Positions 1-64,000 of a stretch of DNA of 64,000 bases are shown here, piece after piece. The stretch covers positions 1,752 to 65,751 of the forward strand of contig CALUPO010000011.1 of NCBI GenBank assembly GCA_944322675.1, given 5' to 3'. A program made the position numbers and the translations under genes. The number at the start of each line of letters is the position of its first letter. Within the stretch, counting starts at the first letter, position 1. This DNA comes from Candidatus Gastranaerophilales bacterium. GTDB lineage: Bacteria > Cyanobacteriota > Vampirovibrionia > Gastranaerophilales > Gastranaerophilaceae. Below the pieces are notes generated by a model that ran no database searches, was not told the DNA's origin, and was given only the letters and a program-made list of their open reading frames with translations.

Positions 1-1
1 T

Positions 2-424
2 GACGTTTTTAAACTGCTACAATATTATACAGGTGAACTTAAACCATATATAGAAAATCCCAAAGACCCAAGACGAATGTTTATTAAAGAATTTAAAGAG
101 TCAGAGCAAAACTTAATATTAAATTGGTTTAACAAAAATAAAATGCTTATTTTAAGTGATATTATAAAAGGACGTGGGCAATTTAGTGCTGAATGGATTT
201 TAGTTGCTCAAAAGATAGATAATAATGCACGTTGGGTGCTTATTAATATAAACGAAGCTTTACAATATTATTCAGAAGGTGATGCTATTATTAGTCCAAA
301 AGGTTCATTATATATTGGTAAAGTTACTATACAACGTAAAGGTGGCGATAATGGTAGAAATACTGCAAATATGTTGCAATTTAAGCTAGATCCGGCTGAC
401 TTATTTAATATAAAAAAATGTTAA
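2..424 (+). CDS. 5'-truncated CDS, hypothetical; possible restriction-endonuclease-like C-terminal region
   Basis: The frame of ORF 77..424 stays open back to the window edge (pos 2: DVFKLLQYYTGELKPYIENPKDPRR-MFIKE...), so the listed Met is internal. 'EGDAIISPKGSLYIGKVTIQRKGGD' gives a D-X16-QxK spacing reminiscent of PD-(D/E)XK/QxK nuclease cores. The function is a guess. Confidence 0.4.
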   Translation, partial: DVFKLLQYYTGELKPYIENPKDPRRMFIKEFKESEQNLILNWFNKNKMLILSDIIKGRGQFSAEWILVAQKIDNNARWVLININEALQYYSEGDAIISPKGSLYIGKVTIQRKGGDNGRNTANMLQFKLDPADLFNIKKC

Positions 425-435
425 TTCTATTAGGT

Positions 436-1848
436 TTATTTAAAATTATTTAATAAAAAATTTATAGCATCTTTTTTTGTTTTAACAATTCCATCATATT
501 GAGCATTATGAAGAACATTTATTATAGATGATAGTTTTTTAGGTGAATCAAGCTTTAATATCTCCATAATCTCAAGACCATTTAATAATTTTGGAATTTC
601 TTTATTAATTTGACAAAACTTGAACCAACCTTCTTCAAGTTTTGTCAAATTTTTTATGTTATTATCAACAATCTCTTTTGTTATTTCAATTCCCAAAGCA
701 CTTTTTCTATCTGCTTTTGCAAGAATTATTATATCTAAAGTATCTTCATCCATTTTACGATAAAATCTATTTATTGCCTTTTGAGATACATCAATACCCG
801 ACATTAAACTTGAAGGATAAATATGATGTTTTATCATTTTTTTTATATATTTTATAGTCTTTTTAGGAAACTTCAACGATGTTAAATAAGGCACAACAAT
901 TTCACTTCCAACCTCATCATGTTTAATGAATCGGTGTCTTTTAGTTTCTTCTTCTATAACCCATGTTTTTGGTTTTCCAATATCATGCAAAAAACCGGCA
1001 AATTTTATATGTGCTAAACGTGAAATATTATTTGCAAATACTTTATCAAAATGAGCTTTTACATTATCATCAGAAATGTTATAAAACTCTTGAATTTGAT
1101 TGGATGTTTCAATTGAATGATGAAATAAACACAAATGATGGTGTAAATTAGGTGGTACTTTTCTTAATTCGTCTACAAAAGGAAAAAGTTCTTTTAATAT
1201 TTGATTGTATTGAAGCTTAAAAAAAGCAATATTACTATATTTTCCCTCAAAAAACTTTAAAATTTCATAAATTATACGTTCTTTTGAAACATTATGAATT
1301 AGATGTGCATTTTTATTAATAAAATTTAATAATTCACTATCAATTTTAAAACCTAAATTTGAAGCAAAACGAAAAACCCTCAACATCCTTAACGGGTCAG
1401 ATATCATATTATCAAAATTAAATGTTTTCAAAATTTTATTATTAAAGTCATTTATAGAATTACATTCATCAATTATTTCCAATGTTTTTAAATTTATTGC
1501 AAGAGAATTTATTGTTAAATCACGAGATTGTAAATCAAAAGATAAACTTTTACCATTGATTTTTGTAATATCAAAAAAATCTTTCTTATTTTGCAAAACA
1601 AGACGATAAATTTGATTTTCTTTGTCCAATAATATCGGTTTTACTTTAAAAATATTACCAATTATATTTGCAAAATCATAAGATGATATATTATTGACAA
1701 TTATATCTCTATCAAAAGACTCTTTATTTATTAAAGCATCACGCAAATAACCGCCTACTAAATAAATATCAACATCATTTGGAATATTTTTTATAACTTT
1801 ATTTAATATTTTATCTTTATTTATTTTATTTAATATCAAATTTTTCAT
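436..1848 (-). CDS. cca: CCA-adding tRNA nucleotidyltransferase (poly(A) polymerase family with HD domain)
   Basis: 470 aa. N-terminal nucleotidyltransferase motif 'GGYLRDALINKESFDRDI' and C-terminal HD motif 'FLHDIGKP'. Confidence 0.9.
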   Translation of the reverse strand: MKNLILNKINKDKILNKVIKNIPNDVDIYLVGGYLRDALINKESFDRDIIVNNISSYDFANIIGNIFKVKPILLDKENQIYRLVLQNKKDFFDITKINGKSLSFDLQSRDLTINSLAINLKTLEIIDECNSINDFNNKILKTFNFDNMISDPLRMLRVFRFASNLGFKIDSELLNFINKNAHLIHNVSKERIIYEILKFFEGKYSNIAFFKLQYNQILKELFPFVDELRKVPPNLHHHLCLFHHSIETSNQIQEFYNISDDNVKAHFDKVFANNISRLAHIKFAGFLHDIGKPKTWVIEEETKRHRFIKHDEVGSEIVVPYLTSLKFPKKTIKYIKKMIKHHIYPSSLMSGIDVSQKAINRFYRKMDEDTLDIIILAKADRKSALGIEITKEIVDNNIKNLTKLEEGWFKFCQINKEIPKLLNGLEIMEILKLDSPKKLSSIINVLHNAQYDGIVKTKKDAINFLLNNFK

Positions 1849-1849
1849 A

Positions 1850-2581
1850 TCAACTTAAAGCATATAATAAATTAGCAATAGAAGCAACACAGGCTGTAGG
1901 TGCCTTTAAAATCAAATTGCCAAGTGTAAACTGCGGAAGAGCACATTTTTTAAACAATTCAAACTCCCTATTTGAAAAACCGCCTTCAGGACCTATAACT
2001 ATTAATATATTCTCATTTTTATTTATCTTACTTTCTTTAAAATAGTCTTTAAGTGTATATTCTTCTTCAATTTCTGAAAATATAAAAATTTTATCAAATA
2101 ATTTGTCAATAACTAAATCTTCTAAAGTTTTATTTGAAATTATTTTTGGAATATCAGCTCTTTCACATTGTTTGGCTGCTTCATAAGCTATTTTTTCAAA
2201 TTTTGGAATCTTTTTTAAAACGACATCCTTTTTAACACTTGAATTATCGGTAATTATTGGATATATATTTTTTACACCCAACTCTGTAGCCATTTTTATG
2301 ACATCATATTCATCATCTGAATTCAAAACACCATGGGCTAGATTTATATTATATAAACTAGCTCTTTTTGATTTATAAGATTTTATAACTGTTGTTCCAA
2401 TTGTTTTTTTAGAAATATTATTAATTTGCACTTCATAAACAATTTGGTTTTCATCGATAAGTTTAATAACTTCATTCACTTTACATCTTAAAGTAACTGC
2501 AATATGAAAAACATTATTTTCATCAATAATATTAATTTTAGGCCCTTCAATATCTTTTGATTTGATAAAAAAATGAGGCAT
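1850..2581 (-). CDS. rsmE: 16S rRNA (uracil1498-N3)-methyltransferase RsmE
   Basis: 243 aa. Starts MPHFF. C-terminal 'GPEGGFSNREFE' knot-type SAM-binding motif typical of RsmE. 1-nt gap to cca. Confidence 0.85.
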   Translation of the reverse strand: MPHFFIKSKDIEGPKINIIDENNVFHIAVTLRCKVNEVIKLIDENQIVYEVQINNISKKTIGTTVIKSYKSKRASLYNINLAHGVLNSDDEYDVIKMATELGVKNIYPIITDNSSVKKDVVLKKIPKFEKIAYEAAKQCERADIPKIISNKTLEDLVIDKLFDKIFIFSEIEEEYTLKDYFKESKINKNENILIVIGPEGGFSNREFELFKKCALPQFTLGNLILKAPTACVASIANLLYALS

Positions 2582-2689
2582 TTTTCCTCCGTTTAATGTA
2601 TTTATAAAATACTTTAATAATAGCTTTAAAATCCTTATATTGCAATGGTTTTAATAATACTTTACAACTAAAGTATGAAAAAATATAAC

Positions 2690-2716
2690 TAAAGTATAAG
2701 AAAAAGTATCCGAAAA
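2690..2716 (+). promoter_or_regulatory. sigma-28 (FliA)-type promoter candidate upstream of flagellin
   Basis: TAAA (2690-2693), 15 nt spacer, TCCGAAAA (2709-2716), against the consensus TAAA-N15-GCCGATAA. Lies about 40 nt upstream of the flagellin ATG. Confidence 0.45.
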
Positions 2717-2754
2717 ATATTTTGTGGAGAAAAACAAAAAGGAGAGAAAAACAA

Positions 2755-3645
2755 ATGGCAATTAGAGTAAATACCAATGTTTCATCATTAATCTCGCAAA
2801 ATTCACTTGCAAAAAACACAAGCTCACTAGAAAATACAATGAAGCAATTGTCAACTGGATTAAGAGTAAATAACGCAAAAGATGATGCCGCTGGTTTGGC
2901 AATTTCAGAAGCATTAAAGGCTCAAATAAGAGGTAATGACCAGGCTATTAAAAATATTGAAAACGCAATAAACGTTATTTCAATTGCAGAAGGCGGTATG
3001 CAAAGTGCAACCGAAGATTTATTAAGAATTCGTGAATTATGTGTACAAGCAGCAAGTGATATCTATGAAGCTGATAAAAAACAAGCTATAATGAATGAGA
3101 TAAAACAAAGAATTGAAAATATTGATGTAACATCAGAAACCACAACTTTTGCAGGCAAAACAATGTTAAACGGTTCAGTTTCAAGCTTAGTCATCCAAAC
3201 CGGTGCAAATTCACTTGAAGCAACAAACACAGTTGACATTGGTCCTGTTATGACAAACCTGCATATATCAGCAGGAGGGTTAGATATAAAACTTGATATT
3301 ACATCTTTAGGCAACGGAGTAAGTGCAGGCGGAGCCTTAGATGGTGCAACCTGGACAGGTGATATGATTCGTCAATATCTTGACAAACTTGATGCCGCCA
3401 TTGATAAAATCTCATCAGATAGATCAATGTTGGGTGCTTACACAAACCGACTTGAATCATTATCTTCCAATATGACAACAATGAATGAAAATTTTGAAGC
3501 TACTAAATCATCAATAATTGATGTCGACGTTGCAAAAGCAAGTTCAGATATGATTAAATATCAAATTTTACAACAAACATCAGCCAATTCACTAATGCAA
3601 TCAAATAGCTTACCACAAATAGCTTTATCACTTCTGGGAAGTTAA
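2755..3645 (+). CDS. fliC: flagellin (short, about 296 aa)
   Basis: ATG at 2755 preceded by AAGGAGAG (2739-2746); the track start at 2722 is a TTG extension. N-terminus 'MAIRVNTNVSSL...GLRVNNAKDDAAGLAISE' and C-terminus 'MLGAYTNRLES...QILQQTSANSLMQSNSLPQIALSLL' are flagellin D0/D1 signatures. Confidence 0.93.
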   Translation: MAIRVNTNVSSLISQNSLAKNTSSLENTMKQLSTGLRVNNAKDDAAGLAISEALKAQIRGNDQAIKNIENAINVISIAEGGMQSATEDLLRIRELCVQAASDIYEADKKQAIMNEIKQRIENIDVTSETTTFAGKTMLNGSVSSLVIQTGANSLEATNTVDIGPVMTNLHISAGGLDIKLDITSLGNGVSAGGALDGATWTGDMIRQYLDKLDAAIDKISSDRSMLGAYTNRLESLSSNMTTMNENFEATKSSIIDVDVAKASSDMIKYQILQQTSANSLMQSNSLPQIALSLLGS

Positions 3646-3678
3646 TTTTATTTTAATTCTCTCCACACAACAAAAAGT

Positions 3679-3708
3679 AAAGCAAATTAAATTTGCTTTG
3701 CTTTTTTG
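3679..3708 (+). terminator. Rho-independent terminator after flagellin
   Basis: Stem aaagcaaat/atttgcttt followed by a T-run (3702-3707). Overlaps the 3' end of the convergent HD-GYP gene. Confidence 0.6.
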
Positions 3709-4511
3709 TTTTCAATAAGTTTTTTTAAAGCATCATAAACAATTTTAGATAATTTATTAGATTTAACAAGATTTTCCATTATTTCTAAAGCTTTTTCACT
3801 TGAAATTGATTCTTTATAAGAACGTTTTTCACGTAATGCTGTATAAATATCTGCAGCTGTTATAATATGAGTTAAAATATCTAACTCAATTTTATTTTCA
3901 GGGTAACCTGAGCCATCAATAAATTTATGATGATTTCTTATTATATTTAATGTTTTTTCATCAAATTGTTTACTTGCTTTCAAAAGTTCATAACCAAGCT
4001 GTGCATGCAATTCAACTATTTTTCTTTCATTTGTATTTAATTTATTCTTGCTATTTAAAACATTATCTGGAATTAGAACTTTACCAAAATCATGAAATAT
4101 AGCACCACGAATAACAGCTTTTTTATCACTTACCGAAAAGCGAATAAAAGATGACAATTCCTCCATAATTCCATAAGCTATTTCCAAAGTAGGATTTAAA
4201 TGTACATTTGTTATTGATTCTAAGTTTTTGATATTTATTTCAAGCTCAATATCATACTTATTTAAAAGATTTAAAACTTTTTTATTTCCACGAATTAAAC
4301 TCATAATTAATTTTTTATCAGTAAATTCATACAACTGAACTTTTGAAAGTAACTTTTCAACACGTTCATTAAAAAAATGCTCTTTTATAAAATCAAAAGG
4401 CTTTGCATCTAAAGATGATTTTATATGATAATTTAATAATTTATTTACCTGCAAATTTGCTGCTGCTATCTCTTGTGAATTATTACTTTCATCATATCGT
4501 CCAACTGTCAC
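3687..4511 (-). CDS. HD-GYP domain protein (putative c-di-GMP phosphodiesterase)
   Basis: 274 aa. 'AIFHDFGKV' (HD) and 'HHKFIDGSGYP' (GYP) motifs. Confidence 0.85.
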   Translation of the reverse strand: MTVGRYDESNNSQEIAAANLQVNKLLNYHIKSSLDAKPFDFIKEHFFNERVEKLLSKVQLYEFTDKKLIMSLIRGNKKVLNLLNKYDIELEINIKNLESITNVHLNPTLEIAYGIMEELSSFIRFSVSDKKAVIRGAIFHDFGKVLIPDNVLNSKNKLNTNERKIVELHAQLGYELLKASKQFDEKTLNIIRNHHKFIDGSGYPENKIELDILTHIITAADIYTALREKRSYKESISSEKALEIMENLVKSNKLSKIVYDALKKLIENKKAKQI

Positions 4512-4719
4512 TTTTAAACTCCGTTTCGTCTCTTTAATTTTTTAACTTCTTACTCTTATATAAAAAAAAATAAATTTAAAAAATTGACTTTTATTATAAA
4601 AGTATTTATAATTTACGTAATAAAACTTAACAAATATTACTAAAAGCCTTTAAAATCAAGGATATACAATTTATTAAATATTATATAAAATATATTTACA
4701 CTTATTTACAAAATATATA

Positions 4720-7700
4720 TTACACAAGTGATTTTGCAATACGATCAATACAAATTTTCTCACTTAATACCCATTCACGATACGAAATTCTTACAACTTT
4801 AAATCCGCATCTTTGAATTACTGATTGTTTCTTCATATTTGTAATATATGATTTTATATTATCTTTAACTCCATCAACTTCAACAATAACATTTTTTCCT
4901 GAATTTTTATCAAAAACTTTTAAATCACAACTAAAATTTGCAAGTTTTACATTTTCAATAACCTCATAACCTGCTTCAACTAATTTATTTGCAATTTCTT
5001 TTTCAAAATCATTTTTAAAATTACTTAAATGAGAAGATTCAATGAGTTTTTTCTCGTTTAAATTATTATAATTTATAATATATTCCAAATAATCCTTTAA
5101 TAGACCACTATTTAAAGTTTTAGGATCTTTTGATATAAAAGAAATAACCTGTTTTCTGGCACGTGTTATTGCTACATTAAACAGATTTGGCTTTTGAAGA
5201 AAAGTTAAACTTTGAAAATAACTATTTTGTGCTAATACCCATGAAATTATTATTATATCACGTTCATCGCCTTGAAATGTATGTGCCGTCCCGACGTCAA
5301 TCTTGTGTTTTTTTATAATATCACTGGATAGCACCATACACAAAGCTTTTTTTATAGCATCAGCCTGTGCTCGAAACGGAGATATAATGCCTATTGTGGT
5401 TGGTATTTTATTTTTTTCATCATTAATTATAATTTCATAAAGTTTCTTTATTATAGCTTCAATTTCTATTTCATTTCGAGTTGCACCGTAATCAATTTTT
5501 CCGTTTTCAACAATATATAATTCAAGCGGATTAAAATTATTAGGAGTTTCTTTCATAACTTTTATATTATCATTATAAAATTCTTTATTTGAAAAATTAA
5601 TAATAGGCGGATAACTTCGAAAATGTTCATCAAGTAAAACTTGCAAATTTGAATAATAATTAGCAAGATCGAACATTGAATTACTTCTAAACTGCCACAT
5701 AAGCTGATATTTATGTGGAATATCATATTTAGCAAGATAAGATTGTTCTTTTGTTTTTTCAAGAAAGGATAAATGAGGAAGTTGTTTATCATCACCAACA
5801 ATAACTGCTTTCTTAGCACGATATAATAAAGGAATACAACTTGCAATATCGCATTGGGATGCTTCATCAATTATCACAACATCAAAAAGTCCCGGTTTTA
5901 AAGGAAGTGTGTTTGAAACTTGATATGTTGTTACTCCCCAACATGGAAAAGCTTCAAGAAGCGGCTTAAAATCTTCTTCCTCAAGCAGTCTTGTTTGAAG
6001 TTGCTTTTTTTTCTGAATTATTGCTTTTGAATGTACCTTTAACCTTCTTATTTTATTATTATCTGCTAAAAGATTTTTTAAAGCATTTCGCCTTTTATTT
6101 TTTATTATATTTCGTGCTAATTCACTTATTTTTTCACGATTTTTTTCTATTTCATTCATTAAAACATGCAAATTACCAAATTTGTATATTTTAGTTTCAA
6201 TTTCCTTCAATTTTGCGTTTAGTTTTGATAATGAAAGCTCATTTTTTATTTTTTCAAGTTCAATAACATCAAAATCAACTTTTTTTAACTTTAATTCCTT
6301 TTTTAATTTATTAAATTTAAACTTGCAAAACAACAACTTAAAAATATTTTTTGAATCTAAATTATTTTGAATATCCTTAATTAAATTTTCAATTAAAAGA
6401 ATATTATTTATTTTTAAATCCAATTTTATTAAATCAAAATCTTGAGGAATTATATCATTCAGCTTATTAAATTCACAATAAACTTCATGCCATTCATATT
6501 CAAGTTTTATTATATTTTCAGCTTTCGTTTCAAGTTCAAGTATTAAGTCAAGGAGTTTTTTCATATCATCATTTTGAGTCAATATATAATCTTCACAACC
6601 AAAATCGAGATTAATTTTATTTGAAATTAAATTTTCAAGATCTTGACTTAGTTTCTTTTGATAATTAATACGACCTGCTCTTAATGCAATAAAAGGAGCC
6701 TCCAGCTCATTTAATCTTTCGCAAACAACATCAACAGCTTTGTCCATCCTTGATGCAATTAAAACCGTTTTGCCATTTGCAATTAAATGTGAAATAAGAT
6801 TAACAATTGTTTGTGATTTACCACTTCCAGGCGGTCCAAAGACGGAAACAATCGTATTATTTTCAATTCCTTCAATAACTTTTTCCTGTGCATCACTAAG
6901 AGAAAAAGGTACAATTGGGAAAAAATCACTTTTTACTTCTTTTTCAAAATTTGGATTTGTTATTTTTTTATTTATTTTTGATTCTTCATATTCTTCATTA
7001 ATACAATTTAAAGCAGTTTCACGAAAAATGCCCTGAGGTTTTTCAGAAATTTGCGTTAACTCATGCAAAACACCTGCAGTTATTGAAGGTCGTTTTGTCA
7101 AAATTAAAGCACTTTTTGAAGTTAAACTTATTGATTTAAGCTTTATTGCTTGAGGTTTAGCATCAATTTCATCATTTGAATTTATACTTTCTTCTTCATT
7201 AGTAATTTGATTTTGAACAATTATTTCCTTTTCTTCATTCAAACAAACCTTTGGTAAATTTAAACCATCTAACAAATCTTCATCAAGTTGAAGTTCGGGA
7301 ATAAGTGATTTTAGGGTTGTTAAAAATATCTCAAGAGAATCTTTTTTCAAAGGTAATTCAGGAACTACATCAAGCAACCCGAATAGCATTTGTTCATTTG
7401 TTTCGTCTTCATCCTGTGAGTCACTTTTATTTAATAATGAAGCTAAAGCACCTGTATTTAAAGATATTGATTCATCAAGGCTTAAACATTCAATATTTTT
7501 TTCATTCCGCTCAAGTTTAACACTTGTGTAAAGCAATGGAGTTAAAAATTCATTGTTCTTTTTTGATTTTAAAGATTTGCCCTCCAAAAATAAAAACCCG
7601 TATATCAAATGTTTATCTTTTTGATTCATATCAGATTGAATCATAAGCTCCGTTATTTGACTATCCAGCCCATTTAAAATAAGACTTTGCGGATAATTTT

Positions 7701-7887
7701 TAAAAAAGGACTCTTCATCTGATTTCTCACTTAAAAATACCCATTTATTATCTTTATCCTGGTTTAAATTGCGAAATGTAGAACTTTTAACCTCCTCACG
7801 AACACAATCGTGAAGATACAAACTTATACGTTTTATAAAACTTTGATTAAAAGCATTATTTATTATTTTTGCAGCTTCATTTAACAT
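4720..7887 (-). CDS. DUF4011-like N-terminus + Upf1/DNA2-like SF1 helicase + C-terminal DUF559/Vsr-like PD-(D/E)XK nuclease fusion
   Basis: 1055 aa. Walker A 'GPPGSGKSQT', motif II 'VIIDEASQ', 'VGDDKQLP', 'FQGDERDIIIIS', 'NVAITRARKQV'. C-terminus 'CDLKVF...VIVEVDGVKD...GFKVVRISYREWV' matches the DUF559-type nuclease pattern. N-terminus 'YGFLFLEG...FLTPLLYTSVKLER...ISLNTGALASLL' resembles DUF4011. Confidence 0.85.
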   Translation of the reverse strand: MLNEAAKIINNAFNQSFIKRISLYLHDCVREEVKSSTFRNLNQDKDNKWVFLSEKSDEESFFKNYPQSLILNGLDSQITELMIQSDMNQKDKHLIYGFLFLEGKSLKSKKNNEFLTPLLYTSVKLERNEKNIECLSLDESISLNTGALASLLNKSDSQDEDETNEQMLFGLLDVVPELPLKKDSLEIFLTTLKSLIPELQLDEDLLDGLNLPKVCLNEEKEIIVQNQITNEEESINSNDEIDAKPQAIKLKSISLTSKSALILTKRPSITAGVLHELTQISEKPQGIFRETALNCINEEYEESKINKKITNPNFEKEVKSDFFPIVPFSLSDAQEKVIEGIENNTIVSVFGPPGSGKSQTIVNLISHLIANGKTVLIASRMDKAVDVVCERLNELEAPFIALRAGRINYQKKLSQDLENLISNKINLDFGCEDYILTQNDDMKKLLDLILELETKAENIIKLEYEWHEVYCEFNKLNDIIPQDFDLIKLDLKINNILLIENLIKDIQNNLDSKNIFKLLFCKFKFNKLKKELKLKKVDFDVIELEKIKNELSLSKLNAKLKEIETKIYKFGNLHVLMNEIEKNREKISELARNIIKNKRRNALKNLLADNNKIRRLKVHSKAIIQKKKQLQTRLLEEEDFKPLLEAFPCWGVTTYQVSNTLPLKPGLFDVVIIDEASQCDIASCIPLLYRAKKAVIVGDDKQLPHLSFLEKTKEQSYLAKYDIPHKYQLMWQFRSNSMFDLANYYSNLQVLLDEHFRSYPPIINFSNKEFYNDNIKVMKETPNNFNPLELYIVENGKIDYGATRNEIEIEAIIKKLYEIIINDEKNKIPTTIGIISPFRAQADAIKKALCMVLSSDIIKKHKIDVGTAHTFQGDERDIIIISWVLAQNSYFQSLTFLQKPNLFNVAITRARKQVISFISKDPKTLNSGLLKDYLEYIINYNNLNEKKLIESSHLSNFKNDFEKEIANKLVEAGYEVIENVKLANFSCDLKVFDKNSGKNVIVEVDGVKDNIKSYITNMKKQSVIQRCGFKVVRISYREWVLSEKICIDRIAKSLV

Positions 7888-7972
7888 ATTTACCCGTTAC
7901 AAATCTTTACATTCATTTTTCACAATTATAGCAAAAAATATCAAAATAAGCTAACAAAAATATATTTTAATG

Positions 7973-8176
7973 TTATTCCTGTTCAATTAAAAAACCTATT
8001 CGTTCATTAAGCCCCTTTATTTTTCTTGCACATTCATAAGATAATGACGATAAGCACCCTATTTTTACATTAGGATCATTATCAAGTATGCAACTGAGCA
8101 AACTTACAAGTCTTGATGACTCTATCATAATATTGCGGCTTAAAATACCAATTTCCTTCATTTTTTTGTCATTCAT
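7973..8176 (-). CDS. small hypothetical protein (67 aa), probably co-transcribed with the helicase-nuclease
   Basis: Internal ATG (MNDKKMKEIG...) preceded by AAGGA. The longer TTG-start version (to 8281) begins inside a consensus promoter, see next feature. 85-nt gap to the helicase start. Confidence 0.45.
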   Translation of the reverse strand: MNDKKMKEIGILSRNIMIESSRLVSLLSCILDNDPNVKIGCLSSLSYECARKIKGLNERIGFLIEQE

Positions 8177-8252
8177 TATTTGTATCCTTTTTTGTATATA
8201 TTTGTAAATTATCTTAATTGTATATAGTATTAATGTACCAAATATAAAACAT

Positions 8253-8281
8253 ATTGTAAAATAATATTTATTTATTGTCAA
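8253..8281 (-). promoter_or_regulatory. sigma-70-type promoter (TTGACA-17-TACAAT) on the minus strand
   Basis: Minus strand reads TTGACA (8281-8276), a 17-nt spacer, then TACAAT (8258-8253). The 'TTG' start of ORF 7973..8281 is the first three bases of this -35 box. Confidence 0.5.
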
Positions 8282-8299
8282 GCAAATTATAATATAATT

Positions 8300-8524
8300 A
8301 TGGATTATAAAACATATATAAAAACTTTAATGAAATATAATAATATAACATATGATAAACTTGCTGTTAAGATGACTGAAGAAACCGGCAAAAAATATAC
8401 TCGTGCAAGTTTAAATGGTAAATTTGCCCGGGATAAATTTTCTGTTAGTGAACTTGTTATTATCTCTAAAATCTTAAATTTTAAGATAAAACTTGAGTCT
8501 GATGGATTTATGTTAAATTTGTAA
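8300..8524 (+). CDS. small putative HTH (XRE-like) DNA-binding protein
   Basis: 74 aa. 'ITYDKLAVKMTEETGKKYTRASLNGKF...SVSELVIISKILNF' has the helix-turn-helix spacing of XRE-like regulators. Divergent from the small ORF/helicase unit. Confidence 0.45.
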   Translation: MDYKTYIKTLMKYNNITYDKLAVKMTEETGKKYTRASLNGKFARDKFSVSELVIISKILNFKIKLESDGFMLNL

Positions 8525-8580
8525 ATAAATTAAAATTTAACATTATAAAGGTGTGTAATTTAGTAATAATAGCAAAAATT

Positions 8581-9042
8581 ATGAGTAAGTTTTTTAATAT
8601 AGTTCTAGTTGAACCGGAAATACCACAGAATACAGGGAATATAGCCCGTCTTTGTGCTTGTACTGGATGTTGTTTATATATTGTTGGTAAAACCGGTTTT
8701 TTAATGACTGATAAATACATGAAACGTTCAGGACTTGACTATTGGGATAAACTAAGCTTAATAAAGGTTGAAAGCATTGAAAAATTAATGGATGAAAATA
8801 AAACATCAAATTTTTATTTTTTAACTACAAAATCAAATAAAAAATACACAGATATACGCTTTAAAGAAGGTGATTTTTTTGTTTTTGGTCCGGAAACAAG
8901 AGGGTTGAATGAAGATTTATTAAAAAAATATATAGATTATGCAATAACAATTCCAATGAAAGAGAATACAAGAAGTTTAAATCTTTCAAATTCTGTTGCT
9001 ATTGTAACATATGAGGCTATACGACAAAATGGATTATTGTAA
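8581..9042 (+). CDS. trmL: tRNA (cytidine/uridine-2'-O)-methyltransferase TrmL (SpoU family)
   Basis: 'NIVLVEPEIPQNTGNIARLCA', 'FGPETRGL' and 'SLNLSNSVAIVTYEA'. ATG at 8581 chosen over the GTG at 8551. Confidence 0.88.
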   Translation: MSKFFNIVLVEPEIPQNTGNIARLCACTGCCLYIVGKTGFLMTDKYMKRSGLDYWDKLSLIKVESIEKLMDENKTSNFYFLTTKSNKKYTDIRFKEGDFFVFGPETRGLNEDLLKKYIDYAITIPMKENTRSLNLSNSVAIVTYEAIRQNGLL

Positions 9043-9946
9043 TATCGATATAGAAATGGTAAAAAGTATTTTTCCAAAACGTAAAAAAAACTCACATAAG
9101 GGGACATACGGTCATGTTTTAAATATATCCGGTTCAAATGAATACCGAGGAGCTGCTTATTTATCATCAATAGGAGCATACAAAGCAGGGTGCGGATTGG
9201 TGACACTTGCTTCAACAGAAAAAGTTATTGATGTTGTTTCAAATTATAATCCTATGATAATATATCTACCTTTACTTACAACAAATTTTAATCCGTTTGC
9301 GAAAGTATTCAATATAAATAAAATATTAAAAAACATAAAAAATTATAACACAATATGCATAGGATGTGGTCTTGGTATAAATAGCGGAAGTGTTTATCTT
9401 GTTAAAAATTTATTTAACTCATTAAAAGACAGCAATATTCCATTTGTTATTGATGCTGATGCAATAAACATTATAGCAAAAGAAAAAATAAAAATTTTGC
9501 CTAAAAATAGCATAATAACACCACATCCCAAAGAACTTTCAAGGCTTCTTGACATGGATGTTAATGAAATAGAACAAGATCGTATAAAAGCATGCATAAA
9601 AGCTTCAAAAAAATATAACACAATAACAATTTTAAAAGGTGAAAAAACTTTAATATCAAGTTGTGATGGTCAAAAAATTTATATAAATGAAAGTGGAAAC
9701 AGTGCTTTATCAAAAGCAGGTTCAGGCGATGTTTTGTCGGGTTTAATTTCAGGTTTTTTAGCACAAATTATAAAAGATGAAAGCAATAATGCCTCAACAA
9801 GTGAAAAATTAATACAATCAGCAATAATTAGTGTTTATCTTCATGGCCTAGCTGGTGAAGATGCATCTTTTGATTTAACTTCATATTCAGCATTACAAAA
9901 TGATATTATAAATAGTATAGGAAAACAAATAAAAAATTTAATATAA
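9029..9946 (+). CDS. nnrD: ADP-dependent NAD(P)H-hydrate dehydratase (YjeF C-terminal type)
   Basis: 'SHKGTYGHVLNISGS' and 'GSGDVLSGLISGFLA' motifs. The start is ambiguous between 9011 and 9029. Confidence 0.85.
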   Translation: MDYCNIDIEMVKSIFPKRKKNSHKGTYGHVLNISGSNEYRGAAYLSSIGAYKAGCGLVTLASTEKVIDVVSNYNPMIIYLPLLTTNFNPFAKVFNINKILKNIKNYNTICIGCGLGINSGSVYLVKNLFNSLKDSNIPFVIDADAINIIAKEKIKILPKNSIITPHPKELSRLLDMDVNEIEQDRIKACIKASKKYNTITILKGEKTLISSCDGQKIYINESGNSALSKAGSGDVLSGLISGFLAQIIKDESNNASTSEKLIQSAIISVYLHGLAGEDASFDLTSYSALQNDIINSIGKQIKNLI

Positions 9947-10052
9947 AGTATTGCAAAAATGACCAAATTGTGATATTATAAATAAGTGCTTGACATGGTT
10001 GTGACTTGTTTGTCATAACTTGTAGGTTAAGTTGGTAAAAGGGGGCTTGCTA

Positions 10053-10319
10053 ATGAATATCAGTTTAAAGAATGTAAATAATCAAAATAAAAAAGAATGT
10101 CAACCACTTCGTAACAATGCAGGTGTGCAGCCTTTACGTGGTAAAGCGTCAAAAAATACAAGTTTTGCAAGTTCTACAGTTGCGGCACCATCTGATAATT
10201 CAAATTCAGTGTCTCAAAAGGATTATGCAGCTTTACAGGCTAAGTATGATGTGGCTTGCCGTATAATAGCATCTCAACGTCTAAATTCACAAAATAAATC
10301 ACTTAATTATCTTGCATAA
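10053..10319 (+). CDS. small hypothetical protein (88 aa)
   Basis: ATG at 10053, 7 nt after AAAGGGGG. No recognisable domain. Sits directly upstream of dprA. Confidence 0.45.
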   Translation: MNISLKNVNNQNKKECQPLRNNAGVQPLRGKASKNTSFASSTVAAPSDNSNSVSQKDYAALQAKYDVACRIIASQRLNSQNKSLNYLA

Positions 10320-10326
10320 AAAAATT

Positions 10327-11418
10327 ATGGAAAATGACAAGTATTTTATAGGCTTTTCTTCAATTGATAATATATCAGCAAATTTTATTGGAAAACTATA
10401 TAAGTATTTTAATGGTGATATAAAAAAAGCATGGGAAGTTTGTGAATTAGATTTAAGAGAAATTGAAGGATTAAGGAAATCTTCTTGTGAAAAATTTCTA
10501 AAAAGCCGTGACAAAACTGATTTAGACAAAGTTTACAATTATATTTTAGAAAATAATATTAAATATTTAACTATTGAAAATGATAAATATCCGGCTCTTT
10601 TAAAAGAAATTAAAGAGCCGCCTTTAAATTTGTTTTATCTTGGTGATTTAGAACGTTGCAATTTCAACCGTTGTTTGGCTATTGTTGGTTCAAGAAATGC
10701 AAGTAATTCTTCAAAAAAAGTGTTAAAAAATATATTAAATGAACTTAAAAATACAGATTTGTGTGTTGTTTCAGGACTTGCACTTGGAGCTGACACTCAA
10801 GCACATTTGTGTGCTATTGAAAATAAATTATCAACTATTGCAATTATTGGCGGCGGATTTAATAAACTATATCCCCATCAAAATAGAAAGTTATTCAATG
10901 ATATAATAGATAAGTATGGCGTAGTTTTTAGTGAAGCCTGGCCTGATTTTGAGCCTATTGCCTGGAGATTTCCTCACCGCAACCGTATAGTTAACGGTAT
11001 TTCCAGAGGTACACTGGTTATTGAAGCAAAATTAAAAAGCGGTGCTATAATAACAGCAAATATGTGTTTAGATGAAGGGCGTGAATTGATGTGTATACCT
11101 GGAGAAATTTTAAACCCTAATACCCAGGGTATATATCATCTTCTTAAAAACGGGGCAACTCTTGTAACCTGTGCACAGGATCTTCTTGATGCTTTAAATT
11201 GGAATTTGTCTACTCAAAAAATAACAAACAATAGTAATTTGGAATTAAATGATATTGAAAAAAAAGTTTATGATTGTATTTCTATAAATACCCCAAATTT
11301 TGATGATATTGTTTTAAAAACTTCATTAAATTCTGATGAACTTATGTTATATTTGACAACTTTGGAATTAAAGGGTTTAATAAAACAAGTAGAGGGTAGT
11401 CGATATATGGTAATATAA
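10327..11418 (+). CDS. dprA: DNA-processing protein DprA (Smf)
   Basis: 'LAIVGSRNAS' and 'VSGLALGADTQAH' Rossmann-fold DprA motifs. ATG at 10327; the track TTG at 10312 overlaps the upstream ORF. Confidence 0.9.
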   Translation: MENDKYFIGFSSIDNISANFIGKLYKYFNGDIKKAWEVCELDLREIEGLRKSSCEKFLKSRDKTDLDKVYNYILENNIKYLTIENDKYPALLKEIKEPPLNLFYLGDLERCNFNRCLAIVGSRNASNSSKKVLKNILNELKNTDLCVVSGLALGADTQAHLCAIENKLSTIAIIGGGFNKLYPHQNRKLFNDIIDKYGVVFSEAWPDFEPIAWRFPHRNRIVNGISRGTLVIEAKLKSGAIITANMCLDEGRELMCIPGEILNPNTQGIYHLLKNGATLVTCAQDLLDALNWNLSTQKITNNSNLELNDIEKKVYDCISINTPNFDDIVLKTSLNSDELMLYLTTLELKGLIKQVEGSRYMVI

Positions 11419-11420
11419 AT

Positions 11421-13817
11421 ATGCCAAAAACAAAAGAAAAAGAAAGCGGAGAAATAAAACCTGATAAAAAAGTTAAAAAGAAAACAAAAACTACAAAAAC
11501 ATCCGCAAATATAAAAAAAATAGAAAAAGAAAAAAAATCAACTAAAAAAGAAAAATCAAGTAAAATTGATAATAATAAAAAACTTGTCATAGTTGAGTCA
11601 CCTGCAAAATCAAAAACCATTCGTAAAATTTTGGGAAATGATTACCTGATTGAAGCAAGTTATGGTCACATACGTGATTTCCCGCCCAAGGTTATGGGAT
11701 TTGATGAAAAAAAGAATTTTGAACCTATTTTTCAAGTTATACCAGAAAAAAAAGAAGTTGTAAAAAAATTGAATGATATAGCCAAAAAAGTAGGTAAGGT
11801 TTATCTTGCATCTGACCCTGACCGTGAAGGTGAGGCAATAGCATGGCATGTTCGTGAAGTGCTTGATGTCGATGACGATAAAATATGTAGAATAGCATTT
11901 AACGAAATTACTCCAAAAGCTGTAAAAGAAGCTGTCGAACATTCACGCAGTATTGATATGGATCGTGTTCATGCCCAACAAACAAGACAAATTCTTGATA
12001 GACTTGTAGGTTATTCAATAAGCCCTGTGTTATGGGAAAAATTAAAAAACAACAGGCTTTCAGCAGGTCGTGTTCAAAGCGTTGCTTTAAAAATGATATG
12101 TGAAAGAGAAAAAGAAATTGAAGCTTTTATACCTCAAGAATATTGGACTATTTCATCTTTATTTGAAGCCAAAGATATTCAATTTGAAGCAATATTGACT
12201 AAATTTAAAGGTAAAAAAATAGAAATAAAAAATGAAAATGAAGCAAATGAAATTTTAACAAAACTAAAGGAAAAAGGTGTTGAATTTGTTGTATCTCAGG
12301 TACAAGAACGGGAATCAACAAGAAAACCTCAAGCACCTTTTATAACATCAACTCTTCAACGAGAAGCTTCAAACAAATTAGGGTATGGTGTTTCAAAAAC
12401 CATGCAAATAGCTCAAAAATTGTATGAAGGGCTTGAAATTGATGGCGAGCCTGTCGGATTAATAACTTATATGAGAACAGATTCAACACGTATTTCAGAT
12501 GACGCTCAAGCTGCCGCTAAGGATTATATTATAAATAATATAGGTGAAAAATATTATCCTCAAACACCAAATGTTTACTCAAAAAGTAAAAAAAATACCC
12601 AGGATGCTCACGAAGCAATAAGACCTGCTTATATTGAAAAAACTCCGGAAAGTTTAAAGCATCTTCTTTCAAATGAACAATACCGACTTTATAAACTTAT
12701 CTGGGACAGATTTATGTCATCTCAAATGTCAAATGCCAAAATTGCAAATTTAAGTATTGAAATAAATGCTCTTGATTATACTTTTCGTACCTCATCTTCA
12801 AAAATATTATTTGACGGATTTTTAAAACTATACAATGATTCAGAAAATGAAGACAATGATAAAGATAATAAATTACCAAATTTGAAAAAAAATGATATAG
12901 TAAATCTTATAAAATTTGACCCAAAACAACACTTCACTCAACCACCAGGAAGGTTTTCCGAGGCAACTCTCGTTAAGGCTCTTGAAGAATATGGCATTGG
13001 AAGACCATCAACTTATGCTCCAATTATTACAAAAATTCAACAAAAAGGTTATGTTGAAAAAAATGATAAAGCTTTATGTCCTACTATTTTAGGGAGAACT
13101 GTTGTTGAACAACTGGATGAGCACTTTAAAAATATTATGAATTATGAGTTTACAGCATCAATGGAAACGCAACTTGATGATATTGCAGAGCAAAAAATAG
13201 AATGGACAAATGTTCTTAATGATTTCTATCATCCGTTTTTAGATGTTGTTAATCAGGCAAAAGAGAATATGGGAACTGTTTTAATTGATAGCGGCAAAGT
13301 TTGTCCAAATTGCGGTAAAAAAATGCTCGTTAAAACAAGCAGGTTTGGCACACAATTTTTAGGCTGCAGCGGATATCCGGAATGTAAAACAATGATGCCT
13401 TTAAAAACAGATGATTCTCTTGGGCAAATTAATGAAAAATCTGATGAAAAATGTGAAAAATGCCAAAGCGATATGATTGTTAAACACGGTCCATATGGCC
13501 CTTATCTTGAATGTACAAATGAAAATTGTAAAAATCGCAAAGCTATTTTAAAAACCATTGGAGTAAAATGTCCAAAAGAAGGTTGTAATGGTGAAATAGT
13601 TGTTCGCAAATCACGTTACGGCAAAATATTTTATGGTTGTAACAAGTATCCCGAATGCGATTTTGTCTCCTGGTATGAACCTGTAAATGAATTTTGTCCA
13701 AAATGCAAAAGTATTCTTGTTAAAAATATAACAAAACGGTATAATCGATTAAAATGTTCAAATAAAGAATGTGATTATGTGAGAAATCTTGATGTAGAAC
13801 AAGAAGATTCATTATAA
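11421..13817 (+). CDS. topA: DNA topoisomerase I with Lys-rich N-terminal extension and C-terminal zinc ribbons
   Basis: Toprim 'LVIVESPAKSKTI' and 'DPDREGEAIAWH'. Multiple C-terminal CxxC...C..C fingers ('CPNCGKKM...CSGYPECK'). Confidence 0.95.
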   Translation: MPKTKEKESGEIKPDKKVKKKTKTTKTSANIKKIEKEKKSTKKEKSSKIDNNKKLVIVESPAKSKTIRKILGNDYLIEASYGHIRDFPPKVMGFDEKKNFEPIFQVIPEKKEVVKKLNDIAKKVGKVYLASDPDREGEAIAWHVREVLDVDDDKICRIAFNEITPKAVKEAVEHSRSIDMDRVHAQQTRQILDRLVGYSISPVLWEKLKNNRLSAGRVQSVALKMICEREKEIEAFIPQEYWTISSLFEAKDIQFEAILTKFKGKKIEIKNENEANEILTKLKEKGVEFVVSQVQERESTRKPQAPFITSTLQREASNKLGYGVSKTMQIAQKLYEGLEIDGEPVGLITYMRTDSTRISDDAQAAAKDYIINNIGEKYYPQTPNVYSKSKKNTQDAHEAIRPAYIEKTPESLKHLLSNEQYRLYKLIWDRFMSSQMSNAKIANLSIEINALDYTFRTSSSKILFDGFLKLYNDSENEDNDKDNKLPNLKKNDIVNLIKFDPKQHFTQPPGRFSEATLVKALEEYGIGRPSTYAPIITKIQQKGYVEKNDKALCPTILGRTVVEQLDEHFKNIMNYEFTASMETQLDDIAEQKIEWTNVLNDFYHPFLDVVNQAKENMGTVLIDSGKVCPNCGKKMLVKTSRFGTQFLGCSGYPECKTMMPLKTDDSLGQINEKSDEKCEKCQSDMIVKHGPYGPYLECTNENCKNRKAILKTIGVKCPKEGCNGEIVVRKSRYGKIFYGCNKYPECDFVSWYEPVNEFCPKCKSILVKNITKRYNRLKCSNKECDYVRNLDVEQEDSL

Positions 13818-13854
13818 AGTCGACACTTTTTACAACTTTTGATATCATAAAATT

Positions 13855-14781
13855 ATGGATAAATTTGAAAAAATTCATGAATTAAGGGATATTGTAAAGA
13901 ATGATAATCAAAACTTTCAAGCTATGCGAGAATTATCAGTTTTACTTCTCGATGTCGGTTTAAATGAAGAAGCTTTAAAGTACTTACTTGATCTGGTTAA
14001 TATATTTAAAGATGATGATCCACGCCTTTATTATAATTTAGGTATAACCTGGGAAAAGCTTAATAATAATAAAATGGCTGAAAAAAATTATTTAAAGGCT
14101 ATATCTCTTGATGAAAATGAAACTGATTTTAATTATAACTTAGGACTCCTTTATTTAAACCAGAAAAAATATGATAAAGCATTAAAATACTTCAATAAAG
14201 TTATGGAAATTGACAAAAATGATGCTAATACTTATTTTAATTTAGGACAAATATATTTAAATCAACAAAATATTGAGTTTGCTATAAATTCATTTAAAAA
14301 AGCTTTTTCATTAAATCCATTTGACAGCATAGCTTTGTATAATCTTGCTTATTGTTATTTCCAAAATGGTGATATCAATCTTTCTATTGAAACATATAAT
14401 AAACTTATTCAAAAATTTCCTGATTATAGCTGGGCTTATTTTAATTTAGGTTCTATTTATTTTTTGCTTGAAGAAAACAATTTAGCTATTGAATACTTAA
14501 AAAAAACTATCAATATAAATCCCAAAGACTTAAATGCATATAAAATACTTGCTAAAATTTATATTAAACAACAACAATATAATAAAGCAATCGAAGTTAT
14601 TGGAAAAGCACTTGAAATTAACAATTTTGATGGTGATTTATATTATTATCTTTCACGTTGTTATAAAGATAGTGATAATGAAAAATATATCTTAAACTTG
14701 AAACAAGCTTTAAAAAATTATCAAAATATAAGTTATGATATTAATTTAATAAAAAAAGAATTAAAAACTTATGATAAATAA
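13855..14781 (+). CDS. tetratricopeptide (TPR) repeat protein
   Basis: 308 aa of repeated 34-aa 'A..YF.LG.IY....N...AI..F.KA...NP' units. Confidence 0.85.
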   Translation: MDKFEKIHELRDIVKNDNQNFQAMRELSVLLLDVGLNEEALKYLLDLVNIFKDDDPRLYYNLGITWEKLNNNKMAEKNYLKAISLDENETDFNYNLGLLYLNQKKYDKALKYFNKVMEIDKNDANTYFNLGQIYLNQQNIEFAINSFKKAFSLNPFDSIALYNLAYCYFQNGDINLSIETYNKLIQKFPDYSWAYFNLGSIYFLLEENNLAIEYLKKTININPKDLNAYKILAKIYIKQQQYNKAIEVIGKALEINNFDGDLYYYLSRCYKDSDNEKYILNLKQALKNYQNISYDINLIKKELKTYDK

Positions 14782-14919
14782 GTTATTAATTTAGATAATT
14801 AAAGTTATTATTATATTTTTATAAACATTACCTCAATTAATTACCAATGTCGAGCATAAAATAATAACATGCAAATGTTAGACTTATAAATATATAAATT
14901 GGGAATATTATAACAAAAA

Positions 14920-17511
14920 ATGGAAAATAATCAAAATAATATAAAAGAACTTGATAATTTAATTTTAAAAGTAAAAGAATCTCAAAAAATATATTCTAAA
15001 TATAGTCAAGAAGCTATTGATAAAATATTTTATGCATCAGCAAAAAAAGCAAATGATATGAGAATTCCACTTGCAAAAATGGCATTTGAAGAAACAAAAA
15101 TGGGAATTATGGAAGATAAAGTAATAAAAAACCATTTTGCATCGGAGTTTGTTTACAATAAGTACAAATGTGCAAAAACTTGCGGCGAAATATATAATGA
15201 TGACATTAATGGCATAAAAATAATTGCCGAGCCACTTGGAGTAATTGCAGGAATTGTGCCCACAACAAATCCTACCTCAACAGCTGTATTTAAAGCATTA
15301 ATTGCTCTTAAAACCCGCAATGGAATAATTTTTTCGCCTCATCCAAATGCAAAAACATCAACAATTGAAGCATGTAAGGTAATTTTAAATGCAGCAATTG
15401 AAGCGGGTGCACCTCAAAATATTATAGGCTGGCTTGACAATCCTACAATTGAATTATCAAATGCATTAATGCATCATAAAGATATTGATGTAATTCTTGC
15501 TACAGGCGGACCAAATATGGTTAAAGCTGCATATTCAAGCGGAAAACCTGCTTTAGGAGTAGGCCCCGGAAATGTTCCTGCATTAATTGATGAAAAAGCA
15601 AATATTAAAGAAGCTATTTCTTCAATTATTCTTTCTAAAACTTTTGATAATGGAATGATTTGTGCATCAGAACAATCAATTATTGTTGTTGAAAGTGTAT
15701 ATCAACAAGTTATTGATGAACTGGTTTATCGTTGTTGTCATATTTTAAGCGAAGAAGAAAAACAAAAAGTTTCAAATACTATTTTTATTGACGGAAAACT
15801 TAACGCAAAAATAGTTGGTCAAAGTGCCTATAAAATAGCCCAAATGTCAAATATTGAGGTTAAAGAAAATACAAAAATATTAATAGGTAAAACATCATTA
15901 ATCTCTCGTGAAGAACCATTTTCTCTTGAAAAATTGTCTCCTGTAATTGCATTATACAAAGCTTGCGATTTTGAAGATGGTGTAAATATTGCAAAAAAAC
16001 TTGTAAATCTTGCAGGAAAAGGTCATACATCAGTTTTACATACTGATTCACGTTTTAATGAAAGAATTAAATATTTTAGTGAAAATTTAAATACAGGACG
16101 TATAATAATAAATTCTCCATCTTCACATGGTGCTATTGGTGATATATATAATTTTAAACTTGATCCTTCTTTAACTTTAGGCTGTGGTTCATGGGGTAAA
16201 AATTCAACAAGTGAAAATGTTAATATTAAACATCTTTTAAATTATAAAACAGTTGCTGTAAAACGTGAAAATATGCTCTGGCAAAAACTTCCACCAAAAA
16301 TATATTTTAAACGTGGAGCTGTTGATCTTGCATTAAAAGAATTAAAAGATAAAAAAAGAGCTTTTATTATAACCGATAGATTCTTATTTAATAAAGGTAT
16401 TGCCTTTAATATTACAAAAATTCTTGAAGAAATAAATGTAGATTATCAAATATTCTTTGATATAAAACCTGATCCTGATATTAAAACGGTAAATGAAGCT
16501 TTAAATATAATTAATTCATATAATCCCGATGTAATAATAGCACTTGGCGGCGGCTCACCTATTGATGCAGCAAAACTTGTATGGTTATTATATGAACAAG
16601 ATCAAACACAATTTAATGATGTTGCTTTAAGATTTATGGATATACGAAAACGTATCTGCAAAATTAAACAACTTGGAGAAAAAGCCATATTTGTTGCAAT
16701 ACCTACAACTTCAGGCACAGGCTCAGAAGTTACTCCTTTCACTATAATAACTGAAAATAATTCACATATAAAATATGCTATTGCTGATTATTCGCTCATG
16801 CCAAATATGGCAATTATTGATCCTAATTTTGTTGATGATATGCCAAAAAATTTAACGGCATCTTCAGGTATTGATGCTTTAGTCCACTCAATTGAAGCTT
16901 ATGTAAGTATTATGGCATCTAATTTCACAAATTCAAATGCCTTAGAGGCTATAAAGCTTATTTTTAAATATCTTAAACGTTCTTACGATAATGGAAAATC
17001 TGATCCTGTTGCACGTGAAAAAATGCACTATGCTGCAACTATTTCCGGAATGGCTTTTGCAAATTCATTTCTTGGCATATGTCATTCTCTTGCTCATAAA
17101 TTAGGAGCAACATTTAATATTCCTCATGGCATATCAAATGCTTTGCTTATTTGTCAGGTTATAAAATATAATTCAAATATATGCCCCACAAAAATGGGAC
17201 TTTTTCCACAGTATAAATATCCCGATGCTTTAAATAGATATTGTCAAATTGCTGATGAGCTTTGCATAAATGGAGAAAATGAAAGTCAAAAAGTTGATAA
17301 TTTAATTAACGAAATTCAAAAGCTAAAAGTCGATATTGATTTACCTTTATCTATAAAAGATTATGGAATAGCTGAAAAAGATTTTTACTCAAAACTTGAT
17401 GAAATTGCGTTACTTGCATTTGACGACCAATGCACGGGAGCTAATCCTGTTTATCCATTGATAGAAGAACTAAAACAAATTTTAATTGATGCATATTGGG
17501 GAAATATATAA
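14920..17511 (+). CDS. adhE: bifunctional acetaldehyde-CoA/alcohol dehydrogenase
   Basis: 863 aa. N-terminal ALDH half ('[12 protein letters not shown]') and C-terminal iron-ADH half ('[10 protein letters not shown]', 'HSLAHKLG'). Confidence 0.95.
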
Positions 17512-17552
17512 AAAATTAGATAACCATATAGAATATTACACAAAAAATAAAT

Positions 17553-19805
17553 TTATATTTTTATTAATTCTATTATTTTTTCACGGCTTTTTAATATATT
17601 ATTTTCTTCTTCTAACACCTGTTTCACTATTTCATTTTGAACACTAATATCAATTTTTGGAAAGTAAAAATTTAGCAGCTCATCTTTTTTTACATATTTT
17701 CTATTAGTACTTCCACTAACATAATTATCAAAATATTCTTGTACATTCTGGTTTCTAAACATTAATTCTAAAAATTTTGGATTATATTTTTTTATATCTA
17801 TTTCAAGCATTTCTCGATTTGCTGTAATAACAGAATTATAACAATTTTCCGGAACTACAGCAAAAGCACCATTTTTTGTATCAACCTTACACCACAATAG
17901 ATGATTGGGTTTAGCTTTATAATAACTTGTACCGCTAAGAATTTCATATCCTTTTTTAATTTCTTTGGAAATTCCTAAACCATAACTTTTTACACCTAAA
18001 ATCTCATAATCTAAATTTTCATTTATAGTAATTTTTTCTTTTTTACAAGGTAACAAAAATTCAGCTAATTTATATAAATCACAAGTCTTAAAAATAAGTC
18101 TAGCAAATTGTTTTGGATTAATATACTTCTTGCCTTGCAATACATAATTGTTATTCTTTATTTTTTCAATATCGACAGAAATATCTGAAGAATCCTTATT
18201 GAAAAATTTATCAAGATCACTTTCACCTTTAAGCTTTTTTCGAACTTTATCTAAAGAATATCCATCATTTTTTACAAAATAAAACTTAATATTATTAGTT
18301 GATATATTCTGTTTAATTTTAGTTAAATGCAAAATACTCGCCTGAACATTTGTATATGGTTCAAAAACTCCACCTGGCAATGATATAATATTCTCTATTT
18401 TACAAGTTTTATATATTTCTTCCCTTAAAAGTTTGTAATTTTTATCAAAAAGAACTTTTTCAGGCACAATAATTCCAATTCTACCATTAGTAGAGCATTT
18501 GTTAATAGCCTTTATACAATGTTGAATACATATACTGTTAGCATCTTCTGTTGGGATTTTGTATAAAGAACCATAATTTGTTTTTTGAGAAAATGGCATA
18601 TTGGTAATGACAACACTATACTCATCTTCTACAGGGTTGGCTAAACTATCAATTCGTTTTATGTTATTATGCCCATCACCCATTAATATCATATTCATTT
18701 TTGCAATTTTAGCTGTAGACGAAATTTCACGACCAAAAATAGTCCCTGTTTTTAATATATTTAGTGTTAAATCATTTTTTTCTGATGTTCTATATAAATG
18801 CTTGAAAACCTCTATAAGCATCCCGCCAGTACCACAGAAAGGATCATAAATTGTTTCTCCAAGCTTAGGATTTAACAGTTGTACTAAAAATTTTACTATA
18901 TGCCGTGGAGTAAAATATTCTCCTAAATCTTTTTCTCCTGCATTATATGTTTTCAAAAAATACTCAAAAGCATCACCTTTAATATCTGTTTCAATATCAG
19001 TTAATTGCAATGGATCCAGTTCTTGTATTATTTCTTTAAGAACTCTTGAATTAGTTATAGGAGTATCCCCAAAAATTGACTCTCCATTGTTTCTGTAATA
19101 ATTATCAAATTGCTTTAAAACAGTATCATTAATATAACTTGTAAGTTCATTTCCGCTTTTCTTTCTAAACGCTTTCCATAAATATTCCTTAGGAATAATA
19201 TTTGTTTCATTATTTGCTCTTTTTATCTCTTGTAATTCGCTTATTAGTTTTAAAAATAGAATATTAGAAAAAGCACTAAATCTTTCATGTCCTGCTTTTA
19301 AACCTTCATCTCTCAACAAATTATTTGCTTTTTTAAATATACCAATTAACTCATTTCTTGATTTAATTACAATAGGGTTGATAGTATTTATACAAGGATT
19401 ATCTACAAATTCACAAGCTGTTTTTATATTAAAAAATGTTGAAACTTCTTCACCATCAATAAATAATATTTTCCCGGATTGAACATGAACAGCTTTAACC
19501 TTGATACCGTTTGTTGCTATTACTATTGGTGCGTTTATTAGCCGAGCATAATTCAGACCTTGAGTTAAAGCTTCATCTATTCCTTTATTAGGTCTTTTTG
19601 CTTCTATAATTATCAATGGAGTATCTTTGTCATACAATACATAATCAGGCTTCAATCCATTTAATGCCTGTTTTTCATACTCTGTTTTTGGTTGTTGTTT
19701 ATAAACATTCCTATATACTGATTTAGTACTATCAATCCAACCTAAATCTCGTAATTGCAAATCTATCTCAGTTTCTACATCTCTTTCTATTGGTTCAACT
19801 GCCAA
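17553..19805 (-). CDS. single-chain restriction-modification enzyme (HSDR_N-type nuclease + HsdM-like N6-adenine methyltransferase + one TRD); type IIG-like
   Basis: N-terminus 'PDYVLYDKDTPLIIIEAKRP' (PD...ExK). 'GEYFTPRHIV', motif I 'DPFCGTGGML', motif IV 'TNMPFS'. About 180-aa C-terminal region resembling an HsdS half-TRD. Confidence 0.75.
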   Translation of the reverse strand: MAVEPIERDVETEIDLQLRDLGWIDSTKSVYRNVYKQQPKTEYEKQALNGLKPDYVLYDKDTPLIIIEAKRPNKGIDEALTQGLNYARLINAPIVIATNGIKVKAVHVQSGKILFIDGEEVSTFFNIKTACEFVDNPCINTINPIVIKSRNELIGIFKKANNLLRDEGLKAGHERFSAFSNILFLKLISELQEIKRANNETNIIPKEYLWKAFRKKSGNELTSYINDTVLKQFDNYYRNNGESIFGDTPITNSRVLKEIIQELDPLQLTDIETDIKGDAFEYFLKTYNAGEKDLGEYFTPRHIVKFLVQLLNPKLGETIYDPFCGTGGMLIEVFKHLYRTSEKNDLTLNILKTGTIFGREISSTAKIAKMNMILMGDGHNNIKRIDSLANPVEDEYSVVITNMPFSQKTNYGSLYKIPTEDANSICIQHCIKAINKCSTNGRIGIIVPEKVLFDKNYKLLREEIYKTCKIENIISLPGGVFEPYTNVQASILHLTKIKQNISTNNIKFYFVKNDGYSLDKVRKKLKGESDLDKFFNKDSSDISVDIEKIKNNNYVLQGKKYINPKQFARLIFKTCDLYKLAEFLLPCKKEKITINENLDYEILGVKSYGLGISKEIKKGYEILSGTSYYKAKPNHLLWCKVDTKNGAFAVVPENCYNSVITANREMLEIDIKKYNPKFLELMFRNQNVQEYFDNYVSGSTNRKYVKKDELLNFYFPKIDISVQNEIVKQVLEEENNILKSREKIIELIKI

Positions 19806-19906
19806 GTTAAAAACCCTCTTAGTTTAATGAAACATTTAGTTAAAATCCTATTATAATTATACTAAAAACTCATATTAATGTAAAATTTTAGCAATGTAAC
19901 CAAAAC

Positions 19907-20356
19907 TTATTTTTCCATAAAATCTTTTAGAGTTTTAAAATATTCATCATTATTTTTAGCATATTTTTCATTAAATTCAATATATTTTGTAAACTTATTA
20001 AAAGCATGTTCGGATATAATATGTTCAATTTGACAGGCATTTTGATTGGATTCTTCATCATTTAAATTAAGAACATTTTTAAAAAATTTATATAAAGTTC
20101 TATGTTTTTTGATAATTTTCTTGGCAACATTAACACCCTCTTGTGTAAGAGTTAAAACATCATATCTTCCATAATTTACAAGCCCTTTAGCTGCAAGAGA
20201 CTTCAAAGCTTCTGTAACTGATGAACGGCCAACATTTAAAAATCTGGCAACCTCAATAGCTTTAACAGCCTGCTTTTCTTCAATAATTAAATAAATAGCT
20301 TCAAGATAATTTTCTAAACTTGCAGATATTTTTTTCTTTGACTGATTTGAAACCAT
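19907..20356 (-). CDS. DtxR/MntR-family metal-dependent transcriptional regulator
   Basis: 'SASLENYLEAIYLIIEEKQAVKAIEVARFLNVGRSSVTEALKSLAAKGLVNY'. ATG at 20356 is preferred. A TTG at 20392 would overlap the fliD stop by 2 nt. Confidence 0.8.
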   Translation of the reverse strand: MVSNQSKKKISASLENYLEAIYLIIEEKQAVKAIEVARFLNVGRSSVTEALKSLAAKGLVNYGRYDVLTLTQEGVNVAKKIIKKHRTLYKFFKNVLNLNDEESNQNACQIEHIISEHAFNKFTKYIEFNEKYAKNNDEYFKTLKDFMEK

Positions 20357-20388
20357 AAGTTTAATTTTAGCTTTAGTTAAAACGATTG

Positions 20389-23300
20389 TCAACTATTTCT
20401 CAAACCCAAATTTGAAAATAATCCACTATACTGATAGGAACTTTGATTAAACATTTGTTCAATAATTTTATAATCAGCTTCCAATTTTGCCATAAGTTCA
20501 TCATTTTTAGATTTTAAAGAAGAAATTCGATTATTATATTCATCTAATTTATTGTTACTATTTGAATAGATACTTGCAAATTTTCCTTTAACAAACAAAT
20601 CAATAGAAGATACAATTGTATCTTGCAAATTTGACAAATAATTTGTAAAATTCATATTTTCATTTAAAGTATTTAACAATTTATCACTATCAACATTTAA
20701 AACAGAACCTCTTGAACTTTCATCATAACCAAATGTAAAACCAACAATTGACCCGTATGTTCCTTCACTTTGATTAACAACATTATTCATATTTTTTATT
20801 AGCTCATTAATTGCCATTTTATCTGAAAATGATGTAGTGTTATCAATAAGATTATTTATTTTTGAAGCTTGTTTCAAAACATTATTATAAGCATTAACAA
20901 ATTCATCTATAATTTTTTTGTTGCTTTCATCAATTTGTTCATTTACACTATTTATAACATCTTCAATACCTTCTAAAGATCCTCCTTCATTTGATGATGT
21001 TTCTATCTTGATATTAGTTTCTCTTATATCACCAATTTTAAAGTCGTCGTCATTTTTAACTTCAAATGTAACACTTCCATTTTCGTTTCCATTTTCATCA
21101 TATTGGCTTATAGTATAATAAAATTTATTATCAGTTGCATTTTTTGTAATAGTTTGAACTGTTAAAGGATTGCCTTCATTATCAGTTCCTGAAATTTGCA
21201 TTTGATTTTCATTTATTTTTTCTATATTAAGATTATAATTATTGCTGCTTAAATTTCCTGTTTTTTCAATCATTTGAATAATATTTGTTGCACCTGATAA
21301 ATCTTCAATCACTATATCAGGTGTTGCTGCTGTGGCTTCATTAACTGTTATGGTATGTTCACCTAGTTTAAATACATCAATATTAAATGAACCAAGCATA
21401 ACATTTTCATCATTAGATGACATATTTTTTACAATAGTTGAAAATGAAATACCATTATCATCAATAGAACTTGTAATATTTCCTATCTCATAATTTATAC
21501 CATCTTCATTTTTTACAGTTATCGTAACATCATCAGGTAAAGTTTGAACATTTGTATTAGTTGAATATACTCCATCTTTTATGGTAATAAATCCTAAATT
21601 AAGCAAAAAATTTTGTGAATAACCATTTCCCGATGCAAAATCAATATAGCTTAAATACCCGTCAGTCCTTTTTATTTGTAAAGAGCTAGTTATATCATTA
21701 AAAGAAGCTTCAACACCAGTATTAGCGTTATTAATTGCATCAATTAATTGATTTATAGTCCAACTTTGTTTTATTTCAATACTTGGTCCTCCATTTATTG
21801 TAATTGCATCATCCCATGCCAACCCCAAAGCTGATAGATTTTTATAATAATTTCCTGCTTCATCACCTTGAATCTTTGCTTCAAACTGATATTCTTCTAC
21901 AACCGGCTTTAACATATTAACAATTGAGCTTGAACCACTAATTTGAATATTACTACGAGGTATAAAACCGCTATTACTAATAAAGTTTTGTGTTAAAAGA
22001 TCATAATTAAAACCTATTTTTTCTTGCATAAATATTTTAAATGCATCAACTGTGGTATTTGAGTCTATATTAAAAATCTCTTCATTACCATTAATATTAA
22101 TTATTAAATCACCTTCTGTAATTTTATTATTAGAGTCTGTGTCATATGAATAGTTTATTAATTTATCATCAATTGTAGGCGGTGCATCATCACCGGTTTT
22201 CGCATTTATAGTAACTGTTGTATCAACCAAAGATATTAATTGAAAGAAGGCATTATTTCCACTTGTTATATTTCTAATATTAATGGTATTATCACTGCTC
22301 ACTTCAAGACCAAGCCCTTTAACAACATCAAGGACAGTATCACCTTCTTGTGGTGCATAATCTTTTCTAACGTCATTTATTGTGATAGTATATCTTATTT
22401 TAGGATCAACACTATTTGACATTATTGAAGAAATATCTGCTTCCATTGTATAGTCAGAGAGATTATAATAATTTTCTAAATTATTATCATTGAAATCTAA
22501 ATACTTTAATATATAGGTAGTGCTGCCATCTTTGATCGTATATTGGTTTATAGTCGAAGTAAATTTTATATTAGATTCATTAACTTGCATACTAATGCCA
22601 CCATTTGAACCGCCTAAGTAATAAGAATTGCCATAAGTTCCTTCATTCGCTATTGTACCTTCCCATGTTTTTGAATTTGTCCCTAATCCATCATCAATAG
22701 TTAAATTCAATATGCCTGAAAAATTTACGTCTTCAAAATTAGTATAAAATCCTTGGAAATCCGATGTATCAATTGTGCCATTGCTTAATGCACTTGCTAA
22801 AGAATCTAAATTCAAAACATCAACAACACTTCCTTCACTTGTATTTGAGCTTGAAAAGCTTAAACTTTGATATCCTAAACCTGTATTCATTTGAATACTA
22901 ATTTTTCCATTTAAATCTATTGAAGCACCTTTAATAATATTGGACTTATTATTAAGATTGTTTAGAAAATCATTAATTGTAGTCTGTTCATTTATATCAA
23001 TAATTATTTCTTCTGTGTCTCCAACTATAACAGTCACCGTTTCACTTGGTCCTTGAATATTATAGCCAGCCAACTCAAATATTTTTTGACTGCCAATGTG
23101 TTCTTTCTTAAATTTAATATCGTCAAATCCACTAGAAGATTCAGCATAAATAGAATCCCCTGAGACATTTATTGTATAATCTCCAGGTGCAAAAGTTCCT
23201 TCATAATTTCCAACATTTATTGCATATAAATCATTTGAAACAACACCTGCAGGTTTTGAAGCCTGCCCTTTTATTATTAAGTCATTTGTTATTGTAATAA

Positions 23301-23601
23301 GAGAGGAACTGCCTTGTGAAATATTTATATCAGAATTAACTTTATTTTTTAAACCCGCCAGATTTTGAGTTTTTGTCGACAAAATAGCAAGCTGAGATTT
23401 TAAATTGTCAAGATAACTAATTTTATTTGTCAAACTTTGAGCCTTGGATTCATATTTTGATATTAAATTTTGATTTAAACTACTTGTCTTATCAAGCATA
23501 TTTGATTTTATTAAACTAAGTAAATTATCACTTCCATAACCTGAACTGCTTCCCCATAAAGCTTGAGCAGCATATTGATTATAATTTAATAAAGATGACA
23601 T
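20389..23601 (-). CDS. fliD: flagellar filament cap protein FliD, unusually large (about 1070 aa)
   Basis: N-terminus 'LISKYESKAQSLTNKISYLDNLKSQLAILSTKTQNL', central 'IIDEFVNAYNNVLKQ' (cf. E. coli 'IKDWVNAYNSLIDTF'), C-terminus 'LEADYKIIEQMFNQSSYQYSGLF'. Start is ATG 23601 or TTG 23604, after GGAG. Confidence 0.8.
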   Translation of the reverse strand: MSSLLNYNQYAAQALWGSSSGYGSDNLLSLIKSNMLDKTSSLNQNLISKYESKAQSLTNKISYLDNLKSQLAILSTKTQNLAGLKNKVNSDINISQGSSSLITITNDLIIKGQASKPAGVVSNDLYAINVGNYEGTFAPGDYTINVSGDSIYAESSSGFDDIKFKKEHIGSQKIFELAGYNIQGPSETVTVIVGDTEEIIIDINEQTTINDFLNNLNNKSNIIKGASIDLNGKISIQMNTGLGYQSLSFSSSNTSEGSVVDVLNLDSLASALSNGTIDTSDFQGFYTNFEDVNFSGILNLTIDDGLGTNSKTWEGTIANEGTYGNSYYLGGSNGGISMQVNESNIKFTSTINQYTIKDGSTTYILKYLDFNDNNLENYYNLSDYTMEADISSIMSNSVDPKIRYTITINDVRKDYAPQEGDTVLDVVKGLGLEVSSDNTINIRNITSGNNAFFQLISLVDTTVTINAKTGDDAPPTIDDKLINYSYDTDSNNKITEGDLIININGNEEIFNIDSNTTVDAFKIFMQEKIGFNYDLLTQNFISNSGFIPRSNIQISGSSSIVNMLKPVVEEYQFEAKIQGDEAGNYYKNLSALGLAWDDAITINGGPSIEIKQSWTINQLIDAINNANTGVEASFNDITSSLQIKRTDGYLSYIDFASGNGYSQNFLLNLGFITIKDGVYSTNTNVQTLPDDVTITVKNEDGINYEIGNITSSIDDNGISFSTIVKNMSSNDENVMLGSFNIDVFKLGEHTITVNEATAATPDIVIEDLSGATNIIQMIEKTGNLSSNNYNLNIEKINENQMQISGTDNEGNPLTVQTITKNATDNKFYYTISQYDENGNENGSVTFEVKNDDDFKIGDIRETNIKIETSSNEGGSLEGIEDVINSVNEQIDESNKKIIDEFVNAYNNVLKQASKINNLIDNTTSFSDKMAINELIKNMNNVVNQSEGTYGSIVGFTFGYDESSRGSVLNVDSDKLLNTLNENMNFTNYLSNLQDTIVSSIDLFVKGKFASIYSNSNNKLDEYNNRISSLKSKNDELMAKLEADYKIIEQMFNQSSYQYSGLFSNLGLRNS

Positions 23602-23682
23602 CAAAAAATCACTCCAAACTTTATATATTATAACTATTCCACATTTATTGTAGTAGTAAACACAATGTTAAGTTTTATATAT

Positions 23683-23711
23683 TTTACTTTTTATAAAACA
23701 AGTGATATAAT
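23683..23711 (+). promoter_or_regulatory. extended -10 promoter (TTTACT-N17-TGaTATAAT) for the candidate ncRNA
   Basis: TTTACT at 23683-23688, a 17-nt spacer ending in TGA, and TATAAT at 23706-23711. Confidence 0.5.
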
Positions 23712-23717
23712 ACTTAC

Positions 23718-23983
23718 TAGCTTTATACGGGTTCAATTTTGTTCCTACATCTTTATAAATAGGGTACAAGTTGCTCTTTTAATACCGAAGTAGACCGGGG
23801 GGATTATGTATTTTAATCATAAACCCAAAAAATTTAGGGAATAATGTATATATGTATTTAAATTATAAATATCTATATAGTATTAAAATAAATATCCTCA
23901 TTGCCGGAAATGGAATGTATTTAGGCGCTAACCCACCTGCAGGAGCTTTGCAGGTAACAAAATCACCCGTATAGGGCTTTTTT
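23718..23983 (+). ncRNA. candidate structured small RNA (about 265 nt), class unknown, 6S-like rod possible
   Basis: A 13-bp terminal helix pairs 23720-23732 (gctttatacgggt) with 23965-23977 (acccgtatagggc). It contains two G-U pairs that only work on the + strand. A 7-bp extension pairs 23737-23743 with 23956-23962. A T6 run (23778... i.e. 23978-23983) follows the helix. GC-richer segments flank an AT-rich core. Confidence 0.5.
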
Positions 23984-24029
23984 ATATATTATTTAAATGG
24001 TTGAATTGTCTTTATTTATAAAATAAATA

Positions 24030-24038
24030 TGGTATAAT
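24030..24038 (+). promoter_or_regulatory. extended -10 element (TGgTATAAT) upstream of the response-regulator gene
   Basis: TGGTATAAT at 24030-24038, downstream of the ncRNA terminator and 38 nt upstream of the ATG at 24076. Confidence 0.4.
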
Positions 24039-24075
24039 TATTTTTATAAAAATTAAAAGTAAATACGGAAATATT

Positions 24076-25206
24076 ATGCAACAAGTCTCAAATGAAAATA
24101 AAGGAACAAATGTAAATTCATTAAAAGAATCTTTAGATGGTCTTTTTAATATAAGTAATTTAATCACAAAACCAACTATATTAATAGTTGATGATGAAGA
24201 AAATAATCTTCAACTTTTAGTTCGCACATTTAGATCAAGTTATTCTATCTTAACGGCACAAAATGGTGAAGAAGCTTGTGAAATTGTAAATAAACAAGGT
24301 GAAAATATTTCACTTATTATAACCGACCAGATTATGCCTGTTATGACAGGTGTTCAATTCCTCAAAAAAATTACACCACAATATCCTAATATTGTAAAAA
24401 TATTATTAACGGGCTATTCTGATTCAAATGATATTATTGATGCAATTAACCATTGTAATATATACCAATATGTCTTAAAACCATTCACTCCAACGGATTT
24501 AAAGTTTATTGTAAGTCAAGCATTAACCAAATATAATCTTGCAAAATCAAACCTTTTAATGATAAAAGACTTAAAAGAATTATTTTATAACACTTTAAAA
24601 GCAATATCATCAGCACTTGATTCAAAAGATCCTTATACTCATGGTCATTCAATGCGTGTTACAATGTATTCACTTATCCTTGCAAGAAAGCTTAATTTAG
24701 ATGATAAAATGCTTGAAGAAATAGAAACAGCAGGTTTACTTCATGATATCGGTAAAATAGGTATACCACAAAACATATTATGTAAACCCGGTAAGTTAAC
24801 AGATGAAGAATTTGCCATTATGAAATCACATCCAGAGAAAGGTGAAAAAATTCTTATGGGAATTAAGAGATTATCCATCATTTCAAATTGGCTCAAAACT
24901 CATCATGAAAGATGGGATGGCAAAGGCTATCCTCTTGGCTTAAAAGGTGAAGAAATACCATTTTCATCAAGAATTATTGCACTTGCCGACACTTATGATG
25001 CAATGACTTCAACACGTTCCTACCGTAAAGCACTTACTCATGAAATTGCTATTTCAGAAATTGAAAAATGTGCAGGAACTCAATTTGACCCTAACTTAGC
25101 TAAAATGTTTGTTGAAGTGCAAGATGAAATCCTCGAAGCAAAAAATAACCCCGAGGAATATTACAAAAAATATAGCTATATCTATAAAAACTCTAAATTT
25201 ATATAG
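24076..25206 (+). CDS. response regulator with receiver + HD-GYP output domain (RpfG-like)
   Basis: Receiver 'ILIVDDEENNLQLL...IITDQIMPVMTG...KILLTGYSD'. Output 'LLHDIGKIGIP' and 'HHERWDGKGYP'. Confidence 0.9.
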   Translation: MQQVSNENKGTNVNSLKESLDGLFNISNLITKPTILIVDDEENNLQLLVRTFRSSYSILTAQNGEEACEIVNKQGENISLIITDQIMPVMTGVQFLKKITPQYPNIVKILLTGYSDSNDIIDAINHCNIYQYVLKPFTPTDLKFIVSQALTKYNLAKSNLLMIKDLKELFYNTLKAISSALDSKDPYTHGHSMRVTMYSLILARKLNLDDKMLEEIETAGLLHDIGKIGIPQNILCKPGKLTDEEFAIMKSHPEKGEKILMGIKRLSIISNWLKTHHERWDGKGYPLGLKGEEIPFSSRIIALADTYDAMTSTRSYRKALTHEIAISEIEKCAGTQFDPNLAKMFVEVQDEILEAKNNPEEYYKKYSYIYKNSKFI

Positions 25207-25244
25207 ATATTTTTATGTGCATTTTCTTGTATACAAAAGAAAAC

Positions 25245-25604
25245 CTACACACAAGCACTAAAGCCACCGCCTCCGCCGGAGCAGCCGCCTCCACCACCGG
25301 ATGAAGAACCCGAACAACCACCTCCACCACCTGAGCCGGATGATGCTGAAGATGAACTGCCGCTACTTCCACCTGAGCAATCCGCACCACCACCCCCGGA
25401 TGCACTTGATGATGTCGAAGAAGATGAATATACACCTGCACTTGCTACGCTGCTTGAATTTGTAAATAATGAAGCTAGTGAACCTGATGTTTCTGTGTTA
25501 TTTGAAGCTAGTGAACCTGATGTTTCTGTATTGTTTGATGCAGTTCCCTGCATTGTATTATTTGTTTGTCTAAAATTTGATGCTGTGCTAAAACCTAATG
25601 CCAT
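25245..25604 (-). CDS. Gly/Ser/Cys-rich small protein (119 aa); possible azole-type RiPP precursor or low-complexity protein
   Basis: Strong SD (AAGGGAG, 8 nt before the ATG). The C-terminal 50 aa are 'GGGGADCSGGSSGSSSSASSGSGGGGGCSGSSSGGGGGCSGGGGGFSACV'. Local GC-rich island in an AT-rich genome. Confidence 0.6.
   Translation of the reverse strand: MALGFSTASNFRQTNNTMQGTASNNTETSGSLASNNTETSGSLASLFTNSSSVASAGVYSSSSTSSSASGGGGADCSGGSSGSSSSASSGSGGGGGCSGSSSGGGGGCSGGGGGFSACV
25471..25536. repeat. 2 x 33-bp tandem repeat inside the Gly/Ser/Cys-rich gene
   Basis: gaagctagtgaacctgatgtttctgt(g/a)tt(a/g)ttt occurs twice (25471-25503, 25504-25536), encoding SNNTETSGSLA x2. Confidence 0.9.
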
Positions 25605-25609
25605 AAAAA

Positions 25610-25660
25610 AACTCCCTTACTATTTATTTAATATATATATATAAAAAAATATAGGGAGTT
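25610..25660 (-). promoter_or_regulatory. hairpin that can sequester the SD of the Gly/Ser/Cys-rich gene
   Basis: On the minus-strand mRNA, AACUCCCU (25660-25653) is the exact complement of AGGGAGUU (25617-25610). The latter contains the SD and is followed by a U-run and the ATG. The loop is about 35 nt of pure A/U. Confidence 0.45.
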
Positions 25661-25716
25661 AAAATTTCACGTTTTATTTATTTTGTTACAATTCTTTACA
25701 ATAGCTAAAAAAATAA

Positions 25717-26886
25717 CTATACTTTTAAACCTTTTAAGTCATCTAATTTTATCATATTTTGATCACAATAAGCATACACATTTTTTGCATTAGATTTATA
25801 TGCATCATTTGCAACTTTAATATATCTTTTTTTAATGAAAGTCATAAAAGTATCTTCATCTTTATACTTTTTCTTATGTTCTCTTATAACCTTACCTTGT
25901 CTATCATATAAAGACACACTAGCTTCATGTTTTGTATCATCTTTTTCAAAATGGCTTTCAACAACTTTATTTTGCCCATCTTCTAAATCGCTATAATAAT
26001 TTGTTTGTTTATAGTCAAAAGATATCCCATTTTGAGGATTATGATATTTATAGGAACCAGGAGGAACAATATTTCCATTTTTATCTTCTTTTAAAACCAT
26101 ATATGAACCATCGGTAACTTCTGTCATTTTTGGTGTAAGAACTGTAGTACTTTTCAATTTTCCATCTTTATTATAAAAATTTAAATTAAATATATTATCT
26201 TTACTACGTTGAAGCTTAAAATATTCACCAGTTTTATGATTTGTAAGAGTATCCTCATTTATATCAGTATTGTAATACCTTGATGCTATTTTTTTTGTTA
26301 ATGCAACATTTTCATTAGCTTCAACAAAATCATTCAACATATTATTTTTTTCATCTTTAGTTTTCAATTTAACAACACTTTCATATTGAACATCTTGAGG
26401 ATCTTTATTAAAGAAAGTAGTAAACTTATAAGAAGCGGGATTATCTTTAGATACCTCAACATTGTATAATGGAAGAGTATAATTATAAAAACTTCTGCTA
26501 TCAGAATAGGTTATAACTAAAGGTTCAACAGGATTTGCAGGTTCAAGACTCATTACACCTTCATTATTTTTATTCATATTAAAATAATATACAATATCTT
26601 TATAATTTACCTTTAATTGATTCTCATTATTTTTTAAATCACCACTTTGATTAAATTTAGAAAAACTGCCATCCGAGCTTTCTGGTAAACTATAATCAAT
26701 TTTATTTTTTGAAAGCTTAACATTAAGGTTTTTTACTGAAATATCATTTTTTTTTGACATTTTTTTTATTTTATCTTTATTTTCAAGAAGAGTTGATACA
26801 ACCAATTTTCCATTTTCTGATTTTGTTTTTAACCCATTTTTTATTTGCTGTGCCGGTTTAAAAGTTATGCGCTGAACTGAAGACAT
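25717..26886 (-). CDS. hypothetical protein (389 aa), no recognisable domain
   Basis: ATG 9 nt after AAGGAG. Lys/Asn/Tyr-rich and predicted beta-rich, with no signal peptide seen. Lies upstream of, and on the same strand as, the Gly/Ser/Cys-rich gene. Confidence 0.6.
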   Translation of the reverse strand: MSSVQRITFKPAQQIKNGLKTKSENGKLVVSTLLENKDKIKKMSKKNDISVKNLNVKLSKNKIDYSLPESSDGSFSKFNQSGDLKNNENQLKVNYKDIVYYFNMNKNNEGVMSLEPANPVEPLVITYSDSRSFYNYTLPLYNVEVSKDNPASYKFTTFFNKDPQDVQYESVVKLKTKDEKNNMLNDFVEANENVALTKKIASRYYNTDINEDTLTNHKTGEYFKLQRSKDNIFNLNFYNKDGKLKSTTVLTPKMTEVTDGSYMVLKEDKNGNIVPPGSYKYHNPQNGISFDYKQTNYYSDLEDGQNKVVESHFEKDDTKHEASVSLYDRQGKVIREHKKKYKDEDTFMTFIKKRYIKVANDAYKSNAKNVYAYCDQNMIKLDDLKGLKV

Positions 26887-26988
26887 AGATAATTTCTCCT
26901 TATGTTAATACAATAGTAATTGTAACACAACCAACTTCAATAGTAAAGTTATGATTAAGAATTATTAAATTATTTATAATTAATAAAA

Positions 26989-29646
26989 TTAAAATTTATC
27001 TATAATTGTCTTATATAAAGCATCAAAAGTTACTTTAAAATCAATATCATTGTCAACAGATGCTGATCCTTGTGCATAATTTGGTTTTCCACCACCTTTT
27101 CCACCAATTTTTTCAAGAATTTGATTTAAAATAACTTTTGCATCCAAATTACTCTTAATATATTTATCACTTATTTTTACAATAACTGAAACTTTATTAT
27201 TGTCGTTGTTAATATCTCTATTCTTAGATGCTAAAACAATAATACTTTCTTTATATCTATCACTTAACATATCAACTACATTTTTTAAATATTTAGGATT
27301 AACATCATTTATAAATTTTATAAGTATTTTTCCATTACCATCATTTAAATCACAAAATTCATTATAAAGCTCACTTATTTTAGATTTAATAATATCAGAT
27401 TCAAGTTTTATTATTTGCTTTTCTAAATTTTTACTATCAACAATTAACTTATTAACACGACTTAAAATTTCATCAGGTCTAGCTTTTAACAATTCAACTA
27501 ATTTATCAAGTTCAATAGCTTTTTTGTTAATATATTCTATTGCAAAATTTTCGCAACAAGCCTCAATACGCCTAACACCACTTGATATTGCAGACTCTTG
27601 CAGTATTTTTACATATTTTAACTCACTTGTATTTTTAACATGGGTGCCGCCGCATAACTCACAAGATACATCACCTATTTTCACAACTCTTACTTTTGCA
27701 TCATATTTTTCATTAAACAATGCCATTGCACCTGTTTTTTTTGCTTCATCAATATCCATAATTTGAGTATTTTGAGCTAGATTTTCATTTACCCAATTAT
27801 TTATAATATTTTCAACTTCAAATAAATTATCTTTCGTTAAAGCATGAGAATACGAGAAGTCAAATCTTGTTCTTCCTTCTTCAACCTGAGAACCCATTTG
27901 ATGAACCTCATTGCCTAAAACTTTTATTAAAGCTGCCTGAAGTAAGTGTGCTAATGTATGATGACAAGCTATATTTTGTCTTTTTTCTTTATCAACTTGA
28001 GATAAAACAATATCATTAACTTTAATTTCACCTTTTAAAATTTTAATCCTATGAACAAATAATTTATTAACCTTAAAAACATTAACAACTTTGCCTTCAA
28101 AATTATCATTATATATTTTTCCACTATCACAAATTTGTCCGCCGCTTGTTGCATAAAATGGTGTTTTGTCTAAAATTATATCTAATATCTTTTCATCATT
28201 TTTATTTTCAACTATTGCTACAACCTTTGAATCATTTTCAAATAAGTTTTGATAACCTGTAAAATTTGTAATTCCATATTTATTTTCAATTTCAACATAA
28301 ACTAAATCATCTGTTAAAATAACTTTTTGAGCGGCATCTTTGGCTCTTTGCTTTTGTTCTTTCATACAACGATTAAAGCCTTCAATATCAACTTTAACAT
28401 TATTTTCATTTGCTATTTCAACTGTTAACTCAAGCGGAAATCCGAATGTATCGTACAATTTAAAAGCATTTTCACCACTTATCATCTTATCATTTTGGTT
28501 TAGAAGTTCATTTAATAATTTTTCACCACGTTGAAGTGTTCCTTGGAATTTTTCTTCCTCTTCCTTAATTACACTAATAATTTTATCTCGTTTTTCTTCT
28601 AATTCAGGGTATACTTTTTTATATTTATCAATAACGAAAGAAACAAGATTAAACAAATTAGGCAGTTTTATACCAAGAATCATAGCATGTCTTAAAGCAC
28701 GTCTTAAAATCATCCTTAAAACGTAATTACGACCTTCGTTGCCTGGTATTAAACCATCAGATACCATAAATGTACAACATCTAATATGATCAGCAATAAT
28801 ACGTAAACTAATATCAGTTTTTTCAGATTTATGATATTCAATATTTGCAAGTTTTGCAACTTCTTCCAAAATAGGAAACAATAAATCTGTTTCAAATGTT
28901 GAACTTTTGCCTTGACATACCATAGCGATACGCTCTAAGCCCATTCCGGTATCAACGTTTTTTTTCTCCAAAGGAGACAATTTGCCATCTTCATCTTGAA
29001 ATAATTCCATAAAAACAAGGTTCCATATTTCAACCCATCTATCACACTCGCAAGTTGAGATAGAACAATTAGGCGAGCATTTATACTCTTCTCCTAAGTC
29101 ATAATGTATTTCAGTACATGGTCCACAAGGCCCTGTTGGTCCCGGAGGTCCCCAAAAATTATCCTTCTTTCCTTTACGAATAATACGTTTTTCATCAATA
29201 CCAACAACTTCATGCCATATTTTAAACGCTTCGTCATCATCTTTGTATATTGTTATATATAGCCTATCTTTATCGAGTTTCAAATATTCAGTTACAAATT
29301 CCCAAGCCCAAGGAATAACTTCTTTTTTAAAATAGTCACCGAAACTAAAATTTCCAAGCATTTCAAAAAAAGTGTGGTGTCTTGGAGTTCTACCCACATT
29401 TTCAATATCAGAATCCTTGCCTCCGGCTCTTGCACATTTTTGACAACTTGTTGCTCTTGGTGGATTATATGGAGCTTTTTTTAACCCTAAAAATATAGGA
29501 ACAAATTGTAACATTCCTGCTGTAGTTAACAAAACCGTAGGATTATCAGGTACTAAACTTGAACTTTTAACTATTGTACAATTATGTTTTTCATTAAAAT
29601 AATTTAAAAACATACTACGTATTTGCTCTCCGGTTAATTTTTCCAT
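26989..29646 (-). CDS. alaS: alanine--tRNA ligase
   Basis: 885 aa. 'HHTFFEMLGNFSFGDYFK', editing-domain 'HTLAHLL' and 'CGGTH'. Confidence 0.97.
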   Translation of the reverse strand: MEKLTGEQIRSMFLNYFNEKHNCTIVKSSSLVPDNPTVLLTTAGMLQFVPIFLGLKKAPYNPPRATSCQKCARAGGKDSDIENVGRTPRHHTFFEMLGNFSFGDYFKKEVIPWAWEFVTEYLKLDKDRLYITIYKDDDEAFKIWHEVVGIDEKRIIRKGKKDNFWGPPGPTGPCGPCTEIHYDLGEEYKCSPNCSISTCECDRWVEIWNLVFMELFQDEDGKLSPLEKKNVDTGMGLERIAMVCQGKSSTFETDLLFPILEEVAKLANIEYHKSEKTDISLRIIADHIRCCTFMVSDGLIPGNEGRNYVLRMILRRALRHAMILGIKLPNLFNLVSFVIDKYKKVYPELEEKRDKIISVIKEEEEKFQGTLQRGEKLLNELLNQNDKMISGENAFKLYDTFGFPLELTVEIANENNVKVDIEGFNRCMKEQKQRAKDAAQKVILTDDLVYVEIENKYGITNFTGYQNLFENDSKVVAIVENKNDEKILDIILDKTPFYATSGGQICDSGKIYNDNFEGKVVNVFKVNKLFVHRIKILKGEIKVNDIVLSQVDKEKRQNIACHHTLAHLLQAALIKVLGNEVHQMGSQVEEGRTRFDFSYSHALTKDNLFEVENIINNWVNENLAQNTQIMDIDEAKKTGAMALFNEKYDAKVRVVKIGDVSCELCGGTHVKNTSELKYVKILQESAISSGVRRIEACCENFAIEYINKKAIELDKLVELLKARPDEILSRVNKLIVDSKNLEKQIIKLESDIIKSKISELYNEFCDLNDGNGKILIKFINDVNPKYLKNVVDMLSDRYKESIIVLASKNRDINNDNNKVSVIVKISDKYIKSNLDAKVILNQILEKIGGKGGGKPNYAQGSASVDNDIDFKVTFDALYKTIIDKF

Positions 29647-29700
29647 ATTACCACCTTATTCTTTAACTTTCTTAATTTTATTTTATTATAAAAATAAATA

Positions 29701-29740
29701 AAAAAAAATGAGAGTTAATTAATCATTAACTCTCATTTTT
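29701..29740 (-). terminator. Rho-independent terminator between tpsA-like gene and alaS
   Basis: 12-bp stem atgagagttaat/attaactctcat (29708-29736). An A8 run on the + strand at 29701-29708 supplies the U-run for the minus transcript. Confidence 0.7.
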
Positions 29741-29762
29741 ATTTTTATATATCCCCTATGAA

Positions 29763-32700
29763 TTATATTTTTGACAATATATTCATAAACGATGGTTGTT
29801 TTTCTTGATTTTGATCATTTGCAGCTGTTTGTTCTTTTTGGGCTTCATTTAACATACTTAGATACAATATCTTATTTGCTGTTAAATTATCAACATCTGT
29901 GAATCTTAATCCTGCAATATTTGTTGATTGGTCAACCCTCATAACTTTTGCTGTTGCTTCAACTTCTATTCCTTTGTAAGCAAAGCTTACTTTTACTTCA
30001 TCATTAATCTTCAAACTACCATCAGTTTTTACAGCTAAACCTGTTTTTGATATATCTAAGATATTTTGAATATGTTCACTTGCTGCCCCAAGAGATAATG
30101 AATCGCCATTTACACCATATCTTATTGATTCACGTTTTAATTCCAAGAAATTATTATCTTCTTCTCTATCGTATATTAATCTTGTTGGATCATTATCTCT
30201 AATTATTGGTAAATTAGAATTATCATTTCCTGGATTTGGTGTCGGATCTATAGGTGTAACTGGAGGTATATTTGGTTCATCAGGGAATGGTGTACGTGTT
30301 ACATCTAGTGTAATATATGGATCTTCAGTTGTATTTCTTGGTGTTTCAATACTATATTCGTGATCTTTAACGTCTCCATTTACATTACCTGGATTATTGA
30401 TATCTCCACTACCATTGTTTTCAACAAGTACATCATTTCCATCAACATTACCATTTATGTTAACTTCACCACCATTATCTGAATTTGATATTGTTACATT
30501 ATCACCATCAACATTGCCATTAACATTAACGTCACCGCCATTGTTAGTTATTGTAACATCACCACCTTGAACATCACCATTTGTTGTTATTCCATCATCA
30601 CCTGAGTTTTGAATTAAAGTACTATCATCACCTGTGATATCACCATCTATTATTATACCTCCATCTCGATTTGGTGAATCCTGATCTATTCTATCTACAT
30701 CAAGTGTGATTAAACCATCATTATGTTTGATTTGTGGTGTTTCTATATCGTATGTTTGATTTTGTATTAATATTTTACCTCCATTTACATCACCGCCTAT
30801 TGCGATATCACCTGAACCTGCGTTTTCAATTAATACTATATCATTACCTTGAATATTTGAATTAATTGTAACGCCTCCTGTTCCTTGATTTGATTGTGTT
30901 ATAATTACTTCATTTCCGGTTACTGTTCCACCATTGTTCAAGTTTATTGCACCACCATTATTAGTTATTGCAACTATATCATTACCTTGAACATCACCGT
31001 TTGATGTTATACCATTAGTTCCTGAATTTTGGATATAAACTTCATTTCCGGTTATGTCTCCGTTTGAAATTATACCACCACCAAGGTTTGGTGAAGCATT
31101 CTCATTACGCTCAACACCTAACAATATATAATTACCTTCCGGTACACGTGGTGTTTCCATATCATATGTTTGATTTTCAAGAAATATACGTTGTCCAGAT
31201 AGTGAACTTGTCTCTGTTAACTCTATATTACCATTTCCTGAGTTTTCAACAACAACATCACCATTATTTGCTTGAATGTCAGCTGCTATATTTATACCAC
31301 TTGTAGCATTGCTTGAATTTGATATTACTACATCTCGATATTGAGCTATAATATCAACATTTCCAATATTAATTCCACCATTATCATTAGTTATCATTAA
31401 ATTATCGGATGTTATATTATTATTTATAGCAATTCCTTCACTACCTGCATTTTGTATAAATACATCACCTCCACTTATTGTTCCGTTTGCAACTATACCG
31501 CCATCAACATTTTGTGATGCTTGATTTACACGATTTACATCAAGAACTATATAGTCATTATTAAATGAAACATGTGGTGTTGTTATATCATAGGTTTGAT
31601 TTTCTACTATAACATAACCACCATTTGCATTTAAATTACCATTCAATACTATTGAGCCAGGTGCTGCATTTTCAATTGTTAACATACCACCATTTTGAGC
31701 TGTGATATTTGAACCTACAGTTATACCGCCATTTGCATTGTTTGAATTTGAAACAGTAACATTATTACCGATTATATTTCCACTTTCTAAATTAATGCTG
31801 CCACCATTATTTGTAATCAACACATCACCTTGAGATGTGATATTTGAATTAGCCTCAATACCTTGACTGCCAGAATTTTGAATATAAACATTACCGCCTG
31901 TTATTGCTCCTGTTGTAAATATACCACCATCAACATTTTGTGATGCTTGATTTACACGATTTACATCAAGAACTATATAGTCATTATTAAATGAAACATG
32001 TGGTGTTGTTATATCGTATGTTTGATTTTCAATCAATACATTTCCATTATTACCTGTAAGATTTCCATTAACTACAATATTACCACTACCTGCATTTTCA
32101 AGTAATAACATTTCTTGTGACAATATATTTGAACCAACATTTATACCACCTGTTGTGTTATTTGATGCTGATACTATAACGCTATTACCTGATATGTTAC
32201 CATTTTGCAAGTTAATACCTGCGTTATCACTTGTTATCATTAAATTACCAGATGCTGTTATATTATTGTTTGTTGATATACCATTAGCACCTGAATTTTG
32301 GATGTATACATTATTACCTGCAAGAGTTCCATTTGCAACAATTCCACCATTTTTATTAGTTGAATCCACACTATTACGTGTCAATGAAACTGCATCAGAA
32401 GTTTCTACATCCGATTTATTTATTGCTATTTGATAATTTTGATTTTGTATTGACAAATCTCCATTATTTGCATTTATGTTTCCATTTAAAGCTATATCTG
32501 TATTTGATGAATTTTCAATTAATGTAAAGCCATTTGTATTCATATTCCCTACATTAAATGATGAACCATTTACATTGCTTATAACTGTGTTACCTTGTGA
32601 AGTATTATTAATAGCTCCTGTTATATTAAATGCACCTTCTGCACCTTGTACTATTAATGTGTCTCCATTTGTTGTAACTGAACCAGATATATTCAAATCA

Positions 32701-35591
32701 CTACCATTTACATCATTATATATTGTTGTTTTACCACCTGCAAATGTGTTTGAAATATTTATACTATCTGTTCCATAATTAGCTACAAGAGTATCGCCTG
32801 TTGAGTTAACAACTCCTTGCATATTTATCCCGCCTTGTCCCTCTTTAATAACTGCAAGTGAACCGGCATTTATATTTGTATTGTTACCAACATTTATGGA
32901 TACATTACTTGTGTCTTTTATTGTTGTTTTGCCACCGCTTGTGGTATTTGTTCCATTAGCCAATGTTATACCTTGTTGACCTTCATTGTATAATGTCAAA
33001 TAACCATCGGTTGTTATATCTTTTGATATTGCTATTCCGCCATTTGCTCCTGAGTTTGTTTGCTCAACTGTGATACCGGCTACATTATCAACAACATCGC
33101 CTGTTATATTGATTAAGCTATTTCCTTTGTTTGTTATTGTTGTTGCATTTTGTGCACCAAGTGTTCCTGAAACATTTATACCGCCTGTATTGGATGCTTC
33201 ATTAACTATTTGGGTTGTGCCTTGTGTTGTTCCATTATTTAAAGTTCCTGCAAGATTTATAGCACCTGTTGTATTATTTTGTACAAGAACATCACCATTT
33301 GCATTAACTGTTCCGGTTAAATTAATATCACCTTCATTGTCGTTTTGTACCACTAAACCACCTGTTGTTATAGTGTTATTAATGTTAATATCAGCAATAC
33401 CTGTGTCATTAATAAATGTTGTTCCGGCTGCATTTATAGCGTTATTAAACATTATACCTCTATTACCGGAATTTATAACATCAACACCGCCTGCACTTAT
33501 AATGCTGCCATTTATATTAACACCGCCTGAACTTCCAGTGCGTGTCAAAGAAACAACACCATTAACACCTTTGCTTTCAAGAACTGCACTATTTGCTATA
33601 TATAAATCTTTTAAATTTGCACTATCTTGCCCAAAGAATTCAGTCAAAAGTATCTGATTATCTCTTATATTGATACCCCAAGGGGTAAATCCTTGAAAAT
33701 TATCTTTATTTTCATTTATATTCAGATCTTTACTATACATATAAGTAGTATCAGAAACACCATCAGCACTTCCTTTATGAACAATATTAATATCTTTATC
33801 AGATGTTAACTTGCCGCCAACTGATAAACCACCTTTTGATGTTTCTGTTGTTTCAATATTAATACCATTATAATTTGCACTTCCATTATTAGTGCTTGTT
33901 ATAGTTCCATTTGCAATAATAGAACCTGAATTACTTTCGATATTAATATTTCCGTTTGCAGTTGTTGTTCCATAATGATAAATTTCTCCTTTTTTAACTG
34001 GATTTAATGAGTCTGCTTGTGAAGTTTTTACATTAACATCTCCATTTTCAAGATTTATGTTACCATTTAAATATATATCACCTTGCACAACACTACTATT
34101 ATTTAAAACAGCTAAATTACCGCTATCATAAATATTTATATCATTAAGTAAATATATCTGACTACCCTCACCATCAGAACTTGCAACTATATTAACATCA
34201 CCATTTGTAATATTAAAATTAGCAGTCTTATCAAAACCAATTGAACCACCATTTTCAGTTGTTTGTATGATATTTAAGTCTCCATTATTAATATTAATAT
34301 CACCTAAGCCATATAAACCAAAATTCGAACCAGAATTAATCGTTACATGATTTTTTATTGTTACACCAGCACCTTCAACATTATTTTGGTTATCCACATT
34401 TATATCACCCAAAAGTATCATCTGTAAACCAGCATTTTCTAAATTTACAGTTTCTTTGGCATTTAGTTTCCCTGTTTCTTCAAGACGTAAAGTAGACCCT
34501 ATCAAGTTCTGAGGAACTTCAGTACTATCAATATCTTGTTTATTTGAAATAGAGATATTTCTTGCATTAACCTCTCCTTCAATAAAAGTCCTTGGGGAAT
34601 TACTCAATATTTCATTATCACTATTAATAAATGTCTCATTTGTTATAGCATTAAAACTAAAATCATTTGCAACATAAGTTTTTCCACCAATTACATTGTT
34701 ATAAGTACGTGAATAATTTGTTGATATATTATTATTATTTATATTAATATCGACATCACCATTTGCAACCATTGTTGCATTACTACTAGTATAAGCTCTA
34801 GTTCCATTTATAGCGATATTTCCATTTTTAATACCAAAATCTATATCACTTGATGAAAAATCATTTTGACCACCATTAACAATAAGTTCAAATAATCTTC
34901 CGGCATTGTTGCGAGCATTGGCTATATCAGATTGAGAAATTTGTGCAACGGCTTCTTGCGAATATTCTGCATTATTAGAAACAAAACCGGTGGCAATTTT
35001 GGAATTATCTAAGTTAATATTAGAACCATTTAAAGTCATGCCTTCTTTTGTTAAAACCATGCCGTTAATTGTTATATTACCGCCTCCATAAAATTGGTCG
35101 CTATTTAACAATGCATCTGTCATTTGGCTTACATCAAGGTTTTTAAATGAATCATAGACAGCTTTAGATGGTGTATAAACACCTAATGAACCAACGTTTA
35201 CAACCCCGCTTGAACCTACAACAAAGCCATTTGGTGATACAAATATAGCACGTCCATTTGCAAATGCACCATTACCATTAACCGTATTTAAAATACCATT
35301 AATTGTAACCTGATTATCAACTGCATTTATAAATCTATTTATTCCATTAAATATTAAATTGGCGGTATGGCCCTGGTCAAGCTGAAAATCAGTATAATGA
35401 CGAAAACCTGTTGACCCGTTTACTTTTGCAGGATCAATATTATAAACACCATTATTACCGGTTATCCCAGTAATGTTTGACGCAAAGGATACAAGATTAG
35501 CTTGAAACCCTATCATCGTCATGGCTAAAAATGAAGCAACAACACGCTTCATCCTGGACTTAGATTTAAATTTGCTACATTTCATAGTCAT
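29763..35591 (-). CDS. two-partner-secretion exoprotein (TpsA / filamentous-haemagglutinin family) with C-terminal PilZ domain
   Basis: 1942 aa. SD AAGGAG lies 5 nt before the ATG. Signal peptide 'MKRVVASFLAMTMIGFQANLVSFA'. TPS domain 'GFRHYTDFQLDQGHTANLIF...AIFVSPNGFVVGSSGVVNVGSL'. Long Asn/Gly/Ile-rich beta-helix repeats. Pro-rich linker. The last ~125 aa carry 'RESIR' and 'DISKTG'. Confidence 0.9.
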   Translation of the reverse strand: MTMKCSKFKSKSRMKRVVASFLAMTMIGFQANLVSFASNITGITGNNGVYNIDPAKVNGSTGFRHYTDFQLDQGHTANLIFNGINRFINAVDNQVTINGILNTVNGNGAFANGRAIFVSPNGFVVGSSGVVNVGSLGVYTPSKAVYDSFKNLDVSQMTDALLNSDQFYGGGNITINGMVLTKEGMTLNGSNINLDNSKIATGFVSNNAEYSQEAVAQISQSDIANARNNAGRLFELIVNGGQNDFSSSDIDFGIKNGNIAINGTRAYTSSNATMVANGDVDININNNNISTNYSRTYNNVIGGKTYVANDFSFNAITNETFINSDNEILSNSPRTFIEGEVNARNISISNKQDIDSTEVPQNLIGSTLRLEETGKLNAKETVNLENAGLQMILLGDINVDNQNNVEGAGVTIKNHVTINSGSNFGLYGLGDININNGDLNIIQTTENGGSIGFDKTANFNITNGDVNIVASSDGEGSQIYLLNDINIYDSGNLAVLNNSSVVQGDIYLNGNINLENGDVNVKTSQADSLNPVKKGEIYHYGTTTANGNINIESNSGSIIANGTITSTNNGSANYNGINIETTETSKGGLSVGGKLTSDKDINIVHKGSADGVSDTTYMYSKDLNINENKDNFQGFTPWGINIRDNQILLTEFFGQDSANLKDLYIANSAVLESKGVNGVVSLTRTGSSGGVNINGSIISAGGVDVINSGNRGIMFNNAINAAGTTFINDTGIADININNTITTGGLVVQNDNEGDINLTGTVNANGDVLVQNNTTGAINLAGTLNNGTTQGTTQIVNEASNTGGINVSGTLGAQNATTITNKGNSLINITGDVVDNVAGITVEQTNSGANGGIAISKDITTDGYLTLYNEGQQGITLANGTNTTSGGKTTIKDTSNVSINVGNNTNINAGSLAVIKEGQGGINMQGVVNSTGDTLVANYGTDSINISNTFAGGKTTIYNDVNGSDLNISGSVTTNGDTLIVQGAEGAFNITGAINNTSQGNTVISNVNGSSFNVGNMNTNGFTLIENSSNTDIALNGNINANNGDLSIQNQNYQIAINKSDVETSDAVSLTRNSVDSTNKNGGIVANGTLAGNNVYIQNSGANGISTNNNITASGNLMITSDNAGINLQNGNISGNSVIVSASNNTTGGINVGSNILSQEMLLLENAGSGNIVVNGNLTGNNGNVLIENQTYDITTPHVSFNNDYIVLDVNRVNQASQNVDGGIFTTGAITGGNVYIQNSGSQGIEANSNITSQGDVLITNNGGSINLESGNIIGNNVTVSNSNNANGGITVGSNITAQNGGMLTIENAAPGSIVLNGNLNANGGYVIVENQTYDITTPHVSFNNDYIVLDVNRVNQASQNVDGGIVANGTISGGDVFIQNAGSEGIAINNNITSDNLMITNDNGGINIGNVDIIAQYRDVVISNSSNATSGINIAADIQANNGDVVVENSGNGNIELTETSSLSGQRIFLENQTYDMETPRVPEGNYILLGVERNENASPNLGGGIISNGDITGNEVYIQNSGTNGITSNGDVQGNDIVAITNNGGAINLNNGGTVTGNEVIITQSNQGTGGVTINSNIQGNDIVLIENAGSGDIAIGGDVNGGKILIQNQTYDIETPQIKHNDGLITLDVDRIDQDSPNRDGGIIIDGDITGDDSTLIQNSGDDGITTNGDVQGGDVTITNNGGDVNVNGNVDGDNVTISNSDNGGEVNINGNVDGNDVLVENNGSGDINNPGNVNGDVKDHEYSIETPRNTTEDPYITLDVTRTPFPDEPNIPPVTPIDPTPNPGNDNSNLPIIRDNDPTRLIYDREEDNNFLELKRESIRYGVNGDSLSLGAASEHIQNILDISKTGLAVKTDGSLKINDEVKVSFAYKGIEVEATAKVMRVDQSTNIAGLRFTDVDNLTANKILYLSMLNEAQKEQTAANDQNQEKQPSFMNILSKI
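30300..32460. repeat. tandem about-426-bp (142-aa) coding repeats, 5.5 units, within the TpsA gene
   Basis: Units each start with '(I/V/L)(E/Q)NQTYD(I/M)xTP'. An 89-nt exact duplicate occurs at 31501-31589 and 31927-32015, offset 426 bp. Confidence 0.9.
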
Positions 35592-35717
35592 ATGATCTCC
35601 TTGATTTCTTCACTCACATTATTAATGTTCCACATTATTTAAAAATATAAACATATAAACATAATAAAGCAAGTTAAATTTTACCACTATAATAATAGAA
35701 AAGTCAAGTTTAAATTA

Positions 35718-35791
35718 ATATTTGCACAAAAATAAGAAAATCTTTACAATTATTTACAAAAATTTACAAATCTTTAAATTGTATTTGCACA
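35718..35791. promoter_or_regulatory. phased repeat array in the divergent tpsA/tpsB control region
   Basis: ATATTTGCACA/GTATTTGCACA at 35718-35728 and 35781-35791, 63 bp apart. They bracket three TTTACAA copies at exact 10-bp phasing (35743, 35753, 35763). Confidence 0.4.
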
Positions 35792-35914
35792 TTAGCATGT
35801 TTTTATTACAATAATACTTATATTATACAAAATCACAAAAACTTAATATATATATATGATTTTATATTATTTAGAATTAATATAATATAATAACTTAACA
35901 AAGGTAAAGGGAAT

Positions 35915-37801
35915 ATGAATTTTAGAAGTAAAAAATTTTTATTGTGTTGGATTTTATCAGGTTTAATACCTTTAAGTGTTGCACAAGCTGCACCAAATAT
36001 GAATATGCCTCAACTACCGCAAGCCGGTGGAATGTTTGATGCCGGGGCTTTAAATAAGCATCAAATTGATTATTTAAAAAACAAAGAAATGACAGAACAA
36101 AAAATGAAAGATTTTGAACAAAGACAGGAAGTTGAACCTGATAGTTTTGATGTTAAAGAACAAAGCATGCAGCCTATTAATTCAACTCAAGAACAACAGT
36201 ATGCTGACCCGCAGCTTCAAATGACAGTTGAAAAATATAAAAATGAAGGGTTTTATTTAAAAAACATTGAAGTTGATGAATCATACATTTTATCAAATGA
36301 TGAAATTAAAGCTATTATTGAACCGCTTGTCGGTCGTGTTGTTCAGCTGGAAGAAATTAAACAAGCAATTGATAAAATTAATCTTTTATATGCAGAAAAA
36401 AACTATATTACTGCACGTGCCTATCTTGAAGATCAAGTGATTGAAGATGGAACTATAAGAATTTCTTTACTTGAAGGACGTGTGGGTGAAGTTAAAATCG
36501 ATGGCAATAAGTGCACAACAAAAGGTTATATCATGCGCCGGCTTGACAATATGGAAATGGGTAACCTTCTTGAACTTAGAAAACTTGAGCAGGATGTAAT
36601 CCAGTTTAACCACGTTAATGAAGGTATTGCAATTAATGCGAACCTTGTTCCCGGAGAGGTTGTTGGTACATCTGATTTAGAGATTTCAGTTCGTGAAAAT
36701 TTTCCTTTTCATATAACATTCGCAACAGATAATGCAGGTCGTGAAACTATAGGTGAAAACCGTTTTGGTGTAATCGGTCAAATAGATAGTTTAACCGGTC
36801 ACAGAGATAAATTGACAGGAGGTACTTATTTGTCAGCATCTTCTGTTACTCCATTTGTTGACTATAATATACCATTAAATAAATCAGGCGGGCGTTTAGG
36901 TGTGTCATATTCTGCTAGTAATATGGACATAACTAAAGGTGACTATGCAATGTTTGATATAAGTGGTAAATCACAATTGGCTCAATTATACTATTCTCAA
37001 CCAATTATCGATAAACCATGGTTAAACTTGACAAGTATTTCAAATGTTGCATATAAAACAGCAAGCACAGATATTGCAGATTTTCAAATATATAAAGATA
37101 AGGTTATTACATTAGGTACAGGTGTATTATTAAGACACGATACACGCCGTGGTATTTGGTATACAAATCACAATGTGTCTTATTCTTTCCCGCTTGACCA
37201 CAGCTATTATGACCCTTATTTTAGATATGAAGGCGGTATAATTCGTATTCATGATTTTGGCAAAGGTATAATAGGTCAATTCCGCGGCTTGTGGCAATAT
37301 TCACCTGAAAAGTACATTCCTTCACTTGACCAGTTCCAAATAGGTGGTGTTTCAACCGTTCGTGGTTATAGCGAAGGTGGTTTAATAGGCCGTACAGGTT
37401 ATGTTGCAAGTGCTGAGCTTATTTTCCCTATCACACCAACTGAATGGAGGTTTAAGCTACGTGGTAAAGAAAGGGTTATATATCCTCGTAACTTAATTAA
37501 AGGTGCTGTTTTCGTTGATCACGGTGCTGTTTTCCCGGGTGGTGAAGATACAACTGTTAATAATTTTATGGCATCAGCAGGTTTTGGACTTCGTGTTAGC
37601 TTACCATTTGATTTAACAGGAAAATTTTACTGGGGCTTCCCTTTCCTAAAAAGCGATTATCTGGCCTACACTTACATGCCAAGGTTCCATTTCGAAATTA
37701 CTGCAGCTCCTGACTTCGACCGCTTAATTGACTTTAAAAATAAACGTATGGCGGAAAGAGTTAAAAGAGCTCCAAAATCTAAGAAAAAAGAAGCATTATA
37801 A
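35915..37801 (+). CDS. TpsB outer-membrane transporter (ShlB/FhaC/HecB family, POTRA + beta-barrel)
   Basis: 628 aa. Signal peptide 'LLCWILSGLIPLSVAQA'. POTRA-like 'IRISLLEGRVGEVKIDGN'. Barrel 'VRGYSEGGLIGRTGYVASAELIFPI'. Ends in an aromatic-rich beta-strand region followed by a basic tail. Divergent from TpsA. Confidence 0.88.
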   Translation: MNFRSKKFLLCWILSGLIPLSVAQAAPNMNMPQLPQAGGMFDAGALNKHQIDYLKNKEMTEQKMKDFEQRQEVEPDSFDVKEQSMQPINSTQEQQYADPQLQMTVEKYKNEGFYLKNIEVDESYILSNDEIKAIIEPLVGRVVQLEEIKQAIDKINLLYAEKNYITARAYLEDQVIEDGTIRISLLEGRVGEVKIDGNKCTTKGYIMRRLDNMEMGNLLELRKLEQDVIQFNHVNEGIAINANLVPGEVVGTSDLEISVRENFPFHITFATDNAGRETIGENRFGVIGQIDSLTGHRDKLTGGTYLSASSVTPFVDYNIPLNKSGGRLGVSYSASNMDITKGDYAMFDISGKSQLAQLYYSQPIIDKPWLNLTSISNVAYKTASTDIADFQIYKDKVITLGTGVLLRHDTRRGIWYTNHNVSYSFPLDHSYYDPYFRYEGGIIRIHDFGKGIIGQFRGLWQYSPEKYIPSLDQFQIGGVSTVRGYSEGGLIGRTGYVASAELIFPITPTEWRFKLRGKERVIYPRNLIKGAVFVDHGAVFPGGEDTTVNNFMASAGFGLRVSLPFDLTGKFYWGFPFLKSDYLAYTYMPRFHFEITAAPDFDRLIDFKNKRMAERVKRAPKSKKKEAL

Positions 37802-37824
37802 AATTTATATTTAAAAATTTTAAA

Positions 37825-37861
37825 AGAAAACAATAATTATAAATTATTGTTTTCTTTTTTT
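37825..37861 (+). terminator. Rho-independent terminator after tpsB
   Basis: 14-bp stem agaaaacaataatt/aattattgttttct followed by a T7 run. Confidence 0.75.
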
Positions 37862-37943
37862 GTATTTACATTTATTCATAATTAACCTCCTTTTTACATT
37901 ATTTATTATATAATTAGATTATAAGATAACAGGAGCAATTTAA

Positions 37944-39011
37944 ATGAAAATAGGAATACCACGGGCACTATTATATTACAATTTTTATCCGTTCTGGCTT
38001 GGTTTTTTTTCATCATTAGGAATAGAAATATGCTTGTCAGATACAACAACTAAAGACACTTTGTCAAAAGGTGCAAGTCTTGTTGTAACTGAAACGTGTC
38101 TGCCAGTTAAAGTCTATGTTGGACACATTTTAAACTTAATCGATAAAGGAATTAATAAAATATTTGTACCCTCAATTCAATCATTGCAAAATAAAATTTA
38201 TAATTGTTCAAAACTTAGAGGACTACCTGATTTAATTAGAAATATTGTAAAAAAAGATATAACTATTATTGATGCAACTCTTGATTTATCAAGCGATAAA
38301 AAACTTTATGATTTCCTTCTTGAAATAGCAAAACATTTTAATATAAATGACTTAAATAAAATAAAAGAAGCTTCAAAACAAGGTTTTAAAATGTTTAACA
38401 ACTTCCATATTATGCGACGTTCAGGAATAGATTTTAAAACAGCACTAAAATATGCAAGTCAAAATAGAGTTATTATTCCAAATGTTGAAAAAGAATATCC
38501 TATAAATATAGCTTTAATTTCTCATGGATATAATATTTATGATGATTTAACTTCAATGAAGATATTTAATAAAATGGAGAAACTTGATGTTAAGGTATAT
38601 ACAGCAGAAAATCTTTCAAATGAACAAATGATTGAAGGTGTTTCAGCTTTGAATACAAATTTATACTGGGCAAATGAACTTGAAATGACAGGTGCTGCCG
38701 GTCATTTTATGCAAAATAATAAAATCGATGGAATAATTACTATCACTGCTTTTGGTTGCGGGCCTGATTCATTGATGGTTGAAAAAATAAATAAAAACTC
38801 TAAAAATTTTAATAAACCTATCCTTAATTTAACTATAGATGAACAAACAGGTGAAGCCGGCTTCATCACACGTATTGAAGCTTTCGTCGATATGTTATTC
38901 CGTAAAAAAAGAGCAAATATTTTAAAAAATATTGATCTAAATGAAAAATTCATCATAAATAAAGAAACTACAATTAATAAAACAAGTAATGAAAGTATTA
39001 ATAACAATTAA
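37944..39011 (+). CDS. acyl-CoA dehydratase activase-related protein (DUF2229-like), stand-alone
   Basis: 'MKIGIPRALLYYNFYPFWLGFFSSLGIEI...TETCLPVKVYVGHI' matches my recollection of the conserved N-terminus of the uncharacterised domain in CoA-substrate-specific enzyme activases. Confidence 0.6.
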   Translation: MKIGIPRALLYYNFYPFWLGFFSSLGIEICLSDTTTKDTLSKGASLVVTETCLPVKVYVGHILNLIDKGINKIFVPSIQSLQNKIYNCSKLRGLPDLIRNIVKKDITIIDATLDLSSDKKLYDFLLEIAKHFNINDLNKIKEASKQGFKMFNNFHIMRRSGIDFKTALKYASQNRVIIPNVEKEYPINIALISHGYNIYDDLTSMKIFNKMEKLDVKVYTAENLSNEQMIEGVSALNTNLYWANELEMTGAAGHFMQNNKIDGIITITAFGCGPDSLMVEKINKNSKNFNKPILNLTIDEQTGEAGFITRIEAFVDMLFRKKRANILKNIDLNEKFIINKETTINKTSNESINNN

Positions 39012-39027
39012 AAATTGAGTTATTAAT

Positions 39028-39915
39028 TTATTTTATTTGAAAAAGTTCAATATTCTTATAATTTTTGCCATTTTTATCTTGAATATTATATAGACCTATT
39101 GTTAAAACTTTAAATTTTTTTAGTCCAAATTCATCATAAATATCATAAAATTTTTCGTTTGTAATAAATTTTGGAATCAAATTCATATTTAAAATTTTCA
39201 TTAAATATTCCTGATTTATCATATCTTCAGGTTTTAAAGGTTCAATATAACATTTTATTGAAAACATATATTCATCATTTAAAATACTATTTTTAAGCTT
39301 TAATGATAATTCATTAATAGAATCAATGAACTCTTCAATATCATAAAAGGATCTTAGTCTTATAATTAAATATTCACCCATTGTTAAAAAAGTTTTAATA
39401 TTGGCATTATCTATACATTTTCTAATTTTATTAATTATATCAGATTGAAACTTGGAAACCTCAAGTTGTGATAAACTTTCATATATTTGCTCTTCTTCAA
39501 TTTTTACATTTATTTTTATACCTATAACAAATTGATTGTATTTTAAATATTCTTGTCTTAGTTCATTTTTTGCTTTAGTTTGTTCTTTTTGTTCTTGCCT
39601 TTCCTTTATACTAGACACTAATAAATTGATATTATTCATTAAAAGGTTAATAGTTTCAGTAATTTTAGACAAAAGATAAGATAACACCATACAAAATACA
39701 GAAATAATAACTAAAGTCCAATCAACATTCTGAGGGGTATAAAATTTATCTACAAGATTTTTAAATAATATAAAATAAGAACTTAATGTCTCTCCAAAAG
39801 GAATATGTCCAATTATAAATAACCAAACCATTATTGCAAAAAATGCATAAAAATACAAAAAAACCTGAACAAATTCGGAAATAGTATTAAACACTGTTTT
39901 TATCTTATTTATCAT
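39028..39915 (-). CDS. hypothetical membrane protein (2-3 N-terminal TM helices + cytoplasmic domain)
   Basis: 295 aa. Hydrophobic 'VFLYFYAFFAIMVWLFIIG' and 'TLVIISVFCMVLSYLL'. No recognisable catalytic motif. Confidence 0.55.
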   Translation of the reverse strand: MINKIKTVFNTISEFVQVFLYFYAFFAIMVWLFIIGHIPFGETLSSYFILFKNLVDKFYTPQNVDWTLVIISVFCMVLSYLLSKITETINLLMNNINLLVSSIKERQEQKEQTKAKNELRQEYLKYNQFVIGIKINVKIEEEQIYESLSQLEVSKFQSDIINKIRKCIDNANIKTFLTMGEYLIIRLRSFYDIEEFIDSINELSLKLKNSILNDEYMFSIKCYIEPLKPEDMINQEYLMKILNMNLIPKFITNEKFYDIYDEFGLKKFKVLTIGLYNIQDKNGKNYKNIELFQIK

Positions 39916-39956
39916 AATTTAATTCCCTTTTACAAATTTATAAAATTATAAAAATG

Positions 39957-40829
39957 TTAAAATATCATATTATCAATTAATCTTATTTTATTAACTTTTG
40001 CCGCAATGGCAACAATGGTATTTTTTGTAACAATATTAACAGGTTCAAGATTATTAAAATCTAAAAATTCAAAATATTCAATTTCAACTTTATCATCATT
40101 ATTTAACAATATAGCTTCTTCAAATAATATTTTTACATTCACAACACCTTTATCATATAACTCCTTAACTTTATTAAGCATTTTATTTAAAGTTAAAGCT
40201 TTATTATATCCATCTTCATCAAGATACTTATTACGACTTGACAATGCAAGACCATTTTTATCCCGAACAATAGGAACACTTTTTATATCTACATCAAGAT
40301 TTAAATCTTTAACCATTTTTTTTATCAAAAATAATTGCTGGGCATCTTTTTGACCGAAATAAGCTTTTTTAGCCTGTGTTATATTAAATAATTTTAATAC
40401 TACTGTGGCAACACCATCAAAATGACCTACTCTTGACTTACCGCATAATTTATCCACTAAAAGATATGGTGGACACACATAAGTTAAATAATTATTTGAC
40501 AAATGAACATTATCATTTTCATCACTACTTATACCATACATTGTAGCTGCATTTGGAGCAAAAACAACATCAACACCAAGTTCTTCACAAAATATTACAT
40601 CTTCATTTAAAGTTCTGGGGTATTTATTAAAATCCTCACCAGGACCAAATTGAATAGGATTAACAAAAATAGAAACGATAACCTTCTCATTTTGAGTTTT
40701 TTCCGTTATAGCTTTTTTTATTAAAGCACCATGGCCTTCATGAAGTGCCCCCATTGTAGGTACAAGTGATACATTATTATAATCTTTTATAAAATCTTTT
40801 AAATCCGATATTGTTTTTATTACTTCCAT
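39957..40829 (-). CDS. panC: pantoate--beta-alanine ligase
   Basis: 'VPTMGALHEGHGALI' HIGH-type motif, 290 aa. Confidence 0.93.
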   Translation of the reverse strand: MEVIKTISDLKDFIKDYNNVSLVPTMGALHEGHGALIKKAITEKTQNEKVIVSIFVNPIQFGPGEDFNKYPRTLNEDVIFCEELGVDVVFAPNAATMYGISSDENDNVHLSNNYLTYVCPPYLLVDKLCGKSRVGHFDGVATVVLKLFNITQAKKAYFGQKDAQQLFLIKKMVKDLNLDVDIKSVPIVRDKNGLALSSRNKYLDEDGYNKALTLNKMLNKVKELYDKGVVNVKILFEEAILLNNDDKVEIEYFEFLDFNNLEPVNIVTKNTIVAIAAKVNKIRLIDNMIF

Positions 40830-40849
40830 TTAAAACCTCTTTTTGGATA

Positions 40850-41689
40850 TTACTTATTATCATATAATAATTTATTTGAAATTTCTTCACTTAAATGAAA
40901 ACAATAACTTTCGCATGGAAAATTTTCACTCTTAACTTCAGTATTATATTCTTTTATAGCTAAAACCATTGTTTCATATATATTGGCATATCTTTTTGCA
41001 AACTTAGGTGTAAAATCACAATAACGTCCAAGCAGATCATCAATAACCAAAACCTGTCCTGAACAAGCACTGCCCGCACCAATACCAATTGTTGGTATAG
41101 TTATATTTTTAGTAATATAACTTGCACTTTCTTGAGGCACCATTTCTAAAACCACACCAAACACACCTGCTTCTTCAAGCTTTTTTGCATCCTCAAGCAT
41201 CTTCATCGTTTTGTCGTATGTTTTTCCTTGAATTTTAAAACCACCAAATGTATTTATATATTGCGGAGTAAAACCCAGATGTCCCATAACTAAAATACCA
41301 TTATCCGTTAATATTTTTATTTCTTCTATTATTTTATCATTTGCCCCTTCAATTTTAACAGCCTGTGCACCTGCTTTAATTAAAACACCTGCATTCTTTA
41401 ATGTTTCTGATGCACACACACCACAACTTAAAAACGGCATATCACTAACAATAAAGCTTTGAGTTGCACCTCGATATACGGCTTTTGTAAATATTTCCAT
41501 TTCATTTAAAGTCACATTTATTGTATTTTCATATCCCAACATCACCATTCCAAGAGAATCACCAACAAGTATCATATCAACTTGTGCTTCTTCAGCTGCT
41601 TTTGCTGTTGAATAATCATAAGATGTCACCATGCTTATTTTTTTATTTTCTTGATATAACTTTAATATACCAGCAATTGTTTTTTTCAT
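40850..41689 (-). CDS. panB: 3-methyl-2-oxobutanoate hydroxymethyltransferase
   Basis: 'MVTSYDYSTAKAAEEAQVDMILVGDSLGMV', 279 aa. Confidence 0.93.
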   Translation of the reverse strand: MKKTIAGILKLYQENKKISMVTSYDYSTAKAAEEAQVDMILVGDSLGMVMLGYENTINVTLNEMEIFTKAVYRGATQSFIVSDMPFLSCGVCASETLKNAGVLIKAGAQAVKIEGANDKIIEEIKILTDNGILVMGHLGFTPQYINTFGGFKIQGKTYDKTMKMLEDAKKLEEAGVFGVVLEMVPQESASYITKNITIPTIGIGAGSACSGQVLVIDDLLGRYCDFTPKFAKRYANIYETMVLAIKEYNTEVKSENFPCESYCFHLSEEISNKLLYDNK

Positions 41690-41717
41690 GATATTAACAT
41701 TTTCTCCAAAATAATTT

Positions 41718-43046
41718 TTAATCCGATTTTAACATTTTTTTATACCAATAATAAATAGCACGTGCAAGTCTATTTGGGGAATGCCGGACAAGTGTTGTTG
41801 TGTTATCTTCAAGTAATTTTCTTTTAACAATTTCAATATTCATAGCTTTTACATTTTCTTCATCTAAATCAACAGGGTAGGAATTTGATTTTTTATAATC
41901 TTCCACTAATGTTTGATTTAAAGTATCATTAATTAAAACAGCATCAATTAGATTTTTATTAACATTTGCATGTGCATTAATAGTTTTAATATGATCAGAA
42001 ACCGTAAACCCATCAGTTTCACCTGGCTGTGTCATTATATTACAAATATATATTTTTTTTGCTTTAGATTTTGCAATTGCATTTGCTATATCTTTAATTA
42101 ATAAATTTGGAATAACACTTGTATATAAACTTCCCGGCCCTAAAATAATTAATTCTGCATCCTCAATTGCCACAATAACATCTTTTAAAGCACGACAATT
42201 TATAGGGTCGGTGTATATTTTTTCTATTTTACCTTTTGCTTCAGGAATATTTGACTCACCGCAAACAATTTCACCTGTATCCATCTTAGCAACAAGTTTC
42301 ATATCATCAAGTGTTGAAGGTAAGACCCTTCCACGAATAGACAAAACTTTTGATGATTCCATAACCGCATTAACCATATCACCTGTAATGGAACACAAAG
42401 CCGACAGAAATAAATTACCAAAACTATGTCCTTCTAAACCTTCACCTGTTTTAAACCTATATTGGAATAACTTGGTAACAAGATCCTCATCATCTGCAAG
42501 GGCTGCTATACAATTTCGAATATCACCAGGGGGTAAAACACCAAGTTCATGACGTAACCTTCCGCTTGAACCTCCATCATCTCCAACTGTTACAACGGCT
42601 GTTATATTATTAGTTAAATTTTTTAACCCTTTTAATAAAGTTGATAAACCAGTTCCTCCACCAATAGCAACTATTTTAGGACCACGATTTAACATTCGCC
42701 TTCTATACAAATACTCAAGAACTTCATGACGCTTTCTGCTATCTGATGCTCCAAGTAAAGAATAATTGGCATATATCCAACCTTTAATAAATAAAAACAC
42801 GCCAAATAATATACAAACTACCCCTATTATTTCACTTGAAAAATTTTGAAACAACTTTATCATAAGTGTCATTAAAAAATACACAGGACGCAAATTCATT
42901 AATATTAAAATACCAATAATTATTGCACCTGTTCCAAAAAATATTAAAGCAAACCAACGTTTCACCTGAAGCCCTGGAAGCAGCCATAACATATCCTTTG
43001 GAGTTTTTATATGAGTTTTTATATATTTCTCAATAAATTTTTTCAT
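41718..43046 (-). CDS. YvcK/CofD-family (gluconeogenesis factor-like) protein with N-terminal membrane anchor
   Basis: 'IVAIGGGTGLSTLLKGLK' and 'VGDDGGSSGRLR'. About 100 N-terminal aa with 3 hydrophobic helices. ATG (MKKFIEKY) chosen so as not to overlap pxpA. Confidence 0.8.
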   Translation of the reverse strand: MKKFIEKYIKTHIKTPKDMLWLLPGLQVKRWFALIFFGTGAIIIGILILMNLRPVYFLMTLMIKLFQNFSSEIIGVVCILFGVFLFIKGWIYANYSLLGASDSRKRHEVLEYLYRRRMLNRGPKIVAIGGGTGLSTLLKGLKNLTNNITAVVTVGDDGGSSGRLRHELGVLPPGDIRNCIAALADDEDLVTKLFQYRFKTGEGLEGHSFGNLFLSALCSITGDMVNAVMESSKVLSIRGRVLPSTLDDMKLVAKMDTGEIVCGESNIPEAKGKIEKIYTDPINCRALKDVIVAIEDAELIILGPGSLYTSVIPNLLIKDIANAIAKSKAKKIYICNIMTQPGETDGFTVSDHIKTINAHANVNKNLIDAVLINDTLNQTLVEDYKKSNSYPVDLDEENVKAMNIEIVKRKLLEDNTTTLVRHSPNRLARAIYYWYKKMLKSD

Positions 43047-43056
43047 AATACTTTTT

Positions 43057-43836
43057 TTATATCCATCCTGAATTTTCAACTTTGTTATAATTAACAGGTT
43101 TTGGCTTGACAAGACTATTTGCAATTTGTAATGCTTTTAAACTTTTAAAATGTATAGTATCACACTTTAAAGGTATAAAATCATTATTTATATTATGAAT
43201 TTTTCCATATTGCAAATAAGCTTTAATTCTATGCTCCATTTTATCTTCATTAATGTTTTCGTTAACTATATTTAAATTTTCATCATAGACTTTTTCAATA
43301 TTTAACTCAAAAGCTGTATTAATACTAAGTTCACTTGAAATTTTAGATAAAGTTTCATTATTACCGCCATATATAATCAACCATGGATCTGATTTTTTTA
43401 CAGCTTTTGCAAGGTTTAAAGCAAAATCAACATTATCATTCATCATTTGATACATAGCACCATGAAACCTGACAAATTCAACTTCAATACCATAAATTTT
43501 TGCAAAACTTTGTAAGGCACCTATTTGATAAATAACAACAGCTTCAAGTTCTTCATCATCTAAGTTCATTTCACGATACCCAAACCCTTGAATATCCGGA
43601 AAACCTACATGAGCCCCCACACATAAATTTTTTTCTTTAGCAAGTTTTAACGATTTTTGTATTTTTACAGGATCACCACTATGGAAACCGCATGAAATAC
43701 TAAGCGAACTTACATAGTCATATAATTTATACTCGTTATCATCTTTTTGATAAACACCAAAACTTTGTGCAGCATCACAATTATAATCTATTAACTTAAC
43801 TTTATATTGCTGTTGATTTGTTTTTATCTCTTCCAA
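43057..43836 (-). CDS. pxpA: LamB/YcsF family protein (5-oxoprolinase subunit A-like)
   Basis: 'DYNCDAAQSFG' and 'SCGFHSGDP' motifs, 259 aa. No pxpB/C in the window. Confidence 0.8.
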   Translation of the reverse strand: MEEIKTNQQQYKVKLIDYNCDAAQSFGVYQKDDNEYKLYDYVSSLSISCGFHSGDPVKIQKSLKLAKEKNLCVGAHVGFPDIQGFGYREMNLDDEELEAVVIYQIGALQSFAKIYGIEVEFVRFHGAMYQMMNDNVDFALNLAKAVKKSDPWLIIYGGNNETLSKISSELSINTAFELNIEKVYDENLNIVNENINEDKMEHRIKAYLQYGKIHNINNDFIPLKCDTIHFKSLKALQIANSLVKPKPVNYNKVENSGWI

Positions 43837-43920
43837 TTTATTTATTCCCGATATTTAACCTTCTTATTTATATTAATTATACGTCACACAAAAATATGCG
43901 TCTATATATTTAAACAAATT

Positions 43921-44745
43921 TTAATTATTTTTTATTTCTACTCCATAATCTCTTAATTTTTCAATTTGACTATGAATATTACTTGAACCATAAACATTAT
44001 TTCTTATTTTATTACAAATATTACCAATTTTTTTTACTTCATTTATAAGTGTATAAAATTCATTTCCCAAATTTGAAGATATTGAAACTATTTCACTTAT
44101 GTTTTCATTTTGTTTTAATTTCAAATTAAAAGATTTAATTATTTTTAAAATACAAATTAAAGACACAGGTGAAACAATAATTATATTTTTATTTATTGCA
44201 AAATCAAATAGTTCATTATCATTATCAAAAATAAGTTCATACATACTTTCAACAGGTATAAACATTAAAGTAAATCCACAAGTATCATCCACATTTTGAA
44301 TTTTATGATATTCCTTAACACTTAAGTTATTTATCTGCAACTTAATAGCTGCTTTTAATTGTTTTAATTTCTTTTCTTTATTTTTTGTATCATTAGCATC
44401 TAAATACTCCTTATAATGTTTTAAATTAGTCTTTGAATCAATAAAAACACATCTTGAATCATCTAATTTTATAACAACATCAGGTCTTTTATCGTCAAAT
44501 TGTTTTTGAATAAAATATTCCCTATCCTTTTTTAAACCTGCAGATGACAATATATTTTCCAGGATATATTCGCCAAAAACACCTGCATTTTGATTGTTGG
44601 AAAATAAAAAGTGCTTATTATAATTATTTAAAACCCTATTAAAAGTACTTTCAATATTATTAGTATCATTTTTAACTAACTTTAAGATTATCAAAATAAT
44701 TATAATACCTGATATAAATCCTAAAACAAAATAAACACATTCCAA
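43921..44745 (-). CDS. rmuC: RmuC-family DNA recombination protein (short form, N-terminal TM helix)
   Basis: 'KRPDVVIKLDDSRCVFIDSKT' and 'MFIPVESMY' nuclease-core pattern, 274 aa. Confidence 0.7.
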   Translation of the reverse strand: MECVYFVLGFISGIIIILIILKLVKNDTNNIESTFNRVLNNYNKHFLFSNNQNAGVFGEYILENILSSAGLKKDREYFIQKQFDDKRPDVVIKLDDSRCVFIDSKTNLKHYKEYLDANDTKNKEKKLKQLKAAIKLQINNLSVKEYHKIQNVDDTCGFTLMFIPVESMYELIFDNDNELFDFAINKNIIIVSPVSLICILKIIKSFNLKLKQNENISEIVSISSNLGNEFYTLINEVKKIGNICNKIRNNVYGSSNIHSQIEKLRDYGVEIKNN

Positions 44746-44871
44746 AAAAGCTTTCTCCTCATAATTTATATTTATTTAATATTAACATTTGTTAAGTTTT
44801 TTGTAAAATAAGTAAATTTTATTAAATTATTTGTTTTTTATAATGTGTAAGTATAAAAGAAGGAAAATAAT

Positions 44872-45312
44872 ATGACAGCAATACAACCAAACTTAATATC
44901 AACACCTTTGACTATTAACAAAGTAAATCCTGAAAAAATAGAAACAAAAAATCTAAAATCACCTGAAATTACAAATAAAGTAACTTCAGAAATACAGGAT
45001 ATTGAAGAAAAAATAAGTGCAAAAATATTTTTAATTTCATCCTGGCAATATAATATATCATCCATGCAAAATGAATTAAACTCTGGAAGAATATCAACAA
45101 GTCAAGCACGTATACTAAACAATATAATTAATGACTTAACTCAAAAAGTTAAAGCTGCACAAGATGAACTAAAAGAATTAAATTCAAAACTTGAAGAAAA
45201 AAAACATAGTGCATCACAAGATCAAACAACACAAAACCAGGCTGATAAATCACAACAGCTTGCATATCAGACAATAAACATAAAACCAGCAATTCCAAAA
45301 CAAACAAATTAG
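44872..45312 (+). CDS. hypothetical coiled-coil protein (146 aa)
   Basis: ATG after GAAGGA. Gln/Lys-rich, with no recognisable domain. Confidence 0.5.
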   Translation: MTAIQPNLISTPLTINKVNPEKIETKNLKSPEITNKVTSEIQDIEEKISAKIFLISSWQYNISSMQNELNSGRISTSQARILNNIINDLTQKVKAAQDELKELNSKLEEKKHSASQDQTTQNQADKSQQLAYQTINIKPAIPKQTN

Positions 45313-45328
45313 AAGGTAATTTAACAAC

Positions 45329-45359
45329 AAAAAAGGCTTTTTTGAAAAAGCCTTTTTTT
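45329..45359. terminator. bidirectional Rho-independent terminator
   Basis: aaaaaaggctttttt g aaaaaagcctttttt type hairpin with A-run and T-run flanks, between convergent genes. Confidence 0.75.
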
Positions 45360-45383
45360 AATAAATACTATTAAAAATAAAAT

Positions 45384-46466
45384 TTACTCTTTAAAATCAG
45401 CATCAATAACATTTGTAACATTTCCATAAGTTTTAGATGTTTTCTTTCCTGCTTCTTCACATTCAATTTGTTTATTAATAATAATAGTTTGAATAACCTG
45501 AATAATATTACTTGCAATTAAATAAAGTAAAACACCAGCCGGAATTGGAATAAATACAAATGTTGCAGTTAACATAATAGGCATCATCGTTCCCATTGAC
45601 TTTTGAATAGCTTCCTGCTGCGGGTCAAGTTTTTGGTTTTTATTAGAAGCCATCATTATTTTTTGTGCAATATACATTGTCAAACCAAATATAACAATTA
45701 ATATTAAGACATCCATATGAAAATTAGTTTTTGAAATAACTGTAGGTACTTGAGCTTTAAGGATATCTCCATCACGTGTAAAAGTAACATTTTCAACTTC
45801 ACGAGTTGTTGAATCGGTTATTACCGTTTCAATTTTATTAACTTTTTCAAGTTGAGAATATTTTAAATCCAATTCATCCAAACTTATTTTAAAATCAACA
45901 GTTTCACCCGGAATCACATCACCTTGAACTTTTAATGCTTTTTTAGAATTAAATTTAACATCATTTAATACCGTACCGTCATTTAAATACACAATTGCCG
46001 TTTTAGCAGTATTAAAATAAGCATTTTTTGATGACGCAAAACTTCCATCATAAGGAACACCAGCATTGCCACGAAGTGTAGCATCAAGTCTATTAATAAA
46101 TAAAAATTTTGAATCACCTGCCATTTGTATAAATTGAGGGCTCATTAATGCCGAATATAATAGTATAAAAACAGGTAATTGAATTAACATAGGTAAACAC
46201 CCTGCCATCGGATTAAATTTATGCTCTTTATAAAACTCCATCATTTTTCTTTGAAGCATTTGAGGATCTGATTTATATCTATCCTGAAGGGCTTTCAATT
46301 TAGGCTGCAATTTTTGCATTGCACGCATCGAACGTTGTTGTGACACTCCTAAAGGCCACAATAAAAGTCGTATTATTATAGTTAAAATAATTATACCAAA
46401 ACCATAACTGCCAACAAAATTACTTAGCATCTTCAAAAAATTTATCGTTAATGTAACAAAATCCAT
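45384..46466 (-). CDS. yidC: membrane protein insertase YidC (short N-terminus, large insertion in the loop after TM3)
   Basis: 'IIRLLLWPL', C1 hairpin 'MQKLQPKLKALQDRYKSDPQMLQRKMMEFYKEHKFNPMAGCLPMLIQLP', 'FLFINRLDA'. Confidence 0.9.
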   Translation of the reverse strand: MDFVTLTINFLKMLSNFVGSYGFGIIILTIIIRLLLWPLGVSQQRSMRAMQKLQPKLKALQDRYKSDPQMLQRKMMEFYKEHKFNPMAGCLPMLIQLPVFILLYSALMSPQFIQMAGDSKFLFINRLDATLRGNAGVPYDGSFASSKNAYFNTAKTAIVYLNDGTVLNDVKFNSKKALKVQGDVIPGETVDFKISLDELDLKYSQLEKVNKIETVITDSTTREVENVTFTRDGDILKAQVPTVISKTNFHMDVLILIVIFGLTMYIAQKIMMASNKNQKLDPQQEAIQKSMGTMMPIMLTATFVFIPIPAGVLLYLIASNIIQVIQTIIINKQIECEEAGKKTSKTYGNVTNVIDADFKE

Positions 46467-46484
46467 AATATTTTATTCCTCTCT

Positions 46485-47891
46485 TTATTTTATAAATTCC
46501 AAATTTTCAACACTATATCCGGCATTTTCATTAATATTCTTTTGCTTCACACCATGAGTTGTTTTTCCCCATTCCATAGTTTTCTTACCAAATAAAATTT
46601 TAAAAACGATAAACAAAACAAGTGGAAACCATACGGCTATAAAATAAATACTTGTTTCCAAACCTTGCTTTATTGTTTGAAAACGACTTAGTTTATTATA
46701 ACGTCGAATGCTATATGTTATACCTATCATATAAAATACACAAATCACTCCACCCAGTATAATAGAAGCCGGAAATGTGTTTGAATAATGAAGCAAACTA
46801 CGTCCCATTTGGAGCAAAAACTCAGAAACAGCCATAAATGGCAAGATTACCTCAGTTAAATATGCAATTAAATCAACACCTGTTCTAATTGACATATCTT
46901 TTGAGAATAATATTGGACGTATATTTTCCAAATATCTGCGAATTGACCCCTCAACCCAACGCCTGCGCTGCCTATATAAAGCAAAAATATTAGAAATACC
47001 TTCTTCATAAACACAAATACCAGGACAAAAACGAATATCCCAACCTTTTATTTGAAGTCTTGTGGACATATCCAAATCATCTGTAATTGTATAATTATTC
47101 CAACCATTAATATCTTCAAGAGCTTTCCTTTTTATTAATTCACCGTTACCACGAAGTTCAACAGCACCTTTAACAGCATCCCGTCCCACTTGAAAGTGAG
47201 TGTCAAGAGCATATTCATTATCCTGGCACCTTGTTAAGAAGTTTTCTTCACGATTAATTATTACCTTTCTTGCTTGAACTGCTCCTATATCATGAGGTTC
47301 CAAAAATGGTACAAGTTTACAAAGAAAATCACGCTCAATATAAGCATCGGCATCAAATACTAAAATTGCATCGCCTTTTGCATAATTCATAGCTTCATTT
47401 AATACAATGGACTTGCCCGGAAAAGCATCTTTTTCACGTATTAATACCTTTACATTGTCATATTTTTTTTCTAACTCAATTAAAACCGAAGCAGTATTAT
47501 CATCACTTCTATCATCAATAACTATAACTTCATAGTTAGGATATTCAATTTTTAAAACATTTTCAACAGTGTCCTTTATGACATTTTGTTCATTATGACA
47601 TGGAATCATAATACTTACAAAAGGTTTATAATTTTCATTCAAAATAACTGGATGTTTTTTAGCTTTACGTTTTTTATATTTATAAGCTGCCTGCATATAC
47701 AATGCATATAATGTCATGATTATTAACAAACTTAAAACAGCGTAAAAACTCGAAAGCCTATTTTGAAATATATCTAAAAAAAGCCACACACCAAGTACAA
47801 TAACAAGCAGAGCCACACGTTCGGTTACACCTTGTAAACCCTCTTTTATTTCTTTTAAACTTTTCTTAACTTCAATTAATTTTTTTATCAT
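46485..47891 (-). CDS. processive family-2 glycosyltransferase (PgaC/IcaA/NodC-like polysaccharide synthase)
   Basis: 'VIVIDDRSDDNT', 'VFDADAYI', 'ITDDLDMSTRL' and 'RQRRRWVEG' (QxxRW), with flanking TM helices. Confidence 0.85.
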   Translation of the reverse strand: MIKKLIEVKKSLKEIKEGLQGVTERVALLVIVLGVWLFLDIFQNRLSSFYAVLSLLIIMTLYALYMQAAYKYKKRKAKKHPVILNENYKPFVSIMIPCHNEQNVIKDTVENVLKIEYPNYEVIVIDDRSDDNTASVLIELEKKYDNVKVLIREKDAFPGKSIVLNEAMNYAKGDAILVFDADAYIERDFLCKLVPFLEPHDIGAVQARKVIINREENFLTRCQDNEYALDTHFQVGRDAVKGAVELRGNGELIKRKALEDINGWNNYTITDDLDMSTRLQIKGWDIRFCPGICVYEEGISNIFALYRQRRRWVEGSIRRYLENIRPILFSKDMSIRTGVDLIAYLTEVILPFMAVSEFLLQMGRSLLHYSNTFPASIILGGVICVFYMIGITYSIRRYNKLSRFQTIKQGLETSIYFIAVWFPLVLFIVFKILFGKKTMEWGKTTHGVKQKNINENAGYSVENLEFIK

Positions 47892-48018
47892 AATTTATAT
47901 TTTATCAAAAATAAATTTATTTTAGTTCTATGTTACATTTTGTAAATTTTTAATAAAAACACATAAATAGCTTTATTATTTAGGCTTTATTATTGTAGAA
48001 TATATATAAAAGAATATA

Positions 48019-48894
48019 ATGATTGATAATGATTACGTAAAAAACACCATAATAAATAGTAAGTATGGCTATAAACGTTCTTCTAATTTAACATTGCCAG
48101 TTATACAAAATTATGATTTATCAAATACAATAAACACTGTTTTTAATTGTACCTATCCTATGACAAATCTTATTAACCATAATGAGTTACTAAATATTGT
48201 TGGAGATATATCAGACGTTAATTTTGATACTCTTCAAATATTTAAAACAAAAAATGAATATTTAAAGATAGAAGGCACTAATAAAAAACAAACACAAGCA
48301 TTAAAAAAAATATTTAAAAAAATTCCCGGATTGATAAACACAATAGGAAGAACACAACAAGGTCATTGTTATACTGTCGATAAACATATCCTTGCTGTTA
48401 CCAAAAGTGTCTATAATGATCCCGAATTTAAAGAACTGAATAATCACGACAAAAAATTATTACTTACAGCAGCTTTAATGCATGACATTCAAAAAAATGA
48501 AGGAGGACGAGATACTTATCATCCCCAAAAAGGTGCAAAATTTGCTTATCAGGAACTAGGCAAACTTCCTGAATATAATGAGGAGGATCGTACAACAATA
48601 TCAAATTTAATATATAACCATCATTTTAACGCTAATATAAAAGATGATGCAGAAGAAATAGCAAAATTATGTGCAAAAGAAAAAGAACCGGATAAATTTT
48701 TAAAAATGCTTAAAATTTTAGGTAAAGCTGACTTAAACGGCAATCCAAGAATTTTAATAACGCATCCCGAATTTTTAACAAAGATTGAAAATACAAGTAT
48801 ACCAATACTCAAAAATATAATTGAAAATTTAAACCAATATGAAGAAACAATGAAAAATCAACTATTAAACACTCCTTTTCCCTTTATTTCATAA
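48019..48894 (+). CDS. HD-domain protein (metal-dependent phosphohydrolase), function unknown
   Basis: 'HCYTVDKHIL' and 'AALMHDIQK' HD motif, 291 aa. Confidence 0.7.
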   Translation: MIDNDYVKNTIINSKYGYKRSSNLTLPVIQNYDLSNTINTVFNCTYPMTNLINHNELLNIVGDISDVNFDTLQIFKTKNEYLKIEGTNKKQTQALKKIFKKIPGLINTIGRTQQGHCYTVDKHILAVTKSVYNDPEFKELNNHDKKLLLTAALMHDIQKNEGGRDTYHPQKGAKFAYQELGKLPEYNEEDRTTISNLIYNHHFNANIKDDAEEIAKLCAKEKEPDKFLKMLKILGKADLNGNPRILITHPEFLTKIENTSIPILKNIIENLNQYEETMKNQLLNTPFPFIS

Positions 48895-48918
48895 GAATAA
48901 TAAATTAATAATAAATTT

Positions 48919-48954
48919 AAAACAATCAATACATATATGTATTGATTGTTTTAT
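48919..48954 (+). terminator. Rho-independent terminator
   Basis: Near-perfect palindrome aacaatcaatacat/atgtattgattgtt followed by TTTT. Confidence 0.65.
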
Positions 48955-49010
48955 AAAAAAACATTATAATTTGAATGTATTATGGAAAAATTTAGATATA
49001 GGAGAAAAAA

Positions 49011-51431
49011 ATGGATTTAAAAAAGAATTTTAGCCATTTTGTTTTGTCTATTTGTGCGACAATATTTTTAACAAGTTGTTGTGCATTTGCTGGTGAAGCA
49101 GATTTGGTTGTACCTGATTTTTCAAATCACTCACAAAGTTTTAATTTACTTTTGTTAGGTATTGGGATTAGCTTTCTGGGACTTATTTACGGTTTAATTG
49201 AATTTGTTAAGGTTAAAAATATCAAAGCTCACCCTTTGATGTTGAATGTTGGCAATTTGATTTTTGAAACTTGTAAAACCTACCTTATTCAGCAAGGTAA
49301 ATTTCTGTTTTTGCTTGAATTTTTTATTGCAATATGTATAGCGTTTTACTTTGGAGTCCTTCAAGGTATGGGAATAATGGGCGTTGCAACAATTTTGTTG
49401 TGGTCTATTATTGGTATTTTAGGCTCATATGGTGTTGCATGGTATGGCATTCGTATGAACACACTTGCAAATGCAAGAACTGCTTTTGCTTCATTAAAAG
49501 GCAAGCCACTTGAAGTTATGAATATACCGTTAAATGTAGGTATGAGCATTGGTGTTTTGCTTGTAAGTGTTGAGCTTATTTTAATGCTTACAATTTTGCT
49601 TTTTGTTCCAGGGAACCTTGCCGGTGCTTGTTTTATAGGTTTTGCGATAGGTGAATCTCTTGGTGCTAGTGCTCTCCGTGTGGCTGGCGGTATTTTTACC
49701 AAAATTGCAGATATTGGGTCCGATTTAATGAAAATTGAATTTAATATCAAAGAGGATGATCCAAGAAACCCTGGAGTTATTGCTGATTGTACAGGTGATA
49801 ATGCTGGAGACAGCATTGGTCCGACAGCTGACGGATTTGAAACTTATGGGGTAACTGGTGTTGCTCTTGTAAGCTTTATACTTCTTGCTGTTCAACCTCA
49901 GTATCAAATTCCATTATTAACTTGGATATTTACAATGAGATTTCTTATGATTATAACTTCGGTTGTTGCTTATAAGATTAATGAATTTTTTACAAATATT
50001 AAATATAAAGAAGCTAAAACAATGGATTTTGAAAAGCCTTTAACTTCTTTAATCTGGTTAACTTCAATATTATCAATTATAATGACTTTTGGTGTAAGCT
50101 ATGCTTTACTTAAAGATTTAGGGCCTAATTTATGGTGGGTATTATCAATAATTATTAGTTGTGGAACATTGGGAGCTTCATTAATACCTGAATTTACAAA
50201 AATGTTTACCTCAACAAAAGCTTGTCATACAGTTGAAGTGGTAAATGCATCACGAGAAGGCGGTTCATCATTAACAATTCTTTCAGGTCTTGTTTCAGGG
50301 AACTTTAGTTCATTTTGGATTGGACTTATTATTGTTATACTAATGGTTATATCTTATTTTGCCAGCCTTGCAATACCAAATGAAATGATGATATATGCTT
50401 CAATCTTTGCTTTTGGTTTAGTTGCATTTGGTTTTCTTGGTATGGGACCAATTACAATTGCAGTTGATAGCTATGGTCCAGTTACAGACAACGCTCAAAG
50501 CGTTTATGAGCTTTCATTGATTGAGGAAGAAGAAAATATTGCTTCAAAAATCGAAGAAGAATATGGTTTTAAACCTGATTTTGAAAGTGCAAAAACAATA
50601 CTTGAAGAAAATGATGGAGCAGGAAACACCTTTAAAGCAACTTCAAAACCTGTTCTTATAGCTACAGCTGTTGTTGGTGCTACTACAATGATTTTCTCAC
50701 TTATTTTGTTAATTCAAAATACGTTATCGTTGAAACCTGAATCTATTTTGAACTTGTTAAATCCTTATACACTTATTGGTTTTATTTTAGGCGGTGCTGT
50801 AATTTATTGGTTCACTGGAAGCTCAATGCAGGCTGTTACAACAGGTGCTTACCGTGCTGTTAAGTATATCAAAGAACATATTGATTTAAATAAAGAGGGC
50901 GGCAAAGCAAGCATTGAAAACTCAAAAGAAGTTGTTAAAATTTGCACACAGTATGCTCAAAGCGGTATGTTTAATATTTTTATAGCTTTATTTTCATTTG
51001 CTTTGGCTTTTGCATTTTTCTCCTCACCGATAAAAACAGCTGATGCAATTTCCTTATTTATAAGTTATTTAATAGCAATTGCCGTATTTGGATTATTCCA
51101 GGCTGTATTTATGGCTAATGCAGGCGGTTGTTGGGATAATGCCAAGAAAATAGTTGAAGTAGATTTAAAAGTAAAAGGTACTCAACTTCATGATGCAACA
51201 GTTGTTGGTGATACAGTTGGAGATCCATTTAAAGATACGTCATCTGTTGCAATGAATCCTATCATCAAGTTTACAACTTTATTTGGTTTGCTTGCTATGG
51301 AAATAGCTATTTCTGCTAAGTTCCAAAACATTGCACCTTATGTAGCTGTATTCTTCTTTATTGTTGCATTATTCTTTGTATGGAGATCTTTTTACGGTAT
51401 GAGAATTAAAGAACATAGTGAAGAAAATTAG
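49011..51431 (+). CDS. hppA: membrane-integral pyrophosphate-energised pump (M-PPase), Lys-type (K+-independent) signature, divergent
   Basis: 'GGIFTKIADIGSDL', 'DDPRNPGVIADCTGDNAGDSIGPTADGFETY', 'CWDNAKKIVE', 'GDTVGDPFKDTSSVAMNPIIKF' and 'GNTFKA'. Confidence 0.92.
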   Translation: MDLKKNFSHFVLSICATIFLTSCCAFAGEADLVVPDFSNHSQSFNLLLLGIGISFLGLIYGLIEFVKVKNIKAHPLMLNVGNLIFETCKTYLIQQGKFLFLLEFFIAICIAFYFGVLQGMGIMGVATILLWSIIGILGSYGVAWYGIRMNTLANARTAFASLKGKPLEVMNIPLNVGMSIGVLLVSVELILMLTILLFVPGNLAGACFIGFAIGESLGASALRVAGGIFTKIADIGSDLMKIEFNIKEDDPRNPGVIADCTGDNAGDSIGPTADGFETYGVTGVALVSFILLAVQPQYQIPLLTWIFTMRFLMIITSVVAYKINEFFTNIKYKEAKTMDFEKPLTSLIWLTSILSIIMTFGVSYALLKDLGPNLWWVLSIIISCGTLGASLIPEFTKMFTSTKACHTVEVVNASREGGSSLTILSGLVSGNFSSFWIGLIIVILMVISYFASLAIPNEMMIYASIFAFGLVAFGFLGMGPITIAVDSYGPVTDNAQSVYELSLIEEEENIASKIEEEYGFKPDFESAKTILEENDGAGNTFKATSKPVLIATAVVGATTMIFSLILLIQNTLSLKPESILNLLNPYTLIGFILGGAVIYWFTGSSMQAVTTGAYRAVKYIKEHIDLNKEGGKASIENSKEVVKICTQYAQSGMFNIFIALFSFALAFAFFSSPIKTADAISLFISYLIAIAVFGLFQAVFMANAGGCWDNAKKIVEVDLKVKGTQLHDATVVGDTVGDPFKDTSSVAMNPIIKFTTLFGLLAMEIAISAKFQNIAPYVAVFFFIVALFFVWRSFYGMRIKEHSEEN

Positions 51432-51450
51432 TTTATTTTAATACAAACTA

Positions 51451-51485
51451 AAAAGTCCTCTTTATTAATAAAGAGGACTTTTTTA
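51451..51485. terminator. bidirectional Rho-independent terminator
   Basis: Stem agtcctctttat/ataaagaggact with a TTAA loop, an A-run to the left and a T6 run to the right. Confidence 0.8.
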
Positions 51486-51502
51486 TATTCATATTTAGAA
51501 TT

Positions 51503-51772
51503 TTATTTCAAAAGTTTATTTAATATTACTACAATTTCATCAATTTTATTTTGTTTTTGTATTTCATTATTACTTTCAAAAGTTTCACGTATACAATGAT
51601 TTAAATGGTTTGATAAAATTAACAAATTAATTTTTTTAAGTATAGACTGAGTTGCCATAAGTTGAGTTGAAACATCAATACAATCACGATTTTCATCTAT
51701 CATTTTTAACATTCCGTCAATTTGACCACGTGCAGTTTTTAATAAAGTTTTAATTTGTTTATCATCATGCAT
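51503..51772 (-). CDS. CsoR/RcnR/FrmR-family metal-sensing transcriptional repressor
   Basis: 'RGQIDGMLKMIDENRDCIDVSTQLMATQSILKKINLLILSNHLNHC' (C...H...C ligand pattern). ATG at 51772; the track start is a GTG extension. Confidence 0.85.
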   Translation of the reverse strand: MHDDKQIKTLLKTARGQIDGMLKMIDENRDCIDVSTQLMATQSILKKINLLILSNHLNHCIRETFESNNEIQKQNKIDEIVVILNKLLK

Positions 51773-51896
51773 CAATAAAAAATCCCTATATAACAAAACA
51801 AATAATAACACAAAAGTACTCTTAAAATAAAGGGTGCCTTTTATAATTTTATAGTTTCATTAAAAATAACTAAAAATGGGATTTGGGATATATATT

Positions 51897-51934
51897 AGTT
51901 TACACTAAACTTTGTATAAAGTTGCATACAAATC
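51897..51934. repeat. 38-bp direct repeat, copy 1
   Basis: agtttacactaaactttgtataaagttgcatacaaatc. 32/38 identical to copy 2. Confidence 0.85.
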
Positions 51935-52121
51935 TTAGTATTTTACATCCTCCTGACGGGATTACTGTCTTGGATTATTTTCCCCATCTTCCTTTTAAGC
52001 ATGAGAGCAAAGTACAAGGGTGGTTCTTATCCTTTCCCATCTCCCTAAAGGAGAAGGGCAGGGGTAAGGGTAGATTTAATAGCTAAACTTCAATAAATTA
52101 ATTGTTTTTAAAATCTAACCT

Positions 52122-52149
52122 CAAGTGCATTTCAAACACTTGTTTTTTT
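52122..52149 (+). terminator. plus-strand Rho-independent terminator in the csoR-uvrC intergenic region
   Basis: Stem caagtg/cacttg (52122-52127 / 52137-52142) followed by T7 (52143-52149). No credible plus-strand CDS lies upstream. Confidence 0.55.
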
Positions 52150-52188
52150 AAAACTATTTAAAAAGTATTTTGAAAGCTTATTATATCA

Positions 52189-52226
52189 AGTTTACAATAA
52201 GTTTTGTGTAAAGTTGTATATAAATC
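52189..52226. repeat. 38-bp direct repeat, copy 2
   Basis: agtttacaataagttttgtgtaaagttgtatataaatc. Confidence 0.85.
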
Positions 52227-52235
52227 CCAAAATTT

Positions 52236-54059
52236 TTATTTATTTTTATCTTTAAAATATTCAAAAACAGCTTTAGCTGTGCGTTTGTTAACAACAAGTG
52301 AAAGTTCTTCAACTGTTTTTGATTTTATGGTTTCAACACTTTTATAAGCCTTTAAAAGAAGTTCTTTTGAATTCTTTGAACAACCTTTAATGTCATCAAG
52401 TTGGCTTTTGACAGACGATTTCCCTCTTAAATCCCTATGAAAAGTTATAGCAAAACGGTGAGCTTCATCACGTATTTGTTGAAAAAAGTATAAAGCTTTG
52501 GAATTGCGAGGGAAAATAACAGGTTCTTTTTTGTGTGGCAAAAAGACTTCTTCTTCACGTTTTGCAAGCGATACTATATTTTGATTTTTTATTCCAAGTT
52601 CGTCAAAAATATTGACAACAGAGGAAAGTTGTCCTTTTCCTCCATCAATAATTATTAAATCAGGAAATTTTTCGTTATTTTTTAAAAGTTTTGAGTATCT
52701 TCTTAACACAACCTCACTCATTGAAGCAAAATCGTCAGGCTTATCAACTACAGTTTTTATCTTAAATTTACGATATGCAGATTTTTTCTTTATTCCGTTT
52801 TCAAAAACAACCATTGAAGCAACGGTGTTTGTTCCTTGAATATGAGAAATATCAAAACATTCAACAAGTGATGGAAACTTATTTAAATAAAGTTTTTCCA
52901 TAATATAAGAACCTATTTCATTGTAATCAGTTTGAATTTCATTTAGTTTCTTTTGCTTTAATTTTTCCATGTAACTTTTTGCGTTCTTTATTCCCAAAGT
53001 TTTTAAATCTTCATATTTTTTTGTTGTGCCTTTAATAATTTTTACATTTTTTTTTGCTTTTGTACTTAACCACTCGTTATAAAGTTTGATTGTGTCGTCT
53101 TCAAGTTGATAATTTATTATAATTTCATCGGGAAAATCTATATTTGATAAAAGCTCATAATATTCCTTCAAGAAAAATTCAATTACCTCACTATAATTAT
53201 CAAGTGATGAAAAATCAAAAGAAAATTCACGTTTATCAATCAAACGACCTTCTCTAATTTGAAGAAGGGTAAAAGCAAATAAGGTGCCATTATTTAAGAA
53301 AGCAATTATATCCTGGTTTTTATTGGTATTTTCAAATACGACTCTTTGTGTTTCAAGCGTTTTTTCAATATCTAAATAACTATCACGATATTTTGCTGCT
53401 TTTTCATATTCAAAATTATCAGAACATTTTTGCATTTCTTTTTTTAATTCGGTAATAAGTTCCTGTTTTTTACCGGATAAAAATAACTCAACTTTGTTTA
53501 ATATTTTTTTATAATCATCAACTGAAACCATCTTTTGACAGGGTGCACAACAACGACCAATATCATAATAAATGCAAGGTCTTGATTTAAATTTTGGTGT
53601 TTTACATTGTTTTAATGGAAATATTTTTTTTAATAAATCCAATGTTGCATACATTGCTCGAGAATCAGTATAAGGGCCGAAATATTTTCCTTTAATGGGG
53701 TTTCTATTGCCTTTTCTTGCAACTATTATACGAGGATAATCTTCATCTGTTATTACAAAATATGGATATTTTTTATCATCTTTTAAAAGTACATTATATT
53801 TTGGCTTATATTTTTTTATTAAATGAGATTCTAATATTAAAGCTTCAACTTCAGTGTTTGTAATTATAAATTCAATTTTCACAATTTGCGGCACAAGAAC
53901 ACGAAGTTTAGGAGTGTCTAAAGTTTTATGAAAATAACTTAAAACTCTTTTTTTTAAGTTTTTTGCTTTACCTACATAAATTATCTCATTATTTTTATCA
54001 TAATATTGATATGACCCCGGCAAATCAGGCAGAGTTTTTAATTGTTCTTGAATATCCAT
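52236..54059 (-). CDS. uvrC: excinuclease ABC subunit C
   Basis: GIY-YIG 'GSYQYYDKNNEIIYVGKAKNLKKRV', 607 aa, C-terminal HhH region. Confidence 0.95.
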   Translation of the reverse strand: MDIQEQLKTLPDLPGSYQYYDKNNEIIYVGKAKNLKKRVLSYFHKTLDTPKLRVLVPQIVKIEFIITNTEVEALILESHLIKKYKPKYNVLLKDDKKYPYFVITDEDYPRIIVARKGNRNPIKGKYFGPYTDSRAMYATLDLLKKIFPLKQCKTPKFKSRPCIYYDIGRCCAPCQKMVSVDDYKKILNKVELFLSGKKQELITELKKEMQKCSDNFEYEKAAKYRDSYLDIEKTLETQRVVFENTNKNQDIIAFLNNGTLFAFTLLQIREGRLIDKREFSFDFSSLDNYSEVIEFFLKEYYELLSNIDFPDEIIINYQLEDDTIKLYNEWLSTKAKKNVKIIKGTTKKYEDLKTLGIKNAKSYMEKLKQKKLNEIQTDYNEIGSYIMEKLYLNKFPSLVECFDISHIQGTNTVASMVVFENGIKKKSAYRKFKIKTVVDKPDDFASMSEVVLRRYSKLLKNNEKFPDLIIIDGGKGQLSSVVNIFDELGIKNQNIVSLAKREEEVFLPHKKEPVIFPRNSKALYFFQQIRDEAHRFAITFHRDLRGKSSVKSQLDDIKGCSKNSKELLLKAYKSVETIKSKTVEELSLVVNKRTAKAVFEYFKDKNK

Positions 54060-54080
54060 ATAACAATATTATACAATGTT

Positions 54081-54899
54081 CTATATATTTTTTTGAAGTA
54101 AGTTTTTAATATCAAAGATAAATTTAAAACTGATATACATAAAGCCGAATTTAAGCATATATGTGGCAAAAGAAAGTTTATTATTTTTTATGATTTTTTT
54201 ATATAAATTTTTATTAACAAATTTTTTAGCTTCGTGATTTCCTTTTATACTTGCAACACCTTCTTCAATTAAATTAGGAATCATTGGACTTGTTGAAATT
54301 AAAGCTTCTTTTTTTGAAGATGATTTTTTTTGAGTTTTAGGCATGTTAAATACTTCTTTTCCAAAAATTAAGTACGTTAAAAATGTGGAAATATTTGAAA
54401 ATTTATAAACATTTTGCCATAATTTTGAACAATTGTAGTTTAAAGCATGACCTATTTCATGAAAGATAGATAGTTGCAGCTCTTTTTCAGGCATTAATAT
54501 TTTGTTAGCTCTTGCAAAAAAAGCAGCATTATTGCCTTCTTTAACCGATTTAACCAGTTTATTGTTTTGCCATTGGGGTTTTAATTTATTATAAACATCC
54601 GAATTTAAATATAAAAGTTCTAAATTATTTGACTTTAATGTTTTATTATTTGTGATAGCTTGTTTTGCAGATTTTTGAATAACATTTATTTCTTTTTTAT
54701 TGAGCATATTGTTCTTAAAAAAATTATTTAAAATTAAATCATTTAATAAATTTTTAGTCAAATAAATACAACTCCAATCAATTCCTTTTTCTATCAAGTT
54801 TTGCCTATTATAATATATTTTATTTGAAATATTAGAAAATATTTTTTTATTTTTTTTTGTATTTGTATTTGTTTTATGACCATTAATTCTATTTATCAT
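54081..54899 (-). CDS. hypothetical protein with HExxH zinc-metalloprotease motif
   Basis: 'SIFHEIGHALNY'. 272 aa, Asn/Lys-rich. Confidence 0.55.
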   Translation of the reverse strand: MINRINGHKTNTNTKKNKKIFSNISNKIYYNRQNLIEKGIDWSCIYLTKNLLNDLILNNFFKNNMLNKKEINVIQKSAKQAITNNKTLKSNNLELLYLNSDVYNKLKPQWQNNKLVKSVKEGNNAAFFARANKILMPEKELQLSIFHEIGHALNYNCSKLWQNVYKFSNISTFLTYLIFGKEVFNMPKTQKKSSSKKEALISTSPMIPNLIEEGVASIKGNHEAKKFVNKNLYKKIIKNNKLSFATYMLKFGFMYISFKFIFDIKNLLQKNI

Positions 54900-55077
54900 A
54901 AATAATATTTAAACCTTATAAAAATAGCACAAAGTAAATTTTTTATTTTTAATTTATTAAAATATTTTTTAATAATCTAAAATGTTCTCTTCATTAGTAT
55001 CATTAAACTCCTAAAAATTAAAAAAAACAAGTAGAAGGTATTATTAAAATACTTAGAACTATTAAAAAAGAAAAATG

Positions 55078-55839
55078 TTACTGTGGATATCTGGATGTAG
55101 CACAAATAAGCATTTCTGCAAGTTTATTGGCTCCTTCAAATTTTCTTTTTTTCAAAAGTTCACTTGCTTTTTTAACATCATATTTTACAAACTTATGCTG
55201 TATGGTAAAACTTTGGGAGTTATAACTTTCATTAATTTCAAAAATAATATAACAACTTTTAGGATCCAAACTAAAAGGACGACCGACGGAACCGGCATTT
55301 GCAACTGTTTTGCCTGTGTTTGTTTGAAAGCCGCATGGCAAATGTGTATGCCCGCAAAAAATAATATTAGCATCGCAATCTTTTGTTATATTTTCAACTT
55401 CCTCAATTGTTAAATCAGGATAAATATTTTCATCAATTTGTCTTGGTGAACCATGACATAATAAGACTTTTTTATCTCCAAATTCAAATGTCATGGTTTG
55501 AGGAAGTGAATCTAAAAATTTAATATGTTCTTCTTTTAGTAATTTTAAATCGTCTAAGTATGCATTAGCCATAATTTGATTGTTATTTAGAAGTTTTTGG
55601 TAAATTTGATTAGTATCATTTGATGCAAGCATTTTATCCGTGTTGCCTGCAATAAGATAGAAATTTTCGTTTTTATTTAATTCAATAATTTTATTAATGG
55701 TTTCAACAACGCAAGGGCCTGCCATAATAATATCACCTAAACAGAATATTTTTTCACAATTTTCTTTTTTAATATCATATAATACTGCATCAAGTGCGGT
55801 TATATTTCCGTGAATATCAGAGATTACAGCTATTTTCAT
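55078..55839 (-). CDS. metallophosphoesterase (YfcE/MJ0936-like)
   Basis: 'KIAVISDIHGN', 'GDIIMAGP', 'GNTD' and 'CGHTH'. Confidence 0.88.
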   Translation of the reverse strand: MKIAVISDIHGNITALDAVLYDIKKENCEKIFCLGDIIMAGPCVVETINKIIELNKNENFYLIAGNTDKMLASNDTNQIYQKLLNNNQIMANAYLDDLKLLKEEHIKFLDSLPQTMTFEFGDKKVLLCHGSPRQIDENIYPDLTIEEVENITKDCDANIIFCGHTHLPCGFQTNTGKTVANAGSVGRPFSLDPKSCYIIFEINESYNSQSFTIQHKFVKYDVKKASELLKKRKFEGANKLAEMLICATSRYPQ

Positions 55840-55987
55840 ATTTTATAAAATTCTCCTAAAGTTTTTTATTAACTTTATTATATAATAAATGTAAAGATTT
55901 GTAAAAATTATTTAAAGAACTAGCAAAAAAAATATTTAGGGTTTTTATATAATTGAGCGTTTGTCTGCAAGTAAAAGGAGTTATCCA

Positions 55988-58900
55988 ATGAAAATCGAAA
56001 GTAATCAGAGTTTTTATACAACTAAAGTTAACAGCAAAGACAAGAAATATAATCAAAATACGGGTTTAAAATTTAAAAATAATATAAGTAAAGATACAGT
56101 GTCGTTTTCAGGTGTACGAACAATTGTTGGAAGCGACGGGCATTTAATTGATAAGTTTTATTTGCCTAAAAATTTAAAAACTTCTGATTTAAAGTTATGT
56201 ATGCAAAAAGTAGCTCGAACTCTTGGTTTGGGTAAGTATAAAAATGCAAGAGTATATAATGTAGATAGAGAAGTAAAGGAATATGATATAAAATCACAAG
56301 ATGGTAAAAATCCTCAATTAGAAATACCAACAAGCAGAGCTGAAAGAGGATATTTTTTCAAAATAGACGGCAAAAAAGTTCTAGATCCCGGTAGAATGTG
56401 TAATGCTTTTAATGATAAATTATTAGGAATAAATACAACGGATGCCAAAGTTATTAATGTTTTAGGTGACTTTGGAGAAGTTACTGTAAATAAAGCAGGA
56501 AATATGGTTTTGATATTTCCTGATTCACTTACTAATAAGCATGACAAAAAAAGGAACTGTGTAAATCAACTTGGCGGCAAATTAGAAAACATAACAAAGA
56601 TGGTTGAGGAATTTCAAAACGCAGGGTATCGTAGGCTTGTGCTTACTCCTACAACATCAGATCCTTTGTCCTCTCATAAGTATTGGGCTGTTAATCTTTA
56701 TCAAACTGATAAAGGTCTTGGAACTGAAAAAGATTATGATGAGATGATATCTATTGCCAATAGAAATGGAATAAATACTGTTTCTGATGCAGCTTTTGGT
56801 AAAACAGGCATTGCAAGTTATCAATTCCAGGATGTTTTAATGCGAGGCAAAAATTCACCATATTGGAATTATTATTCTATAAATGATTTAGATAATGGAT
56901 TAATAGATATTGGAGTTTTAACGGAAGACACCTCAAATATTGGTTTTAAGTTTATAAATAGTCCAAATAGAAGTGATTATGATGCAAAGAAAGATACATA
57001 TGTTCAAATTTTTGATAAAAGATTAGTTACAGATAAAGAAGCAACTTCAAATGAAATTATAATGGGATATCAGAATGATAACGTGCCAAAAGATAAACAA
57101 AATGATTTTATAGGCTCAAATAGAGCTATCGTTCCTTATTATTTTCCTGTTAATCCTAATGAAATAAAAGGTAATAAAGAAAAGAAATTTGACATAAATT
57201 CATTAGAATTTGAAAATTATCGAATTTCTAAGTCAAAATATGTAGGTTTTGACCAGTGGGATGGTATGCAGGATCTTGTAAAAGAAAAATTTTACATGGA
57301 TAATATGGATAATCTTAATTTTAATTTAACTCAAGGTGAATATGAGAAACGTCAAAAAGGATGTTGGAAAGTTCAAGATGCTGAGGTTTTAGCAGGTGTA
57401 TATTCAACCAAAAGAGTTGCAAATGTCATTAATGAAGATACAGCAATAATCCTTCATGATATGGGGGTTATGGGAAAGGATGCGTCTCAAATTTTAAACA
57501 TGATTAAGGGTGAAAGTTCTGCAATAAAAAATATGGTTAAAACAGCACCAAATAGAATTGACAAAGAAAGTATTGAAAATTCGTTAAATGATAAATATTT
57601 AATAAAAAATGTAGACTTTTTCTCAAATGCAGACGATTATTTAACAAAAGAATTGATGTCTATTCCTTTTGAAACTTTGGATGTTTCACAGTCTTTATTG
57701 GCAACTTTAAGCAGTTCTGCTATAAGTAAGCGTGCTTCTGTTGAAAATGAAGTTGGGAAAACTCGTTATGAAGTTATGAAAGGATATAATGACGGTGATT
57801 ACGATGTTAAACCTTATGAAAATGTTCAAAAAGAAGATTTAAAATCTTATAAAGCAACAGATGAAATGTTTACACAAATTCTTGTTCCAATGGCTAAGGA
57901 TGTTTTAAAGTCAGTTGAAACTAACGATAAAAAAATCTTTGATGGTGATAAATTAACAGATGTCGGCAGGTATGCAATTAAGTTTATGGCGTCTGACATA
58001 TTTAAATTTTTTATGTATAAGGCTTTAAATAATGATATAAAACCAGAAGTAGATAAAAAGACAGGACGTCTATATTATAATTTAAGTTTTGAACAGCGTG
58101 AGGGATTAAGTTTAAGACGTTTAAACAGTTTTAACAGAACTAATCCTGAAAATGACGCATTAAATGTTGTGAATGCTTTGAAAAAAGGTTTGGGAAATAT
58201 TAAAGATAGTGATAAAAAAGAACTTGCTGATATATTAAAGAAAAGATTTGAAAAATATGATAAAACATCTTTAAAACTTGCTTCAATGTTAATTGATAAA
58301 GCTGAAACAGGTCTTGATTGGCGTTTAGATGCTGCAAAGGATGTATCAAGTATTAATTTACTACGTGCACATCAAGAAACTTATGATAATGTAATGGATA
58401 ATGTAACAAGATTCTGGGAAAAATTTGATAATGCTATTTATAAACAAAATCCCCATGCCTATGTAGTTGGTGAGTTTACTGCTATGGGAGAATTTCATCC
58501 TGGATATTATAAAGATAATGGATATTATGCTGATAAAAATTTAAAGTATCCAACAGATATCATTGCAGAATCACAAATTCGTGAAGATTCAAACATGACA
58601 TCTGCAGCAAACTTTAATTTTACTTATGGATTAGTTGGATGTTTTGGGCTTGATTCTGAAACAGGTGAGGCTAATAAAGAAGGTAAAGGAGAGGATCCGC
58701 TTGGTTTCTTAATGGGCCGTTTTATGCCGGAAAATTGGGCTTCATGCTCAGGATATTTAACTTCTGATGATATAAGAAGAATAAACCAATCATATACTTT
58801 TGCAGAAAATCACGATAAACCTAGAATTTTGTCAGTTTTTGCTTTGGATATGCAATTGTTATTTTCACAATTTGATAATGAAGAACATAAACAAATGGCT

Positions 58901-64000: not shown

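What the first reader, a model, noticed from the sequence alone, without database searches (positions are those of the whole stretch)
23683..23983. Stand-alone structured RNA (about 265 nt) between fliD and the HD-GYP response regulator
The 470-bp gap holds a complete transcription unit with no ORF. It has an extended -10 promoter (TTTACT-N17-TGaTATAAT). The transcript's 5' end (gctttatacgggt) pairs over 13 bp with its 3' end (acccgtatagggc). A 7-bp extension (ttttgtt/aacaaaa) and an internal hairpin (cctgca/tgcagg) add to this, and a T6 run follows directly. Two G-U pairs in the closing helix would be A-C mismatches on the other strand, which fixes the strand. The downstream gene has its own TGgTATAAT promoter after the terminator, so this is not a simple 5' leader. 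A long closing rod with an AT-rich centre is reminiscent of 6S RNA, but the length and sequence do not let me assign a class.
Basis: seen in the sequence. Interest (0 to 1): 0.6.

Follow-up and report, generated by a model that had tools for sequence, protein, structure and literature searches.

The report
6S RNA gene with expanded tip
The unexplained 265-base structured RNA is this gut bacterium's copy of 6S RNA, the common regulator that mimics an open promoter and holds RNA polymerase; the standard database model misses it because an extra 89-base AT-rich piece sits in the tip of its hairpin arm.

Summary
Window 23719-23983 (+) is a stand-alone transcription unit: an extended -10 promoter, a 13-14 bp helix joining the 5' and 3' ends, and a T6 run. 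It has no conserved ORF.

It is not a new RNA class. It is the 6S RNA (ssrS) of a Gastranaerophilales genome (Vampirovibrionia, the non-photosynthetic relatives of cyanobacteria).

- **Distribution:** it is single-copy and conserved in 72 of 74 sampled genomes of its family. Weaker full-length matches occur across the class.
- **Structure:** 30 of 52 base pairs show compensatory changes.
- **Link to 6S:** Rfam's 6S model (RF00013) gives nothing on the window. It does match the orthologues in sister genera over its full length at the same coordinates, at 33-55 bits, three of them above the 46.4-bit cut-off.
- **Cross-check:** a covariance model built from this family finds 6S RNAs in other classes of the phylum that score above the Rfam cut-off.

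The layout is standard for 6S: closing stem, an open 18-nt 5' half of the central bubble, a hairpin in the 3' half, and an apical arm. It is an 89-nt expansion of the apical loop, found only in this genus.

This is an ordinary finding of modest annotation value.

The parts
23683..23688 (+). -35-like hexamer TTTACT of the ssrS promoter
   Evidence: Promoter scan. In 84 of 116 homologues the -35 matches TTGACA at 4-5 of 6 positions with a 16-18 nt spacer.
23703..23711 (+). Extended -10 element TGaTATAAT
   Evidence: In 100 of 116 homologues a TG-extended -10 was found, nearly always at a fixed distance of 22-25 nt upstream of helix P2.
23719..23983 (+). Predicted 6S RNA (ssrS) transcript, about 265 nt. 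The 5' end is inferred from the promoter spacing and the 3' end from the T-run.
   Evidence: R1 covariance model, 111.1 bits, E = 5e-28, full length at 23716-23985. Orthologues hit RF00013. Single copy in the genome.
23720..23732 (+). Closing stem P1, 5' strand. It pairs with 23965-23977.
   Evidence: 12 of 14 pairs show compensatory changes in 62 sequences.
23736..23743 (+). Helix P2, 5' strand AUUUUGUU. It pairs with 23956-23963 and corresponds to the downstream duplex of 6S RNA. With the first bases of the bubble it is the inferred template for product RNA.
   Evidence: Invariant in 62 of 62 sequences. The equivalence to P2 / downstream duplex comes from the RF00013 alignment and PMC8876501.
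23744..23761 (+). 5' half of the central bubble, CCUACAUCUUUAUAAAUA: unpaired and A/U-rich, with CCUAC nearly invariant
   Evidence: Left open in the MFE folds of three typical homologues. Aligned to the unpaired 5' bubble of RF00013.
23762..23771 (+). Apical-arm helix P3, 5' strand GGGUACAAGU. It pairs with 23927-23934.
   Evidence: Pair at columns 61:228 occurs as GC 42, AU 14, UA 2.
23781..23785 (+). Apical-arm helix P5, 5' strand AAUAC. It pairs with GUAUU at 23917-23921.
   Evidence: All 6 pairs show changes on both sides. The middle four pairs each have 3-4 pair types.
23786..23794 (+). Conserved internal-loop strand (C)GAAGUAGA. It faces AAAUGGAAU at 23908-23916.
   Evidence: G, A, G, U, A and ACC are invariant in 62 sequences. 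It matches the RF00013 consensus around GuGcAaGCC / GGAAgC.
23795..23804 (+). Apical helix P4, 5' strand CCGGGGGGAU. It pairs with AUCCUC..CCGG at 23894-23907.
   Evidence: Fold. P4a and P4b covary in 62 sequences.
23805..23893 (+). Genus-specific AT-rich expansion of the apical loop, 89 nt. Other genera have about 3-10 nt here.
   Evidence: Alignments. cmsearch shows 94 nt where the model has 8 positions. Congeners carry 62-84 nt here with little sequence conservation. No repeat elsewhere in the genome.
23935..23955 (+). Hairpin in the 3' half of the central bubble, ACCUGCA-GGAGCUU-UGCAGGU, preceded by the invariant ACCC
   Evidence: Stem invariant in 62 of 62 sequences. Aligned to CACCCACCUgg..CaGGu of the RF00013 consensus.
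23956..23963 (+). Helix P2, 3' strand AACAAAAU
23965..23977 (+). Closing stem P1, 3' strand
23978..23983 (+). T6 run. It is the inferred intrinsic termination site, with the closing stem acting as the terminator helix.
   Evidence: 99 of 116 homologues have a run of four or more T after P1. The terminator scan itself found nothing, because the 'loop' is far larger than it allows.

Best explanation
This is the ssrS gene, which encodes the 6S RNA of a Gastranaerophilales bacterium.

Shown here:
- It is a single-copy, stand-alone gene with a sigma-70-type extended -10 promoter and a T-run right after the closing stem.
- It folds into the standard 6S layout. P1 and P2 form the closing stem. The central bubble has an open, A/U-rich 18-nt 5' half and a pre-formed 6-7 bp hairpin in its 3' half. 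P3, P5 and P4 form an apical arm interrupted by conserved internal loops.
- It is orthologous to RNAs that the Rfam 6S model recognises.

Inferred from what is known of 6S RNA in E. coli and B. subtilis (PMC8876501, PMC9670815):
- The RNA mimics an open promoter and binds the housekeeping sigma-RNA polymerase holoenzyme, which lowers transcription when growth slows.
- On nutrient upshift the polymerase uses the 5' bubble and the 5' strand of P2 as a template for a short product RNA. This region is the invariant AUUUUGUUCCUAC. A product RNA such as 5'-GUAGGAACAAAAU is possible.
- Synthesis of that product RNA unwinds P2 and releases the enzyme.

The 89-nt AT-rich segment (23805-23893) replaces the apical loop. 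It lies beyond the whole canonical apical arm, so it should point away from the polymerase. It is most likely a neutral, fast-evolving expansion.
For: 1. Orthologues are widespread. BLAST and a covariance model find one copy per genome in 72 of 74 sampled genomes of the same family. Full-length weaker matches occur in six other families of the class.
2. The structure is supported by covariation. 30 of 52 pairs have changes on both sides. 90.7% of cells are paired, against 35-48% when partners are slid.
3. RF00013 (6S) aligns over its full length (1-187) to exactly the orthologous coordinates:
   - L022 55.2 bits, L017 51.4 and L019 46.8, all above the 46.4 cut-off.
   - Eight more loci at 33-46 bits.
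   - In 21 of 27 genomes of the class the top hit at 23-46 bits falls on the coordinates that R1 matches (or, in G044, later matched). E is 1e-6 to 1e-8 for the better ones.
4. The Rfam 6S consensus shares the family's invariant blocks: GGGag, GCCcgg..ccgGGAAgC and CACCCACCUgg..CaGGu.
5. The reciprocal test works. Model R1, built from this family, hits 17 genomes in other classes of the phylum. In 7 of 8 tested, the R1 coordinates carry an RF00013 match above the cut-off, at 54-84 bits.
6. No other 6S candidate exists in the genome. SRP RNA lies elsewhere.
7. The promoter and T-run are conserved at fixed positions in about 100 of 116 homologues.
8. The neighbouring genes are not conserved.
Against: - The window's own copy gets no RF00013 hit at all: E <= 10 on the region, on the whole genome, and none for its four congeners or L013. 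Membership therefore rests on orthology, not on a direct family match.
- At about 265 nt it is well above the roughly 200 nt usual for 6S.
- Nothing was measured on expression, polymerase binding or product RNA.
- Masking the predicted template gave no alternative helix in folding. The release mechanism is therefore inferred only by analogy.
Confidence: 0.95

Rival explanations
1. It is a new class of structured non-coding RNA unrelated to 6S, and the resemblance to a rod with a bubble is coincidental.
For: The window copy has no Rfam hit at any threshold tried. Long stretches are invariant and the apical arm has conserved internal loops, which is more sequence conservation than 6S usually shows.
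Against: Orthologues hit RF00013 over its full length, three of them above the cut-off. R1 retrieves above-cut-off 6S RNAs in other classes. The invariant blocks are the same ones present in the Rfam 6S consensus. No other 6S candidate exists in these genomes.
Confidence: 0.02
2. It is a cis-acting leader or riboswitch that controls the downstream REC-HD-GYP (c-di-GMP phosphodiesterase) gene by termination at the T-run.
For: It lies on the same strand, 92 bp upstream of the HD-GYP gene's start codon, and ends in a helix plus T-run. The pairing with the HD-GYP gene is kept within the genus.
Against: An HD-GYP homologue lies near the RNA in only 8 of 138 loci, four or five of them from the same genus. 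The 22 bp of P1 and P2 are far too stable for a ligand-gated switch. The downstream gene has its own TGgTATAAT (24030-24038). The RNA is identified as 6S.
Confidence: 0.01
3. It is 6S RNA, but the 89-nt apical expansion is a functional add-on rather than neutral. It could be a binding site for another protein, a processing site, or a second structural domain.
For: An expansion of 62-89 nt is kept in all five species of the genus. An independent 61-nt insertion sits at the same place in another family (G057), and a two-hairpin expansion occurs in L024.
Against: The sequence of the expansion is poorly conserved even among congeners, and the predicted folds differ. It has no match elsewhere in the genome. 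Published truncation work shows that the distal arms of 6S-1 are dispensable for the basic cycle (PMC8876501), so the tip is under weak constraint.
Confidence: 0.1

Closest known systems
6S RNA / SsrS (Rfam RF00013), in particular the cyanobacterial 6S RNAs and the B. subtilis 6S-1 type
   Same: - Stand-alone single-copy gene.
- Closing stem formed by the 5' and 3' ends.
- Central bubble with an open 5' half.
- Pre-formed small hairpin in the 3' half of the bubble, as described for B. subtilis 6S-1 (PMC8876501).
- Apical arm with internal loops.
- Shared consensus blocks GGGag, ccgGGAAgC and CACCCACCUgg..CaGGu.
- The core is 176 nt once the insertion is left out.
   Different: - The window copy carries an 89-nt AT-rich expansion in place of the apical loop, giving about 265 nt in total.
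- Helix P3 has changed to GGGUACAAGU / GCUAACCC.
- As a result RF00013 gives no hit on it.
- Across Vampirovibrionia most copies score below the Rfam cut-off: 0 of 27 genomes reached it, and 3 of 16 loci.
Ms1 RNA of Actinobacteria (6S-like, binds core RNA polymerase; PMC9130861)
   Same: It is a rod-like, 6S-related secondary structure and longer than canonical 6S.
   Different: Ms1 occurs in Actinobacteria that lack 6S, and it binds the core enzyme rather than the holoenzyme. No sequence or model link was found here. This RNA is orthologous to true 6S RNAs.

Membership tests
6S RNA (Rfam RF00013) | Match to the family covariance model at or above the gathering score (46.4 bits) | tested here: not met
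   The window copy gets no hit at gathering, none at E <= 10 on 23550-24120 and none in the whole genome. Its orthologues do match: L022 55.2, L017 51.4 and L019 46.8 bits, plus eight more at 33-46 bits, all full length at the homologous coordinates. The failure is explained by the 89-nt insertion and the altered P3.
6S RNA (Rfam RF00013) | Orthology to RNAs that are recognised members of the family | tested here: met
   R1, built from 62 homologues that include the window, scores the window at 111 bits. In other classes of the phylum it hits the same coordinates as RF00013 matches of 54-84 bits in 7 of 8 genomes tested.
6S RNA (Rfam RF00013) | Rod-like fold: closing stem of the 5' and 3' ends, large central bubble, apical stem-loop with internal loops (PMC8876501) | tested here: met
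   The structure is supported by covariation. MFE folds of three typical homologues reproduce it, with an 18-nt open 5' bubble and a hairpin in the 3' bubble. In the MFE fold of the window copy itself the 5' bubble is partly paired with the GAAGUAG loop, so the open bubble there rests on the homologues.
6S RNA (Rfam RF00013) | Length of roughly 150-200 nt | tested here: not met
   The window copy is about 265 nt. Orthologues outside the genus are 171-208 nt. The excess is the apical expansion at 23805-23893.
6S RNA (Rfam RF00013) | Independent gene present once (sometimes twice) per genome and widely conserved | tested here: met
   One copy in the own genome. 72 of 74 sampled genomes of the family have exactly one. 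Promoter and T-run are conserved.
6S RNA (Rfam RF00013) | Binds the housekeeping sigma-RNA polymerase holoenzyme and serves as template for short product RNAs | not testable with these tools
   This needs biochemistry or small-RNA sequencing. The invariant AUUUUGUUCCUAC (23736-23748) is only a candidate template.
6S RNA (Rfam RF00013) | Abundant stable transcript that accumulates in stationary phase | not testable with these tools
Riboswitch or cis-regulatory leader | Conserved position upstream of the same gene or gene class | tested here: not met
   An HD-GYP homologue lies near the RNA in only 8 of 138 loci.

The most novel reading that the evidence does not exclude
The genus-specific 62-89 nt expansion at the tip of the 6S apical arm, and the independent insertions at the same site in other Vampirovibrionia, might be a functional module rather than neutral growth. 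It could recruit a second factor or change 6S stability or processing. That would make this a 6S RNA with an added domain.
Probability: 0.1. Interest if true: 0.4.

Novelty: new member of a known kind. Interest (0 to 1): 0.15.

Why it matters
The main value is for annotation.

- The standard Rfam model fails on this genome.
- It also scores most 6S RNAs of the Vampirovibrionia below its cut-off.
- Genome annotations of these gut and rumen relatives of cyanobacteria therefore lack a regulator that they do have.
- The 62-sequence structural alignment made here (A2, model R1) could extend the 6S seed alignment.

The finding also shows that the apical tip of 6S tolerates large, fast-evolving expansions. 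This agrees with published truncation data. It does not open a new biological question.

Tried and rejected
- **Rfam on the window.** No hit at gathering over the whole window. Only a spurious PK-repBA hit at E <= 10 on the region.
- **SRP RNA.** Rejected: RF01854 hits a different contig, G000:C18:7372-7635.
- **Repeat or mobile element.** Rejected: the sequence is single-copy, and the other matches are weak AT-rich noise.
- **Riboswitch or leader for the HD-GYP gene.** Rejected on lack of synteny and on the stability of the stem.
- **Small ORFs inside the RNA (23665-23793 and 23852-23974).** Rejected: they span the non-conserved insertion and are absent in other genera.
- **Release helix.** I looked for a "central bubble collapse helix" or an extended 3' hairpin by folding 58 homologues with the predicted template masked. 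None formed in the MFE structures, so I make no claim on the release rearrangement.
- **Possible pseudoknots (UUCC with GGAA, CUAC with GUAG).** They could not be tested because the columns are invariant or inconsistent.
- **Literature.** No paper in the library holds both "6S RNA" and "Melainabacteria".
- **First promoter tally.** It used a crude rule and was redone more carefully.

Full report
**What is in the sequence.**
- Promoter: TTTACT, 17 nt, TGaTATAAT (23683-23711). The promoter scan also picked it up.
- Closing helix: 13 bp, GCUUUAUACGGGU / ACCCGUAUAGGGC (23720-23732 with 23965-23977), with two U-G pairs.
- Second helix: AUUUUGUU / AACAAAAU (23736-23743 with 23956-23963).
- Hairpin: ACCUGCA...UGCAGGU (23935-23955).
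- T6 run: 23978-23983.

The plus strand folds at -72.8 kcal/mol (z = -4.1). The sequence is single-copy in its 2.1-Mb genome.

**Conservation and organism.** BLAST against relatives found the element in all four congeners. In about 15 other genera of the same family only the two ends matched (query positions 6-50 and 189-271). Outside the genus the RNA is 171-208 nt long.

A pattern scan of GTDB species genomes with ACCCACCTGC-N5-11-GCAGGTAACAAA returned at least 120 loci. Nearly all are titled Gastranaerophilales, Melainabacteria or 'Cyanobacteria bacterium' MAGs from gut and rumen. The window therefore comes from a Gastranaerophilales genome (class Vampirovibrionia). Earlier notes on this genome say the same.

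**Structure.** On a MAFFT alignment of 62 non-redundant sequences (A2) I counted a hand-derived structure of 52 pairs.

| Helix | Result on 62 sequences |
|---|---|
| P1 (14 bp) | 12 pairs change on both sides |
| P2 (8 bp) | invariant |
| P3, GGG(A)GAGU / GCUC(A)CCC | one pair occurs as GC 42, AU 14, UA 2 |
| P5 | all six pairs covary |
| P4a / P4b | covary |
| P6 hairpin | invariant |

Overall, 90.7% of cells are paired. The figure is 83.1% in column shuffles (0 of 500 reach the observed value) and 35-48% when the 3' partners are slid by 1-3 columns.

MFE folds of three typical homologues reproduce this structure without any constraint.
- P1 and P2 form a long closing stem.
- An 18-nt A/U-rich stretch (CCUACAUUUUUAUUAAUA in L060) stays open.
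- P3, P5 and P4 form an arm with conserved internal loops (UGAAGUAUA / AAACGGAU).
- P6 sits as a hairpin on the 3' side of the opening.

This is the textbook 6S layout: closing stem, central bubble and apical stem, with a small pre-formed hairpin in the 3' bubble as in B. subtilis 6S-1 (PMC8876501).

**Identification as 6S RNA.** Rfam 15 gives nothing on the window at gathering thresholds. It gives nothing at E <= 10 on the region. RF00013 finds nothing anywhere in the genome. SRP RNA is on another contig.

I built covariance model R1 from A2 (183 positions, 52 pairs). Three results then link the RNA to 6S.

1. *Distribution of R1 hits.* Over 251 genomes of the class, R1 finds exactly one copy in 72 of 74 genomes of the window's family, at 111-195 bits. 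It finds full-length weaker matches (26-70 bits) in six other families.
2. *RF00013 on the same genomes.* RF00013 aligns over its full length to the coordinates that R1 matches (in G044, matched) in 21 of 27 genomes, always as the top hit. This includes members of the window's own family. Examples: G076 45.5 bits, G048 45.8, G016 39.5, G214 39.6.
3. *RF00013 on homologue loci.* With the laxer filters of a small cmscan, 11 of 16 same-family loci hit RF00013 at the homologous coordinates. Three are above the 46.4-bit cut-off: L022 55.2, L017 51.4, L019 46.8.

The alignments show that the invariant blocks of this family are the blocks of the Rfam 6S consensus: GGGag, GCCcgg...ccgGGAAgC and CACCCACCUgg...CaGGu.

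The reciprocal test also holds. R1 hits 17 genomes in other classes of the phylum at 46-80 bits. In 7 of the 8 I checked, those coordinates carry an RF00013 match above the cut-off, at 54-84 bits. The RNA is therefore the ssrS product.

**Why Rfam misses the window's copy.** In the window's genus the apical hairpin P4 (CCGGGGGGAU / AUCCUC..CCGG) carries an 89-nt AT-rich segment (23805-23893) instead of a 3-10 nt loop. cmsearch shows 94 nt where the model has 8 positions.
- Congeners have 62-84 nt at this place, with little sequence conservation and different predicted folds.
- The segment has no relative elsewhere in the genome.
- This genus and its nearest outgroup (L013) have also altered P3 to GGGUAYAAG / CUAACCC. 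None of these six copies hits RF00013.

Independent expansions occur at the same tip in other lineages: 61 nt in G057 and a two-hairpin insert in L024. The real central bubble is 23744-23761 together with the hairpin at 23935-23955.

**Gene organisation.**
- In 100 of 116 homologues a TG-extended -10 was found, nearly always 22-25 nt upstream of P2, that is 5-8 nt before P1. In 84 of 116 the -35 matches at 4-5 of 6 positions.
- In 99 of 116 a run of four or more T follows P1.
- The RNA is thus a primary transcript that begins at the foot of the closing stem and ends just after it.
- The neighbours are not conserved. Homologues of the HD-GYP gene lie near the RNA in only 8 of 138 loci, and homologues of the upstream ORF only within the genus. 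This excludes a leader function.

**Mechanism.** The fold and the orthology are shown here. The function is inferred from E. coli and B. subtilis work (PMC8876501, PMC9670815).
- The RNA mimics an open promoter and sequesters the housekeeping holoenzyme.
- On outgrowth the enzyme copies the 5' bubble and the 5' strand of P2 into a short product RNA. P2 unwinds and the complex falls apart.
- The complete invariance of AUUUUGUUCCUAC (23736-23748), with no covariation in P2, fits a constraint at the sequence level such as templating. That is a conjecture.
- Masking this stretch produced no alternative helix in MFE folds.
- The expansion begins only after the full canonical apical arm. Truncated 6S-1 RNAs that lack the distal arms still complete the cycle (PMC8876501). 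The expansion is therefore most likely tolerated rather than needed.

**What could not be done.** The library holds no paper with both '6S RNA' and 'Melainabacteria'.

**Verdict.** It is a new, unannotated member of a well-known family with an unusual apical expansion. Interest is low, with modest value for annotation.

Noticed in passing
window 20389-23604 (-): The upstream 1071-aa ORF that the finding calls fliD has no Pfam hit as a whole. Its N-terminal 150 aa give only a sub-threshold FliD_N match (E = 0.0045, 18 bits against a cut-off of 24.8). Homologues next to the 6S gene occur only within the genus. The 'giant FliD' label remains unverified.
   Followed up: partly
G041-G283 (class Vampirovibrionia); loci L009-L026: Rfam's 6S model scores most Vampirovibrionia 6S RNAs below its gathering cut-off. 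0 of 27 genomes reached it, and 3 of 16 same-family loci. 6S RNA is therefore probably missing from most annotations of this class.
   Followed up: yes
L197 (G057:C1:1292462-1292699) and L024:1496-1703: Independent expansions sit at the same apical-loop position of 6S in other lineages: 61 nt in G057 (a different family) and a two-hairpin insert in L024. The apical tip looks like a recurrent site of growth.
   Followed up: partly
G336:C224:8381-8563 and 13430-13612: One genome of another class in the phylum has two 6S copies above the Rfam cut-off, about 5 kb apart on one contig (78.2 and 51.6 bits).
   Followed up: no
window 23736-23748 and 23931-23963: AUUUUGUUCC-U-C and ACCCACCUGC...GCAGGUAACAAAAU are invariant in 62 of 62 non-redundant sequences, although they form helices that could covary. 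This suggests constraints on the sequence itself, such as polymerase contacts or the product-RNA template.
   Followed up: partly
The promoter scan did not list it because no acceptable -35 accompanies it.
   Followed up: no

Follow-up and report, generated by a model that had tools for sequence, protein, structure and literature searches.

PilZ domains are textbook cytoplasmic receptors of c-di-GMP, and the passengers (TpsA) of two-partner secretion (TPS) systems are textbook exported proteins. In the cellulose synthase BcsA and the alginate protein Alg44, a PilZ domain with RxxxR and DxSxxG motifs gates polymer export and couples it to c-di-GMP from the cytoplasmic part of an inner-membrane machinery. 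The C-terminal part of large TpsA proteins can likewise be regulatory: in the FhaB prodomain and in CdiA arrest it stays within the envelope and regulates maturation or delivery. These C-terminal parts are periplasmic and carry no nucleotide-sensing domain.

In the CdrA/CdrB system of Pseudomonas aeruginosa, retention and release of a TPS adhesin track cytoplasmic c-di-GMP, and the deciding element is located at the C-terminus of the passenger (PMC8472254). The signal travels through a relay in which c-di-GMP-binding LapD sequesters the periplasmic protease LapG, which otherwise removes the disulfide-bonded C-terminal hook of CdrA (PMC8472254). ExlA, the passenger of the ExlA/ExlB pair of the same species, is kept on the outer membrane when c-di-GMP is high and released when it is low, while its transcription is unchanged, and together with CdrA it provides the precedent for post-translational c-di-GMP control of TPS passenger release (PMC8472254). 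ExlA has no PilZ domain, and its c-di-GMP pathway is indirect.

The window, that is, the whole stretch of 64,000 nucleotides of Gastranaerophilales DNA that was analyzed, encodes both parts in one polypeptide. The product of the gene, here called tpsA-pilZ, is best explained as a filamentous adhesin or exoprotein of type Vb secretion, ending in a PilZ domain of ~125 residues that is predicted to bind c-di-GMP. Compared to the indirect relay of CdrA, the receptor domain is built into the passenger itself. Neither LapD nor LapG was found among the window ORFs scanned, and the only cysteine of the protein is residue 5, within the signal peptide, which makes a disulfide hook impossible and sets the protein apart from LapG-controlled adhesins of the CdrA/LapA type. 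In contrast to BcsA and Alg44, the PilZ domain is carried by the cargo, behind a Sec signal peptide. Sequence similarity to the C-terminal parts of FhaB or CdiA was not detected in the Pfam scan. The N-terminal TPS domain, including its FxxPxG motif, is of the same type as that of the Fusobacterium necrophorum leukotoxin LktA (NF012204). To our knowledge, no PilZ tail has been described for LktA, and none was found in the literature searched.

Architecture of the TpsA-PilZ protein

The 1942-residue protein is composed of a signal peptide, a TPS domain, ~1570 residues of repeats, a linker, and the C-terminal PilZ domain (Table 1). Thirteen contigs in NCBI and ENA, up to 117,681 bp long, carry the identical sequence, so the TPS-PilZ fusion is no artefact of the source assembly. 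An earlier note made from the letters of this DNA had described a TPS passenger with a neighboring TpsB transporter and a PilZ domain at its end. All sequence strings that it quoted are located in the protein, and the range that it gave for the tail (29766-30149) corresponds to the last 128 codons and encloses the entire PilZ match. The passenger and its TpsB are borne out by the matches to NF012204, POTRA_2, and ShlB.

Table 1. Features of the tpsA-pilZ locus and its surroundings (window coordinates)
Feature	Coordinates	Strand	Residues	Basis or remark
tpsA-pilZ gene	29763..35591	(-)		1942 codons + stop
Predicted Sec signal peptide	35481..35591	(-)	1-37	sequence inspection, Kyte-Doolittle
TPS domain, LktA/FxxPxG type	35004..35444	(-)	50-196	NF012204; contains FVSPNG
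Repeat region, presumed beta-helix shaft	30294..35003	(-)		Asn/Gly/Ile/Thr-rich; composition, motif positions
Pro-rich linker	30138..30293	(-)	1767-1818	sequence; low model pLDDT
PilZ domain	29868..30137	(-)	1819-1908	PF07238; AlphaFold; Foldseek
RxxxR motif RESIR, c-di-GMP switch	30120..30134	(-)	1820-1824	sequence
[D/N]xSxxG motif DISKTG	30039..30056	(-)	1846-1851	sequence
Rest of C-terminal helix and tail past the PilZ match	29766..29867	(-)		AlphaFold model
tpsB, Omp85-type transporter	35915..37801	(+)		POTRA_2 E 2.3e-18, ShlB E 5.6e-16
Terminator-like hairpin	29704..29740	(-)		16-bp stem and T run, 23 nt past tpsA stop
alaS, next gene after tpsA	26989-29646			
Response regulator with HD-GYP, candidate c-di-GMP phosphodiesterase	24076..25206	(+)		HD, HHE, GYP motifs intact

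The signal peptide, called by eye and with a crude hydrophobicity scale rather than a trained predictor, is made up of a basic n-region (MTMKCSKFKSKSRMKR), an h-region (VVASFLAMTMIGF), and a c-region that ends in SFA followed by SN. Its 19-residue Kyte-Doolittle maximum within the first 60 residues is 1.57, a feature common to the complete members of the family. The adjoining TPS domain is recognized by the NCBIfam profile NF012204 ("leukotoxin LktA family filamentous adhesin") with an E-value of 7.7e-38 (129.8 bits; the cut-off is 60), and harbors the sequence SPNGFVVG at residues 119-126. The Pfam haemagglutination profile Haemagg_act (PF05860) gives no match at E-values up to 1. The AlphaFold model of the N-terminus reaches block-mean pLDDT values of ~85-97 over the first ~160 residues (one block at 78), beyond which the confidence drops away. 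In the PDB, its fold comes closest to the TPS secretion domains of HxuA, HpmA, EtpA, and HMW1; the E-values are weak (0.04-1.8), and the top four have probabilities of 0.95-1.0. No PDB sequence was matched by a profile of the N-terminal alignment; the link to these TPS structures is by fold comparison only. N-terminal fragments of the family bear the same leukotoxin LktA name at NCBI, and a query with the N-terminal 330 residues for TPS paralogues with other C-termini returned 27 fragments only.

The repeat region is rich in Asn (16%), Gly (12%), and Ile (10.5%) and holds five modules of ~140 residues, each with the motif QTYDI(E/T)TP...LDVxR, at residues 1190, 1332, 1474, 1612, and 1744. It matches no Pfam repeat family; its composition and its five modules are consistent with a beta-helix. 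The linker that follows includes the sequence PFPDEPNIPPVTPIDPTPNPG at residues 1768-1788 and is probably disordered, as block-mean pLDDT values are ~40-51 for the residues ahead of the PilZ core. A hydrophobic cluster, IDAIDK, immediately precedes the RxxxR motif.

The PilZ tail

The tail is a canonical PilZ domain by profile, motifs, motif spacing, and fold. PF07238 matches with an E-value of 1.2e-10 when the whole protein is searched, and with 3.6e-12 and 46.9 bits (gathering cut-off 22.5) when the last 155 residues are used; the alignment spans profile positions 2-96 of 102. Both c-di-GMP signatures are in place as the earlier note had read them, with DISKTG 21 residues after RESIR, which is the canonical spacing, and IAGLRFTDVD follows at residues 1892-1901. 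AlphaFold predicts six strands and a long helix with a core pLDDT above 90. The closest solved structure is the PilZ domain of Alg44 in its c-di-GMP-bound form (4xrn and 4rt0; Foldseek E 1.7e-4, TM 0.65), followed by PP4397, the CeSA PilZ domain, MapZ, and PA4608; across the top hits, which are c-di-GMP-bound PilZ domains, TM is 0.61-0.65. The C-terminal helix (model residues 100-124) begins within the PilZ match and bears the family-conserved TANK(I/L)LY motif. From the conservation of its motifs, the tail is predicted to bind c-di-GMP.

A family of PilZ-tailed exoproteins

An exhaustive HMMER search found 102 relatives of the PilZ tail. Half of them (51) have at least 600 residues, and in all 51 PilZ is the extreme C-terminus. 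The TPS domain is present in 40 of these long homologues; the other 11 begin inside the repeats and hence look N-terminally truncated. At least 40 distinct relatives therefore share the design, and the adhesins range in size from about 1,000 to 6,400 residues. A genome scan built on six sequences yielded 68 loci, nearly all from Gastranaerophilales/Melainabacteria, with the taxonomic survey limited to tails that contain [DS]x[LA]TANKILY. In all 32 related loci whose ORF is complete, TPS and PilZ share one frame. The fusion is thus no one-off but the rule in a large and diverse, still uncharacterized family, where it forms the standard architecture. This family is largely hidden in the databases because its repeats break assemblies, and its entries are mostly fragments. 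In L001-L003 and L072-L076, the PilZ part seemed to be an ORF of its own, as would result from a frameshift, a programmed shift, or a separate PilZ gene. This was rejected, as 100-N scaffold gaps lie inside the repeats; the apparent split in L003 is one local frame break and an artefact. Stand-alone PilZ products (P0002, P0003, P0106, P0137, and P0123) begin just past such gaps and are products of the gene caller. An "internal PilZ" match at residues 444-518 of a paralogue in L072 was discarded as low-complexity repeat sequence.

The residues of the two c-di-GMP motifs are kept in about 96-100% of the relatives. The two arginines of RxxxR are conserved in 90 of 94 (R33) and 93 of 98 sequences (R37), and in [D/N]xSxxG the D/N is found in 100/101, the serine in 100/102, and the glycine in 102/102. 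The two motifs are 19-25 residues apart in 39 of 43 members. Near-invariance of the ligand-contact residues at ~30% identity among the relatives argues that ligand binding is under selection. The helix with the TANK(I/L)LY motif is conserved as well (T117, A118, N119, L122, and Y123 in 73-100 of 106 sequences). Between orthologues, PilZ is the best-conserved segment, with identities of 86, 89, 84, and 72% compared to 65, 55, 57, and 40% for the TPS domain.

Throughout the family, the segment ahead of PilZ is a flexible linker of low complexity; in 43 members, the 70 residues before the domain are composed of 18.8% Asp, 11.1% Pro, and 9.9% Thr. Across 44 proteins (the window protein and the members of at least 900 residues), none has a hydrophobic stop-transfer or transmembrane segment in the 330 residues before PilZ, and a signal-peptide-like segment is present in the scanned family proteins with a complete N-terminus. 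The whole chain is thus a predicted Sec substrate, and PilZ is placed behind a Sec signal peptide without an anchor, which is not the location of a cytoplasmic protein but leaves the identity of the domain untouched. The paradox raised in the earlier note, namely a domain of cytoplasmic receptors on an exported chain, is therefore real. The same PilZ subfamily also includes 14 small proteins in which PilZ follows a classical, cleavable-looking signal peptide, and in two cases (L077 and L080) the gene of such a protein comes immediately after a TpsA-PilZ gene. These small proteins are at least as easily read as a sign of PilZ function outside the cytoplasm. Some genomes carry tandem TpsA-PilZ paralogues (L072).

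Where the PilZ domain acts

The PilZ tail may be a cis-acting c-di-GMP sensor that, as export across the inner membrane reaches its last step, chooses between retention and release, a reading we prefer only tentatively. It builds on the export checkpoint suggested in the earlier note, which is plausible as the leading model. We infer a cytoplasmic site of action, stalling, and the direction of the effect along the following lines. The chain would be exported N-terminus first via SecYEG and then TpsB, so that PilZ would be synthesized last and would leave the cytoplasm last. At high c-di-GMP, the RxxxR arm would clamp the ligand onto the beta-barrel, and the ligand-bound, folded domain would resist unfolding and translocation. 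The C-terminus would be kept in the cytoplasm with the disordered Pro-/acid-rich linker threaded through the envelope, and the adhesin would remain tethered to the cell. When c-di-GMP is low, for instance through HD-GYP activity, PilZ would be unfolded and exported, and the protein released or its maturation completed. The net role would be that of a direct, protease-free counterpart of the LapD/LapG control over CdrA.

In favor of this model, Sec translocation is arrested when a ligand stabilizes the C-terminal domain of the substrate, as methotrexate does with DHFR, and enzymes of c-di-GMP turnover are present in the lineage (an HD-GYP regulator in the window, a GGDEF protein in L032). A folded domain jammed in SecYEG normally harms the cell, which is a point against stalling. 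The linker of the window protein has only ~52 residues, which is short for a span across the entire envelope if the shaft folds completely; this speaks against the tether. The confinement of tpsB adjacency to close orthologues was likewise counted against the sensor model. In a broader form, which we consider rather doubtful, the PilZ subfamily would have been recruited onto Sec-exported proteins, the TpsA adhesins and the small signal-peptide-PilZ proteins alike, as a ligand-gated translocation stopper. The C-terminus of the adhesin would then be cytoplasmic, the linker would lie in SecYEG and the periplasm and the shaft would pass through TpsB, until a fall in c-di-GMP frees the chain.

Alternatively, PilZ could act once it has been exported, either in the periplasm or at the filament's distal tip, as a stopper below TpsB or as a module that binds a partner or ligand. 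We regard this as unlikely, though it deserves serious consideration. As a stopper, the folded PilZ domain may hold the C-terminus below TpsB in the manner of the C-terminal hook of CdrA; as a module, it may bind released c-di-GMP, another nucleotide, or eDNA, possibly paired with a small exported PilZ protein. The C-terminus of mature FHA is distal and the C-terminal part of CdiA and FhaB waits in the periplasm, both of which agree with such a site of action, as do the prediction of the entire anchor-free chain as a Sec substrate, the small signal-peptide-PilZ proteins with their two genes downstream of a TpsA-PilZ gene, and the strongly conserved surface helix, which suggests a protein-protein interface. 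Loss of RxxxR and DxSxxG is typical of PilZ domains that have given up c-di-GMP binding, however, whereas conservation in this family is highest at just these motifs. Unfolding for Sec transport would strip off any ligand acquired beforehand in the cytoplasm, and the lone cysteine, in the signal peptide, leaves no disulfide hook. Outside the cytoplasm, c-di-GMP is not known (PMC8472254). The alternative of the earlier note that the PilZ fold was repurposed outside the cell gains real weight from the small exported proteins.

PilZ could also be a free cytoplasmic regulator, made from an internal start or by cleavage before export, that reports adhesin production to c-di-GMP circuits. PilZ-only products of 100-260 residues are often emitted by gene callers, and a methionine lies within 70 residues upstream of PilZ in 21 of 43 members. 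The five short products that were traced all start after 100-N gaps, however, and one more, P0171, lies at the end of a contig. With no methionine between repeats and PilZ in the window protein, no conserved start there in the family, and an uninterrupted frame from repeats to PilZ in 32 of 32 complete loci, such a regulator is highly improbable. Still a little less probable is an effector similar to contact-dependent inhibition (CDI) toxins, in which PilZ enters the cytoplasm of a neighboring cell and there binds c-di-GMP or a target protein, altering the behavior of that cell as a form of contact-dependent signaling. The position of a functional domain at the extreme C-terminus of a TPS passenger behind a linker would fit, the cytoplasmic ligand would be available in the target cell, and some genomes have tandem paralogues. 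The marks of CdiA and other polymorphic toxins are nevertheless missing: there is no Pfam match to VENN/pretoxin or Fil_haemagg_2 (FHA repeat) at E-values up to 1 and no recognizable entry or translocation domain ahead of PilZ, the tail is the most conserved part of the protein rather than a variable toxin, and tpsA is followed by a terminator and then by alaS, which leaves no immunity-like ORF behind it.

Significance

The conserved fusion contradicts the expected working place of both of its parts. The earlier note had called the arrangement undescribed, and this stands as far as the literature searched goes, as no paper describing a TPS-PilZ architecture was found and a PilZ review mentions neither adhesins nor secreted proteins; as an architecture, it is common. 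TpsA-PilZ proteins appear to be a major class of surface proteins in Gastranaerophilales, common uncultured gut relatives of cyanobacteria, and such a protein may itself serve the cell as a direct c-di-GMP sensor while it is being exported. Should the tail sense c-di-GMP on its way out, it would be the simplest known link between this sessile/motile second messenger and surface adhesion, in one polypeptide and with no relay protease, and might indicate the kind of link that is missing in ExlA-like cases. If the translocation-stopper reading is true, it would be the first second-messenger receptor within a secretion substrate and a natural analogue of the DHFR-methotrexate block. A PilZ domain at work outside the cell would imply a biology of cyclic dinucleotides beyond the cytoplasm or a ligand that is new for PilZ. 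Sensing during export and a function outside the cell would both be new.

Neighboring genes

The tpsB gene is divergent from tpsA and separated from it by a 323-bp spacer. This synteny is kept in four close orthologues (L001, L002, L004, and L006), and in most distant members of the family TpsB is absent within 10 kb. No c-di-GMP riboswitch or other RNA element was matched by Rfam at gathering thresholds in the whole window. The HD-GYP response regulator is tied to tpsA by proximity only, and since their synteny is limited to close orthologues, it was not counted as functional coupling. HD-GYP proteins have been reported for Melainabacteria (10.1101/2021.11.05.467447). In one relative, L032, a GGDEF gene adjoins the gene of the PilZ-tailed protein.

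Architecture and predicted fold

The tpsA-pilZ gene, which lies in a window of ~28% G+C, encodes a two-partner secretion (TPS) domain and a PilZ domain in one polypeptide. All sequence strings cited in the earlier note were confirmed at the positions it gave, and the PilZ domain that it had recognized in the tail exceeds the Pfam cut-off, with 21 residues separating RESIR and DISKTG. Five ~140-aa modules with the hallmark QTYDI(E/T)TP...LDVxR are found within the repeat region. The proposed TPS domain was recovered by NCBIfam, but Pfam's own TPS model did not match the window protein, which is part of the reason why Pfam-based architecture surveys would miss the fusion. The divergent gene encodes the partner transporter TpsB, as the note had claimed, because its product carries POTRA_2 and ShlB domains. 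Beyond a barrel-terminal-like ...FHFEITAAPDF, the TpsB C-terminus (37720-37801) ends in ~27 strongly basic residues (DRLIDFKNKRMAERVKRAPKSKKKEAL).

Features of the tpsA-pilZ window and of related loci (L) and tail-related proteins (P)
Feature	Location	Strand	Details
tpsA-pilZ ORF	29763-35591	-	1942 aa
Signal peptide	N-terminus		basic n-region, hydrophobic core, c-region SFA|SN
TPS secretion domain, LktA/FxxPxG type	aa 50-196		NF012204, E 7.7e-38, 129.8 bits (cut-off 60)
Repeat region			~1570 aa, Asn/Gly/Ile/Thr-rich
Pro-rich linker	aa 1767-1818
PilZ domain	aa 1819-1908		PF07238, tail alone: 46.9 bits (cut-off 22.5), E 3.6e-12
tpsB	35915-37801		divergent from tpsA; POTRA_2 + ShlB
Terminator-like hairpin	29704-29740		downstream of tpsA, then alaS
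Response regulator with HD-GYP	24076-25206	+	receiver domain; HD, HHE, GYP motifs intact
Second HD-GYP-like ORF	3687-4511	-	adjoins flagellin gene
Flagellin	2722-3645
GGDEF gene	L032 2476-3123	-	216 aa, Pfam E 2.5e-48
100-N gaps in repeats near tail	L001 9763-9862; L002 9343-9442; L045 9721-9820; L072-L076 ~9350-9830
Tandem TpsA-PilZ genes	L072 6355-10345, 10579-15021, 15213-18083		one species
C-terminal remnants	L009 9659-10381; L011 9551-10345; L024 9338-10354		241-339 aa
Small signal-peptide-PilZ genes	L077 847-1329; L080 795-1259		directly 3' of TpsA-PilZ gene
Small signal-peptide-PilZ proteins	P0007, P0014, P0034, P0035, P0058, P0081, P0083, P0085, P0087, P0089, P0090, P0102-P0104

The last 140 aa were modeled with AlphaFold using an 81-sequence alignment as input. 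The core of the model (pLDDT >90) consists of six strands followed by a long helix, and Foldseek recovers the PilZ fold: the best PDB matches are c-di-GMP-bound PilZ structures of Alg44 (4xrn/4rt0, E 1.7e-4, TM ~0.65), followed by PP4397, cellulose synthase PilZ, MapZ, and PA4608. A model of aa 40-330, with block-mean pLDDT of ~85-97 across the first ~160 residues (one block 78), is nearest to the TPS secretion domains of HxuA, HpmA, EtpA, and HMW1, with weak E-values of 0.04-1.8 and probabilities of 0.95-1.0 for the top four.

Family distribution and representation in databases

The TPS-PilZ fusion is a family rather than an accident. The identical 1942-aa protein is on record on 13 contigs, and an exhaustive HMMER scan of 1.84 billion cluster representatives with the 155-aa tail (E up to 1e-3) yielded 102 relatives. 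In all 51 that are at least 600 aa long (longest 6412 aa), PilZ lies a few residues from the C-terminus; the median distance is 8 residues across all 105 tail homologues. An LktA-type N-terminal TPS domain is present in 40 of the 51, while the other 11 look N-terminally truncated because they begin inside the repeats. TPS and PilZ share one reading frame in all 32 loci with an ORF complete in the retrieved DNA, and ~20 further ORFs exceed 3,400 aa, running off its edge. Of the three tandem paralogues in L072, the second and third were read end to end, and both possess a signal peptide of their own, a TPS domain, a long (DT)n linker, and a PilZ tail; L073 and L074 show a matching arrangement.

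When one genome from each species was scanned by pattern for tails that carry TANKILY, 68 loci were returned, nearly all of these TANKILY-bearing tails being labeled Candidatus Gastranaerophilales, Melainabacteria, Cyanobacteria, or gut MAGs. A few are labeled Clostridium sp. CAG:967, CAG:768, uncultured Clostridium sp., Brachyspira sp. CAG:484, Muribaculaceae, or Bacillota. CAG-named records such as Clostridium sp. CAG:967 we take to be misnamed Melainabacteria, and the remaining off-label loci are suspected to be mis-binned.

The repeats disrupt short-read assemblies of these genes. Many related scaffolds have a 100-N gap immediately 5' of the tail or end there, and gene callers derive from such loci 100-260 aa products annotated as PilZ only, separate N-terminal products (NCBI name "leukotoxin LktA family filamentous adhesin"), and spurious short opposite-strand ORFs over the repeats. 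As a result, protein databases contain too few examples of this architecture. What look like split ORFs in L001-L003 and L072-L076 stem from breaks in the repeat region. In L005 (CP091731.1, a long-read chromosome, ~600-13200), tpsB, tpsA, and alaS are each split over several frames, most likely by long-read indel error and not pseudogenization. L009, L011, and L024 retain only C-terminal remnants of giant-type tails adjoining unrelated DNA, owing either to genuine deletion or to assembly collapse. Next to the L011 remnant, on the opposite strand, lies a TpsB C-terminal fragment with an extension resembling the basic one of the window TpsB.

The component domains are known; their combination is new. 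The earlier note's claim of an undescribed fusion stands, as no TPS-PilZ protein was found in full-text literature on PilZ with two-partner secretion, filamentous hemagglutinin, adhesin architectures, or Melainabacteria, or on Melainabacteria with c-di-GMP; candidate papers proved to concern other subjects. A review of PilZ-related domains mentions neither adhesins, secretion signals, nor the periplasm.

Conservation and topology of the tail

PilZ domains without c-di-GMP binding usually lack the RxxxR and [D/N]xSxxG motifs. In this family, identity is ~30% overall with ligand-contacting positions nearly fixed (alignment positions R33 in 90/94, R37 in 93/98, D/N59 in 100/101, S61 in 100/102, and G64 in 102/102), from which we infer that the tail has kept c-di-GMP binding. 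In 39 of 43 full-length members, 19-25 residues separate the two motifs. PilZ is the most conserved segment among orthologues: its identity is 86/89/84/72%, whereas the TPS domain reaches 65/55/57/40% and the mid region 60/45/44/24%. The strongly conserved TANK(I/L)LY motif of the C-terminal helix hints at a common protein partner.

A hydrophobic stop-transfer segment is absent from the 330 aa upstream of PilZ in all 44 proteins scanned, and those with a complete N-terminus begin with a signal-peptide-like sequence. The 70 aa preceding PilZ are low-complexity, acidic or Pro/Thr-rich (D 18.8%, P 11.1%, T 9.9%), with poly-Asp, (DT)n of ~45 repeats, and PEPT repeats as examples. The only cysteine of the window protein lies in the signal peptide, which, in contrast to CdrA, excludes a disulfide hook.

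Proposed mechanism and alternatives

The C-terminus of a Sec substrate stays cytoplasmic only until translocation ends. The most economical reading is that the tail PilZ acts in cis as a c-di-GMP sensor that decides between tethering and release at the end of export; we consider this a real possibility of somewhat less than even chance, and the mechanism, every step of which we infer, is still conjecture. PilZ would be queried at the final moment of translocation, while the C-terminus is still cytoplasmic. Bound ligand would clamp the RxxxR arm to the barrel, at the very end where SecA would need to begin unfolding, so that the C-terminus would be kept inside and the adhesin tethered to the cell. 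In the ligand-free state, export would go on through PilZ and free the protein. This logic accords with known biology. In BcsA and Alg44, polymer export is gated by a PilZ domain, and ligand-stabilized DHFR fusions block Sec translocation in vitro. CdrA and ExlA are retained on the cell at high c-di-GMP, via LapD/LapG and by an unknown route, respectively (PMC8472254).

c-di-GMP is known in the cytoplasm only (PMC8472254), and the paradox of an exported PilZ is robust and conserved in uncultured hosts. A function of PilZ outside the cytoplasm fits the 14 of 102 relatives that are small (150-345 aa): each starts with what looks like a classical, cleavable signal peptide and continues, after a spacer of 25-60 aa, into a PilZ that belongs to the same subfamily and retains both motifs. 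Such a function is rated a serious but less likely alternative to the cis-acting sensor. It would itself require new biology, namely a cyclic dinucleotide in the periplasm or outside the cell, or else a new ligand. These small proteins make the tie of the subfamily to Sec export systematic, which is compatible with either a general principle of ligand-gated export or a true extracytoplasmic role. A CDI-like delivered effector is very improbable, as pretoxin motif, immunity gene, and tail polymorphism are absent. That PilZ is made as a separate cytoplasmic protein is hardly more credible, since complete loci hold both domains in one frame and the PilZ-only products that were traced start after scaffold gaps or map to a contig end.

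c-di-GMP context and neighboring genes

Melainabacteria are reported to have HD-GYP and no EAL domains (preprint, 10.1101/2021.11.05.467447). Synteny of the window's HD-GYP response regulator gene with tpsA is confined to close orthologues and is thus not counted as a sign of a functional link. The GGDEF gene of L032, convergent with a PilZ-tailed gene 430 bp away, is the sole GGDEF-motif match in a simple regex search of ORFs from all DNA retrieved by then. A comparison of the window with Rfam gave neither a riboswitch nor any other family at gathering thresholds. Pfam gives no match for two ORFs on its minus strand (20389-23604, 1071 aa; 25717-26886, 389 aa); in L002, the equivalent of the former matches Flagellin_IN weakly. 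Also on the minus strand, a 1055-aa SF1 helicase-nuclease-like protein (4720-7887; AAA_11/AAA_12 and REase_MTES_1575) and an N6-adenine methylase with type I/IIG features (17553-19805) possibly serve in defense, unrelated to TpsA-PilZ.
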